DNA from: Edaphobacter aggregans
GTDB taxonomy: Bacteria > Acidobacteriota > Terriglobia > Terriglobales > Acidobacteriaceae
DNA: 32,000 bases
NCBI RefSeq assembly: GCF_003945235.1
Contig: NZ_RSDW01000001.1
Coordinates: forward strand, 2,340,001 to 2,372,000
Direction of reading: 5' to 3'
Shown: positions 1 to 32,000 of the stretch, in pieces
Layout of the letters: each line of letters begins with the position of its first letter
How positions within the stretch are numbered: position 1 is the stretch's first letter
Translations under genes and position numbers: made by a program
The notes under the pieces: generated by a model
The model's database searches: none
What the model saw: only the letters and a program-made list of their open reading frames with translations
What the model was told of the DNA's origin: nothing

Positions 1-59
1 GCCTCCACAAAATCCATCGTGTTGCCTCATTCTAACCAGCCGCGCCAGGCCGAAACCCC

Positions 60-569
60 CTACTCCTTGTCATACACAGTTTTCGTATCGAACTCCCCCG
101 CACTCATCGACACATGCGTCGCCTTCCGCAACACCTTTCTATCCCCCGAGAGCGAGTAGCTGGCCTTCAGCGTCCCCTCCTCCCCCTGAAAACTCACCTT
201 CTCCGTAACCACCAGCACCGGCCCCTGCCACTCCCCCTTCACACTCAGCACCCGAAACGGCGCATCGTCGGCAAACGACCCCTTCGCCAGCGGCATCTCC
301 GCTCCACCCACTTGAAACCGCAGCGTGTAATGCTGCTTCCCCTGCTCCCGCTCCAGCGTAATCTCAATCGCGAACTCATCGCCCGCCTGCTTCACCACCT
401 CGCTCTGCCGAATCGGCGGAGGCGCCTCTCCAAAATCGCTCTGCGCTACATTCAGCTTCCACGTCCCATTCATGTCAGGCTTCGACGCGGCACGCACCCC
501 ACCGCCCTGCGCAAACCCCGTCATCGCCACGCCAACCAGCAGCAAGGCAAGGCAGGAGATCTTTCTCAT
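60..569 (-). CDS. Small secreted protein of unknown function (Sec signal peptide)
   Basis: ORF 60..575. N-terminus M(SM)RKISCLALLLVGVAMTGFAQ looks like a signal peptide. On the minus strand GGAGG lies 6 nt before the second ATG (569), so 569 is preferred over 575. No family recognised. Confidence 0.6.
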   Translation of the reverse strand: MRKISCLALLLVGVAMTGFAQGGGVRAASKPDMNGTWKLNVAQSDFGEAPPPIRQSEVVKQAGDEFAIEITLEREQGKQHYTLRFQVGGAEMPLAKGSFADDAPFRVLSVKGEWQGPVLVVTEKVSFQGEEGTLKASYSLSGDRKVLRKATHVSMSAGEFDTKTVYDKE

Positions 570-602
570 GGACATCCTCCGTAATTAGGTTATACTTGAC
601 AC

Positions 603-616
603 TGTCATGAATGACA
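603..616. promoter_or_regulatory. Inverted repeat TGTCAT-GA-ATGACA overlapping the padR start codon; candidate PadR auto-operator
   Basis: Perfect 6+6 palindrome read directly. TGGACA (569-574), 16 nt, TATACT (591-596) just upstream would give a nearly leaderless padR mRNA. The function is an inference. Confidence 0.3.
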
Positions 617-1107
617 TAATAGTCTTAAGCCTGCTACTCGAGGGCCCCAAACACGGATACCGCCTCAAACAGGACGCCGCCATGTTCGCAGAGCAGCAGC
701 AACTCCACAACAACACCATCTACCCCCTTCTTAAACGCTTCCTCAAAAGCGGCTGGATCACCCAGCAGGAAGCCAACGGTGAACGCGGCCAGACTCGCCT
801 CCTCTACGCCCTCACCCCCACCGGCAAAAAAATCCTCGTCGACAAGGTCGCCGATTTCTCCGACGCCGACGTAATCAATCCGCATGCCTTTCGCCTCCGC
901 GTCGGTCTCTTCGGCCTGCTCGACAGCCCAACCCGTGAGCGCATCCTCCGCCTCCGCGACGACCATCTCGCCGCCCGCCTCGACCGCATCCACCAGATCG
1001 CCAAGGCCCACATCATCGAAGGCTGGTCCGCCACTACGATGGACCACGTCCTCAAAGAAATTCAACTCGAACGTAAGTGGATCTCCCAACTCATGACCCA
1101 AATCTAA
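607..1107 (+). CDS. PadR-family transcriptional regulator
   Basis: N-terminal winged-helix signature LSLLLEGPKHGYRL...IYPLLKRFLKSGWI...RLLYALTPTGKK typical of PadR, with a helical C-terminal extension. Confidence 0.85.
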   Translation: MNDIIVLSLLLEGPKHGYRLKQDAAMFAEQQQLHNNTIYPLLKRFLKSGWITQQEANGERGQTRLLYALTPTGKKILVDKVADFSDADVINPHAFRLRVGLFGLLDSPTRERILRLRDDHLAARLDRIHQIAKAHIIEGWSATTMDHVLKEIQLERKWISQLMTQI

Positions 1108-1136
1108 ACCGCCTCCCAGACAAGGAGAAACCCAAC

Positions 1137-1706
1137 ATGCCATCCGTCACCCTGTGGAATGAAACCAACTCCCTCTGGCTCCTCTTCGCCGTCTACTTCG
1201 TCGCCAGCATGCGTCGCATCCAGGTAAAGCGTTCGGTCCCGCTGCCTTCGTTTGAGCGCGTCTGCCTCCTGCTGACCACGGCCCTCCTCTTCTTCCCTCG
1301 CACTCATATCTCTTTCCTGGCAAATCGCTTTCATTCCAGCCGGGCCATCGGCATCTTCGGCCTCGTTCTCACGATCCTTGGCCTTGCCTTCGCCGCCTGG
1401 GCCCGTGACGTCCTGGGCCGCAACTGGAGCGGTCGCGTCGTCATCCAGGTCGACCACCAACTCATCACCGTTGGCCCCTACGCCTACGTCCGGCACCCGC
1501 TCTACACCGGCCTCATCACCGCTCTCGCCGGCACGGCACTCATCTCCGGCGACGTCGGCTCCCTCCTTGGCTTTCTCATCGCCATCAACATCTTCCGCCT
1601 CAAGGCGCACCGCGAAGAACAGCTTCTCGAGACCGAGTTCGGCGCCACCTACTCAACCTATCGCGCCCACACCGGAGGCATCCTTCCCCGCATCGCCCAC
1701 GTCTAG
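1137..1706 (+). CDS. Isoprenylcysteine carboxyl methyltransferase (ICMT)/phospholipid methyltransferase-family membrane protein
   Basis: Several hydrophobic helices and the family motif GPYAYVRHPLYTG. AAGGAG lies ~9 nt upstream of ATG 1137. The track ORF starting at 1077 overlaps the padR 3' end and is less likely. Confidence 0.8.
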   Translation: MPSVTLWNETNSLWLLFAVYFVASMRRIQVKRSVPLPSFERVCLLLTTALLFFPRTHISFLANRFHSSRAIGIFGLVLTILGLAFAAWARDVLGRNWSGRVVIQVDHQLITVGPYAYVRHPLYTGLITALAGTALISGDVGSLLGFLIAINIFRLKAHREEQLLETEFGATYSTYRAHTGGILPRIAHV

Positions 1707-1812
1707 CAGCGCTCGCTCAAAGTCACGCCCCGCCTCGCCTGCTTCACCACCTCGCTCTGCCGAATCGGTGGCGGAGCCTCCCCAAAGTCGCTCTGCGCTA
1801 CATTCAGCTTCC
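1703..1812 (-). pseudogene. Truncated paralog fragment of the 60..569 secreted-protein gene
   Basis: Bases 1736-1812 repeat 384-460 with only a few mismatches. The minus-strand reading gives KLNVAQSDFGEAPPPIRQSEVVKQA, identical to the intact gene. It then diverges (RRGVTLSERC-stop) and has no start codon upstream. Confidence 0.6.
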
Positions 1813-1962
1813 GGACTCTGCGGATTGTCTTAAGTGAGCTTCATGAAGCTATCAGACTTTATGGACCTTCGTTGCGGTAGGGTGGAAGACTTCCTAGTGA
1901 CGTAGGCGTGATGCTACATCCCTCAACACTTCTGGAGTGACCAAATCTCAGATAAGTGTTGT

Positions 1963-3693
1963 CTACGAACCAGTCTGCACACGCCGCAGCTCTTCTGACA
2001 GCAGAATCGCATCCGCAATCTCCCGCATCGATTTGCGACGTTGGCGACTTTCTTTATGCATCATCTGGTAGGCATCGTCTTCGCTCAGGGAGAGATCCCT
2101 TTGCAAAATGCTCTTAGCTCTATCCACTGCCTTCCGCGTTTCCAGTCTGTTCGATAACTGTGAATTCTCCGTCTCCAACCGCGCCCGCTCGATCTCTGCG
2201 CCTACCAGATAGCCAAGCGTCGAAAGCAATCGGACCTCATGCGTCGTGTGTTTGTAAGACAACCTGTGCTGCAGGTTGATAACACCCACCACTCTTCCCG
2301 CACACGTAATTGGAGTACACAACATCGCCTCGAAGTGGTCTTCAGGAATGTTCTTGAACGCCTTGAACCGCGGATCGTTGGAAGCACCCGAAGCGATCGC
2401 CACCGGCTGCCTGTATTTTGCGACCCATCCTGTTACTCCCTGCCCGATCTGAATGCCCACCTGATCGACAAGATCAGCGTGGGGATTTTTCGAAGCGCGC
2501 ATCACCAGGTTCTCGCCCTCAAGCACATAGACAAAACAAGAATCGCAGGGAATGACGCTCGAGATGAAGCCAACAATCCGGTCAAGCACCAGGTGAAGCG
2601 AATCAGCCGCGGCAATCCGGCTGCTGATCTCGTGCAGAAAATCAATCTGCATCAACCCATCGCGGAATCCGGCCATAGTAGGAGTGGAAGCCGCCACGCG
2701 CCTTACGGGCTTCTGTGTGTCTATTTCATCGACATCTGACACATCAGCATCCGGCTCTACGCTCTCAGAAAACACCGCTTCAATCTTGCGATTCCGTTTC
2801 TCCTCCAGCAGCCGGCCCGCATACTGCGCGGCCTCATTAACCAGAAATCCCATCTTCGGACGAGAGGGTTCAAAGTCCGGTTGAATTCCGTAATGCGCCA
2901 GCTCCTCTGACGTAGTAGGCCCAATGGACAGCACGACCACCGATTGCAATGCCCCCCGCAACTGCTCCGCGACACCCATCTGCTCGGCCACCTGGAACAT
3001 ATGAATCACCTGCACGGCCGTCATAAACAGCACCACGTCGATCACGCCGTTCAGCAGGCCCAGCACACTCTCGCGCAGTGGCTGCAGGTCTTCTGGCAGC
3101 GCCCACTGATACACCGGCACCTTTGAGAGCCTGCGGCTGCGACTGCTCAACTCAGCAAGAAACTCTGGGTTCGAAGCTCCATATTCCTGAACCGCAATGC
3201 TCATCGTGGAGACTGAATCGCCATAGGTCTCGTCGATAGCCCGCAGCAGTTCTCGCCACGTGCTGGGCTCCTCGGAGACGACATCCAGGGGAACCTTCAA
3301 CTCTCGCAGCGCGGTTGCGGGCTTCGCTCCTCGTGCCGCGATCTTGACCTTGCGCAGAGCGTCAAGAAACTCTTCTCCATCAAAGCGCGTCTGCACGATG
3401 TTGAGCATGGTTCGAACACCCACACCCGTCATAAAGACCACAAGATCGAACTCTCCCCGCAGCAGCCCCTCGGCAAACTCCAATGCCTCCGCGTTCGACT
3501 CGAGACTAACCTCACGCATGGCGGGCACGACAATCGCTTCGCCGCCGTAAGTGCGAATGAGTTTTTCAACCTCTTTCGCGCGGCGGGACTCGAGTGAAAG
3601 GACACGGAGTCCTTTGAAGCTTGCGTGCGCCACAGGTCCTCCAATCGGGTGTCGGGTGTCTCCTACCGTGCCTTCAGGGGCAGCGTTCATCAA
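1963..3693 (-). CDS. HemD-like (uroporphyrinogen-III synthase fold) / GAF / ANTAR RNA-binding antiterminator-type regulator
   Basis: N-terminal ~270 aa resembles HemD (LRVLSLESRRAKE...VVFMTGVGV...VLFMTAVQV...SIGPTTSEEL). The central GAF domain has (VTGWVAKYRQPVAI...GVINLQHR). The C-terminus has a coiled coil plus ANTAR (RKAVDRAKSILQRDLSLSEDDAYQMMHKESRQRRKSMREIADAIL). Confidence 0.8.
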   Translation of the reverse strand: MMNAAPEGTVGDTRHPIGGPVAHASFKGLRVLSLESRRAKEVEKLIRTYGGEAIVVPAMREVSLESNAEALEFAEGLLRGEFDLVVFMTGVGVRTMLNIVQTRFDGEEFLDALRKVKIAARGAKPATALRELKVPLDVVSEEPSTWRELLRAIDETYGDSVSTMSIAVQEYGASNPEFLAELSSRSRRLSKVPVYQWALPEDLQPLRESVLGLLNGVIDVVLFMTAVQVIHMFQVAEQMGVAEQLRGALQSVVVLSIGPTTSEELAHYGIQPDFEPSRPKMGFLVNEAAQYAGRLLEEKRNRKIEAVFSESVEPDADVSDVDEIDTQKPVRRVAASTPTMAGFRDGLMQIDFLHEISSRIAAADSLHLVLDRIVGFISSVIPCDSCFVYVLEGENLVMRASKNPHADLVDQVGIQIGQGVTGWVAKYRQPVAIASGASNDPRFKAFKNIPEDHFEAMLCTPITCAGRVVGVINLQHRLSYKHTTHEVRLLSTLGYLVGAEIERARLETENSQLSNRLETRKAVDRAKSILQRDLSLSEDDAYQMMHKESRQRRKSMREIADAILLSEELRRVQTGS

Positions 3694-3797
3694 ACTATGA
3701 AATCGTAAGCAGGAGGAGATTTCTTAGATTCTAGCCGTGGTACGTCGATGAAGCAAAGAATAAACTTTGCGCCAGCTCCGCGCCGTCTCTTCCCCAT

Positions 3798-4634
3798 TCA
3801 GAATGTGAGGCGTCCAGTGATCACAAGGCCGTGGTTATAGCTGTGAAAGCTGGAGGTAGCGATCTGCATGCCGGTTCCCAGTACCAGTCCCAGCCTGTCC
3901 CTGGGGTCACGCCGGAGCTTGATCTTACTCATCATGATTCCCGGTGTCAGAAAGGTCTGGTTCTTTCCGTTGTTCGCGCCGCCATGATAGTAGCTCGAAT
4001 TCACCTCGAGCTCTGGCCACAGATAGTTTCCAACTTTGTACTGCGCAACGGTGTTCCACGAGATTGTTCTGCCAATCGTCGTCACCGAACCCGTCGGTAG
4101 AATTCCACCGATCGCCGATTGCACATCAAAGCGGCCGAAGCCCTTTCCTCCCACCACGGTCGGCGTAATCGTCGAGACGGCCGTCCCATTCTTGTAGCTT
4201 CCCGTCGGCACACTAAATGCCACCTGCACCGCTGTCGAATAGTTGCCATTTTCTTTATTACCAGCGAACGGCCGGTACTTGCCGACAACAGAAAAGTCTC
4301 CCGCGCCATCCTGCACCTTCGGCGTGTTGTGTTCGATATAAGCCGGAAAGTTGATGTCGACCTCGGTTGCGGCGAACGGAATCAGGTTGACTCCCTTTCC
4401 GTTGCCATAGTTCCACGTCTCTGTGTGCGTCGATGTGTACTGCCGCACAAAATCGAAGCGCGCCAACTGCACGATGACGGAGGACGGAGCCACCACAGGC
4501 ACGACCCACCCCGGCTGTGCTGCAGACGTAGCTCTCACGCGGTCCTGCCAGGAATGAAAGAAACTCGTCTGAGCAAAGACCGTGGAACAGGCGAGCGAAA
4601 AAAATAAAGCAACCGAAGTCTTAACCCTCGTCAT
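3798..4634 (-). CDS. Outer-membrane beta-barrel channel (MetA-pathway/phenol-degradation-like OMP family guess)
   Basis: Signal peptide MTRVKTSVALFFSLACSTVFAQ, alternating beta-strand pattern, and a C-terminal aromatic residue (..ITGRLTF). AGGAGG lies 4 nt upstream of ATG 4634, which is preferred over the track start 4691. Confidence 0.65.
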   Translation of the reverse strand: MTRVKTSVALFFSLACSTVFAQTSFFHSWQDRVRATSAAQPGWVVPVVAPSSVIVQLARFDFVRQYTSTHTETWNYGNGKGVNLIPFAATEVDINFPAYIEHNTPKVQDGAGDFSVVGKYRPFAGNKENGNYSTAVQVAFSVPTGSYKNGTAVSTITPTVVGGKGFGRFDVQSAIGGILPTGSVTTIGRTISWNTVAQYKVGNYLWPELEVNSSYYHGGANNGKNQTFLTPGIMMSKIKLRRDPRDRLGLVLGTGMQIATSSFHSYNHGLVITGRLTF

Positions 4635-4974
4635 ATGTCCTCCTGAAAAATTTTTCGTTAGACCCTTCGAATACATGCGATCGGGAGTCATCGCGTGAGA
4701 CCTGCGGCTTTGCGAGCAGCATGGTTTCGCAGAGAATCAGCTAGACTGCAGGCACTTGCAGCGCAGTCATTCGAGGGATGTTGGATAGGGGCAGCGGTAC
4801 GTTCACCCACCTGGGTAATTCCATACCGGTGCGCGTCCATGACACGTCAAGGTGTCAAATTTGTGGAGAGAAGTTATCGTATCGTGCCACGGCTTTCCAA
4901 TTCCGGCAAGCCCGTTTTTGCAGCACGCAAGATTTTCACTTGCGAGACGTCTCATTTCGCGCTACGATCCAACC

Positions 4975-4992
4975 ACGTCCACCGCAGGACGT
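4975..4992 (+). promoter_or_regulatory. Hairpin ACGTCC-ACCGCA-GGACGT in the nas leader (hexaloop with A at position 1 and G at position 4, ANTAR-substrate-like)
   Basis: Read directly, and followed by ACTTTTCA. Only one such hairpin was found, whereas the published ANTAR substrate has two, so this is tentative. Confidence 0.2.
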
Positions 4993-5227
4993 ACTTTTCA
5001 AGCAGCCACGCACCACCCTGATGTGCGACGGCTCGCAAATCTCCAAATATCACAAGCTCCTTGATGAGCACTGATACGCCCTGATCGTGATTCGCAGCAT
5101 CATGTGCTGCGAGGCTTTCTGGCTTACACGTCTCTAATCGGCCCTCGCCTCACTGGCTTTGGCTTCAGCGACAGATCAGTTCCGGTACGCACACCACACC
5201 GGTTGCAGTCTCTCAAGGGGTTTCGAA

Positions 5228-7024
5228 ATGAACACCAGCACCACCATCAATCCGGCCGAGTTCACCCACGAACAGAAGCAGTACCTTCAAGGCTTCTTCG
5301 CCGGCATCGTTCAGCGCGGCATCGCCCCCTTTGTCGGTCACGCTGCAAACGGGCTCATCACCAACGACCCCGCATCCCGCCTCCCGAATCACGCCGCAGC
5401 CGACACCGAACCAACCTGGCACGACACCCCCATCTCCGATCTCTCAAGAGAAGAACGTTGGAAGTACGAGCAGGATCCCTTCGCCATCTGGGACAAGATC
5501 CTTCAGTACAGCAACCAGAACCAGCCGCCCACCGACGACGACCGTTTCCGCTTCAAGTACTTCGGCCTCTTCCACGTCGCCCCCGCGCAGGACTCCTTCA
5601 TGCTCCGCCTTCGCGTCCCCGGCGGCATTCTCGCGTCGCATCAACTACGCGGCCTTGCGCAACTCGCCGAAGACCACGGCTGTGGCCGCGCTGATCTCAC
5701 GACGCGCAGTAATCTTCAGCTTCGCGAGTTCCAACCCCGCGATATCGTCCGCGTCCTCCATCGCATCCAGGCCCTCGGCCTCACCTCCCGCGGCTCCGGC
5801 GCCGACAACATCCGTAACATCACCGCCTCGCCAATCACCGGCCTCGACCCAAACGAACTCCTCGACGTAGCCCCTCTCGCCGAAGCCATGCAGGCCTACA
5901 TCACCAACTCGCGCGACATGTTCGACCTTCCGCGCAAATTCAACATCGCCTTCGACAACGGCGGCGCCATCTCCACCGTCGCCGACACCAACGACATCGG
6001 CTTCATTGCCGTCCGCATCAACGAAGGGCACACGATCCCCGCAGGCATTTACTTCCGCGTCCTTCTCTGCGGTATCACGGGTCACCGCCAGTTCGCCACA
6101 GACTGCGGCCTCCTCCTGCGGCCCGACGAGACCGTCGCCGTCGCCGCCGCAATGATCCGCGTCTTCATCCAGCACGGCGACCGCACCGACCGCAAAAAAG
6201 CTCGCCTCAAATACCTCATCGACCGCTGGGGCTCTAACGGCTCAGGCATGGCTCGCTTCCTCGAAGAAACCGAAAAACTCCTCGCCTTCCCGCTCATCCG
6301 CGTCCCGGCCTCCGAGTGCGAACCACGCGGCCCCATCAACCGTTCCGCGCATCTCGGCATTCATCCGCAAGCACAACCGGGCCTCCACTACATCGGCATC
6401 GCTATCCCGGTAGGCCATCTCCCCGCGGCGCAGATGCGTTCTCTCGCCAACATAGCCGATCAGTTCGGCACAGGCGAACTCCGCCTCACCGTCTGGCAAA
6501 ACCTAATCATCCCCAACATCCCCACCGAACACCTCGAAGCCGCCACGCAAGCCATCCAGAACGCCGGCCTCGATTACAAAGCCAGCACAGTCCTCGCCGG
6601 AACCGTTGCCTGCACGGGCAACAAAGGCTGCCGCTTCGCCGCTACCGACACCAAATCCCACGCAGTCGCACTCGCCCGCCATCTTGACGCGCGCTTCCCC
6701 ATCCTCGACCAGCCCATCAACCTTCACGTCACCGGCTGCCACCACTCCTGTGCGCAGCACTACATCGGCGACCTCGGCCTCATGGGCGTCAAAGTCTCGG
6801 GCGAAGAAGGCTACCAGGTCCTCATCGGCGGCGGTGTCGACAACGACCAGGGCCTGGCTCGCGAACTCATCTCCTCAATCCGCTTCACCGATCTCGCCCC
6901 CAAGCTCGAAAGCCTCTTCACCGCCTACACGTTACAACGTCAGGATGACGAAACCTTCCTCCACTTCACGCGCCGTCACGACATCGCCACCCTTCAGTCG
7001 TTCTGCGAAAAGGAGAAGGCCTAA
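5228..7024 (+). CDS. nirA: Siroheme/4Fe-4S nitrite (or sulfite) reductase hemoprotein, NirA/CysI family
   Basis: Two nitrite/sulfite reductase repeats. Cluster ligands are C-x5-C (CTGNKGC) and C-x3-C (CHHSC), and FMLRLRVPGGIL is present. ATG 5228 is preceded by AAGGGG. The nitrate-assimilation context favours nitrite. Confidence 0.8.
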   Translation: MNTSTTINPAEFTHEQKQYLQGFFAGIVQRGIAPFVGHAANGLITNDPASRLPNHAAADTEPTWHDTPISDLSREERWKYEQDPFAIWDKILQYSNQNQPPTDDDRFRFKYFGLFHVAPAQDSFMLRLRVPGGILASHQLRGLAQLAEDHGCGRADLTTRSNLQLREFQPRDIVRVLHRIQALGLTSRGSGADNIRNITASPITGLDPNELLDVAPLAEAMQAYITNSRDMFDLPRKFNIAFDNGGAISTVADTNDIGFIAVRINEGHTIPAGIYFRVLLCGITGHRQFATDCGLLLRPDETVAVAAAMIRVFIQHGDRTDRKKARLKYLIDRWGSNGSGMARFLEETEKLLAFPLIRVPASECEPRGPINRSAHLGIHPQAQPGLHYIGIAIPVGHLPAAQMRSLANIADQFGTGELRLTVWQNLIIPNIPTEHLEAATQAIQNAGLDYKASTVLAGTVACTGNKGCRFAATDTKSHAVALARHLDARFPILDQPINLHVTGCHHSCAQHYIGDLGLMGVKVSGEEGYQVLIGGGVDNDQGLARELISSIRFTDLAPKLESLFTAYTLQRQDDETFLHFTRRHDIATLQSFCEKEKA

Positions 7025-7026
7025 TC

Positions 7027-8817
7027 ATGCAGACTGTTCCCTTCGTCCCCGATAACGCTCCCTTCACACCCGAGCAGCGCAGCTGGCTCAACGGTCTCCT
7101 CGCCGGAATCTACTCCTCCGCGCCCGCCGTCAGTCCGGTCGCGGACCCGCCGCCTTCACTCAAGATCGCCGTTCTCTACGCCTCGCAATCCGGCACCGCC
7201 GAGGGCCTGGCCCGCAAGGTCGCCAAAGACCTCAAGGCCAAAGGCCACATCGCCTCGCTGCTCACACTCGAAGGCTACACACCCGCGTCACTCCTCGCCG
7301 AAACCTACGCCATCATCATCGCCAGCACCTACGGCGAAGGCGAAGCCCCCGACTCCGTCCGTCCCTTCTACGAACAGCTCTGCCTCGAGCACTTCCCCTG
7401 CTGCGAGAATCTCTCCTACGCCGTCCTCGCACTCGGCGACTCCACCTACGAGCACTTCTGCAAATTCGGTATCGACCTCGACAACAAGCTCGCCTCTCTC
7501 GCGGGCACGCGCATCTGCGACCGCATCGATTGCGATGTCGACCTCGACGAAAGCTTCACCCAGTGGAAGACCACGCTCTACGCCCGCATCGACGACATCG
7601 TCGCCGCACGCCCAGCACGCACCGCACCCTCATCGTCCATCATCACCGCACCTTCTTCTGTCAGCGAACCCACAGCCCCTTCCCACACCCGCGACAATCC
7701 ATTTCTAGCTCCGCTCGTCGACAAGCGCCCCCTCACCCGCGACATCTCCAGCAAACTCACCCTGCATCTCGCCTTCAACATCAGCGACTCCACCCTCCGC
7801 TACGAAGCCGGCGACGCATGCGGCGTCATCCCCCGCAACGACATTCATCTCGTAGAAGAGATCCTCCACACCCTCAACTTCAGCGGCTCCGTCCCCGTAC
7901 AGCTCCCCAAATCGGGAACCACCACCTTACTCGACGCGCTTCTCCATCACCTTCAGATCACCCGTCTCACGCGGAAGATGATCGAAGCCTACGCCACCAT
8001 CGGCCGACACACAGCCCAGTGTCAGCCGCTCTTTCACCTACTCGTACCCGAGCAGCAAGCCCACCTCGAAAAGTACACCTACGACCGCGGCCTCATCGAT
8101 CTCCTGCACGACTACCCCGGCATCCTCCACGAACCCGCCGACCTGGTCGCGATGCTACCCAGGCTCTCCCCACGTCTCTACTCCATCTCCTCCAGCCCCA
8201 GCGCCCACGCCGGACAGATCCACACCACCGTCGCCGTCGTCCGCTACCGCGCCCATAACCGCGACCGCGGAGGCGTCTGTTCCACTCTCCTCTCCGACCG
8301 CACCAACACTGGCGAATCTCTACCCGTCTACATCCAGCCCAACAAGCGCTTCCGCCTCCCGTCCGACCCCGCCGCACCCATCATCATGATCGGCCCCGGC
8401 ACCGGCATCGCTCCCTTCCGCGCCTTCCTCCACGAGCGCCGCGCCCTCAACCACACCGGCCGCAACTGGCTCTTCTTCGGCGAACGCTCCGCCGCTACCG
8501 ACTTCCTCTACCGCGACGAGCTTCAGTCCATGCACACCGACGGCCACCTCACACATCTCGACCTCGCCTTCTCCCGTGATCAGGACCGCAAAATCTACGT
8601 GCAGGACCGCATGCTCGAACAAGCCCCAACATTCTGGCAATGGCTGCAGGACGGAGCCAGCGTCTACGTCTGCGGCGACGCCTCGCGCATGGCCAAAGAC
8701 GTCGACGCCACCCTCCACACCATCGCCGAACAGCAGGGCCACCTCACCCGCGAATCCGCTACCGAGTACATACACCAGCTCAAGGAACACCACCGCTACC
8801 ACCGCGACGTCTACTAA
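7027..8817 (+). CDS. CysJ-like NADPH-dependent diflavin reductase (flavodoxin + FAD/NADPH ferredoxin-reductase domains)
   Basis: Flavodoxin domain KIAVLYASQSGTAEG, FAD motif RLYSISSSP, NADPH motifs GPGTGIAPFRAF and YVCGDASRMAKDV, C-terminal ..RDVY. AAGGAGAAGG RBS, with only 2 nt after the nirA stop. Confidence 0.85.
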   Translation: MQTVPFVPDNAPFTPEQRSWLNGLLAGIYSSAPAVSPVADPPPSLKIAVLYASQSGTAEGLARKVAKDLKAKGHIASLLTLEGYTPASLLAETYAIIIASTYGEGEAPDSVRPFYEQLCLEHFPCCENLSYAVLALGDSTYEHFCKFGIDLDNKLASLAGTRICDRIDCDVDLDESFTQWKTTLYARIDDIVAARPARTAPSSSIITAPSSVSEPTAPSHTRDNPFLAPLVDKRPLTRDISSKLTLHLAFNISDSTLRYEAGDACGVIPRNDIHLVEEILHTLNFSGSVPVQLPKSGTTTLLDALLHHLQITRLTRKMIEAYATIGRHTAQCQPLFHLLVPEQQAHLEKYTYDRGLIDLLHDYPGILHEPADLVAMLPRLSPRLYSISSSPSAHAGQIHTTVAVVRYRAHNRDRGGVCSTLLSDRTNTGESLPVYIQPNKRFRLPSDPAAPIIMIGPGTGIAPFRAFLHERRALNHTGRNWLFFGERSAATDFLYRDELQSMHTDGHLTHLDLAFSRDQDRKIYVQDRMLEQAPTFWQWLQDGASVYVCGDASRMAKDVDATLHTIAEQQGHLTRESATEYIHQLKEHHRYHRDVY

Positions 8818-8856
8818 ACCTTCTTCTCAAAGCCAGCGACCTAAGGAACTGAAGCT

Positions 8857-10461
8857 ATGACGCTCCCGCTCCACGAACTCGCATACTCCGAATCAGCGAA
8901 CCCCATCGTTCGCCTGACGGAAAACGGCCTCGAGATCTTTCCTGCAGGCCCACCGCAACCCGAGGTCATCACCTCTCTCATCCCCTCACGCCCCCTCCAA
9001 CCCGGCGAGCAGTACCGCTTCCACTTCAACATGACGAAGTGCATCGGCTGCCGTTCCTGCGAAGTCGCCTGCAACGAGCAGAACGGCAACCCTGCCGATC
9101 TCCGCTGGCGCCGCATCGGCGAAATCGAAGGCGGCACCTGGCCCACCACCGTGCGTCATTACCTTTCCATGGGCTGCAACCACTGCCTCAGCGCCGACTG
9201 CGCACGCGGCTGCCCCGTCGATGCCTACACAAAAGATCCCGTTACCGGCATCGTCCTCCACTCCGCCGAAGCCTGCATCGGCTGCCAGTACTGTGTCTGG
9301 AACTGCCCCTACTCCGTCCCGCAGTTCAACCCTGAGCGCGGCGTCGTCGGCAAATGCGACATGTGCCACGGCCGTCTCACCTCCGGCCTCGAGCCCGCCT
9401 GCGTCAACGCCTGTCCCGAGAACGCCATTGAAATCGAAATCGTCGATCAGCTTGAGTGGCGCAGCGATTACGCCGCCGCCAACGCTCCCGGCATGCCCTC
9501 CGCCGGACACACCATCTCCACCACACGCATCACGCTCCCTGAAAACTCAGTCGCCACCCTCGAGCGCGTCGACATCGAAACCCTCCAGCCGGAGCATCCG
9601 CACTGGTCCCTCGTTTGGATGACCTCACTCATCCAACTCTCCGCCGGAACCCTCGTCGCCGCCTTGCTCTCGCGACACTCCGGCCCCATCGCTCTCACAC
9701 TCATCCTCGCCCTCACGGCCTTCACGCTCAACATCTCCGTCCTTCACCTCGGCCGTCCCGCCTACGCCTGGCGCGCGCTCAAAATGTGGCGGCGCTCCTG
9801 GCTCTCCCGCGAAGTCCTCCTCTTCGGACTCTTCTTCTCCACGCTCACCCTCTTCACCGCTGCCGCATGGCTCGCGGCTATACACGTACTACCCTTCGCT
9901 GCGATCCTCCTGCCAGCCCTCCAACTCCTTACACCTGTCCTCGGTCTCGCAGGCATCTTCGCCAGCGCACGTCTCTATCTCGTTCCCGCCCGTCCCGCGT
10001 GGAACACACCTCACACGCCTATCGATTTCTTCCTCAGCTCCGCCGTTCTAGGCTGCTCTGCGATGCCGCTGCTCATCCGCGCCGCTGGCATGTTGCATGC
10101 ACTTCCGCAGCTTCAGTCAATCGCTCTGCCACGCTGGGTGCCGAACTTCCCGCTCTGGCCGCTGATCATCACATCCGCTCTCTGGATGCTCAACCACATC
10201 GTCCGCACCATCCGCCTCCATCACTCCGTAAGCTACGAGCGACGAGCCTCCGCATCGCTCCTCAACACCTACAACCTCCGCGGAACCTTCCTCGTCTCCT
10301 TCGCCTTTGTCGGCCTCGCCATTCTTCTCTCCGTCGCAGGCCAACCTCTCTTCGCACTACCCGCCGCACTCGCCGGAGTCATCTCCGCCCGCTATCTCTT
10401 CTTCGTCTCTGTCGTGCCGCTCAACATGGCCCTCACCTTCGTAAGAACGGCCCACGCATGA
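8857..10461 (+). CDS. Fusion protein: DmsB/NrfC-type four-cluster ferredoxin domain + DmsC-like 8-helix membrane anchor
   Basis: Four Cys groups: CIGCRSCEVAC, CNHCLSADCARGCP, CIGCQYCVWNCP, CDMCHGR..ACVNACP. About 8 hydrophobic helices follow from residue ~250. No twin-arginine signal. The stop overlaps the next start (ATGA at 10458-10461). Confidence 0.75.
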   Translation: MTLPLHELAYSESANPIVRLTENGLEIFPAGPPQPEVITSLIPSRPLQPGEQYRFHFNMTKCIGCRSCEVACNEQNGNPADLRWRRIGEIEGGTWPTTVRHYLSMGCNHCLSADCARGCPVDAYTKDPVTGIVLHSAEACIGCQYCVWNCPYSVPQFNPERGVVGKCDMCHGRLTSGLEPACVNACPENAIEIEIVDQLEWRSDYAAANAPGMPSAGHTISTTRITLPENSVATLERVDIETLQPEHPHWSLVWMTSLIQLSAGTLVAALLSRHSGPIALTLILALTAFTLNISVLHLGRPAYAWRALKMWRRSWLSREVLLFGLFFSTLTLFTAAAWLAAIHVLPFAAILLPALQLLTPVLGLAGIFASARLYLVPARPAWNTPHTPIDFFLSSAVLGCSAMPLLIRAAGMLHALPQLQSIALPRWVPNFPLWPLIITSALWMLNHIVRTIRLHHSVSYERRASASLLNTYNLRGTFLVSFAFVGLAILLSVAGQPLFALPAALAGVISARYLFFVSVVPLNMALTFVRTAHA

Positions 10462-12680
10462 GCAACTCTATCTTCACGCGCATCAAGCGACTCACAGGCA
10501 TCGACACACGCCGCGAAAAATACGCCTACGCCAAAGACCCCGTCTTCGGTCACATCTCCAAATCGCGCGTCGCCGAGAAATGGGTCAAGACCACCTGCGG
10601 CTACTGTTCCGTCGGTTGCGGCATGCTCGTCGGCGTGCGCGAAAACAAAGCCGTCGCCGTACGCGGCAACCCCGACCATCCCGTCAATCGCGGCAAGCTC
10701 TGCCCCAAAGGTCTCTCCGAACATCACATCCTCGACTCACCCGGCCGCGCAAAACAACCGCTCCTGCGCAAGAACGGCGTCCTCACTCCTGTCTCGTGGG
10801 ACGAAGCACTCGACACGATGGTCGCCCGCTTCCGCGACATTCAGCAGCGTCACGGCAACGAGTCCCTCGGCGTCGTCGGCACCGGCCAACTCCTCACCGA
10901 AGAGTGCTACACCCTCGGCAAGCTCGTTCAACTCGGCTTCCGCACCCGCAACAACGACGGCAACACCACCCTCTGCATGGCCTCTGCCGTCTCCGGCTAC
11001 AAACTCTCCTTTGGCTCCGACGGCCCGCCCGGCTCCTACGCCGACATGGAGACCGCCGACCTCATCCTCCTCATCGGCGCCAACATCGCCGACAACCATC
11101 CCATCCTCTGCCACCGCGTCGATCGCACCTCGCCCGGAACAAAACCCCGCACCCTCATCGTTGTCGACCCACGCGTCACCAAGACCGCCATGATGGCCGA
11201 CATCCATCTGCCCGTCAAACCCCGCAGCGACATCGCTCTCCTCAACGGCATCGCTCACATCCTCATCCGCGAAGGCCTCATCGATCGCGACTACATCGCC
11301 CGCCACACCACCGGCTTCGAACAATTCGCAAACTTCGTCGCCGCCTTTACTCCCGCACACGTAGCCGCCATCACCGGCCTCACCGAAGAGACCATCATCA
11401 ACACGGCATGGCTCTACGGCAAAGCAAAATCCGCCTTCATCGGCTGGACCATGGGCGTCAATCACTCCACGCAAGGCGCTGTCACCGTCGCCGCCATCAA
11501 CAACCTCGCCCTCATCACCGGCAACATCGGACGCTCCGGCGCAGCGCCCTTCTCCATCACCGGCCAATGCAACGCCATGGGCACGCGCGAAACCGGCTTT
11601 ACCTCATCGCTCCCCGGCTACCGCAAATTTGATAATCCGCAGGACCGCGAAGACCTCGCGCGCATCTGGAACATCCCCGTCGAACGCATTCCGTCCGCGC
11701 GAGGCCTCGCCTACCCCGACATCATCGAAGCCGCCGTACAAGGCCGCATCAAAGCCCTCTGGTTCGTCGCCACCAATCCCGCCGTCTCCTTCCCCAACGC
11801 GAAGCTCCTCGACCACGCCCTCCGCAGCGTCGAGTTCCTCGTCGTACAGGACGGCTTCCACCCCACGCCCACCAGCGACTACGCCCATCTCGTCCTCCCC
11901 GCCGCCATCTGGGGCGAAAAGCAAGGAACCTACACCAACTCCGAACGCCGCGTCTCCAAGGTCAACCCCGCCGTCATCCCTCCCCGCGAAGCACGCCCCG
12001 ACTTCGACATCTTTCTCGACATCGCACAACGCCTCGGAGTACGCAATGAGCTTTACCCCGGCTGGACATCGACACACGACGCCTTCCTGGAATGGCAGCG
12101 CGTCTCCGCCGGCCGCATGTGTGACTACTCGAAATTCACCTGGCAGCAGATCGAAGATGCCAACGGCCTCCAATGGGGCGGCACCTCGCTCTACACCGAC
12201 GGCATCTTCCCCACCGAAGACGGACGCGCCCGTCTCCACAGCGTTCCCTGCGATCCCTTCACCGAGCAGCCCGACTCCAACTTCGACTTCATCCTCAACA
12301 CAGGCCGCACCGTCGAACACTGGCACACCCGCACCAAGACCGCCGAGGTCGGAATTCTCAACGACATGGTCCCCAACGCATGGCTCGAGATGAATCCCAC
12401 CGACGCCGACCGCCTCGAGCTCAAACCTCACGACCGCGTCACCGTCCGCAGCCGTCGCGGTGCCGTCGCCGACATCGAGCTCCGCATCACCGGCATCGTC
12501 GCTCCCGGTCAGGTCTTCATGCCCTTCCACTTCTCCGAGACCAACTCCAACATCGTCACCCTCGGAGCCTTCGATCCCATCTCCCGCGAACCCAACTTCA
12601 AACAGTGCGCCGTCCGCATCGAGCGGACCCCCATCCGCGACCGTCGAAACGCCTCGCCCCCTCGAACTCAGCGACAGTAG
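10458..12680 (+). CDS. nasA: Molybdopterin oxidoreductase, assimilatory nitrate reductase catalytic subunit (Nas/NarB type)
   Basis: N-terminal 4Fe-4S motif CGYCSVGCG..C(PKG), the Nap/Nas-type Mo-ligand region TTLCMASAV, and MGD-binding segments. No Tat signal. The true start is ATG 10458; the track ORF from 9615 is an out-of-context upstream extension. Confidence 0.85.
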   Translation: MSNSIFTRIKRLTGIDTRREKYAYAKDPVFGHISKSRVAEKWVKTTCGYCSVGCGMLVGVRENKAVAVRGNPDHPVNRGKLCPKGLSEHHILDSPGRAKQPLLRKNGVLTPVSWDEALDTMVARFRDIQQRHGNESLGVVGTGQLLTEECYTLGKLVQLGFRTRNNDGNTTLCMASAVSGYKLSFGSDGPPGSYADMETADLILLIGANIADNHPILCHRVDRTSPGTKPRTLIVVDPRVTKTAMMADIHLPVKPRSDIALLNGIAHILIREGLIDRDYIARHTTGFEQFANFVAAFTPAHVAAITGLTEETIINTAWLYGKAKSAFIGWTMGVNHSTQGAVTVAAINNLALITGNIGRSGAAPFSITGQCNAMGTRETGFTSSLPGYRKFDNPQDREDLARIWNIPVERIPSARGLAYPDIIEAAVQGRIKALWFVATNPAVSFPNAKLLDHALRSVEFLVVQDGFHPTPTSDYAHLVLPAAIWGEKQGTYTNSERRVSKVNPAVIPPREARPDFDIFLDIAQRLGVRNELYPGWTSTHDAFLEWQRVSAGRMCDYSKFTWQQIEDANGLQWGGTSLYTDGIFPTEDGRARLHSVPCDPFTEQPDSNFDFILNTGRTVEHWHTRTKTAEVGILNDMVPNAWLEMNPTDADRLELKPHDRVTVRSRRGAVADIELRITGIVAPGQVFMPFHFSETNSNIVTLGAFDPISREPNFKQCAVRIERTPIRDRRNASPPRTQRQ

Positions 12681-12749
12681 CAAACCACGATTGCCACCCG
12701 TTGCACCACTTGTTGACCACCAAAATCCACACGGAGAACACCAAAAATC

Positions 12750-14027
12750 ATGGCCAACTTCAAGACCTTCCTCAAGTCCGGGCACCCTCCCACCCTCCTA
12801 AGTGCCTTTCTTTACTTCGACTTCTCCTTCGCCGTGTGGGTGCTCAACGGAGCCATGGGCCCCTTCATCTCCGAACAGTTCCACCTGACCCCCGCCCAAA
12901 TCGGCTTAATGGTTTCGATTCCTACACTTGCGGGGGCTTTGATGCGTTTTCCTCTCGGCGTCCTCTCCCAATACATAGGCCGGAAGAACGCCGCCATCGT
13001 AGAAATGTCCGCCATCGTTATCTCACTGATATACGGATACTTATTCGTCAAAACCTTCCACGAAGTCCTGGCCATGGGCGTCCTTCTAGGCATCGCCGGA
13101 GCCAGCTTCGGCGTAGCTCTCTCCCTCGGCTCCGGCTGGTTTCCCCAACAATACAAAGGACTTGCGATGGGCATAGCCGGTGCAGGCAACAGCGGCACCG
13201 CCCTGGCCGCGCTCCTGGCCCCGCGCTTGGCCCAACACTACGGATGGCATCAAGTCTATGGATTCGCAGCACTTACCATGCTGCTCCCCCTCGCCGTCAT
13301 GATCATCTTCGCCAAAGAACCACCAGACGCCCACCACCAAACCCTGAAAGAACACCTCTCCTGCCTCTGGGAAAAAGACGGCTGGGCCTTTAACTCCATA
13401 TATATCATCACTTTCGGAGGCTTCCTCGGCCTCGCTACCTTCCTCCCATCCTTCTTCTACTCCCAATTCCATGTCACAAAAATTCAAGCCGGTTCCCTCA
13501 CCGTCCTAGCCACGCTAACTGGCTCATTAACAAGAGTTTTTGGTGGATGGCTAGCCGACCGAATAGGCGGAATTACCACGCTCTCGATCGTCTTTCTCGC
13601 CGCCACAGCCACTTTTTTAGGCCTAATATTTACCCCATCCCTCGCCACCACAACCATCCTTTTTATGCTCTGCTTCGCAGCCCTTGGAGCCGGTAACGGT
13701 GCCACTTTTCAACTAGTTCCGCTACGTTGGCCCTATTCCACCGCCGTCGCAGGCAGCATGATCGGCGAAATCGGAGCCCTGGGTGGCGGCATCCTTCCAA
13801 ACCTGCTGGGACAAACCAAACAGCACACCGGCTCATATGCCATTGGTTTTATCGTCTACGCCACACTAGCGCTCTCCGTCCTGGCCATGCTGCGCACCAT
13901 CTCAAAAAAATGGACACACACATGGGTGGAGGCCGGCGGACGCGCTGTGGTTCTAGTGCCAGAGACACCCGATCCAGCAGAAATAGGGTTTTCGAATCCG
14001 TCACTAGAAACACCTCTTGAAGTTTAA
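12750..14027 (+). CDS. narK: MFS nitrate/nitrite transporter (NNP/NarK family)
   Basis: 12-helix MFS with NNP-like segments (LLSAFLYFDFSFAVWVLNG, GAGNSGTA, GAGNGATFQLVP). Last gene of the nas operon. Confidence 0.8.
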   Translation: MANFKTFLKSGHPPTLLSAFLYFDFSFAVWVLNGAMGPFISEQFHLTPAQIGLMVSIPTLAGALMRFPLGVLSQYIGRKNAAIVEMSAIVISLIYGYLFVKTFHEVLAMGVLLGIAGASFGVALSLGSGWFPQQYKGLAMGIAGAGNSGTALAALLAPRLAQHYGWHQVYGFAALTMLLPLAVMIIFAKEPPDAHHQTLKEHLSCLWEKDGWAFNSIYIITFGGFLGLATFLPSFFYSQFHVTKIQAGSLTVLATLTGSLTRVFGGWLADRIGGITTLSIVFLAATATFLGLIFTPSLATTTILFMLCFAALGAGNGATFQLVPLRWPYSTAVAGSMIGEIGALGGGILPNLLGQTKQHTGSYAIGFIVYATLALSVLAMLRTISKKWTHTWVEAGGRAVVLVPETPDPAEIGFSNPSLETPLEV

Positions 14028-14306
14028 ATTTTTGCTCACGCAAGACATCCGAACAACACAAAAGCTCGAAAATCGTCCGCTAGGGCCGACCACTTGTGAG
14101 CACAGCCTCTACGACTGTTGGGGTAAATCTCCGGGCTCGCGAACGTCTCAAAATACACTGCGCACGGAAACTCCTTCTGAACCCGCAGATTTGGCCTGCG
14201 TGGTAGACTCGGCAACGTATCCAGACAAGATCTGATCAGCAAGCGAATGCGAAGGCCGTCCTGTGTCTGTCGTTGCATCCTCGCTACATGCTGCGCCGAG
14301 GTGTAA

Positions 14307-17300
14307 GTGGGAGTCGTTCGTCGAGTTGTTTGCCTACTGTTTGACCTGTTTAGCTGCCGTTTTTCCCCCCGAGTTTCGAGCTCTCCCTTCCATCTTGCAG
14401 CCCTTGCACTTACGTTTTGCGCGTGCTCGCCCGCAATGCGTGCGCAGCAGGCACAGATGCAGGTCATGAGGCATCACGTGCGCCCGGAGGTGACGGACCA
14501 TCGCGCCTCCTTTGTGGGGCGACTCCCTGACGACAAGCAGATGCACCTATCCGTGGTGCTGCCTTTGCGCAATCAGGCCGCGCTTACCAGTCTGCTGCAG
14601 AGGCTCTATGATCCATCAAGCCCGGACTATCGACACTTCCTCACGGTAGCGCAGTTCACCGAACAGTTTGGTCCAACGGAACAAGACTATTCAGCGGTGG
14701 CTGCGTATTTGCAGTCACAAGGTCTGACAGTTAAACCCGCACCAGCGAATCGCCTGGTTGTTCCGGTGAGCGGCTCGATGGCCCAGGTCAATTCTGCCTT
14801 CAACGTGCAGATGAACACCTACCAGCACCCCACCGAGAACCGGACGTTCTTCTCTCCGGACCGCGAGCCCTCGTTGCCGCTGAATCTACAGGTAAGACAC
14901 GTCACAGGTTTGGATAACTTCTCGCTGCCGCATCGCTTTACGCAGCGTCCGAATACCAGCCAACAAGCTGCTGCAGTGAACGGTTCAGGTCCAGTCAATT
15001 CGTATCTTGGCAGCGATATGCGCGCGGCTTATTACGGCGGCACGACGTTGGATGGCACAGGGCAAGCAATTGGTCTGCTTGAATTCGGCGGTTATGACAT
15101 GACCGATGTCACACTGACGTTCAGCAATGCCGGACAGACGACCAACGTCCCGATCAACAATATACTGCTCGATGGTGCCACGGGTGGTCCGGAAGGATCC
15201 TACGGCGGCGAGCAGGTTTTGGATATCGTGCAGGCTATCGGAATGGCACCGGGGCTGAGCCAGGTGCGTGTTTACATCGGAGTCGGTGAGGACGATGCGA
15301 TAATTCTCAACTCCATGGCTTCAGAGAACATTGCCAAACAGTTGAGTTGCTCGTGGGGGTGGCTACCTGTTGATCCTACGACCGACGATGTTTTTTTTCA
15401 GGAGATGGCCGCTCAGGGCCAGAGCTTCTTTGCGGCCTCTGGTGACGCCGGAGCCTACGACCAGTCAATCAATCCCTTCTTTTATCCGGCCGAAGATCAG
15501 TACGTGACAGCAGTCGGCGGTACACACCTGACAACGAGCGGACCGGGCGGTACATGGGTCTCCGAGACTGTATGGGACTCGGAGGGTGATGGCAGTGGTG
15601 GAGGTATCAGTCCCGATGGCATTACTCTGCCTAGCTATCAGAGCGGCCTTGCGAATTCAGCCAATGGCGGTTCGAACACGCTCCGTAACGTGCCAGACGT
15701 CGCCATGGAAGGCGATTTTGACAACTACGCCTGTCAGGCACATCGGTGTACCGGCGACTGGGCAGGTACGAGCTTTGCCGCACCCCGCTGGGCCGGCTTC
15801 ATGGCGCTGGTGAATCAGCAAGCGGTCGAAGCTGGGACCGCACCTTCGGGAGGCCTCGGATTTCTGAATCCGGCGCTATACCAACTGGCTCAGGGAGCAA
15901 ACGCGAGCAACGACCTGCACGACATCGTCTCCGGAAACAACCGAACCCAGAACCAGCCGGTCTGGTTCAGTGCCATCGCCGGCTATGACCTGACAACGGG
16001 TTGGGGTAGTGCCAACGGGCAGAGCCTGATTAATGATCTCGCCGGCGCGCAGGTGCCGGGTTTCTGGCTTTCCAGTTCGCAGAGTGAAGTCGACGTGAAT
16101 CCGGGAGGAACCGGTACGACGACAATCAAAATTACCGATGCCGGAGGTTTCACGGACGCTGTGAATCTTGCTGTGACCTCGACGCTGCCAAGCGGAGTGA
16201 CAGCATCGTTTGCTACCAATCCGTCGACAGCTTCCAACGTGTTGACGTTCTCGGTAGACAACTTAGTCGCGCAGCAGAATATTCCCATTACGGTGACGGG
16301 TACTGCGCAATCGTTGACCCAAACCGCAACCTTGCTGCTTTCTATTCACACACCGGCCTTTGCCCTGGTGCCTTCATCAAACGGCTTGACTCTCAATCCC
16401 GGGCAGACCGTAAGCACAACAATCACCGTGTTGCCGGAGTATGGCTTTACGGGCAGCGTGAATCTCGCAATCGTCGGGTTGCCAAGTGGCGTGACCGCTT
16501 CGTTCTCGCCTACATCAACGACCGGAACCAACACGCTGACCCTGACTGCCAGCACCTCAGCAGCGGCAAACACCAACACGCTGACTATTACGGGAACGTC
16601 GGGCAGCTTGTCCGCAACGACAAAGCTAGGTCTGTCAGTTACCGGGCCGAAGTTCCTGCTGCTTGCGGGCTCGCCTGTATCGGTGGGACAGGGCAGCACG
16701 GTGTCAACCTATATCGATGTTTTACAGGAAAATGGCTTCTCAGGCGGCGTAAACCTTACGGCAACAAATCTGCCCTCCGGTGTCACTGCAACATTTTCAA
16801 CCAATCCAACGACTAGCACGTCCAGCGTCAGCTTTACGGCCAGCAACACAGCGTCTGTAGGGCAGAGCACGGTGACGATTACAGGAACATCGGGATCATT
16901 GAGCGCTACAGCCTCGATCACGCTGAATGTAATGGCGCCGTCGTTCACTTTGAACACGGCCGGCACCGTGATTTTCGGACAAGGCAGTTCTACCTCGACC
17001 TACGTCTATGTGTCGGGGCAATACGGCTTCAATGGGAACGTCGCGATGTCGGTCTCCGGCCTGCCGAGCGGCGTAACGGCGATCTGGGGGCCGAATCCCA
17101 CGAACTACAGCACCGAGCTTTACTTGTATGCAAGTAATTCCTCAACGCCGGGACAGTATCCGCTTACGATTACCGGCACCTCGGGTTCGCTGACAGAAAC
17201 CACTCCACTGACATTAACTATTGCTGCCCCAACTTTCACGATACCGTCGCTCGGTACGCTTACGATGGGAACTGGTTCAACGAACTATGCATATGTAAAC

Positions 17301-20300
17301 ATTCAGCGTTTGTACGGCTTTACCGGCAATGTTGCGTTGTCAGTGTCCGGGCTGCCTGGCGGGGTGACGGCATCGTTCAATCCCAACCCGATGGCTAGCG
17401 CAAACTTCAGCTCTTATATGTCACTGCAGGCGAGTGCTGCCACTGTGCCTGGGCAATATACGGTGACGCTAACAGGTACCTCGGGCAGCCAAACAGTCAC
17501 GACTTCGTTGACCCTGGTCATCGCGTCGCCAGGCTTTTCGTTGTCTACCAGCGGCCTGACCGTCGGGCAAGGATTGAGCGCGGGAACGTACGTCTACGTC
17601 AATCAACTCTACGGATTCAATAACGCCGTGAACCTCTCTGTTTCCGGATTGCCAAGTGGTGTAACGGCATCGTTCAACACGAATCCGACGACCTCATACT
17701 CCAACCTGCTCACATTCAACGTAGGCGCCACGGTACCCACCGGGCAATATCCAATAACCGTTACTGGCACTTCAGGCTCAATGGTGCAGACGACCACACT
17801 GACACTCACCGTAGGGGTACCGTCGTTCACACTTTCGACCTATGGAATAACGGTTGGACAGGGGCAGACTTCATCTGCCTGGGTCTATATGAACGGGGTG
17901 AACGGCTTCAACAGTGCCGTGAACCTGTCTGTCTCCGGGCTACCAAGTGGCGTAACTGCATCGTTCAACACGAATCCAACGACCTCGTACTCCAACATGC
18001 TCACGTTCAACGTCGGCGCCACGGTTCCTACGGGACAGTATCCAATCACCATCACTGGCACTTCAGGCTCTAACACCCAGACCACCACGCTAACCCTGAC
18101 CGTAGGGGTGCCTTCGTTCACGATCTACGCAGCCACTTACCCGACGATCGGCCAGGGATCGACCGGCTCAGGCTACGTCTATGCTCAAGCGCTGAATGGC
18201 TTCAGCGGTAGTGTCAACTTTTCGATTTCGGGCCTACCGAGCGGTGTGACGGCTACCTTTTCCCCTAACCCTACGACATATAGCAGCTCTATCTTATTTA
18301 CGGTTGCGAGCACGGCCGCAATCGGATCGAGCACCCTCACCATTACTGGCACCTCCGGCTCCGAGACGGAAACCACCACGATGACGCTGACGGTAGCTGC
18401 ACCCACTTTTTCGATCTATGGGCCTTACAGTGTGAGCCTTAACCAGGGAGGCAGTGCGACCTCCTACGCAACAGTGAACCCGCAGTACGGCTTCACAGGC
18501 AACGTAACCCTAAGCACCTCAGGCTTGCCCAGCGGAGTGACCGCCACGTTCTCGCCGAATCCGACGAGCGGCTCGAGCACGATGACACTTTCTGCATCGA
18601 GCACAGCCACACCGGGAACAGCGACGTTCACCATTGCCGGTACTTCGGGCAGCACCGCGACTGCTGTACAGGCTCAGGTGACGGTGAACGCGAGCAATTT
18701 CTCGCTCTCGGCGGCGCCGGGTAAGGTGTTTGCAATGCCTGGAGCTTCGGGCAAATCGACGATCAGTATCGTACCGATCAACGGCTTTGCGAACAGCGTG
18801 AATCTTTCGGTGAGCGGTTTGCCCGCCGGTGTCACAGCGACGTTTTCGCCCGCAACAGCAACGACAAGCAGCACGCTTACCCTAATGGCTAGCAGCACGG
18901 CGGCTGCCGGAAGCTCGCCCCTAACCATTACTGGAAACTCTGAAACAGAAACCGCTTCGACGCCATTGCTGCTGAATATCGAAAACACTAACGCAACGGT
19001 TACTTCAACAACGCTGGCTCTCACTGCCGGAAATACTGTGATCTCAACTGTGGCGCAAGGTGCATCTGTGACCGCAACATCCAGCGTGAGCGCAGGCTCG
19101 AATCCGGTGACAGCAGGCCAGGTATATCTCTGCGATGCAAGTGCGACATACTGCGATTTTGCGCACAAGATCGCGATGACGCAGTTGAACAACAGCGGCA
19201 ATGCCGTCTTCCGATTCGTGCCGGGTATCGGGCAGCACACCTATAAGGCTGTATTCGCTGGAACTACTGCAAACCTTACAAGTACCTCTACGTCGGTTCC
19301 GCTGGCGGTAACAGGATCACTTCCGACAACCACGACCCTCGCGCAAAGCGGGACGACTGGCAACTATACGCTGACCGCTACGGTTACAGGACAGGGAGCA
19401 GTCGCTCCGTCCGGCAATATTTCGTTCATCGATACCACCTCCAACAGCGCCGTGGCAAACGCTGCTGCGACCGTCAACGGCGCAACCATTACGGAGAGCA
19501 TTGCGCAGACCATTCCAACCAGCTCTTATCCGGCCCAAATTGTTTCCGACGATTTCAATGGAGATGGTATTCCAGACCTCGCGGTGACAACCGTAGGCTC
19601 ATCTACTGTGTCCATTTCGCTCGGTAACAGTAGTGGCAGGTTCTCAGCGATCACGACTCTTCAGCTTGGTGCGCCATCCGGTTCAATCGCATTAGGTGAT
19701 TTCAATCGAGACGGAAATGTCGACCTGGCTGTAGTCATTCCCTCGAGTGAGACGATCGCTATCTTCTTCGGCAATGGCGATGGTACGTTCACGGCTTCGA
19801 CGGCAACCGTGTATACCCCACCTCAACCTGGCGGTATCGTCGTAGCTGATCTCAACGGCGATGGCTTGCAGGATTTAGCCGTGCTCAGCACAAATAGCTC
19901 CAGTGTCACGGTCCTGCTAGGTCACGGGGACGGCAGCTTTACGCCGGCAACTTTAAGTCCTTCTACAGGTGCTTCTCCCTTTTCCGTCGTGGCGGGAGAT
20001 TTTAACGGCGATAGCGTGGCAGATCTTGCCATTACCAACTATTCCTACAGCGGATCCACGGGAACAGTGACGATTCTACTCGGCAATGGGGATGGCAGCT
20101 TCACCGCAGCCCCGACTCTTTCAACCACAACTTTGCCATACTCGATCGTTCTGGGTGACTTCAACAATGATGGAAGACAAGATTTAGCAGTTGGGGCAAA
20201 CGGTGGGACCGCCGTAAACGTGTTCCTCGGCAATGGCGATGGAACGTTCACGGCCGCACCCAACGCGCTGACGACCAGTTATGCAATGTCACTCGCTGTT

Positions 20301-22217
20301 GCAGATGTGAACGGCGACGGCAAGCTGGATCTGATCGTTGCGGACGCTAACACCTATAAGCTCACCACATTGCTCGGCAATGGAGACGGCACCTTCACGA
20401 CAGGCGCGACTATGACAGCTTCTGCACAACCTGAATCCGTCATAGTAGGTGATTGGAATGGCGACGGGGTGCCCGATCTCGCTTTCGCGAACTACTACGG
20501 CAGTTCGGTCACGACTGTCACGACGCAACGCACCCAAAAGGTCACGGCAGCGGTGAATGGTATTGCGTCGAGCGGCCCTGGACAGCAGTCGATTGCAGCA
20601 ACATATCCAGGTGACAACAGCTATACGGGCAGCACATCGAGTGCCGTGACACTGACGGGCGACAAAGTTACTCCCAACGTAACATTGACGCTTTCACCTT
20701 CCACGATCTCCTCGACGACGCCGGTTACGGTCTCGGTGCAGGTAACAGACCCGCTGAACGGCGGTTTGCCTTCCGGCACGATCACGTTGACAAGCGGCAG
20801 CTATGCTTCGGCTCCCGTGGCTCTCTCTTCAGGCCGTGGCACTATCACCATTCCTTCCGGCAAGCTGGCCGAGGGGACCGACATGCTCACGATCCATTAC
20901 ACGCCAGATACAGCCAGCGCATCGCTGTACACCGTAGCGACAGGCACGATCAGCGTATCCGTAAACCAGACCACACCGGCAATCACGTGGTTGATGCCAG
21001 TTCCGATCACCTATGGCATAGCACTAAGCGGTATGCAATTGAATGCGGCGGCATCGACGAGCGGAACGTTCAGCTACACTCCTGCGACAGGTACGGTACT
21101 GTCGGCGGGACAGCACCAGCTTTCGGTGACATTTACACCAACGGATACGACGAACTATCGAAGCGTCACCAGCACTGTGTCGCTGAATGTAAATCAGGCA
21201 CCGCTGAGTATCAGTGCGAACAATGTATCGCGCATATACGGTGCGGCGAACCCGCCGCTCTCGGGCACACTGAGCGGCGCGGTGAACGGAGACACCTTCA
21301 CCGAAACATTTTCAACATCCGCCACGGTTTCGAACTCGGCAGGCACATATGCGATTGTGCCGTCCGTGACCGGAGCCAGCCTGGCAGATTATTCTGTGGC
21401 AACCACCAACGGTACATTGACGATCTCACCGGCACCCACAACGACGACATTCAACCTCTCGAATCAGAACCTTGTTCTCACCGCAGCGGTCGCCTCGACA
21501 AGCAATGGCACTCCGACCGGATCGGTGATGTTTTATGCGGGACAAACACAGCTGGGTTCCGCGACGCTGAGCGGCGGCATTGCGACCTTCACGTTGACGT
21601 CATTTCCGAGTGGCGACGTTTCGCTCAGCGCACAATACTCTGGTGACGGCAACTTCGCGGCGTCAACTTCGGCATCCACACCGGTGCTTACGTTTAGGGC
21701 CGTCAATACCTCGCTGATAGTTGCTGCTTCAAGCTCAGTGACGGATAACTTCAGCATCACGGTGCCTTCAGGCTATACGGGAACCCTACAGTTCTCCTGC
21801 ACAGGACTGCCGCAGAATACGAATTGCAGCTTCCAACCAGCCTCGCTGTCGTTCTCCAGCACCACCAATACCGCGAGCACCATGTTGACGCTCACGACTG
21901 GCGGTCAGGCGCGCATAAATTCGATCCCCTTAACGAATACGGACGCATATGCCGTGCGATGGGCCGCGTTGTTCGCGCTGCCCGGACTGCTTCCGTTGCT
22001 GGTCAAACGGCGGCGGTTGAGTGCGCGGCTTCGCAATCTATCGCTAATGCTGCTACTCTCGAGCGCGGGTCTGTGGTTTACGGGTTGTGCAGGTGGCGGA
22101 GGCAGCAGCAACTCTTCCAAGCCGGTCACTCCGTCGGGCAATTACACCATCCAGGTAGTTGCGTCCGGTCCATCGGGCGTAAGCCAGTCGGCTGCTATCA
22201 CCGTAACTGTGCAGTGA
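14307..22217 (+). CDS. Giant secreted/surface multidomain protein: pro-kumamolisin activation domain + S53 sedolisin peptidase + 10 Ig-like repeats + Big-like domains + 7 FG-GAP blades + MBG-like domains + split terminal repeat with TM hairpin
   Basis: Activation domain LYDPSSPDYRHFLTVAQFTEQFGP. S53 motifs GGEQVLDIV, SGDAGA, GTSFAAP (Ser codon 15771-15773), DIVSGNN..GYDLTTGWGS. The only in-frame starts before the signal-like FHLAALALTFCACSPAMRA are GTG 14307 and ATG 14436. Only 14307 keeps the signal peptide, so it is chosen, but the start remains uncertain. Confidence 0.8.
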   Translation: MGVVRRVVCLLFDLFSCRFSPRVSSSPFHLAALALTFCACSPAMRAQQAQMQVMRHHVRPEVTDHRASFVGRLPDDKQMHLSVVLPLRNQAALTSLLQRLYDPSSPDYRHFLTVAQFTEQFGPTEQDYSAVAAYLQSQGLTVKPAPANRLVVPVSGSMAQVNSAFNVQMNTYQHPTENRTFFSPDREPSLPLNLQVRHVTGLDNFSLPHRFTQRPNTSQQAAAVNGSGPVNSYLGSDMRAAYYGGTTLDGTGQAIGLLEFGGYDMTDVTLTFSNAGQTTNVPINNILLDGATGGPEGSYGGEQVLDIVQAIGMAPGLSQVRVYIGVGEDDAIILNSMASENIAKQLSCSWGWLPVDPTTDDVFFQEMAAQGQSFFAASGDAGAYDQSINPFFYPAEDQYVTAVGGTHLTTSGPGGTWVSETVWDSEGDGSGGGISPDGITLPSYQSGLANSANGGSNTLRNVPDVAMEGDFDNYACQAHRCTGDWAGTSFAAPRWAGFMALVNQQAVEAGTAPSGGLGFLNPALYQLAQGANASNDLHDIVSGNNRTQNQPVWFSAIAGYDLTTGWGSANGQSLINDLAGAQVPGFWLSSSQSEVDVNPGGTGTTTIKITDAGGFTDAVNLAVTSTLPSGVTASFATNPSTASNVLTFSVDNLVAQQNIPITVTGTAQSLTQTATLLLSIHTPAFALVPSSNGLTLNPGQTVSTTITVLPEYGFTGSVNLAIVGLPSGVTASFSPTSTTGTNTLTLTASTSAAANTNTLTITGTSGSLSATTKLGLSVTGPKFLLLAGSPVSVGQGSTVSTYIDVLQENGFSGGVNLTATNLPSGVTATFSTNPTTSTSSVSFTASNTASVGQSTVTITGTSGSLSATASITLNVMAPSFTLNTAGTVIFGQGSSTSTYVYVSGQYGFNGNVAMSVSGLPSGVTAIWGPNPTNYSTELYLYASNSSTPGQYPLTITGTSGSLTETTPLTLTIAAPTFTIPSLGTLTMGTGSTNYAYVNIQRLYGFTGNVALSVSGLPGGVTASFNPNPMASANFSSYMSLQASAATVPGQYTVTLTGTSGSQTVTTSLTLVIASPGFSLSTSGLTVGQGLSAGTYVYVNQLYGFNNAVNLSVSGLPSGVTASFNTNPTTSYSNLLTFNVGATVPTGQYPITVTGTSGSMVQTTTLTLTVGVPSFTLSTYGITVGQGQTSSAWVYMNGVNGFNSAVNLSVSGLPSGVTASFNTNPTTSYSNMLTFNVGATVPTGQYPITITGTSGSNTQTTTLTLTVGVPSFTIYAATYPTIGQGSTGSGYVYAQALNGFSGSVNFSISGLPSGVTATFSPNPTTYSSSILFTVASTAAIGSSTLTITGTSGSETETTTMTLTVAAPTFSIYGPYSVSLNQGGSATSYATVNPQYGFTGNVTLSTSGLPSGVTATFSPNPTSGSSTMTLSASSTATPGTATFTIAGTSGSTATAVQAQVTVNASNFSLSAAPGKVFAMPGASGKSTISIVPINGFANSVNLSVSGLPAGVTATFSPATATTSSTLTLMASSTAAAGSSPLTITGNSETETASTPLLLNIENTNATVTSTTLALTAGNTVISTVAQGASVTATSSVSAGSNPVTAGQVYLCDASATYCDFAHKIAMTQLNNSGNAVFRFVPGIGQHTYKAVFAGTTANLTSTSTSVPLAVTGSLPTTTTLAQSGTTGNYTLTATVTGQGAVAPSGNISFIDTTSNSAVANAAATVNGATITESIAQTIPTSSYPAQIVSDDFNGDGIPDLAVTTVGSSTVSISLGNSSGRFSAITTLQLGAPSGSIALGDFNRDGNVDLAVVIPSSETIAIFFGNGDGTFTASTATVYTPPQPGGIVVADLNGDGLQDLAVLSTNSSSVTVLLGHGDGSFTPATLSPSTGASPFSVVAGDFNGDSVADLAITNYSYSGSTGTVTILLGNGDGSFTAAPTLSTTTLPYSIVLGDFNNDGRQDLAVGANGGTAVNVFLGNGDGTFTAAPNALTTSYAMSLAVADVNGDGKLDLIVADANTYKLTTLLGNGDGTFTTGATMTASAQPESVIVGDWNGDGVPDLAFANYYGSSVTTVTTQRTQKVTAAVNGIASSGPGQQSIAATYPGDNSYTGSTSSAVTLTGDKVTPNVTLTLSPSTISSTTPVTVSVQVTDPLNGGLPSGTITLTSGSYASAPVALSSGRGTITIPSGKLAEGTDMLTIHYTPDTASASLYTVATGTISVSVNQTTPAITWLMPVPITYGIALSGMQLNAAASTSGTFSYTPATGTVLSAGQHQLSVTFTPTDTTNYRSVTSTVSLNVNQAPLSISANNVSRIYGAANPPLSGTLSGAVNGDTFTETFSTSATVSNSAGTYAIVPSVTGASLADYSVATTNGTLTISPAPTTTTFNLSNQNLVLTAAVASTSNGTPTGSVMFYAGQTQLGSATLSGGIATFTLTSFPSGDVSLSAQYSGDGNFAASTSASTPVLTFRAVNTSLIVAASSSVTDNFSITVPSGYTGTLQFSCTGLPQNTNCSFQPASLSFSSTTNTASTMLTLTTGGQARINSIPLTNTDAYAVRWAALFALPGLLPLLVKRRRLSARLRNLSLMLLLSSAGLWFTGCAGGGGSSNSSKPVTPSGNYTIQVVASGPSGVSQSAAITVTVQ
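16054..18989 (+). repeat. Ten in-frame tandem repeats (~291-297 nt, ~97-99 aa) of an Ig-like domain with core ..GF.G.VNLSVSGLPSGVTA.F.PNP...TLT.TGTSGS...T.LTLTV
   Basis: The GLPSGVTA cores recur near 16474, 16766, 17059, 17349, 17646, 17937, 18231, 18522 and 18816, with a first degenerate copy near 16190. Repeats 6 and 7 are nearly identical in protein sequence. Confidence 0.85.
19536..20525 (+). repeat. Seven FG-GAP/VCBS-type repeats (predicted 7-bladed beta-propeller) inside the giant gene
   Basis: Seven copies of D.NGDG..DLAV ... (L/F)LGNGDG(T/S)FT read from the translation. Confidence 0.8.
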
Positions 22218-22263
22218 CTTGGAAAACTCGTCTGCCAGGGTCGACCAATACTCTCTCTTCGGT

Positions 22264-23229
22264 TTAAAGATAGCTCACGCTCGTGAGGTCTTCGCATATC
22301 TGCCACAGTCTGTTGGCATCGGACTCATTACGGGCCTGTACGGCGACCTCGGAAGGGCGCACTTCGTCACCGCGCATCTCTTTGAAGCCTTGTGGACCAT
22401 AGTAGCCTCCGCTGGTGGCTTCCGAAGCGGTGGCTGCGTAGAGAGTGGGCAGAGCGCCCTCGGCGTCGGTGTTGAGGACGATGCCGATGGCATGGCCGAA
22501 GATGGAGCGGACAGCCTTCTCGATGGAGGAGTGGTGGTCTCCGCCTTTGAAGAGGTTTGTGTGAGCTACTCCTGGATGCGCGGCGATGCTCATGATGCGT
22601 GAGGATGCGCGGCGAAGACGGCGATCCAGCTCGAAGGCGAACATGAGGTCGGCTAGCTTGGACTGAGCGTAGCTCTTCATCGGCGAGTAGTTCTTCGTCG
22701 ATTGCAGGTCATTGAACTTCAGCTCGCCTCGCTTGTGCGCTATGGACGCAATGGTGACGATGCGTGGAGGCTCGGAGGATTCCTTCGCGGCCATTTCGAG
22801 CGCGGGCATCAACAAGCCGGTGAGAGCGAAGTGGGCGAGAACGTTGGTGCCGAACTGCAGCTCGAAGCCGTCGACAGTTTCGAGGCGTTGCGGCGGGGCC
22901 ATGACGCCAGCGTTGTTGATGAGGATGTGTAACGGACGGTGCCGAGCAAGCTCGCGAGCCGCGAATTCGCGCACGTCTTTGAGGCTCGCGAGGTCGAGCA
23001 GGACCAGCTCCGTATGGGCGCTGGGAGCTTCGGTCTGCAACCGATCGAGAGCCTCTTCGCCCCTCTGGCGGTTGCGGCAGGCGAGCATAATACTGGCTCC
23101 CTTCCGCGCCAACTTGAGGGCGGCGTGGTAGCCGATGCCGCTGTTGGCTCCGGTGATCAGGACGCGCTTACCGGCCTGCGAGGGCATCTCGGCTGCTGTC
23201 CAGGTCTTGCTTGTGACTGATTCGCTCAT
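22264..23229 (-). CDS. Short-chain dehydrogenase/reductase (classical SDR, retinol-dehydrogenase-like)
   Basis: Cofactor motif VLITGANSGIGYH, NNAG, and the catalytic Y..SK (YAQSKLA). ATG 23229 (MSESV..) is preferred over the longer track ORF start at 23328. Confidence 0.8.
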   Translation of the reverse strand: MSESVTSKTWTAAEMPSQAGKRVLITGANSGIGYHAALKLARKGASIMLACRNRQRGEEALDRLQTEAPSAHTELVLLDLASLKDVREFAARELARHRPLHILINNAGVMAPPQRLETVDGFELQFGTNVLAHFALTGLLMPALEMAAKESSEPPRIVTIASIAHKRGELKFNDLQSTKNYSPMKSYAQSKLADLMFAFELDRRLRRASSRIMSIAAHPGVAHTNLFKGGDHHSSIEKAVRSIFGHAIGIVLNTDAEGALPTLYAATASEATSGGYYGPQGFKEMRGDEVRPSEVAVQARNESDANRLWQICEDLTSVSYL

Positions 23230-23342
23230 GTGGTTTGGATGCTCGGCGCGGGTTGAGGATTGCAATTGTCTGTGTTTGACAAGATCTCTGTCTACTGCGA
23301 TGCGAGAGCTCGGCGCTCTGTGTGCCATAATCAGCCCAACAA

Positions 23343-24182
23343 ATGACGCTGCTGCCCTTTACCGCCTTGGTCTTCGCCGGCTCGTTTGCTGCCGGTCTGC
23401 TGGGAGCACTTACCGGTCTGGGCGGTGGCGTTGTGCTGGTTCCTTTGCTGACGCTGGTGTTCCATGTCGATCTTCGCTATGCGATTGGGGCCTCTCTGAT
23501 CTCCGTGATTGCTACTTCTTCGGGAGCTGCTGCTGCGTATGTTCGCGAAGGCATCTCCAATGTGCGGATCGGGATGTTCCTCGAGGTGGCGACGACGATT
23601 GGGGCCGTTTTCGGCGCATTGATTGCAACTCATGTTCCGACGCGCGGGTTGGCCATCATCTTTGGTTTTGTCCTGATCTACTCGGCATGGCTTTCGTGGA
23701 ACGAGCAACATGCGGATGCTGCGGAAAGGCCAGTGAATCCGTGGTCAGATCGGTTGCGGCTTTCGGGATCCTATCCGGATCGCACGGGAGTCGAGCAGCA
23801 TTACACGGTCGATCACATCCCGGGCGGCTTTGTGACGATGTTTGGCGCTGGAACGCTCTCTGGATTACTTGGGATCGGGTCAGGTGCGGTGAAGGTCTTG
23901 GCGATGGATCGGATCATGCGGATTCCTTTCAAGGTCTCGACCACGACGAGCAACTTCATGATCGGCGTTACGGCCGCAGCCAGCGCAGGGATCTATCTGC
24001 GTCGCGGATATGTCGATCCGGGACTCGCGTTCCCTGTAATGCTCGGCGTGTTAGCCGGCTCATTGCTTGGCGCGAAGTTACTGGTTCGGGCGCGTGTCTC
24101 GGTACTTCGCGTCGTCTTCGTAGTTGTGATTCTGGCGTTGGGCGTCGAAATGATCGTCAACGGGTGGAGGGGGACGCTATGA
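23343..24182 (+). CDS. TauE/SafE (DUF81) family anion exporter membrane protein
   Basis: Duplicated 4-helix halves with GALTGLGGGVV and GLLGIGSGAV motifs. Confidence 0.8.
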   Translation: MTLLPFTALVFAGSFAAGLLGALTGLGGGVVLVPLLTLVFHVDLRYAIGASLISVIATSSGAAAAYVREGISNVRIGMFLEVATTIGAVFGALIATHVPTRGLAIIFGFVLIYSAWLSWNEQHADAAERPVNPWSDRLRLSGSYPDRTGVEQHYTVDHIPGGFVTMFGAGTLSGLLGIGSGAVKVLAMDRIMRIPFKVSTTTSNFMIGVTAAASAGIYLRRGYVDPGLAFPVMLGVLAGSLLGAKLLVRARVSVLRVVFVVVILALGVEMIVNGWRGTL

Positions 24183-24565
24183 GTTCACAGGACAGCAGCT
24201 TTGACGACACTAGGATGGAGATCATCATGGGCCGGCTGCTACAGGTTGGCGTTCTGCTGGCTTCGGTCGTCGTCGCGTTGGGGGGCGCGATTTATCTGAA
24301 GGCCCACCATGGAAACGTGCCCGACTACAGGGTGTTTGCAAATGAGCCCATCGGTCTGCGCGACCCCGGGCATTTTTTCGACCAAGTAGTTCGGGGTGAG
24401 GGAGTTGCGGTGACCGCGCTGGGCGTTCTGCTGCTCATCGCTACACCAGTTGCCAGGGTGGTGTTTGCGGTCGTGAGCTTTGCCCTGGAGCGGGATTGGC
24501 TTTATATGGCAATCAGCGCGATAGTGCTTGTGATTCTGGTATTTGGACTGGTTCATTCTTCGTGA
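24179..24565 (+). CDS. DUF1634-family small membrane protein (usual partner of TauE/DUF81)
   Basis: ATGA overlap with the tauE stop (24179-24182). Helices RLLQVGVLLASVVVALGG, ALGVLLLIATPVARV and YMAISAIVLVILVFGL. The upstream part of track ORF 23135..24565 is an alternative-frame artefact. Confidence 0.7.
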   Translation: MSSQDSSFDDTRMEIIMGRLLQVGVLLASVVVALGGAIYLKAHHGNVPDYRVFANEPIGLRDPGHFFDQVVRGEGVAVTALGVLLLIATPVARVVFAVVSFALERDWLYMAISAIVLVILVFGLVHSS

Positions 24566-24612
24566 ATAGCCCCCACCCCCATACTTAAGTACCTAAAGTC
24601 TTCCATCTACAT

Positions 24613-24746
24613 GGTTTAGGTTTGGACCTTCTTTGTGGACTTATCCAAAGTATTCATTCTGAGAGGAAAGGGCCTTCGCTAGGTCTGAGAACGATCTTCA
24701 GCACCAAACCTAAAACGAAAAGCCCCGGGCTCCCGGGGCTTGTTTT
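24613..24746. ncRNA. Candidate structured small RNA ending in the terminator hairpin (speculative)
   Basis: An 11-bp long-range helix (24615-24625 with 24704-24714) encloses an internal hairpin (24631-24650). It is followed directly by the GC-rich terminator stem. The 320-bp spacer is lower in GC and has no convincing ORF. Confidence 0.2.
24722..24746. terminator. Bidirectional rho-independent terminator (GCCCCGGG-CT-CCCGGGGC flanked by A-run and T-run)
   Basis: Perfect 8-bp GC stem at 24722-24739, with TTGTTTT downstream on the plus strand and TTTTCGTTTT downstream on the minus strand. It lies between the convergent DUF1634 and plsX genes. Confidence 0.65.
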
Positions 24747-24885
24747 ACTCTCTCTATCCAGTATAGCGGGTTGGAGGAAATTATTCGGCCATGCCAATCT
24801 CCTTGAATGACACGGGGATTCGCTGTTCGGGGGCTTGACAGGTTCAACCAGATCTCTCGAGCAAAGAACGACCCCATGCGACAGA

Positions 24886-25959
24886 TCAGGCGGTGTGGAG
24901 GGCGGCTTCGATGGCGGAATTGACTTCGGCCTGGGCAAACTCTGCAGCTACGCGGATACCGTTCATGATGGCTTTCTCGTTCGAGGAGCCATGGCCTACG
25001 ATGCAGACTCCGCGAACGCCTAAGAGAGGAGCTCCTCCATATTCGGAGTAGTCGAGCCGCTTTTTGAAGTCGTCGAAGGCCTTGCGGGAGAGCAGGGCTC
25101 CTACCTGCGAGGTCACGGTAGATTTAAGAGCCTCGCGGAGGGAAACAGTAACCAGTTTGGCGGTGCCTTCGCAGGTCTTGAGGGCCACGTTGCCCACAAA
25201 ACCATCGCAGACCGAGACGTCGGCGTGGCCGTTGAACAGATCACGGCCTTCCACGTTGCCGATGAAATTAATGCCAGGTAGAGCGCGAAGCAGAGGCAGA
25301 GTATCGCGGGTGATGGAGTTGCCCTTTGAATCCTCTTCGCCGATGGAGAGCAGGCCTACCCGTGGGTTGGGGATCTTGAGGACGTTCTGGGCGTACATGT
25401 GCCCCATAACGGCAAACTGGACCAAATTGTCGGGGTCGGAGTCTACATTGGCGCCCACATCGAGCAGGAGCGAGGGGATGCCGCGAACCGTGGGGAGAAT
25501 AGTGGCCAGCGCAGGACGGTCAACGCCGGAGAGCATGCCCAGGACCATCTTGGCGGTGGCCATTGCGGCTCCGGTGTTGCCAGCGGTGAAGAAGCCGGCA
25601 GCTTTGCCAGGACCGGAGGGGCCGTGGTGGTGGTGTCCGTGACCGTGGGGAGTCGGGCCATGATGCGAGGCCAGACCTTCGCGGACCATCTTGAGGCCGA
25701 TGCGCATGGTGGAGTCGCGTTTGGTGCGGACGGCCTGCGCGGCCTTGTCGTCCATCGTGATCCATTCAGATGCAGGGACGATAAAGACGGGGAGATGTGC
25801 GCCGCGGAGATGTTGGCGGAGGAGTGGGCGCAGGATATCTTCGGGGCCAGCGAGGTGGACCCGGACGTCATACTGACGCGCAGCGAGAATGGCCCCGCGA
25901 ATCTCTGGCTCGGGGGCCTTATCGGAACCCATTGCGTCAACGACGATGTCGATCGGCAT
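24886..25959 (-). CDS. plsX: Phosphate acyltransferase PlsX (with a His/Gly/Pro-rich insertion)
   Basis: MPIDIVVDAMGSDKAPEPE..., TAGNTGAAMA, HGSSNEKAI. Conserved yceD-rpmF-plsX gene order. Confidence 0.9.
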   Translation of the reverse strand: MPIDIVVDAMGSDKAPEPEIRGAILAARQYDVRVHLAGPEDILRPLLRQHLRGAHLPVFIVPASEWITMDDKAAQAVRTKRDSTMRIGLKMVREGLASHHGPTPHGHGHHHHGPSGPGKAAGFFTAGNTGAAMATAKMVLGMLSGVDRPALATILPTVRGIPSLLLDVGANVDSDPDNLVQFAVMGHMYAQNVLKIPNPRVGLLSIGEEDSKGNSITRDTLPLLRALPGINFIGNVEGRDLFNGHADVSVCDGFVGNVALKTCEGTAKLVTVSLREALKSTVTSQVGALLSRKAFDDFKKRLDYSEYGGAPLLGVRGVCIVGHGSSNEKAIMNGIRVAAEFAQAEVNSAIEAALHTA

Positions 25960-25990
25960 TAGGAGAAGATAACAGGATTATTGCTGAAAG

Positions 25991-26176
25991 TTAGCTGGCT
26001 TCTTTGGTAACCAGAACGTCGCGGCCCTTGTACGTACCGCACTTGCGGCAGGCACGATGGGGAAGCTTACGCTCGTGGCAGTTGGGGCACTCGGAGAGGC
26101 CGGTGGGGGTGAGGAAGTCGTGGCTGCGGCGCTTGGCAGTCCGTTGCTTGGAGTGGCGCCGTTTTGGATTAGGCAT
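25991..26176 (-). CDS. rpmF: 50S ribosomal protein L32
   Basis: MPNPKRRHSKQRTAKRRSH...CPNCHERKLPHRACRKCGTYKG. ATG 26176 is preferred over the track start 26209. Confidence 0.9.
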   Translation of the reverse strand: MPNPKRRHSKQRTAKRRSHDFLTPTGLSECPNCHERKLPHRACRKCGTYKGRDVLVTKEAS

Positions 26177-26239
26177 TGCGGTATCCCTTTCAATCGCGCT
26201 CGCGGCCATGCGCGAGGCAGGCGACGAAGCAAAACTTGA

Positions 26240-26797
26240 TTAGTGCTTTAGCTCAAGCTTGTCAGCCAGACCCGCTAGCGCATTCCATCGCGGATCGGCC
26301 GGGGCCTCGTCGCAGGAGCATTTTGCAAGGTTCAGGTTCTGACCACAGCGGGGGCAAAGCCCTTTGCAGTCCGGTTTGCAGAGAGTACGGCTGGGCAGGG
26401 AGAGTAACACCTGCTCGCGCACGACATCCTCTAGCAAAAGACCGCTCTCTTGATAATACCCTATTTCGGTCTCATCTTCCGTAATGGCATGCTCGCCTGG
26501 GGTGTCGTCAGCACCGGCGGGGCGGAAAATCAAATCGAAATCGCCGGAGACCGGCGTGGGGACGGGTTCTACGCAGCGGGCGCAGAGGATCTCGAAGTCG
26601 GCGCGGTAGCCGGCCCGGAGGCGGATGTCGTTGACATGACTACGGGGGCCGCGGTGTTCAACGATGAGGTCGGCCTCGCCTTTGACGGGCATAGGGCAGA
26701 GCTGGCGGACGTCGGGGGCGTAGTCGAGGGCTCCGGGGGCGATGGTTTCCTCGATCTGGAGAGGTTCGTCTACGAGTTGGATTGGGGTGATTAGCAC
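26240..26797 (-). CDS. yceD: YceD/DUF177 family protein (23S rRNA accumulation protein)
   Basis: C-terminal CKPDCKGLCPRCGQNLN..CSC motif and its position upstream of rpmF. The start is GTG at 26797 and is uncertain. Confidence 0.75.
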   Translation of the reverse strand: MLITPIQLVDEPLQIEETIAPGALDYAPDVRQLCPMPVKGEADLIVEHRGPRSHVNDIRLRAGYRADFEILCARCVEPVPTPVSGDFDLIFRPAGADDTPGEHAITEDETEIGYYQESGLLLEDVVREQVLLSLPSRTLCKPDCKGLCPRCGQNLNLAKCSCDEAPADPRWNALAGLADKLELKH

Positions 26798-26916
26798 TGT
26801 TTAACGGTATGCAGGTTGAGGGTCGAGGTCAAATGCCGGGTCGTCCCCTGGTACTGATTTGCTGCAAAACCCTCCATAACAAGGAGTTGAACGATATCAG
26901 AAAGGAACCCAGTAAG

Positions 26917-26944
26917 GACTCCATACAAAGACACGGATGGAGTC
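26917..26944 (-). terminator. Hairpin just downstream of the 26954 stop (8-bp stem GACTCCAT/ATGGAGTC, 12-nt loop)
   Basis: Read directly. The T-rich tract after it on the minus strand is modest (CTTACTGGGTTCCTTTCTG). Confidence 0.3.
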
Positions 26945-26953
26945 GCGGACCTC

Positions 26954-27619
26954 TCAGTGACAGGAGGGGACGTCCTTGAATTGGTTGTTGACAGCCAGGG
27001 CGGCGAGGCCTTGGGCGCAACTGAGAACCTTCTGATCCAAGGGATCGTTGTCGAAGGAGTTGGTCGGGGTAAATTGGAGGTTCTTGCGCCGCTGTACATA
27101 TTTGTCGCTTAGCTGCTGCATGTTGTTGAACCCGTTGGTGACGAGTTGGAAGGCGCTGCGGTCTGCGTCGGTTTCGATGGCCGCGGAGGCGAGGGCGAGT
27201 TTGCTGCGGGTCGCTCTGCTAAAACGGGAGACCCAGACTTCGTCGACGGGGTTATTGGTCTGGACGGCGTTGACGATGGCGACGCGCCACTCGCGGATTT
27301 CGGTCATGACCTCGATGGCTGCCTTGAGGAAGCCGGTAGAGAAGCCCGTGGGTGCGGTCTTCGCCGCTGGTGAGTTTGTGGGTGATCCGGGGAGCGCGAG
27401 AGTGATCTGGTTCGATTGAAAGCTGAGAGAGCCATGCGTGAGGCGCGCGAGGGACTCGATATCGACGTAGGACCTACCGTTGATTTGAACGGTTGGAGCT
27501 TGTCCGGAGTGGCCGGCTATGAGGAGAGTGCCGGACTGCTGTGGCGCTTGTGCAGTAAGAGTGAGCGCCGCTAAAAGGACGACTAGGCTTGTGAGCGAAC
27601 GGGCGAATGGATGCTTCAT
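26954..27619 (-). CDS. Secreted protein of unknown function (signal peptide; N-terminal stalk/copper-amine-oxidase-N-like segment, helical C-terminal half)
   Basis: MKHPFARSLTSLVVLLAALTLTAQA signal. AAGGAG 7 nt upstream of ATG 27619. Starts 38 nt after the hcp stop, so probably co-transcribed. Confidence 0.6.
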   Translation of the reverse strand: MKHPFARSLTSLVVLLAALTLTAQAPQQSGTLLIAGHSGQAPTVQINGRSYVDIESLARLTHGSLSFQSNQITLALPGSPTNSPAAKTAPTGFSTGFLKAAIEVMTEIREWRVAIVNAVQTNNPVDEVWVSRFSRATRSKLALASAAIETDADRSAFQLVTNGFNNMQQLSDKYVQRRKNLQFTPTNSFDNDPLDQKVLSCAQGLAALAVNNQFKDVPSCH

Positions 27620-27657
27620 GCTTGCGCTCCTTGATCTGGTTTCCCTCATAACTCGGA

Positions 27658-28143
27658 CTAGGTGATGGCGCTCCAGTCGTCGATGGCTTCAGAGCCGTTG
27701 GGAATGTTGATGTCGATCTTCTGAAAGGTGAGGGAGATCTCCTGCAGTTCGCGTGAGTCGATGATGGGCCCTCCGGATTGAGGGAGCGCAACGGACTGCT
27801 TGACGGAGGCGATGCTGGCGTTGGTGAGTTTGATGGTGTGGCTGAGTTGCTGGACACCGGTCTTGTCGAGTGAGAAGAAACTGAAGAGTACCGTGGTGAG
27901 AACTTCGTTGGTGTAGGCAGCGGTGTAGAACTGCGGTGAGGATGCGCCCCACTCCTTGGAGAAGACGACGGGCTGGTGCTGGCGTCTGCCGGAGGCCTGG
28001 CCGCTAGCGATGTCGTGAGGGACGATGACGCCGTAGCTGAAGCCAACGACGGGGAGCATCTTCTCGCGGCCTTTTTGGGTGGCTTCGCCTTTGAATGCTC
28101 CCTGTTTGGCTCCGGTGACGGTTGCGTAGATCTGAACGGCCAT
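27658..28143 (-). CDS. hcp: Hcp (TssD) family type VI secretion tube protein, orphan copy
   Basis: 161 aa. MAVQIYATVTGAKQGAFKGE...VVGFSYGVIVP...GRRQHQPVVFSKEWGASSPQFYTA...L matches the Hcp1 pattern. AAGGAG RBS. No other T6SS genes in the window. Confidence 0.75.
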   Translation of the reverse strand: MAVQIYATVTGAKQGAFKGEATQKGREKMLPVVGFSYGVIVPHDIASGQASGRRQHQPVVFSKEWGASSPQFYTAAYTNEVLTTVLFSFFSLDKTGVQQLSHTIKLTNASIASVKQSVALPQSGGPIIDSRELQEISLTFQKIDINIPNGSEAIDDWSAIT

Positions 28144-28255
28144 GAATGTGGCTCCTTGTGTTGGGTGAGTCGCTGTGCATGGGGCCCGGGTGGACGGATT
28201 CTACAGCTGCGCAGGGGGAAGAGGAAGCGGGTCTGCGGGTGTTTGTGTAGGGGCC

Positions 28256-28261
28256 TATAAT
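28256..28261 (+). promoter_or_regulatory. Perfect TATAAT -10 hexamer ~45 nt upstream of the 28305 start
   Basis: Read directly in the 161-bp divergent hcp/28305 spacer. No good -35 hexamer seen. Confidence 0.25.
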
Positions 28262-28304
28262 TCTCAGTCTCCGGGCCGGGAGATAAATATCAAGGAGACA
28301 AACA

Positions 28305-28604
28305 ATGGCCACTACGCTGATCAACGACTATGAAGTGATGTATTCGGCGAATACGTTTCCGCCGCGGATTTGGTTGATGAACTCGGGGAAGTTTATTGGG
28401 CAGCTGATCTTCCACCCGGATGGATCGGTGCTGCCTCCGGATTCGATGGTGAGCGGGCAGGTCAATCTGCAGTATCACTTGGAGGACTTTCAAAACTGCG
28501 CCGCGATTCTGCGGAATGAGAAGACGGTGTACCTGCTGTACAGCGGGTCGGGACCAGGATTTGAGAATGGGTTGCAGACGTCGCAGTTGCCTCCGGGAAC
28601 TTAG
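28305..28604 (+). CDS. Small hypothetical protein (99 aa), no family recognised
   Basis: Strong RBS AAGGAG 7 nt upstream. Codon style fits the other plus-strand genes of this half. A long hairpin follows the stop. Confidence 0.55.
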   Translation: MATTLINDYEVMYSANTFPPRIWLMNSGKFIGQLIFHPDGSVLPPDSMVSGQVNLQYHLEDFQNCAAILRNEKTVYLLYSGSGPGFENGLQTSQLPPGT

Positions 28605-28619
28605 GGTTGCGGTAGGGTG

Positions 28620-28666
28620 AAGCTGCATGTGCTCCGGCTGAACCGATGGCTGGGGCACATGCGTTT
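28620..28666 (+). terminator. Long imperfect hairpin after the 28604 stop
   Basis: GCATGTGC (28625-28632) pairs with GCACATGC (28655-28662). The stem extends inward through G-U pairs to an AACCGA loop and is followed by GTTTAAT. The U-tract is short. Confidence 0.4.
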
Positions 28667-28749
28667 AATGGCGGAATGTCGGGTAGATGATTCCAAAATT
28701 TATGCGATATTTTTTTGCCCTTTACTTGACAGCGGCTGTTGCGAGTAGC

Positions 28750-28773
28750 AGAGTGTTGAGCACTCTTCTTTTG
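28750..28773 (+). promoter_or_regulatory. Short hairpin AGAGTG-TTGAG-CACTCT followed by TCTTTTGG in the 5' region of the 28825 gene (attenuator or terminator-like)
   Basis: Read directly. It lies between a TTGACA hexamer (28726-28731, preceded by an A/T-rich tract) and the GAGGAGG RBS. Confidence 0.25.
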
Positions 28774-28824
28774 GAGAGAGGCCCCTTCCCGGAATCTTGC
28801 GGTTAGAACGAGGAGGTAAGTCGC

Positions 28825-29142
28825 ATGCCCACTCCACCGATTCAGTTAGAGAACCTGGCCGTTGCCGTGCAGAGCGCAGTCGAGCAGGTTCTTGCCCAGC
28901 ATGGTGCCGTTCCCATCGACAAGATCTGGGTTGGGTTCGTTGCTCCGGATAATCTGGCGACGATCGAAAACGCAAACAAGATTGCCGCACTGCTCGGCAA
29001 AGAAGGCGGCGTGCAGGGTGGAGTCGGCTCTGTGGGCCAACTGGCAGCTGCAGGCGCGCCGGCAGCCGCCACGGAAAAGGGCATCGTCAAGCCGCCGGGC
29101 CACATTATTGGCATTGTCTACCAACCTAAGCTAAAGGGTTAG
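28825..29142 (+). CDS. Small hypothetical protein (105 aa) with Gly/Ala-rich central linker
   Basis: GAGGAGG RBS 7 nt upstream. The stop lies 3 nt before the next start, suggesting coupling. No family recognised. Confidence 0.55.
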   Translation: MPTPPIQLENLAVAVQSAVEQVLAQHGAVPIDKIWVGFVAPDNLATIENANKIAALLGKEGGVQGGVGSVGQLAAAGAPAAATEKGIVKPPGHIIGIVYQPKLKG

Positions 29143-29145
29143 GGG

Positions 29146-29598
29146 ATGCAGACACGGGAGGCCAGAACGCTTCTGTGTCCCAGTGCGCAGCCGGCGATGG
29201 CGGGCAGCATGGCCTTCGCCGTGGTCGCTGGAAGCCCGGAGGAGCCACGGGTGGCGTGGCTCGAACGACCGGTCCCTGTGACGGATGAATTGCTAGCGAT
29301 GACGGGACCTGTGCCTCCGACGCAAGTGCTGCGGTTTACGGCGCCGTGCGCAGAGGGTGCCTGCTGCCACTTCGATGGAGCCGACTGCAGACTGGCGAAC
29401 AAGCTCGTGCAACTGATGCCGGCGGTGGATAGTTCGTTGCCGGCTTGCAGGATCAGGCAGGACTGCAGGTGGTTCGCGCAGGAGGGGCGGGCGGCGTGTA
29501 TGCGTTGTCCGCAGATTGTGACGTATAGCGTGAATCCCACGGCGGAGCTGAGTTTAGCGGCTACCCCCCAGGGACATGCGGCTTCGGCTGCGATCTGA
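29146..29598 (+). CDS. Cysteine-rich hypothetical protein (150 aa; 8 Cys between residues 68 and 121), possible metal/FeS binding
   Basis: Pattern C-x4-CC-x6-C ... C-x5-C-x10-C-x2-C (PCAEGACCHFDGADC...PACRIRQDCRWF..AACMRCP). G-ending codon style consistent with plus-strand genes of this half. Confidence 0.55.
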   Translation: MQTREARTLLCPSAQPAMAGSMAFAVVAGSPEEPRVAWLERPVPVTDELLAMTGPVPPTQVLRFTAPCAEGACCHFDGADCRLANKLVQLMPAVDSSLPACRIRQDCRWFAQEGRAACMRCPQIVTYSVNPTAELSLAATPQGHAASAAI

Positions 29599-29640
29599 AA
29601 GCGCAAGTTGTACCACGCACTGTTACATATTGTGATGTCG

Positions 29641-30450
29641 TCAGGACTGGGGCTTTTGCGCGAGAAAGACCTGACGGAGAAGGCGTCGTTCGGCGGCGAG
29701 ATTGTGAGAGATAAATAAAAATTTCTGGTGCTGCGCGAAGATGTCCTCGCCTTCCTGAAGCAGGAGTGCTTTTTTTCGCTTCTTTCTGGCTTTGAGCCAT
29801 TGCTCCGCGATGCGGGCGGTCTCCTCGGTGGTGTCAATAACCTTTGGCTTCGAGAAGCCAGCCGCGCAGATGAGACGTTCGTTTTCGCCGGGGGTGCTGA
29901 AGATGTAAGGGGCGATGGAGGTACGGACCTCGATCTCTTGCTGTGAGATGAGTCCGGCGATGATGAGGGCGTCGCTGTAGAGGAGACGGCCGCCGGGTTT
30001 CAGAACGCGGAAGATTTCGGCCAGTAGCGCGAACCGGCTGGGAATGTGGCAGAAGACGTCGCTGGCGAAGATGGCATCGAAGACGGCGGTGTCGTAGGGA
30101 AGTTTTTGGGAGATGTCAGCACGCACGAAGCGCACAAGGGGAAGCATGTCTTTGGCACGTGCGAGACGATTGGCGTTGCGGATGGCCTGGGCGTTAATGT
30201 CGATGCCTGTGACACGGCAGGCGACTCTTTCGGCGAGATAGATGGCGTAGCCGCCGGAGCCGCAGCCGAGTTCGAGGACGTTGGAATCCTGGTTAAGTTT
30301 AAGCTGGGTGGGGATGTGATTGGACTCGTAGGGGCCGCTCCAACTGGTCTGGCCGAGATCGTTGCCAAAAGTGTCGAGACGAATCTGACGGTAAAGCTCC
30401 GAGGCGTAGTTTTCGTACGCAATGTCGTAGAGTTCGACCTTGTCGGGCAT
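29641..30450 (-). CDS. Class I SAM-dependent methyltransferase
   Basis: Motif I VLELGCGSGGYAIYLA, post-I TGIDIN, motif II/III DAIFASDVFCHI..VLKPGGRLL. GGAGGA RBS upstream of ATG 30450, which is preferred over 30501. Confidence 0.8.
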   Translation of the reverse strand: MPDKVELYDIAYENYASELYRQIRLDTFGNDLGQTSWSGPYESNHIPTQLKLNQDSNVLELGCGSGGYAIYLAERVACRVTGIDINAQAIRNANRLARAKDMLPLVRFVRADISQKLPYDTAVFDAIFASDVFCHIPSRFALLAEIFRVLKPGGRLLYSDALIIAGLISQQEIEVRTSIAPYIFSTPGENERLICAAGFSKPKVIDTTEETARIAEQWLKARKKRKKALLLQEGEDIFAQHQKFLFISHNLAAERRLLRQVFLAQKPQS

Positions 30451-30549
30451 GCTATGGCTCCTCCACGTGATGCTGTCCGAAGGCGTGCAAGAAGAGAGCA
30501 CATCTTAGCAGGTGTCGGCAGGAGTTGGTAGATAGTCATGGGGACGTGC

Positions 30550-30577
30550 GACCCGCTTCCTTTGTGGGAGACGGGTC
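30550..30577 (-). terminator. Strong hairpin between the OMP gene stop and the methyltransferase start (~11 bp with one bulge)
   Basis: GACCCGCTTCC-TTTGT-GGGAGACGGGTC read directly. No U-tract, so the terminator function is uncertain. Confidence 0.25.
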
Positions 30578-30621
30578 ATGATGGATTAAAAGGTTATAGT
30601 TCCTGCTGCCATCCATGTAGC

Positions 30622-31218
30622 TCAGTGTTTCCAATGGAGGTCAGGACCACGGAAGAGTACGCCAGCGCCGATGCGGAACTGGTTTTGTCGATTGCCCTGG
30701 ACGTTTCTGAGTTCGGAGTAGAAGTAGTCTGCCTGCAGGGCGCGGATCCAGATGTGCCTGGATACGGAGATGTCGAGGCCACCGCCGACGGTGAGGGCGA
30801 AGGAAGTGTCGTAGCTCGTTGGCAATTTGCCAACGGGTGCGGGAAAGTAGCCGTCGAAGCCGTGGACGCCTCCGAACAACGCCTGGCCAAAGGGCTGGAA
30901 GCGGGTGTGGTTGGGCACGCGCATCCGCAGGCCGCCCATGCCGTAGAAAAGGCTCAGGCCCGTGTTGAAGTTGGGGAGGTTCCCTGTGGTGTGTCCCCCC
31001 ATTTCGGCGACGGCTGAAATGTTGCGCCACACGGGCACGGAGATGCCACCGTGGCCCCCGCTCATCCAGAAGCATCCGCAGCCTCCCACAGGAGCGTTGG
31101 CACGCATCTCACTATAGACGGCGTAGGCGTCCAGGGTGTTCGATGGCTTCTGGGCCATAGCTGCCAGAGAGAGCGACAACAGCAGCGCGTAGGCGAAGAC
31201 TTGCGTCAGCTTATTCAT
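30622..31218 (-). CDS. Small outer-membrane beta-barrel protein (OmpA-like/OMP_b-brl type)
   Basis: Signal peptide MNKLTQVFAYALLLSLSLAAMAQ and alternating strands ending ..LFRGPDLHWKH. AGGAGG RBS. The start lies 8 nt after the upstream surface-protein stop. Confidence 0.7.
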   Translation of the reverse strand: MNKLTQVFAYALLLSLSLAAMAQKPSNTLDAYAVYSEMRANAPVGGCGCFWMSGGHGGISVPVWRNISAVAEMGGHTTGNLPNFNTGLSLFYGMGGLRMRVPNHTRFQPFGQALFGGVHGFDGYFPAPVGKLPTSYDTSFALTVGGGLDISVSRHIWIRALQADYFYSELRNVQGNRQNQFRIGAGVLFRGPDLHWKH

Positions 31219-31226
31219 CGCTCCTC

Positions 31227-32000
31227 CTATTCCACAATCAGCGTTACGGTAGTGTTGTGAACCAAGTTGCCGCTGGTTGCGGTGATGGTAATAACATAGG
31301 ACTGCTGCGTCTGGTTGAAGTAGCCGCCGGTTCCACAGCCAGCGATTGCTCCAAACGATATCAGCGCCAGCAGCAGCCACAAAAGCGCGCCAGGTCGTCC
31401 GCGTGCTCTTCTCAGTAGCGCGAAGGGTACTAGCAGCGTCGCAAATACCAGTGGCGTGCGAGAGCTCCGGTCGAGTGTGGCATTCTGTTTTGGAACGTTG
31501 ACGGTCATGGTCGATTGGACGCCGTCAGCTCCCGGTATTACAGGATTAGGACTGAAGGTGTAGCTTGCTCCCGCGGGTAGTCCCGACGCGCTCAGCGTTA
31601 CCGGACTGTTGTATGGAAGATTCAGATCAGGGATCTTGATTGCAAAGTTAGCAGCCCCCCCAGGCGGGACCGTCTGCGGCGGCGTGGGGCTTATGACGCC
31701 GAAGTCCGGCGCGAGGATAGTCACACTGACCAACGCGAACGGCGTTATTGTTGTGAAGTTTGTATCACCGCTATATGAAGCCGTGAGCGTGCGTTCTCCA
31801 ATAGGTAGCGTGGTGGTAATCAGCGTCGCCGTGCCATTGACGATCGCCACGGTGCCGAACGCCGTGCCGCCGTCGTAGAAGGTAATGGTCCCGGTTGCGC
31901 CTGCATTGACCATTGCCGTCAGCGTTACCGGATTACCCTGCACAGTTTGGCTTGGTGACGCAGTCAAAGTGACGAAAGTGCTCGCCTTGGTGATCGTCAG
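31227..32000 (-). CDS. 3' end of a large Ig-like-repeat surface protein (5' end outside the window) with C-terminal split-repeat/TM-hairpin/lipobox module
   Basis: The frame stays open to the window edge (..LTITKASTFVTLTASPSQTVQGNPVTLTA.., Big_3-like repeats). The C-terminus parallels that of the giant protein. Confidence 0.75.
   Translation of the reverse strand: MTITKASTFVTLTASPSQTVQGNPVTLTAMVNAGATGTITFYDGGTAFGTVAIVNGTATLITTTLPIGERTLTASYSGDTNFTTITPFALVSVTILAPDFGVISPTPPQTVPPGGAANFAIKIPDLNLPYNSPVTLSASGLPAGASYTFSPNPVIPGADGVQSTMTVNVPKQNATLDRSSRTPLVFATLLVPFALLRRARGRPGALLWLLLALISFGAIAGCGTGGYFNQTQQSYVITITATSGNLVHNTTVTLIVE

Follow-up and report, generated by a model that had tools for sequence, protein, structure and literature searches.

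A DmsB-DmsC-type fusion protein is the fixed partner of a NasA-type nitrate reductase and may link nitrate assimilation to membrane quinol

Organization of the locus and its proteins

The window, a 32,000-nucleotide stretch of the genome of the soil acidobacterium Edaphobacter aggregans, contains a gene in which a DmsB-like iron-sulfur domain and a DmsC-type membrane anchor are joined in one chain, followed directly by nasA and flanked by further nitrate assimilation genes (Table 1). A Shine-Dalgarno-like AAGGAA lies 8 nt upstream of the fusion ATG, and 39 nt separate the cysJ-like gene from the fusion gene. The overlap of the fusion stop with the nasA start, proposed in the first-pass annotation, is present, with ATG and TGA sharing four nucleotides. 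The true start of nirA is probably the ATG at 5228. In near relatives, the divergent regulator gene is kept beside the operon (at least 20 loci by tblastn).

Table 1. Coordinates of genes, domains and candidate residues in the window
Feature	Position	Strand	Evidence
Divergent regulator gene, putative HemD-like/GAF/ANTAR	1963..3693	-	tblastn; domains from sequence reading
NirA-family sirohaem/[4Fe-4S] nitrite reductase	5159..7024	+	NCBIfam NF007126, 816 bits vs cut-off 523
CysJ-like diflavin NADPH reductase	7027..8817	+	Pfam Flavodoxin_1, FAD_binding_1, NAD_binding_1
Fusion gene, 534 aa	8857..10461	+	Intact ORF; Pfam, NCBIfam, Cys motifs, AlphaFold2
DmsB-like four-[4Fe-4S] domain	9004..9456	+	16 Cys ligands, invariant or nearly so in family
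DmsC-type anchor domain, N terminus predicted cytoplasmic	9601..10458	+	Pfam DmsC, profile alignment to E. coli DmsC, K+R bias
His297 codon, candidate quinol-site residue	9745..9747	+	Aligns with E. coli DmsC His65, LHLG(R/S)P motif
Glu319 codon, candidate quinol-site residue	9811..9813	+	Aligns with E. coli DmsC Glu87, SWLSRE motif
nasA, NasA-type Mo-bisPGD nitrate reductase catalytic subunit, 740 aa	10458..12680	+	Intact ORF; Pfam; motifs
ATGA overlap of nasA start and fusion stop, translational coupling	10458..10461	+	Sequence reads gcccacgcATGAgcaac
NarK-family MFS nitrate/nitrite transporter	12750..14027	+	TIGR00886, E 6e-70; kept downstream in relatives

The fusion protein consists of an unstructured N terminus of about 45 aa, a four-cluster domain (approximately residues 50 to 200), a linker (200 to 249) and an eight-helix anchor (250 to 517). 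Pfam matches were Fer4_11 at residues 101 to 192 (E = 5.7e-22) and DmsC at residues 282 to 491 (50.7 bits against a cut-off of 22.3); NrfD was not among the Pfam families listed for the anchor. The top NCBIfam match was DMSO_dmsB (residues 52 to 200, E = 1e-46), with a score of 158.9 bits that falls below the equivalog cut-off of 214. Sixteen cysteines in four groups (C62/65/68/72, C107/110/115/119, C140/143/146/150 and C167/170/182/186) are spaced as in E. coli DmsB and form the pattern of the four-cluster FeS module of DmsABC-type complex iron-sulfur molybdoenzymes. All of them are invariant in the fusion family except C65, which is kept in at least 90% of members. An AlphaFold2 model was confident over the entire chain (pLDDT 86.4, pTM 0.85), with eight long transmembrane helices within residues 250 to 517, and Foldseek matched its N-terminal half to ArrB, FdnH and PsrB and its C-terminal half to PsrC and ActC. 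The cysteines, the Pfam DmsC match and the model together bear out the original description of a four-cluster DmsB-type domain fused to a DmsC-like anchor of about eight helices.

NasA has the Pfam domains Molybdop_Fe4S4, Molybdopterin and Molydop_binding, FS0 ligands at C47, C50, C54 and C82, and Cys173 as the Mo ligand, followed by Met174, as befits a Mo-bisPGD catalytic subunit with an FS0 [4Fe-4S] motif. Its N-terminal extension of about 40 aa is conserved and has no hydrophobic region. A conserved basic pair lies in this extension, within RIKRL here and LRRALG in relatives. The nearest structures were NapA and formate dehydrogenases, the closest solved relative being Desulfovibrio desulfuricans NapA (E = 2e-138). 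The protein did not reach any Nas or Nap equivalog cut-off of NCBIfam, scoring 495 for NasA_Halo (cut-off 1000), 492 for NasC (cut-off 1100) and 444 to 456 bits for the NapA models (cut-offs 904 to 930). The dmsA_ynfE model gave 163 bits against a cut-off of 778, and NasA is thus not a DmsA-type subunit.

The top NCBIfam score of NasA was for Fdh-alpha (TIGR01591; 558.8 bits, also under its cut-off of 666), and a JGI annotation reads "formate dehydrogenase iron-sulfur subunit." Together with the unreached Nas and Nap cut-offs, these matches would fit a catalytic subunit other than a nitrate reductase, for example that of a cytoplasmic formate:quinone oxidoreductase. However, formate dehydrogenases have Cys/Sec-His at the Mo-ligand position, whereas NasA has Met after the ligand as in NapA, shares an identical LCMASAV motif with D. 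desulfuricans NapA and retains the active-site Arg; moreover, NarK plus NirA or NirB/NirBD accompany it in the operon of every lineage. A formate-oxidizing function is hard to reconcile with these data, and we give it very little credence. Judged by its Cys-Met pair, conserved Arg and the NarK and NirA genes in the operon, the catalytic subunit is of the nitrate reductase type. Its assignment to the cytoplasmic Nap/Nas lineage, the Cys ligand (Cys173-Met174) and its position in a nitrate assimilation cluster with NirA, NarK and the regulator gene are those of an assimilatory enzyme.

Linkage of the fusion to NasA

Homologues of the fusion number at least 5919 and form 790 clusters at 50% identity with E < 1e-30. 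In each of the 75 loci with half or more of a nasA gene, this gene came directly after the fusion, and the NasA N terminus was visible at that position in 78 of 80 loci. The arrangement is not due to chance, and the same gene order was found in every examinable locus. Acidipila rosea DSM 103428 (locus L014) has the complete operon. Among 201 genomes of the class, a fusion with at least 54% identity and a NasA with at least 65% were found in the same 15, always adjacent; the remaining NasA-like matches were at most 44% identical and had no close fusion. One further genome (G382) paired a 36% identical fusion with a 41% identical NasA. Even in a distant fusion clade (33 to 37% identity), which includes a planctomycete, gene order and overlap were unchanged, and the order CysJ-NirA-fusion-NasA also occurred there (locus L082). 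All 17 sampled fusion-linked NasA sequences fell on one side of a branch with support of 90/92, while the other side held fusion-free NasA-like genes with a CMVSAA motif and one NapA-like sequence. In another genome (G110), a fusion remnant adjoins a nasA gene interrupted by a stop codon, which suggests joint decay of the pair. Co-occurrence, which the first-pass annotation had suggested surveying, was thus complete in both directions in every sample, and the fusion and its NasA are partner proteins in a fixed and widespread module. This strict linkage establishes the partnership and says nothing of the electron source.

The nitrite reductase encoded beside the module varies. Some loci carry NirA with CysJ, and NirB or NirBD was found in 5 of 5 other loci checked; CysJ was lacking within 7 kb of most fusion-NasA genes, where NirB/NirBD stood instead. 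NirA and CysJ travel as a unit of their own, for which NirB/NirBD substitutes in many loci while fusion-NasA remains constant. The pattern speaks against electron donation from CysJ to NasA, an option that had been raised for the adjacent reductase and that is now disfavored. Since the CysJ-like protein travels with NirA independently of fusion-NasA, it is probably the partner of NirA and not of NasA.

The same distribution bears on a broader reading in which the fusion serves as relay and tether: electrons would come from a soluble NAD(P)H flavoprotein, CysJ-like in this genome and NirB in others, and cross the FeS domain to NasA, and the anchor would hold the enzyme beside NarK and oxidize no quinol. 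Such a role is in keeping with the 39-nt spacing to the cysJ-like gene, with the gene order retained in the distant clade and with the example of mycobacterial NasN, which indicates that Nas enzymes can accept electrons from a diflavin reductase. However, with CysJ missing from most loci, one FeS domain would need to dock two unrelated flavoproteins, and a passive tether would not need the quinol-linked DmsC residues that are invariant across the family (see below). In addition, a four-cluster wire of about 40 Å is typical, in DmsABC-type molybdoenzymes, of the connection between a quinone site and the catalytic subunit. We consider the relay and tether unlikely.

Orientation, quinol site and electron supply

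In all 38 fusion sequences analyzed, Lys and Arg were concentrated in loops 2-3, 4-5 and 6-7 plus the C terminus (mean of 12.7 versus 1.9 elsewhere). E. coli DmsC, a control with a periplasmic N terminus, had the opposite bias (3 versus 8). This reversal of the positive-inside bias places the FeS domain and the candidate quinol site of the fusion on the cytoplasmic side, the orientation that the first-pass annotation had proposed to check. Neither the fusion nor NasA carries a Tat or Sec signal, and an RR motif with a hydrophobic region was not found in the N termini of the 38 fusion homologues. In the N termini of 78 NasA partners, the most hydrophobic 12-mer upstream of the FS0 motif scored 0.3 in the median and at most 1.22, compared with 1.57 for the E. 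coli DmsA signal peptide, which has SRRGLV. The claimed lack of a twin-arginine signal on either protein therefore holds across both families, and the entire DmsBC module would be upside-down relative to DmsABC. The Mo, FeS and anchor modules are all predicted to face the cytoplasm without signal peptides, a SoeABC-like arrangement; the Tat signal on the catalytic subunit and the periplasmic orientation of an E. coli-type DmsABC were not found. The basic pair of NasA does resemble a remnant Tat motif, as might be expected if the complex faced the periplasm like DmsABC via an unrecognized export route. No hydrophobic region follows the pair, however, the fusion has no signal, all 38 anchors have a charge bias strongly opposite to that of DmsC, and the pair occurs together with a NarK importer and with nitrite reductases of the cytoplasm, so that a periplasmic complex seems extremely improbable.

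By profile alignment, H297, E319, Y374, W382, F391 and R512 of the fusion correspond to H65, E87, Y137, W145, F154 and R270 of E. coli DmsC, and all six were invariant in 38 of 38 diverse homologues with identities down to 28%. PMC13059093, which cites Geijer and Weiner (2004), states that the H65R substitution in DmsC inactivates DmsABC and reports E87 as important in menaquinol binding. The Pfam DmsC match and the invariant H65 and E87 equivalents thus predict a membrane anchor with a quinol site. The conserved residues could also be retained for structural reasons rather than to bind quinol.

On this evidence, the fusion and NasA probably constitute a membrane-bound, cytoplasm-facing quinol:nitrate oxidoreductase for assimilation. 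The proposal of a quinol-linked Nas complex in the first-pass annotation gains support from the invariance of the DmsC quinol-site residues in the family. Because NasA of this type is always paired with a four-cluster wire and an inverted quinol anchor, the electrons that reduce nitrate for growth probably come from the membrane quinol pool. Menaquinol would be oxidized where helices 2 and 3 end on the cytoplasmic side, at a DmsC-type site centered on His297 and Glu319; electrons would pass through the four [4Fe-4S] clusters of the DmsB-like domain to FS0 of NasA and on to Mo-bisPGD, where nitrate imported by NarK would be converted to nitrite. A separate NAD(P)H-dependent enzyme, NirA with the CysJ-like protein here and NirB/NirBD in other lineages, would then reduce nitrite to ammonium. 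Physical contact between FS1 and FS0, assumed by analogy with DmsAB and PsrAB, is inferred, as are electron donation by quinol and the part that the module plays in the cell. A plausible gain is that electrons from NADH would cross the proton-pumping NDH-1 before reaching nitrate, unlike those used by a soluble NADH:nitrate reductase. Against the quinol reading we counted that Acidobacteriaceae are mostly aerobes. To our knowledge, quinol-dependent nitrate assimilation is without experimental precedent, and a published description of membrane quinol-linked wiring of an assimilatory nitrate reductase was not found in the searchable literature.

A quinol donor could also serve a mainly dissimilatory enzyme, a Nar-like terminal reductase or low-oxygen electron sink for which the assimilation genes just clear nitrite. 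The whole genome has no NarG above cut-off (best score 49.8 bits, 18.9 for NasA of the window, cut-off 1084) and no DmsC domain besides that of the fusion; the NasA query had a single match at E <= 1e-120, which makes a second Nap/Nas-type enzyme unlikely. Respiration by this pair would agree with the lack of NarG and of a second Nap/Nas-type match, would follow the logic of NarGHI plus NarK (cytoplasmic active site, quinol donor, nitrate/nitrite MFS transporter) and would be energy-conserving, given that quinol is oxidized after the NDH-1 step. However, the pair always occurs with NarK and ammonium-forming assimilatory nitrite reductases (NirA/CysJ or NirB/NirBD), a putative ANTAR-type regulator gene adjoins it in near relatives, and denitrification or Nrf genes were not found nearby; a quinol site at the cytoplasmic face also yields no redox loop of its own. 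A primarily dissimilatory role is accordingly doubtful, and we rate its chances as low.

Comparison with known systems

Architecturally, fusion-NasA is comparable to SoeABC, or to a DmsABC turned upside down, but with a catalytic subunit of the Nap/Nas type. SoeABC, the sulfite:quinone oxidoreductase of Allochromatium vinosum and Ruegeria pomeroyi, is a membrane-bound Mo-bisPGD enzyme with cytoplasmic catalytic and FeS subunits on an eight-helix, haem-free anchor of the NrfD/PsrC/DmsC superfamily (PMC6335251). The predicted placement of cytoplasmic catalytic and FeS modules on an eight-helix anchor is common to both. Unlike the proposed flow from quinol to nitrate, SoeA oxidizes sulfite and delivers electrons to quinone; SoeB and SoeC are separate proteins, whereas their counterparts are fused in this genome; SoeC has been called NrfD/PsrC-like, but the anchor here matches Pfam DmsC; and the catalytic subunit is not a SoeA but a NapA/NasA-like member of the Nap/Nas lineage. 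Given this precedent of a cytoplasm-facing FeS and anchor molybdoenzyme, the earlier suggestion of a "third way" to the quinone pool is fair for nitrate reductases only and does not extend to molybdoenzymes generally. With E. coli DmsABC the module shares the four-cluster Cys pattern of DmsB and a DmsC fold that keeps the six aligned residues. In contrast, DmsABC is Tat-exported and periplasmic, its B and C subunits are not fused, and its catalytic subunit is DmsA.

Classical assimilatory nitrate reductases are soluble, with ferredoxin, flavodoxin or NAD(P)H subunits as electron donors. Like Klebsiella NasA, Bacillus and Paracoccus NasC and cyanobacterial NarB, the NasA described here is cytoplasmic and combines a Cys-ligated Mo-bisPGD with a [4Fe-4S] cluster at the N terminus, and its gene is clustered with those for a nitrite reductase and a nitrate transporter. 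Unlike classical NasA and NasC, it scores under the equivalog cut-offs and lies in its own tree group, and its obligatory membrane FeS partner suggests a departure from a soluble NasA supplied by such donors. According to a phylogenomic survey (PMC7331816), the canonical four-cluster or membrane-anchor subunits do not accompany the Nas/Nap/Aio/Fdh clade.

As in NarGHI, cytoplasmic nitrate reduction is proposed to draw on the quinol pool via a multi-cluster FeS subunit, with nitrate supplied by NarK. However, fusion-NasA shares at most a distant relationship with NarG, NarH and the dihaem cytochrome b NarI, and NarI oxidizes quinol at the periplasmic face in a redox loop, whereas the DmsC-type site is predicted to lie at the cytoplasmic face. 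NapA of the monomeric D. desulfuricans type offers the closest solved structure and an identical Cys-Met active-site motif. Unlike NapA, a Tat-exported protein that receives electrons from NapB, NapC or NapGH, NasA of the window has no signal and scores below the NapA cut-offs.

Operon layout and identity of the two proteins

The fusion gene and nasA lie within a run of five closely spaced genes on the + strand (window 5.1-14.0 kb), and a consensus scan found no internal terminators above shuffled background inside this operon. At the junction of the two genes the sequence reads ATGA, so that the nasA start overlaps the fusion-gene stop, as described in the first-pass annotation. The opposite strand upstream encodes an outer-membrane protein and a regulator. 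The regulator gene adjoins the operon divergently in near relatives, as does the outer-membrane protein gene in several loci, and regulator, porin and operon may form one unit. The operon is also present in the cultured strain Acidipila rosea DSM 103428. GC skew is strongly negative over the operon (-0.28 to -0.37 per kb, window 1-14000), weakens past ~14 kb and becomes positive past ~22 kb.

Window positions of the operon genes, the upstream neighbours and two features of nasA
Feature	Position	Strand	Remark
Outer-membrane protein gene and regulator gene	1963-4691	-	
nirA	5159-7024	+	NirA family, NF007126, 816 bits
CysJ-like diflavin reductase gene	7027-8817	+	
Fusion gene	8857-10461	+	
Fusion-gene stop/nasA start overlap	10458-10461	+	ATGA
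nasA	10458-12680	+	
NasA N-terminal extension	10458-10595	+	Residues 1-46
narK	12750-14027	+	

The upstream protein had been described as a four-cluster ferredoxin domain and an anchor of about eight helices, DmsC-like, in one polypeptide. Profile matches, cysteine motifs and a structural model all agreed with this description. In this protein of 534 aa, residues 52-200 match DmsB (TIGR02951, E 1e-46), and residues 282-491 match Pfam DmsC above its cut-off. Sixteen cysteines make up four DmsB-type cluster motifs, and each is fully or almost fully conserved across 38 homologues with identities down to 28%. The AlphaFold2 model, with the family alignment as input (mean pLDDT 86.4, pTM 0.85), shows the FeS domain joined through a linker to eight long helices within residues 250-517. 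Foldseek matched its N-terminal half to ArrB, FdnH and PsrB and its C-terminal half to PsrC and ActC.

The best solved relative of NasA is the monomeric Desulfovibrio desulfuricans NapA (E 2e-138). The two proteins have the same Mo-ligand motif, LCMASAV (Cys173-Met174 in NasA), and the active-site Arg is conserved. Formate dehydrogenases carry Sec/Cys-His at the Mo-ligand position, and a formate dehydrogenase identity was rejected because of the Cys-Met motif and the gene context. Since NasA fell under all of the NCBIfam equivalog cut-offs (NasA, NasC, NapA and Fdh-alpha), it constitutes a separate subfamily. The genome holds a single match to the NasA query at E<=1e-120, and whole-genome searches found neither a NarG above cut-off nor a second DmsC domain.

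Fusion-linked NasA proteins also share a conserved extension, residues 1-46, that precedes the motif for FS0, the [4Fe-4S] cluster of NasA. Its consensus is (R/K)(I/L)(K/R)R(A/L)xGIDTR..Y.Y..DP.FGH...R(V/I)A..WVKTT. In many relatives the extension includes LRRALGIDTR, whose arginine pair is twin-arginine-like but does not precede a hydrophobic region and recalls the Tat remnant of NarG. The extension may dock onto the fusion; a NarJ/TorD chaperone, another possible binder, was not found in the genome.

Co-occurrence of the fusion and NasA

The fusion family is large, with at least 5919 matches; at E<1e-30, clustering at 50% identity gives 790 clusters. Its record titles include Acidobacteriota, Planctomycetota, Dormibacterota, Vulcanimicrobiota, Spirochaetota and Omnitrophota. 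A survey of how often the fusion occurs with nasA, proposed in the first-pass annotation, found the two genes side by side in both samples examined. Among 80 fusion loci taken from species-representative genomes, 75 extended far enough to include half a nasA or more, and in all 75 NasA was encoded directly downstream of the fusion on the same strand. The NasA N-terminus was detectable in 78 of the 80; the remaining two contigs stop within 300 nt. We also screened an even sample of the class (201 genomes) for both proteins. The fusion was found at >=54% identity in 15 genomes and NasA at >=65% in the same 15, with adjacent coordinates in each. The remaining NasA-like matches were at most 44% identical and lacked a close fusion; in one further genome (G382) a fusion and a NasA form a pair at 36% and 41% identity, respectively, and in another (G405) a nasA at 64% identity is truncated where its contig ends. 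The apparent exception, genome G110 (locus L091; G110:C1:4033501-4035594 and upstream), has a nasA with an internal TAG stop, preceded by a remnant of the fusion start of ~40 aa. This locus appears to be decayed, with the fusion and nasA lost together.

Gene order and the stop/start overlap were unchanged even in a distant fusion clade (33-37% identity) that includes the planctomycete Calycomorphotria hydatis. A maximum-likelihood tree contains a branch (UFBoot 90, SH-aLRT 92) that sets the 17 fusion-linked NasA proteins, without exception, apart from a fusion-free NasA-like group of the phylum with a 'CMVSAA' motif and from one NapA-like sequence; because of long branches, the deeper order of this tree is uncertain. 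The motif SITGQCNAMG is common to the fusion-linked proteins.

Several other features were observed among the fetched loci. Fusion N-termini of the distant clade (alignment A1; e.g., P0175, P0188 and P0230) carry a conserved motif, LIDxLLxEQQxLTAVERF(S/A)xxH…P(A/S)Q…YRxLIP, that is absent from the window protein. Fusion-free NasA-like genes of the same phylum, at five loci (L092, L093 and L095-L097), have the motifs RLCMVSAA and GQGNGQGGREHG. The short ORF located 3′ of each is similar to the fusion in the FeS domain alone (residues 55-260, ~30-36% identity). A metagenome-assembled genome labelled 'uncultured Bifidobacterium sp.' (L066) contains a fusion-nasA locus with 47%/65% identity to the window; its contig is probably mis-binned or mislabelled. 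A tblastn search of the plasmid collection found no full-length fusion, and DmsB and DmsC genes only in their usual unfused form.

Orientation of the module and its candidate quinol site

The absence of twin-arginine signals from both proteins, claimed from the sequence at first reading, held up: a Tat scan on aligned N-termini detected no Tat signal on the fusion or NasA, and no Sec signal was found on either. RR motifs in the whole open frame upstream of nasA were rejected as spurious, as they arise where the fusion gene's Arg-rich 3′ end is read out of frame. If the FeS domain is in the cytoplasm, as had also been claimed, the N-terminus of helix 1 has to lie inside as well. Loop charges were counted in 38 fusion homologues. 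Loops 2-3, 4-5 and 6-7 plus the C-terminus contained a mean of 12.7 K+R, versus 1.9 in the other loops, and the sign of this bias was identical in 38/38. The same count on E. coli DmsC, whose N-terminus is periplasmic, gave the opposite bias (3 versus 8). The charge distribution thus agrees with an N-inside anchor, which would place the loop between H297 and E319 in the cytoplasm, on the side of the FeS domain. A periplasmic orientation was rejected on the charge bias together with the absent signals. The geometry is predicted to be that of DmsBC/PsrBC, but with the module flipped in the membrane.

To locate a candidate quinol site, we fetched E. coli dmsABC and added DmsC to the fusion-family alignment. 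Fusion residues H297, E319 and Y374 align with DmsC H65, E87 and Y137, and W382, F391 and R512 align with W145, F154 and R270. All six are invariant in the fusion family, indicating that precisely the DmsC residues tied to quinol use have been retained. An H65R substitution in DmsC is cited in PMC13059093 as inactivating DmsABC, and E87 is cited there as important for menaquinol binding.

Electron supply to NasA and relation to known systems

The adjacent CysJ-like reductase had been suggested as an alternative donor to NasA. It sits directly upstream of the fusion gene in the window, and in the loci examined NirA and CysJ were always adjacent and moved together, with the pair on the opposite strand in five (L049, L056, L065, L075 and L077). 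The pair is missing from most fusion-NasA loci, which disfavours this alternative. All five annotated loci without it encode an NADH-type NirB or NirB-NirD fusion and an MFS transporter instead. NirA and the CysJ-like protein behave as a mobile two-gene unit, and their distribution fits a CysJI-like NADPH:nitrite reductase. Since NirA-CysJ is variable and the fusion is not, NasA has its constant partner in the fusion, and CysJ most plausibly serves NirA as its reductase, following the CysJI pattern.

The fusion could also serve as a passive tether for NasA. A tether needs neither an invariant DmsC-type quinol pocket nor a four-cluster wire, which argues for electron transfer from quinol, and we consider this path to NasA the probable one. 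Electrons would pass from quinol through the four clusters of the fusion (FS4, FS3, FS2 and FS1) to FS0 and then to Mo. The usual quinone in descriptions of Acidobacteriaceae is MK-8, and with standard potentials of about -74 mV for menaquinol and +420 mV for nitrate, the transfer is strongly downhill.

Polar residues Q260, S370, Y374, R512, H297 and E319 are common to DmsC-family anchors and are invariant or nearly so. It is conceivable, though we think it unlikely, that polar residues of the inverted anchor form a proton path releasing both quinol protons to the periplasm, such that nitrate assimilation would generate proton-motive force. If so, the large menaquinol-to-nitrate potential drop would be partly conserved, and one enzyme would serve growth and respiration as a third energy-conserving type of nitrate reductase beside Nar and Nap.

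An entire NasA clade is obligatorily partnered by a fused FeS and putative quinol-anchor protein whose family has thousands of members. If this enzyme is quinol fed, nitrate assimilation would cost abundant soil and peat bacteria a different amount of energy and reductant, their nitrogen assimilation would become coupled to the state of the respiratory chain, and metagenomic 'nasA' counts would merge enzymes of differing electron economies.

Textbooks and recent DMSO reductase family surveys present assimilatory nitrate reductases as soluble enzymes that receive electrons from ferredoxin, flavodoxin or NAD(P)H. Annotation in public records does not go beyond generic names (for example 'formate dehydrogenase iron-sulfur subunit' or 'DmsC/YnfH family molybdoenzyme membrane anchor subunit'). 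We found no description of a Nas enzyme paired with a DmsB-DmsC fusion in the full-text literature searched, which covers a minority of subscription journals. The module contradicts the statement that the Nas/Aio/Nap/Fdh clade is never associated with canonical four-cluster or membrane-anchor subunits (PMC7331816). Sequence comparisons support a widespread complex in the style of DmsABC/SoeABC that has an assimilatory nitrate reductase as its catalytic subunit. Its closest analogue in architecture is SoeABC, a membrane-bound Mo/FeS/anchor complex active in the cytoplasm (PMC6335251). The catalytic subunit belongs to the Nap/Nas lineage, and the electron-input module is homologous to DmsB plus DmsC but is here fused and, as predicted from its loop charges, inverted.

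Follow-up and report, generated by a model that had tools for sequence, protein, structure and literature searches.

The 32,000-nucleotide stretch of the Edaphobacter aggregans genome analysed here (the window) carries a giant open reading frame whose last Ig-like domain is interrupted by two hydrophobic segments, an Arg cluster and a Cys in a lipoprotein-type context. The question is what such an insert does at the end of a secreted protein, and whether the strands that follow it still belong to the domain that it interrupts.

Anatomy of the giant protein and its tail

We mapped the domains of the giant ORF by Pfam and NCBIfam scans and by sequence matches to the PDB (Table 1). Its N-terminal hydrophobic segment suggests that the body of the protein is exported through Sec; a basic-plus-hydrophobic pattern at the N-terminus was found, by a crude test, in 52 of 80 full-length family representatives. 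The peptidase module matched pro-kumamolisin (PDB 1t1e) with an E value of 4.9e-46, and Pfam placed Pro-kuma_activ on aa 67-205. A repeat HMM built from the window recovered 10 domains of 95-130 bits each in the Ig-like array, and these ten repeats are paralogous to the terminal split domain, whose pre-insert half matched HMM positions 7-78 (i-Evalue 7e-6). The MBG_2 and Big_3_5 cassette was also seen upstream of the tail in many family members.

In the terminal domain itself we confirmed that a membrane hairpin and a lipoprotein-type signal are inserted between strands A-E and F-G. The insert comprises about 73 residues, against ~75 in the preliminary description, which had placed the first transmembrane helix (TM1) and the Cys codon where Table 1 lists them. 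The pre-insert half contains a Cys pair, C2498 and C2507, which is invariant within the subfamily (alignment A1), and its strands were modelled by AlphaFold at pLDDT 86-92. A Pro in the linker (..SIPL..) lies ~11 residues ahead of TM1, in a column that is 78% Pro across the family. TM1 is the top hydrophobic 15-mer of the entire giant protein (Kyte-Doolittle mean 2.05), with the family consensus L-A-A-x-L-W-L-P-G-L-L and a conserved P-G kink (P 65%, G 78%), while the second hydrophobic helix has a poly-Leu consensus across the family. By the positive-inside rule the basic loop is probably cytoplasmic, with TM1 acting as a stop-transfer helix (N-out, C-in) and the second helix running N-in, C-out. 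The lipobox Cys is the only Cys in the tail, and the fragment that starts with it and runs to the C-terminus of the protein has 43 aa.

Table 1. Features of the giant ORF and of the second tail-bearing gene, in window positions
Feature	Coordinates	Strand	Remarks
Giant ORF, cargo protein bearing the tail	14307..22217	+	2636 aa; from a GTG, true start uncertain
Signal-peptide-like hydrophobic segment FHLAALALTFCACSPAMRA	14388..14444	+	aa 28-46, Arg residues before; hydropathy scan
Pro-kumamolisin / sedolisin (S53) peptidase module	14454..16040	+	aa 50-578
Ten tandem unsplit Ig-like repeats	16077..18980	+	aa 591-1558, ~94 aa each
FG-GAP/VCBS repeat region	19629..20735	+	aa 1775-2143, edges approximate; Pfam FG-GAP_3 E 7.5e-60
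MBG_2 and Big_3_5	21204..21680	+	aa 2300-2372 and aa 2376-2458; Pfam
Terminal Ig-like domain, pre-insert half, NTSLIV...TLTTG	21705..21902	+	strands A-E, aa 2467-2532
Linker GQARINSIPLTNTDAYAVR	21903..21959	+	poorly conserved; AlphaFold pLDDT <50
TM1 WAALFALPGLLPLLV	21960..22004	+	aa 2552-2566; AlphaFold helix at model residues 79-100
Basic loop KRRRLSARLRN	22005..22037	+	doubles as n-region of the internal signal
Second hydrophobic helix LSLMLLLSSAGLWF	22038..22079	+	h-region of internal type II signal; modelled as a helix by AlphaFold (model residues 107-126)
Lipobox F-T-G-C	22077..22088	+	Cys = aa 2594, codon 22086-22088
Gly/Ser-rich tether AGGGGSSNSSK	22089..22121	+	typical of lipoprotein mature N-terminus
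Post-insert strands F-G PVTPSGNYTIQVVASGPSGVSQSAAITVTVQ	22122..22214	+	aa 2606-2636, reach the protein C-terminus
TGA stop of giant ORF	22215-22217	+	
Second gene with lipo-invert tail	31230..32000	-	cut by window end; stop codon 31227-31229
Second tail, TM1	31413-31457	-	
Second tail, basic cluster RRARGR	31395-31412	-	
Second tail, h-region	31344-31394	-	
Second tail, lipobox A-G-C	31335-31343	-	
Second tail, strands F-G	31230-31304	-	

Family membership and conservation of the tail

By its profile match the tail is a member of NCBIfam family NF058595, "lipo-invert putative C-terminal anchoring domain". The match covers aa 2524-2636 and profile positions 2-113 of 113, scores 57.7 bits with the tail alone and 70.9 bits with the entire sequence (cutoff 37), and runs to the last residue of the giant protein, with the stop codon next. 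Compared through the model match and the family name, the tail and NF058595 differ in no structural respect, both consisting of strand E, linker, TM1, basic cluster, lipoprotein-like signal, Cys and final strands; the order TM helix, basic cluster, hydrophobic segment and lipobox Cys is present in the tail, that of NF058595 being read from its name and sequences. The preliminary description was partly supported. Its anatomical reading, a stop-transfer helix, an Arg loop, a re-inserting helix and a signal peptidase II-type layout within an Ig loop, is supported by family-wide conservation, the topology being a predicted one, but its claim that no such sorting signal had been described was wrong, as the arrangement is already catalogued in NF058595 ("invert_tail"), which models exactly this region. 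The name that NCBIfam itself gives to this family includes the word "putative".

The search for homologues with the same C-terminal order, which had been proposed earlier, was performed exhaustively with phmmer against 1.84 billion representatives and returned 2868 representative hits at E<=1e-3. Among the best 150 of these, 147 bore the same element order at the extreme C-terminus, recognized by TM1, basic cluster, h-region, [GAS]-C and an end 35-65 aa past the Cys (median 43 in the 147). In column statistics over 148 tails (the 147 family representatives and the giant protein) the lipobox Cys was 100% conserved, as it also is in alignment A1; position -1 was G, A or S in every tail (57, 33 and 9%), position -2 mostly T, S or A and position -3 L, M, V, A, I or F, while Gly followed the Cys at +2 (76%), +3 (76%) and +4 (63%). 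The four basic-cluster columns (RRRR) held 78, 48, 71 and 52% Arg, with Lys next commonest; a cluster of at least three K/R occurred in 142 of the 150 top hits, and the Arg cluster lay 20-34 residues ahead of the Cys (median 27). The PS51257-type core [LVI][ASTVI][GAS]C matched in the giant-protein tail and in 129 of the 148 tails. Since the PROSITE-style core regex also matched 114 of 812 other Cys residues (14%) in these S/T/G-rich proteins, the lipobox motif alone is weakly discriminating. The element order, its conservation and its extreme C-terminal position are established here.

A second gene in the window, on the opposite strand, ends in the same kind of tail, which matched NF058595 over its full length at 48.2 bits (cutoff 37) and the tail HMM built here at E 4.9e-12. 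Combined together, the curated model, the 147 of 150 top hits and this second gene indicate an arrangement far beyond chance. The tail is modular: among others, it is found on NHL, FG-GAP, beta-helix and Kelch proteins, on an ExeM/NucH nuclease and on "choice-of-anchor D" proteins, and across these cargoes it appears to behave as an anchor. Related loci from a pattern-limited genome scan all belonged to Acidobacteriaceae or other Terriglobia.

Could two genes be mistaken for one here? An error in sequencing or annotation might have joined a TM-anchored giant protein to a small lipoprotein gene downstream of it, or an internal start, as had been suggested, might yield a separate lipoprotein. 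The stretch from the Arg cluster onwards does read, alone, as a complete small lipoprotein precursor, and in-frame TTG and ATG codons are present in the region. However, the frame is unbroken in the window, in 147 of the best 150 representatives and, at the DNA level, in 23 tails; these 23 tails have no conserved in-frame start position and an SD-like motif in only 2, locus L024 lacks any candidate start codon, and both halves make one domain, as described below. We therefore regard two genes or an artefact as very improbable, and the suggested internal start was not borne out.

The two halves of the terminal domain

Profile comparison and structure models indicate that the pre-insert and post-insert halves form one Ig-like / E-set beta-sandwich domain, which appears to be truly split by the insert. 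When the spliced family profile was compared with intact repeat 7 by hhalign, the alignment ran end to end with a probability of 92.9% and an E value of 3.6e-7, which reproduces the match to repeat 7 noticed previously for the post-insert strands. The region of the tail HMM that follows the Cys matched the F-G strands of internal repeats at aa 943-973, 1142-1169 and 1238-1266. When scored with the repeat HMM made from the window alone, the post-insert tail gained nothing over shuffled controls, 22 of 200 of which reached its score. The natural homologue P0192, in which the insert is absent, contains two uninterrupted domains, and the spliced second tail aligned with these across the junction in BLASTP at 43% identity (E 2e-15 and 7e-14).

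Furthermore, AlphaFold placed the post-insert strands in the sandwich at pLDDT ~80 in the giant-protein tail and gave pLDDT 90-96 for those of the second tail. In both models, which are single-chain and silent on cleavage, the domain halves are separated by a helical hairpin. Foldseek alignments to single Ig/Fn3 domains covered the whole query with TMq up to 0.49, the ceiling from the 66 pre-insert residues alone being 0.39, and PapD-like and pilus-subunit folds were among the matches. The split-domain geometry is established here, and the two AlphaFold models, the profile comparison and the unsplit homologue P0192 all agree with the earlier proposal that the post-insert strands complete the domain.

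In a simpler reading nothing is cleaved and the two helices form a re-entrant membrane hairpin in a loop of a single-chain Ig-like domain, holding the protein in the inner membrane facing the periplasm; Lgt may then lipidate a Cys at which LspA does not cut, or the Cys may have some other role at the interface. AlphaFold indeed gives a complete sandwich and a helical hairpin from one chain, the hairpin alone would suffice to anchor the protein, and a precedent for internal signal peptidase II cleavage was not found in the literature. Such an anchor, however, would need neither a Cys at 100% nor the residues that flank it, namely G/A/S at -1, the hydrophobic position -3 and the Gly/Ser tether thereafter, and the cargoes (peptidase, nuclease, adhesin-like repeats, choice-of-anchor D domains) are typical of surface or extracellular proteins. 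We consider the uncleaved hairpin unlikely.

Proposed anchoring and its relation to known systems

The reading that we favour, and hold to be probable though only modestly so, is that the giant Acidobacteriaceae protein, with its secreted sedolisin, Ig-repeat and FG-GAP modules, ends in a lipo-invert anchoring tail that is lipidated, cut by LspA and strand-complemented. The N-terminal signal would direct the ~2550 aa body through Sec until TM1 halts transfer and leaves the Arg cluster in the cytoplasm; the chain would turn there, and the second hydrophobic segment would enter the membrane N-in, C-out, to our knowledge the sole orientation that lets the housekeeping lipoprotein enzymes read the lipobox. 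Lgt would put diacylglycerol on Cys2594, LspA would cut between Gly2593 and Cys2594, and the 43-residue lipopeptide would complete the terminal Ig-like domain with its strands F and G. Beta-strand complementation would in this way tie the body to a lipid anchor, and no dedicated sortase would be needed. Several points speak against this reading. The tail has no second Cys, so that no covalent link between body and lipopeptide would be possible. We know of no case in which Lgt and LspA act on an internal signal that lies ~2590 residues into the protein, and we found in the literature no paper or experiment on the lipo-invert tail, its lipidation, its LspA cleavage or its strand complementation. 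In the MYXO-CTERM literature the topology of a C-terminal TM helix is inverted relative to that of a lipoprotein signal (PMC11980579), which explains why the lipo-invert tail would need an extra helix.

Even after the LspA cut, the hairpin of TM1 and helix 2 would keep hold of the body, so the lipid would add little unless a further cleavage follows. It is possible, rather than probable, that Lgt and LspA act on the internal "inverted-back" signal, that the ~43 aa lipopeptide stays bound by its F-G strands in a two-chain domain, and that a second cut at or before TM1 later frees the complex. If this is true, the housekeeping lipoprotein pathway would have been co-opted for a C-terminal lipid anchor in trans, the freed complex, with a cargo of at least 200 kDa, could move to the outer membrane or cell surface, and thousands of acidobacterial surface proteins would carry a sortase-free, non-covalent, strand-complementation lipid anchor.

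A second cleavage is also the core of another explanation, which we think improbable and which would add to the favoured reading rather than replace it. Here TM1 and the Arg cluster would be a sortase-type signal, cut by an intramembrane protease, either dedicated or housekeeping, of the rhomboid/rhombosortase, exosortase, CPBP or site-2 protease type, and the body, severed at or before TM1, would be held only via the lipopeptide, or be transferred or released. TM1 followed by RRRR does resemble the last two parts of tripartite C-terminal signals (PMC11980579), the helix-breaking P-G of TM1 and the conserved Pro upstream point the same way, and without a second cleavage the lipid would be redundant with the hairpin. 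On the other hand, when the last 205 aa were scanned against NCBIfam at E<=1, nothing came up but NF058595, the only C-terminal sorting model on the tail, and a chance fusolisin match; neither a candidate enzyme gene nor a linked sortase gene was found near the giant gene among the ten window ORFs scanned at 1963-25959 (nitrite-assimilation proteins, an MFS transporter, an SDR, a DUF1634 protein and PlsX).

With PEP-CTERM/exosortase, LPXTG/sortase, GlyGly-CTERM/rhombosortase and PGF-CTERM/archaeosortase systems the tail shares, besides this resemblance, its modular addition to many unrelated cargoes, but ~70 residues follow its basic cluster and it has no PEP, LPXTG, GG or PGF motif. A tripartite sorting signal (PEP-, GlyGly-, MYXO- or PGF-CTERM, or LPXTG) was rejected, since the basic cluster is not terminal and no such HMM matched in the scan; PEP-CTERM, LPXTG and GlyGly-CTERM had already been discounted in the preliminary description. 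MYXO-CTERM is likewise a C-terminal module of surface proteins exported through Sec; it combines a TM helix and an Arg cluster with an invariant Cys, whose predicted lipidation, possibly by Lgt, would anchor the protein by its C-terminal end (PMC11980579). The order there is Cys-TM-Arg, against TM-Arg-TM-Cys in the lipo-invert tail; MYXO-CTERM requires a dedicated CPBP protease and its lipid stays on the cargo chain, whereas the canonical lipobox of the lipo-invert tail, canonically oriented, would put the lipid on a separate peptide.

If cleaved, the tail would recall donor-strand complementation in chaperone-usher pili and engineered split Ig/Fn3 domains, an Ig-like fold being finished by the strands of another polypeptide. 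The likeness is one of analogy only: unlike in chaperone-usher systems, both pieces would come from one precursor split after membrane insertion, and there is no homology, chaperone or usher.

The tail also resembles the canonical lipoprotein signal processed by Lgt, LspA and Lnt, with which it shares a positively charged n-region, a Leu-rich h-region, a lipobox [LMVIFA]-[TSA]-[GAS]-C, a Gly/Ser mature N-terminus and the spacing from Arg cluster to Cys. Unlike in such precursors, whose Cys usually lies in the first ~15-35 residues, the signal lies ~2590 residues from the N-terminus and behind a TM helix, with the Cys at residue 2594 of 2636, so that it is not a lipoprotein signal by the N-terminal rule; the "mature lipoprotein" would have only ~43 aa and the cargo would stand on the signal-peptide side of the cut. 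In the related loci, candidate N-terminal lipoproteins (n=6 only) had a ..L-A-G-C-G-G/Y.. context like that of the tail.

Identity and anatomy of the C-terminal tail

The preliminary description had read, within the last Ig-like domain of the giant protein (2636 aa), a transmembrane helix (TM1), an Arg cluster, a second hydrophobic stretch and a lipobox Cys, and all of these elements were recovered in place. The insert which they form is ~73 aa long, TM1 is the most hydrophobic 15-mer of the whole protein on the Kyte-Doolittle scale, and the fragment running from Cys2594 to the end comprises 43 aa. The coordinates of the tail and of the domains that precede it are collected in the table, together with the column statistics computed over 147 tails of the family.

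We scanned the NCBIfam models with the whole giant protein and with its last 205 aa, and both matched NF058595.1, 'invert_tail', which is entitled 'lipo-invert putative C-terminal anchoring domain-containing protein'. Model positions 2-113 of 113 aligned with aa 2524-2636, scoring 57.7 bits with the tail alone and 70.9 bits with the whole protein, where 37 is the curated cutoff. Owing to this full-length match to an existing curated model the tail is already known as a kind, and the earlier statement that no sorting signal of this type had been described fails, since NF058595 is curated for it; the structural interpretation offered with that statement is essentially the one embodied in the curated family. 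The PEP-CTERM, LPXTG, GlyGly-CTERM and MYXO-CTERM models did not match the giant protein tail in NCBIfam even at E<=1, and therefore the preliminary description was right in setting the tail apart from PEP-CTERM, LPXTG and GlyGly-CTERM signals. Full-text literature searches returned no publication on the lipo-invert tail, and present knowledge of it appears to consist of database curation only, the family name itself carrying the word 'putative'. The homologue clusters are named 'hypothetical protein' only, and the exact sequence of the giant protein was absent from the protein collection, where its start codon is possibly called differently.

Features of the giant protein, of its tail and of the second tail-bearing gene (nucleotide positions are those of the window; percentages refer to the family tails)
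Feature	Position	Strand	Remarks
Giant ORF	14307-22217	+	2636 codons; tail at 3' end
Signal-peptide-like hydrophobic segment	aa 28-46		hydropathy
Pro-kumamolisin/sedolisin module	aa 50-578		PDB 1t1e, E 4.9e-46; Pfam Pro-kuma_activ
Ten tandem Ig-like repeats	aa 591-1558		~94 aa each; 95-130 bits each with repeat HMM
FG-GAP/VCBS repeats, then MBG_2, then Big_3_5			Pfam; C-terminal to the Ig-like repeats
MBG_2/Big_3_5/tail cassette	21204-22214		also in database homologues P0029, P0032, P0037, P0038, P0042, P0047, P0052 and related locus L001
Last Ig-like domain	starts aa 2467, nt 21705	+	
Overlapping alternative-frame ORF over the tail	21824-22267	+	
Pro ~11 residues before TM1	21924-21926		..SIPL..; 78% (147 tails)
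TM1 WAALFALPGLLPLLV	21960-22004	+	Kyte-Doolittle mean 2.05
Pro-Gly of TM1	21981-21986		consensus L-A-A-x-L-W-L-P(65%)-G(78%)-L-L (147 tails)
Basic cluster KRRRLSARLRN	22005-22037	+	consensus R-R-R-R, Arg 78/48/71/52%, Lys next commonest (147 tails)
Second hydrophobic segment LSLMLLLSSAGLWF	22038-22079	+	h-region poly-Leu (147 tails)
Position -3 from Cys			L/M/V/A/I/F (147 tails)
Position -2 from Cys			mainly T/S/A (147 tails)
Position -1 from Cys			G 57%, A 33%, S 9% (147 tails)
T-G-C, Cys = aa 2594	Cys codon 22086-22088	+	Gly/Ser tether next; Cys 100% (147 tails)
Positions +2 to +4 after Cys			G 76%, G 76%, G 63% (147 tails)
Post-insert strands PVTPSGNYTIQVVASGPSGVSQSAAITVTVQ	to stop 22215-22217	+	consensus T91-P88-x-G97-T-Y-T-V-Q-V...L-T-L-T-V-Q, then C-terminus (147 tails)
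Second tail-bearing gene	31230->32000 (31227-32000 with stop)	-	tail HMM; cut by window end

Conservation of the tail and continuity of its reading frame

A word-indexed homologue search with the in-frame tail as query yielded 23 relatives, and in the 19 that were aligned the lipobox Cys was invariant along with two Cys of the pre-insert half. These two, C2498 (21798-21800) and C2507 (21825-21827) in ..FSCTGLPQNTNCSF.. of the giant protein, form an invariant pair within the giant-protein tail subfamily, while the ten internal repeats read ..LSVSGLPSGVTASF.. at the corresponding positions. The pair may be a disulfide which stabilises the split domain and marks its extracytoplasmic location.

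An exhaustive phmmer search through 1.84 billion representatives returned 2868 proteins with E<=1e-3, 205 of them with E<=1e-10. Among the best 150 of these matches (host proteins of ~160 to 3108 aa), 147 had the elements in the same order, and a tail HMM was built from these 147; the three exceptions are matches to ordinary Ig repeats. In nearly all of the 147 tails the match ends at the last residue of the protein. When the giant protein was added (148 tails), the distance from the Cys to the C-terminus was found to be 35-65 aa (median 43), not one tail had a further Cys downstream of the lipobox Cys, and the basic cluster began 20-34 residues (median 27) upstream of the Cys, as far from it as in an N-terminal lipoprotein signal. 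A PROSITE-style lipobox core was matched by 129 of the 148 tail Cys, yet also by 114 of the 812 other Cys in these proteins, which are S/T/G-rich and charge-poor; the lipobox expression was therefore dropped as stand-alone evidence. The weight of the sequence argument rests instead on the combination of elements and on the invariance of the Cys.

Such a protein end could also be read as a gene fusion or as a small lipoprotein translated separately. We dropped this reading because no family member has a break in the frame. An internal start giving rise to a separate lipoprotein, which the preliminary description had raised, was not borne out either, as no conserved in-frame start was present in the 23 tails compared at the DNA level: a Shine-Dalgarno-like motif preceded an in-frame start in only two of them, and one was devoid of any candidate start codon. 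Long overlapping ORFs which are spurious arise in these GC-rich tails and find their way into annotations; P0001, a 103-aa gene call from a public metagenome, is a wrong-frame translation over a homologous tail.

An Ig-like domain split by the insert

The insert-deleted family profile was aligned by hhalign with repeat 7, an intact internal repeat of the giant protein, and the two paired over their full extent, columns 4-101 with columns 9-94, at a probability of 92.9% (E 3.6e-7). This reproduced the pairing of the post-insert strands with repeat 7 that had been noted earlier (VTPSGNYTIQV... with VPTGQYPITI...). Separate matches were obtained between the portion of the tail HMM that follows the Cys (positions 79-110) and the closing strands of internal repeats (aa 943-973, 1142-1169 and 1238-1266). 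A repeat HMM built from the window repeats only matched the pre-insert half significantly; with this same model, including the post-insert tail did not raise the score above that of shuffled controls, 22 of 200 shuffled tails scoring as much.

The second tail-bearing gene of the window provided a further comparison. Its tail reads ...TPLVFATLLVPFALL-RRARGR-PGALLWLLLALISFGAI-AGC-GTGGYFNQTQ-QSYVITITATSGNLVHNTTVTLIVE and scores 48.2 bits with NF058595. P0192, a database homologue in the same subfamily as this second tail, is without the insert and has two intact domains ...TMTVSTSSSTPLGNYQLTITATSGNLVHTASVTLTV; the spliced second tail spans the junction against both of them with 43% identity (E 2e-15 and 7e-14). 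The second tail-bearing gene is unrelated to the giant gene and belongs to another tail subfamily: its fragment after the Cys is shorter, at 36 aa, its pre-insert half is devoid of the Cys pair, and a Big_3_5 domain precedes its tail.

AlphaFold models of the two tails, computed with homologue alignments, placed six or five strands before a helical hairpin and two strands after it, the post-insert strands having a pLDDT of ~80 in the giant protein tail and 90-96 in the second tail. In Foldseek searches the alignments to Ig/Fn3-like domains covered the whole query and left the insert unaligned as a gap; among the targets were subtilase C-terminal domains, the sialidase linker domain, SbsC, MSP/PapD-like folds and single domains of 89-106 aa. 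The giant-protein-tail model reached a TMq of up to 0.49, against 0.39 attainable from the 66 pre-insert residues alone. Combined together, the profile alignment, the tail HMM, P0192 and the AlphaFold and Foldseek results argue that the last Ig-like domain is truly split by the insert.

Putative anchoring route, cargoes and gene neighbourhood

In MYXO-CTERM proteins the topology of the C-terminal transmembrane anchor is inverted with respect to a lipoprotein signal peptide, and for this reason Lgt and LspA cannot use such an anchor normally, so that MYXO-CTERM proteins depend on a dedicated myxosortase (PMC11980579). Compared with MYXO-CTERM, the lipo-invert tail seems to solve the inverted-topology problem by means of its extra helix: TM1 (N-out, C-in) and a cytoplasmic Arg loop would turn the chain round, and the second hydrophobic segment would then enter N-in, C-out, its periplasmic end carrying a canonical lipobox. 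Beyond the observed anatomy, conservation, split-domain geometry and modularity of the tail, we infer its topology, lipidation, cleavage and complementation, and as the tail looks like such a topology solution we judge the following route most likely. The body would be exported by Sec, TM1 would stop transfer, helix 2 would re-insert, Lgt would lipidate Cys2594, LspA would cut before it, and the 43-aa lipopeptide would stay on the body because it is proposed to form strands F-G of the last domain.

Chief among the rival readings is an uncleaved hairpin anchor, which leaves the invariant Cys with its small -1 residue unexplained. The hairpin of TM1 and helix 2 bears on the preferred lipid-anchor route as well, as it would still hold the body after the LspA cut, so that the lipid would be useful mainly if a further cut freed the body. 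It is possible, as a speculation, that the conserved Pro-Gly kink of TM1 and the upstream Pro are recognition features for this further cut, for which no candidate enzyme was identified. The Pro-Gly is helix-breaking and, together with the upstream Pro, could be either a hairpin-packing feature or a second-protease site.

Acidobacteria are dominant, poorly studied soil bacteria. If the lipid-anchor route is true, it serves to attach many of the largest surface enzymes and adhesins of these bacteria and differs from the sortase-type systems known so far: an ordinary lipoprotein signal stands at the wrong protein end, where an additional membrane helix allows it to be read, and a split domain holds the lipid on. 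This would be a new sorting principle, a lipid anchor in trans via strand complementation; it would mean that Lgt and LspA are able to act on internal signals, and recombinant proteins could perhaps be lipid-anchored with a compact tag of this kind that needs no enzyme. The biology behind the NF058595 entry is unpublished, and unusual if it holds. For annotation, the tail accounts for protein ends resembling a fused small lipoprotein, and cautions against splitting tail genes or calling spurious overlapping ORFs.

The tail HMM was run on the ORFs of all six frames, both in the window and in 24 related genomic loci. These loci came from a genome scan whose pattern was taken from a narrower alignment, A2, as the 19-sequence alignment had no sufficiently conserved stretch; they were all from Acidobacteriaceae or other Terriglobia, in a scan that is limited by its pattern and biased to close relatives, and their hosts included KBS 89, Granulicella sp. 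S156, G. mallensis X5P3, Bryocella elongata DSM 22489 and Edaphobacter. The cargoes of the tail comprise NHL and ScyE-like propellers, FG-GAP, beta-helix, Kelch, ExeM/NucH nuclease and 'choice-of-anchor D' domains. The MBG_2/Big_3_5/tail cassette recurs, often with an ASH/CFAP65-like Ig domain in front, which suggests at the sequence level that the anchor is exchanged together with its stalk and not alone. With its varied cargoes and recurrent cassette, the tail has the behaviour of a module that is attached C-terminally to extracytoplasmic proteins. Tandem tail genes were found in several Acidobacteriaceae genomes (L002, 2806-6534 and 6806-10555; L009, 2-2872 and 2824-6552; L012, 1-1851 and 2140-6456); they are paralogues, and the L002 pair encodes NHL/ScyE-like proteins with a choice-of-anchor D domain.

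A conserved Phosphoesterase (PF04185) lipoprotein of ~546 aa was noticed in L013 (6812-8449), L004 (from 7851), L006 (from 6763) and L023 (from 7519). In L006 and L013 it directly follows the matched gene, and in L004 it follows at a distance of ~1.3 kb; in L023, whose matched gene is only a partial relative, it occupies the same region. Its N-terminal lipobox, ..AGCGY.., has the context of the internal lipoboxes. Near the giant gene, no sorting-enzyme gene was present among the ten window ORFs scanned (1963-25959), of which two had no family match and the rest were HemD-GAF-ANTAR, nitrite/sulfite reductase, flavoprotein, Fe-S/DmsC-like, MFS, SDR, DUF1634 and PlsX. A nitrite-assimilation cluster lies upstream of the giant gene (1963-3693 on the minus strand and 5159-14027), and in it HemD (uroporphyrinogen-III synthase) is fused to GAF and ANTAR, an unusual arrangement.

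Follow-up and report, generated by a model that had tools for sequence, protein, structure and literature searches.

Bacterial lipoproteins are anchored only at the N-terminus, because the lipid joins the first residue left after removal of the signal peptide. Classical lipoprotein signals (SPase II, PROSITE PS51257; Lgt, LspA, Lnt, then Lol) have a positive n-region, an uncharged h-region of ~20 residues and a lipobox L-[ST]-[GA]-C with an invariant Cys and small +2 residues, and all of these features are shared by the C-terminal module described here. In contrast to the classical signals, however, the signal of this module lies ~60 residues from the C-terminus of proteins of up to 3000 aa, is preceded by a putative stop-transfer helix, and would leave a "mature lipoprotein" of only ~35 residues. 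The tripartite sorting signals (LPXTG/sortase, PEP-CTERM/exosortase, GlyGly-CTERM/rhombosortase, MYXO-CTERM) resemble the module in their C-terminal position on large secreted multi-domain proteins and in having a hydrophobic helix followed by an Arg/Lys cluster, but the chain of the module runs on into a second hydrophobic segment, a lipobox and two beta-strands, with no signature motif, no match to their models and no dedicated sorting enzyme nearby. In mucin SEA domains and the GAIN domains of adhesion GPCRs, the chain is cut inside the domain and the pieces are joined via a shared beta-sheet. The module proposed here would follow the same principle, a large extracellular piece tethered non-covalently by strand complementation, whereas SEA and GAIN domains are eukaryotic and self-cleaving, the module would be cut by LspA in the membrane and tethered by a lipid, and there is no homology between them. 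The closest described family is NCBIfam NF058595 ("invert_tail"), a "lipo-invert putative C-terminal anchoring domain", from which the tails described here show no difference in kind and of which they match nearly the whole 113-position model. A literature search found no paper and no experiment on the lipo-invert family.

The window analyzed here, a 32,000-nucleotide stretch of Edaphobacter aggregans DNA, carries on its minus strand the 3' part (31227..32000; 257 codons and the stop, by translation) of a gene for a secreted protein of 1423 aa, the 5' end of which falls outside the window. The full-length protein (P0018), whose tail is identical to the window fragment, has an N-terminus (MVPSLVLRCRPVLNRLLLLLSVIAASTVLRAQ) that forms a Sec signal without a Cys, together with NHL/beta-propeller, Big_3_5 and MBG_2 domains; Big_3_5 corresponds to residues 12-87 of the 257-codon fragment. 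Read in the direction of translation, strands A-E (31494..31709; alignment, profile and AlphaFold2) make up the N-terminal part of the last Ig-like domain and are followed by an insert of 64 residues, which is composed of a linker, helix 1, an Arg-rich loop, a lipoprotein-type signal and a Gly-rich linker. The insert starts with PKQNATLDRSSRT (31455..31493), a linker with a semi-conserved P-x-Q-[ST]-A motif (family column counts of P 76, Q 52 and A 90 among 220 aligned rows), and runs on into the hydrophobic helix 1, PLVFATLLVPFALL (31413..31454; hydropathy and an AlphaFold2 helix), the loop RRARGRPG (31389..31412; family charge and Arg columns) and the hydrophobic h-region ALLWLLLALISFGAIAG (31338..31388) of an internal lipoprotein-type signal, recognized by a PROSITE PS51257-like core pattern. 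The lipobox IAGC (31335-31346, by pattern match) ends in the Cys, codon TGT at 31335..31337 and residue 222 of the fragment, after which come the Gly-rich linker GTGGYFNQTQQ (31302..31334), a conserved family motif, and the last two strands of the Ig-like domain, F and G (SYVITITATSGNLVHNTTVTLIVE, 31230..31301; intact-domain profile and AlphaFold2). The stop codon TAG (31227-31229) and an 8-nt spacer with a Shine-Dalgarno-like sequence (GAGGAGCG; stop and spacer together 31219..31229) precede the next gene. The tail translation quoted in the earlier note matches the minus strand of 31227-32000, except that seven residues (TLDRSSR) had been omitted between ..PKQNA and TPLVF..; its order of elements and its placing of the Cys codon at 31335-31337 both agree with the translation.

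That the tail is one Ig-like domain interrupted by the insert was shown by several lines of evidence. Uninterrupted copies of this domain are present in a giant protein of the same window and in P0008-P0016, and interrupted and uninterrupted homologues can be aligned with one clean gap (alignment A3); the region of strands A-E aligns column for column with the uninterrupted domains, and the insert site is the loop between the fifth and sixth strands, exactly before xYxITITATSG. Against an intact-domain profile built from uninterrupted copies only, the native tail gave two collinear matches, profile positions 1-69 at 31494..31709 with 48.7 bits and positions 72-96 at 31230..31301. When the insert was deleted, the tail matched in one piece with 83 bits, compared to 51 bits for the N-terminal part alone. 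AlphaFold2 placed both halves in one seven-strand sandwich with a pLDDT of 93-98 (93-96 for strands A-E and 97-98 for the last strands, at 136-146 and 149-159 of the model), while the helical hairpin predicted between the domain halves, with helix 1 at residues 87-101, reached a pLDDT of only 58-68. A Foldseek search with the tail model returned Ig-like domains (E 1e-4). From the AlphaFold2 strand order, the insert is predicted to exit at the pole of the domain opposite the N-terminus. Overall, the uninterrupted homologues, the single-gap alignment and the joining of the halves by AlphaFold2 bear out the "split repeat" that had been proposed for this tail.

The earlier note had also claimed that the module recurs in a second protein of the window, and the tails of both proteins were found to lie above the curated whole-protein cut-off of NF058595 (37 bits). 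The minus-strand protein matched model positions 4-112 with 48.2 bits, the match running to the last residue before the stop codon, and the giant protein matched positions 2-113 with 70.9 bits. The latter, a 2636-aa S53-peptidase/FG-GAP/Ig-repeat protein, is encoded on the plus strand (ORF 14307-22217, by translation) and has the same order of tail elements. Its tail copy, located by NF058595 and the profile scan at 21750..22217 (+), comprises helix 1 (21960-22004), the basic loop (22005-22037), the h-region (22038-22085), the codon for the Cys (22086-22088) and the last strands (22140-22214). Sequence identity between the two tails is only 23-24%, and a six-frame profile scan together with a regular-expression scan found exactly two copies of the module in the window.

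Beyond the window, all 18 further related tails also scored above the NF058595 cut-off, and a search profile made from nine such tails found 1193 cluster representatives at E<=1e-10, rather than only two paralogous tails. Among the best 150 cluster representatives, 145 matched over the full length of the profile, and 143 of these 145 matches finish within 3 residues of the protein C-terminus. Searches for related loci with the subfamily alignments A4 and A5 yielded 27 loci in many Acidobacteriaceae genomes, with several per genome, and more than 150 confirmed metagenomic stretches carrying the module; complete carriers begin with Sec-type signal peptides. The module was thereby shown by sequence to be a member of the already curated family NF058595, whose anchoring function is putative, and chance resemblance is excluded by the position of both tails above the NF058595 cut-off and by the occurrence of the pattern in more than 1000 protein clusters. 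The same evidence supports, at the level of sequence, the earlier proposal of a family-level sorting or anchoring module. Since NCBI already curates the family, the finding itself is a rediscovery; the present analysis adds the proof that the domain is split and the association with a barrel.

The conservation of the Cys and lipobox across the aligned family is clear. The Cys is present in all 143 C-terminal family tails checked, mostly in an LSGC or LTGC context, and lies within a conserved motif C-G-x-G-G-[YF]-F-x-Q in which nearly every member has Gly at position +2 and none has Asp there. The core pattern similar to PS51257, tested as [LVI][ASTVI][GAS]C after a positive n-region and an uncharged h-region, is shared by the two tails of the window and by 139 of the 145 tails of the family. 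In the minus-strand tail, RRARGRPG is followed by a 17-residue h-region (family median 20) and IAGC, as in a lipoprotein signal, and the basic loop of the family has a median net charge of +5. With 14 residues in this tail and a family median of 16 for the uncharged run, helix 1 is short; it contains a Pro in 143 of the 145 rows having that column. The signal does not, however, occupy the N-terminal position of a lipoprotein signal, in which the Cys comes no later than about residue 35; counted along the 1423-aa chain, the Cys of this tail falls at about residue 1388, 35 residues before the C-terminus, and 33-41 residues follow it across the family. The features of the tail suggest that the lipobox Cys is the site of diacylglycerol attachment and LspA cleavage, that helix 1 is a stop-transfer segment, and that the loop RRARGRPG would be cytoplasmic and also serve the internal lipoprotein signal as its n-region. 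A Tat signal was considered for this loop and rejected from the sequence reading: the consensus S/T-R-R-x-F-L-K is missing from RRARGRPG, and what would be exported is a 35-residue hairpin.

Directly downstream of the module gene, with its ATG at 31218 and 8 nt past the stop, lies a gene (30622..31218, minus strand) for a 198-aa outer-membrane protein with a signal peptide and an 8-stranded beta-barrel, as assigned by AlphaFold2, Foldseek and synteny. The AlphaFold2 model has 8 strands with a mean pLDDT of 78.6, and its closest Foldseek match was NspA (1p4t; E 2.4e-7, TM-score 0.79 normalized by target length), with further matches to Ail, OmpA, OmpX and OmpW. Against Pfam PF13505 (OMP_b-brl) the protein scored 24.4 bits over profile positions 3-175, below the gathering threshold of 28.7, and many close homologues carry a precomputed PF13505 match; their JGI names are "outer membrane immunogenic protein" and "opacity protein-like surface antigen". 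No NCBIfam model specific to the barrel was matched. The signal peptide and 8 predicted strands are shared with the known small barrels (NspA, Ail/OmpX, the Opa family, the OmpA N-domain and OmpW; PF13505), but this protein differs from them in its coupling to a lipo-invert gene and in a conserved N-A-P-x-G-G-C-x-C loop after strand 1, the most conserved stretch of what is a tight subfamily.

The earlier note had named this barrel as a possible partner and had suggested looking for co-occurrence of such C-termini with adjacent small beta-barrel genes. Among 110 sampled modules with room downstream, drawn from three locus sets, a barrel homologue lies directly downstream in 18 of 26 Acidobacteriaceae modules, in 4 of 7 modules of the third set, and in 76 of 77 metagenomic modules. 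The metagenomic loci stem for the most part from JGI metagenomes whose contig names form related series, and they partly repeat the same orthologues. The pairing across relatives was confirmed in MAGs and metagenomes. In the reverse test with barrels as the starting point, the module gene preceded the barrel gene in 3/3 places, and at 85 related loci the spacer between module and barrel is 8-14 nt and carries GGAG. A homologous barrel thus adjoins most of the related modules, and the proposed partnership is supported at the sequence level. The barrel is missing beside 12 of the 110 sampled modules, and inspection of the ORFs downstream of the giant protein module revealed no barrel gene there, so that the barrel is not an obligatory neighbor. 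No third gene, such as one for a sortase or a protease, is conserved around the 94 loci searched (maximum 9/94), which fits processing by housekeeping enzymes rather than by a dedicated sortase. Translational coupling links the barrel gene to that of the module, and the barrel protein is likely a docking or exposure partner at the outer membrane. In complexes of RcsF with OmpA, OmpC or OmpF, the linker of a lipoprotein is threaded through a barrel, and the pair described here would resemble them as a predicted lipoprotein with a flexible post-Cys linker beside an outer-membrane barrel, except that this barrel is no general porin but a dedicated, co-transcribed one. By a speculative extension of the analogy, such threading could explain why a Gly-rich linker of ~12 residues is conserved beside a dedicated barrel.

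The reading that we favor, and hold to be probable by a modest measure, is that the tail is a lipo-invert C-terminal anchoring module (NF058595) in which the topology, lipidation, cleavage, release of helix 1, final location and role of the barrel that we infer would be as follows. The N-terminal signal peptide would export the body of the protein until helix 1 stops translocation, leaving the Arg-rich loop in the cytoplasm; the second hydrophobic segment would then re-insert in the manner of a signal peptide and carry the last ~35 residues across the membrane. Lgt would lipidate the Cys and LspA would cut just before it. The resulting lipidated peptide (Cys, Gly-rich linker and beta-hairpin) would give strands F and G to the Ig fold and for this reason remain locked to its cargo by strand complementation. 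The protein would in this way end in a C-terminal lipid anchor, and the barrel product may dock or expose it at the outer membrane. Since the large fragment would keep helix 1, the loop and the h-region after LspA cleavage, transfer to the outer membrane would need a further, hypothetical cut. To our knowledge, LspA and Lgt have no precedent for acting on an internal signal, and the literature search found none; the HPI S-layer protein of Deinococcus was rejected as a precedent because its lipobox is an ordinary N-terminal one. More tentatively, and with rather less than even confidence, we propose that tail and barrel form a self-contained two-gene system for C-terminal lipid anchoring at the outer membrane. 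In such a system, housekeeping Lgt and LspA would act on the internal signal with the cut falling inside a folded Ig-like domain, the lipidated 35-residue beta-hairpin would hold a cargo of up to 3000 residues, and docking or exposure of the complex would fall to the dedicated barrel, which has a conserved C-x-C loop, the Gly-rich linker possibly passing through or alongside the barrel.

An alternative that we regard as unlikely is that the insert is an uncleaved helical hairpin whose two hydrophobic segments anchor the Ig-like domain at the cytoplasmic membrane. The protein would then remain a single chain, and the Cys would be kept for some different purpose, for example helix packing or lipidation without cleavage. 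The two-helix hairpin that AlphaFold2 predicts between the domain halves would by itself be enough for anchoring, and the neighborhoods of the 94 loci revealed no candidate enzyme for releasing helix 1; yet such an anchor needs no perfect lipobox, whereas the Cys (143/143), the pattern (139/145) and the Gly at +2 (nearly universal) are kept, and it accounts neither for the position of the insert inside the domain rather than after it nor for the translationally coupled outer-membrane barrel gene. Helix 1 and the basic cluster could instead be a sortase-type signal (PEP-CTERM/exosortase, GlyGly-CTERM/rhombosortase) read by a dedicated enzyme, with the lipopeptide fused to it by chance. This is very unlikely, even though a helix followed by an Arg cluster reproduces the second and third elements of the tripartite arrangement and the near-invariant Pro and Gly of helix 1 would fit cleavage within the membrane. 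The sequence ahead of helix 1 has no PEP, GlyGly or other signature motif, only NF058595 among the NCBIfam sorting-signal models matched at E<=1, the 94 loci hold no conserved sortase-like gene, and the stretch beyond the Cys shares homology with strands F and G of the same domain, so that it is no unrelated fusion. PEP-CTERM and similar signals were rejected on the lack of a motif and of a model match, and also on the basic cluster, which does not end the protein: 61 residues remain after RRARGRPG.

The remaining doubts concern the wider meaning of the tail and of its neighbor. Both window proteins are built of related Ig-like repeats and could have carried the tail along in a recent local duplication, or two repetitive tails might be alike by chance, but an origin of this kind without wider meaning can practically be dismissed, given tails that are only 23-24% identical, 1193 cluster representatives at E<=1e-10, 27 Acidobacteriaceae loci with several per genome, and more than 150 confirmed metagenomic stretches. 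It is distinctly unlikely that the barrel is a syntenic neighbor in one lineage only, functionally unlinked to the tail. Its absence beside 12/110 modules and beside the giant protein, and its membership of a common class of small outer-membrane proteins, would agree with such a neighbor; against it, the pair is kept at a tight 8-14 nt spacing while cargo and surrounding genes vary, several paralogous copies of the pair occur per genome, and the two tail subfamilies in which the pair occurs have barrels that share only about 30% identity.

Returning to the anchoring module cut by LspA, it looks like a way round the N-terminal-only rule: by placing an internal lipoprotein signal inside the last domain, the lipid-bearing fragment would stay part of the fold, giving a C-terminal lipid anchor that is not otherwise obtainable via the ordinary lipoprotein pathway. 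If this is true, LspA and Lgt can act at internal sites, bacteria use a strand-complementation tether as SEA and GAIN domains do in animals, and many of the very large, unannotated Ig-repeat proteins that soil Acidobacteriaceae encode are tethered to the membrane in this way; if the two-gene reading holds as well, it would represent a new protein-sorting route in diderm bacteria. The tight pairing with a dedicated small barrel provides a concrete, testable partner. As a side observation, the source annotations of the carrier proteins are uninformative and read "hypothetical protein", "titin" or "YVTN family beta-propeller protein".

Translation of 31227-32000 on the minus strand agreed with the sequence quoted in the earlier note, except that the quotation had omitted seven residues (TLDRSSR), and the arrangement described there was confirmed at these coordinates. 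Reading along the minus strand, strands A-E of an Ig-like domain (31494-31709) are followed by a linker, PKQNATLDRSSRT (31455-31493), a hydrophobic helix (helix 1), PLVFATLLVPFALL (31413-31454), the basic loop RRARGRPG (31389-31412), a second hydrophobic segment, ALLWLLLALISFGAIAG (31338-31388), the codon of the lipobox Cys (31335-31337), the post-Cys linker GTGGYFNQTQQ (31302-31334), the C-terminal strands SYVITITATSGNLVHNTTVTLIVE (31230-31301) and the stop codon TAG (31227-31229). The ATG of a small barrel gene (31218, minus strand) lies 8 nt past this stop, behind GAGGAGCG. The order of elements was, as reported, common to both tails, since the giant ORF (14307-22217, plus strand) ends likewise, and a six-frame profile scan together with a regular-expression scan found exactly two copies of this module in the window. 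In the giant protein tail the Ser-rich linker after the Cys is longer, with 42 residues from the Cys to the end.

The minus-strand gene is cut by the window edge; P0018 (1423 aa), a protein whose tail is identical, was found on a 76-kb contig where the neighbours are the same as in the window. P0018 has a Sec-type signal peptide at its N-terminus (MVPSLVLRCRPVLNRLLLLLSVIAASTVLRAQ), indicating that most of the protein is exported, and contains NHL/beta-propeller, Big_3_5 and MBG_2 domains. The giant protein (2636 aa) has a pro-kumamolisin/S53 peptidase region at its N-terminus, about 10 tandem copies, each of ~97 residues, of the Ig-like domain found in split form in the tails, and FG-GAP repeats, Big_3_5 and MBG_2. 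Another protein, P0017 (4872 aa), carries 39 uninterrupted copies of the repeat and ends in ..RVEAFGNQDQTIGIEGGFSF, which is not lipo-invert and whose terminal Phe resembles an outer-membrane barrel signal; different C-terminal anchors are apparently used within one repeat family.

The homologue search yielded two classes, proteins with the insert (P0001-P0007) and proteins in which the same ~97-residue domain is uninterrupted (P0008-P0016). In their joint alignment, the insert formed one block of 60-78 residues located exactly before 'xYxITITATSG'. A profile made solely from uninterrupted domains aligned to the native tail in two collinear pieces (positions 1-69 of the profile with residues 1-75, and 72-96 with 135-159). 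With the insert deleted, the minus-strand tail matched as one piece at 83 bits, whereas its N-terminal part alone scored 51 bits. The same test was weaker for the giant protein tail (34.4 versus 28.5 bits). AlphaFold2, run on the joint alignment, predicted a seven-strand sandwich (pLDDT 93-98) that includes both post-Cys strands, with two helices between the domain halves (pLDDT 58-68), and Foldseek returned Ig-like domains, namely the sialidase linker domain (E 1e-4), S-layer SbsC and FimC. By profile matching and by the predicted model, the tail is thus an Ig-like domain that the insert interrupts, in line with the split repeat proposed earlier. Judging from the strand order of the predicted model, the insert-bearing loop would lie at the same pole as the domain C-terminus, so that the domain would stand on the membrane with the remaining protein pointing away.

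Both window tails matched the NCBIfam model NF058595 ('invert_tail: lipo-invert putative C-terminal anchoring domain') at 48.2 bits (minus-strand tail) and 70.9 bits (giant protein tail) against a cut-off of 37, as did 18 of 18 related tails, while Pfam gave no match to the tail. Because NCBI already curates this family, the minus-strand module is a family member and not a discovery. A literature search returned no paper naming the lipo-invert family or the accession NF058595, and as far as can be seen the family is a database model whose function is putative and on which no experiment has been published. When a profile of nine tails was searched against 1.84 billion cluster representatives, 1193 proteins matched at E<=1e-10 and 6098 at E<=0.001, the latter count including proteins that match solely through uninterrupted repeats (five among the best 150). 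The match was end-to-end in 145 of the best 150, ending within 3 residues of the protein C-terminus in 143 of these 145, and all 143 carried the lipobox Cys (LSGC 41, LTGC 35, MTGC 11, LTAC 11, and others), followed by 33-41 residues (median 35). Among the family tails, a PROSITE-like lipoprotein core fitted 139/145, h-regions had a median length of 20 residues, the net charge of the loop joining the two hydrophobic segments had a median of +5, the Cys was followed nearly always by Gly and never by Asp, and the Pro of helix 1 was nearly invariant (143/145). The earlier claim of a family-level module was therefore borne out; with a family this wide and only 23-24% identity between the two window tails, chance or a recent duplication confined to two paralogues was excluded.

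The earlier note had also suggested the barrel as a possible partner. When genomes were scanned with tails of the window's subfamily, 27 loci were recovered, at most 4 per genome and every one from Acidobacteriaceae or Edaphobacter; a second subfamily ('PGKRRRRW'), scanned against metagenomes, yielded 80 loci. A barrel homologue lay directly downstream on the same strand at 18/26 genomic modules and at 76 of the 77 metagenomic modules with room downstream, and directly downstream at 4/7 modules in looked-up loci (two of the four being the window's own locus). The spacer was 8-14 nt, with GGAG inside, in 85 loci. Starting in reverse from barrel proteins, a module-bearing Big_3_5/FG-GAP protein was found 8 nt upstream in 3/3 places, and in the flanks of 94 loci no gene family beyond module and barrel occurred in more than 9. 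Judged from gene order and spacing, the 8-stranded barrel is a near-constant, putatively translationally coupled partner of the module. The pairing is not obligatory: the barrel was absent at 12 of 110 sampled modules with room downstream, and after the giant protein module there is no barrel, a short-chain dehydrogenase-like ORF converging instead.

The barrel protein (198 aa; gene 30622-31218, minus strand) has a signal peptide and a weak, below-threshold match to PF13505, and NCBIfam has no model dedicated to it. AlphaFold2 predicted eight strands, and the closest structures were NspA, Ail, OmpA-N, OmpX and OmpW. Identity to its homologues, one of which occurs in cultured Edaphobacter aggregans, is 70-85%, and the JGI annotation for them reads 'outer membrane immunogenic protein' or 'opacity protein-like surface antigen'; barrels of the two tail subfamilies share only ~30% identity. 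The best conserved stretch (residues 40-49) is the loop after strand 1, N-A-P-x-G-G-C-x-C, which is kept between subfamilies. The loop between strands 5 and 6 (GYFPAPVGKLPTSY) was modelled with pLDDT <50, yet it holds invariant residues within the close subfamily. Conserved loops are unusual in small outer-membrane barrels, and these may point to a binding site.

The anatomy alone was observed; from established Sec and lipoprotein biogenesis, we infer how it might work. The carrier body would be exported by its N-terminal signal until helix 1 halts transfer, and the Arg-rich loop would be kept in the cytoplasm by the positive-inside rule. The second hydrophobic segment would then insert like a signal peptide, taking the last ~35 residues across, and the Cys would be lipidated by Lgt, with LspA cutting just before it. 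The resulting short lipopeptide would supply strands F and G of the Ig fold, and the cargo would therefore be lipid-anchored at its C-terminal end, which the name 'lipo-invert' suggests. In SEA and GAIN domains, a cut within the domain leaves two chains held together through a shared sheet; the principle is similar, by analogy only. The absence of a dedicated enzyme gene nearby fits housekeeping machinery. In E. coli, Asp at +2 is relevant to lipoprotein destination, and both the lack of Asp at this position and the coupled outer-membrane barrel are consistent with an outer-membrane destination. Arrival there would need a further, hypothetical cut freeing the large fragment from helix 1, for which the invariant Pro/Gly of helix 1 and the preceding semi-conserved P-x-Q-[ST]-A are mere candidate features.

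The main alternative, that the hairpin is an uncleaved anchor in the inner membrane, is rather improbable, as it leaves unexplained a perfect lipobox, the placement within a domain and the barrel. That the barrel is a mere neighbour is unlikely given a pair conserved across paralogues, subfamilies and varying contexts. We give still less weight to a fusion between a sortase-type signal and an unrelated lipopeptide, since no signature motif or model of that type matches the tail and the post-Cys residues belong to the Ig-like domain. Overall, the results support the anchoring interpretation of the earlier note. What is new here is the quantitative proof that the insert splits an Ig-like domain and the near-constant, apparently translationally coupled 8-stranded barrel; demonstrating cleavage, strand complementation and a role of the barrel would make the module of high interest.

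Several loci showed individual features. Two module-barrel pairs in opposite orientation, with identical barrels, share one 15.8-kb MAG contig (L018 and L019; CAVSQQ010000001.1), and identical barrels are likewise shared by L021 and L022, two other contig ends that belong to a single MAG; both cases reflect either artefacts of assembly or very recent cassette duplications. In five loci (L006, L008, L014, L040 and L100) the barrel gene is seemingly broken across reading frames, which could reflect assembly frameshift errors or genuine pseudogenes. On the contig of protein P0025 (L033, positions 400-3340), the pair adjoins a phage-type integrase and a ParA-like gene, which hints that a mobile element can carry the cassette. 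Within the window, an Hcp-like gene (27658-28143, minus strand; PF05638 T6SS_HCP) is isolated, its neighbours being small hypothetical genes and the window showing no further type VI secretion genes; it is followed by genes for YceD, ribosomal protein L32 and PlsX.
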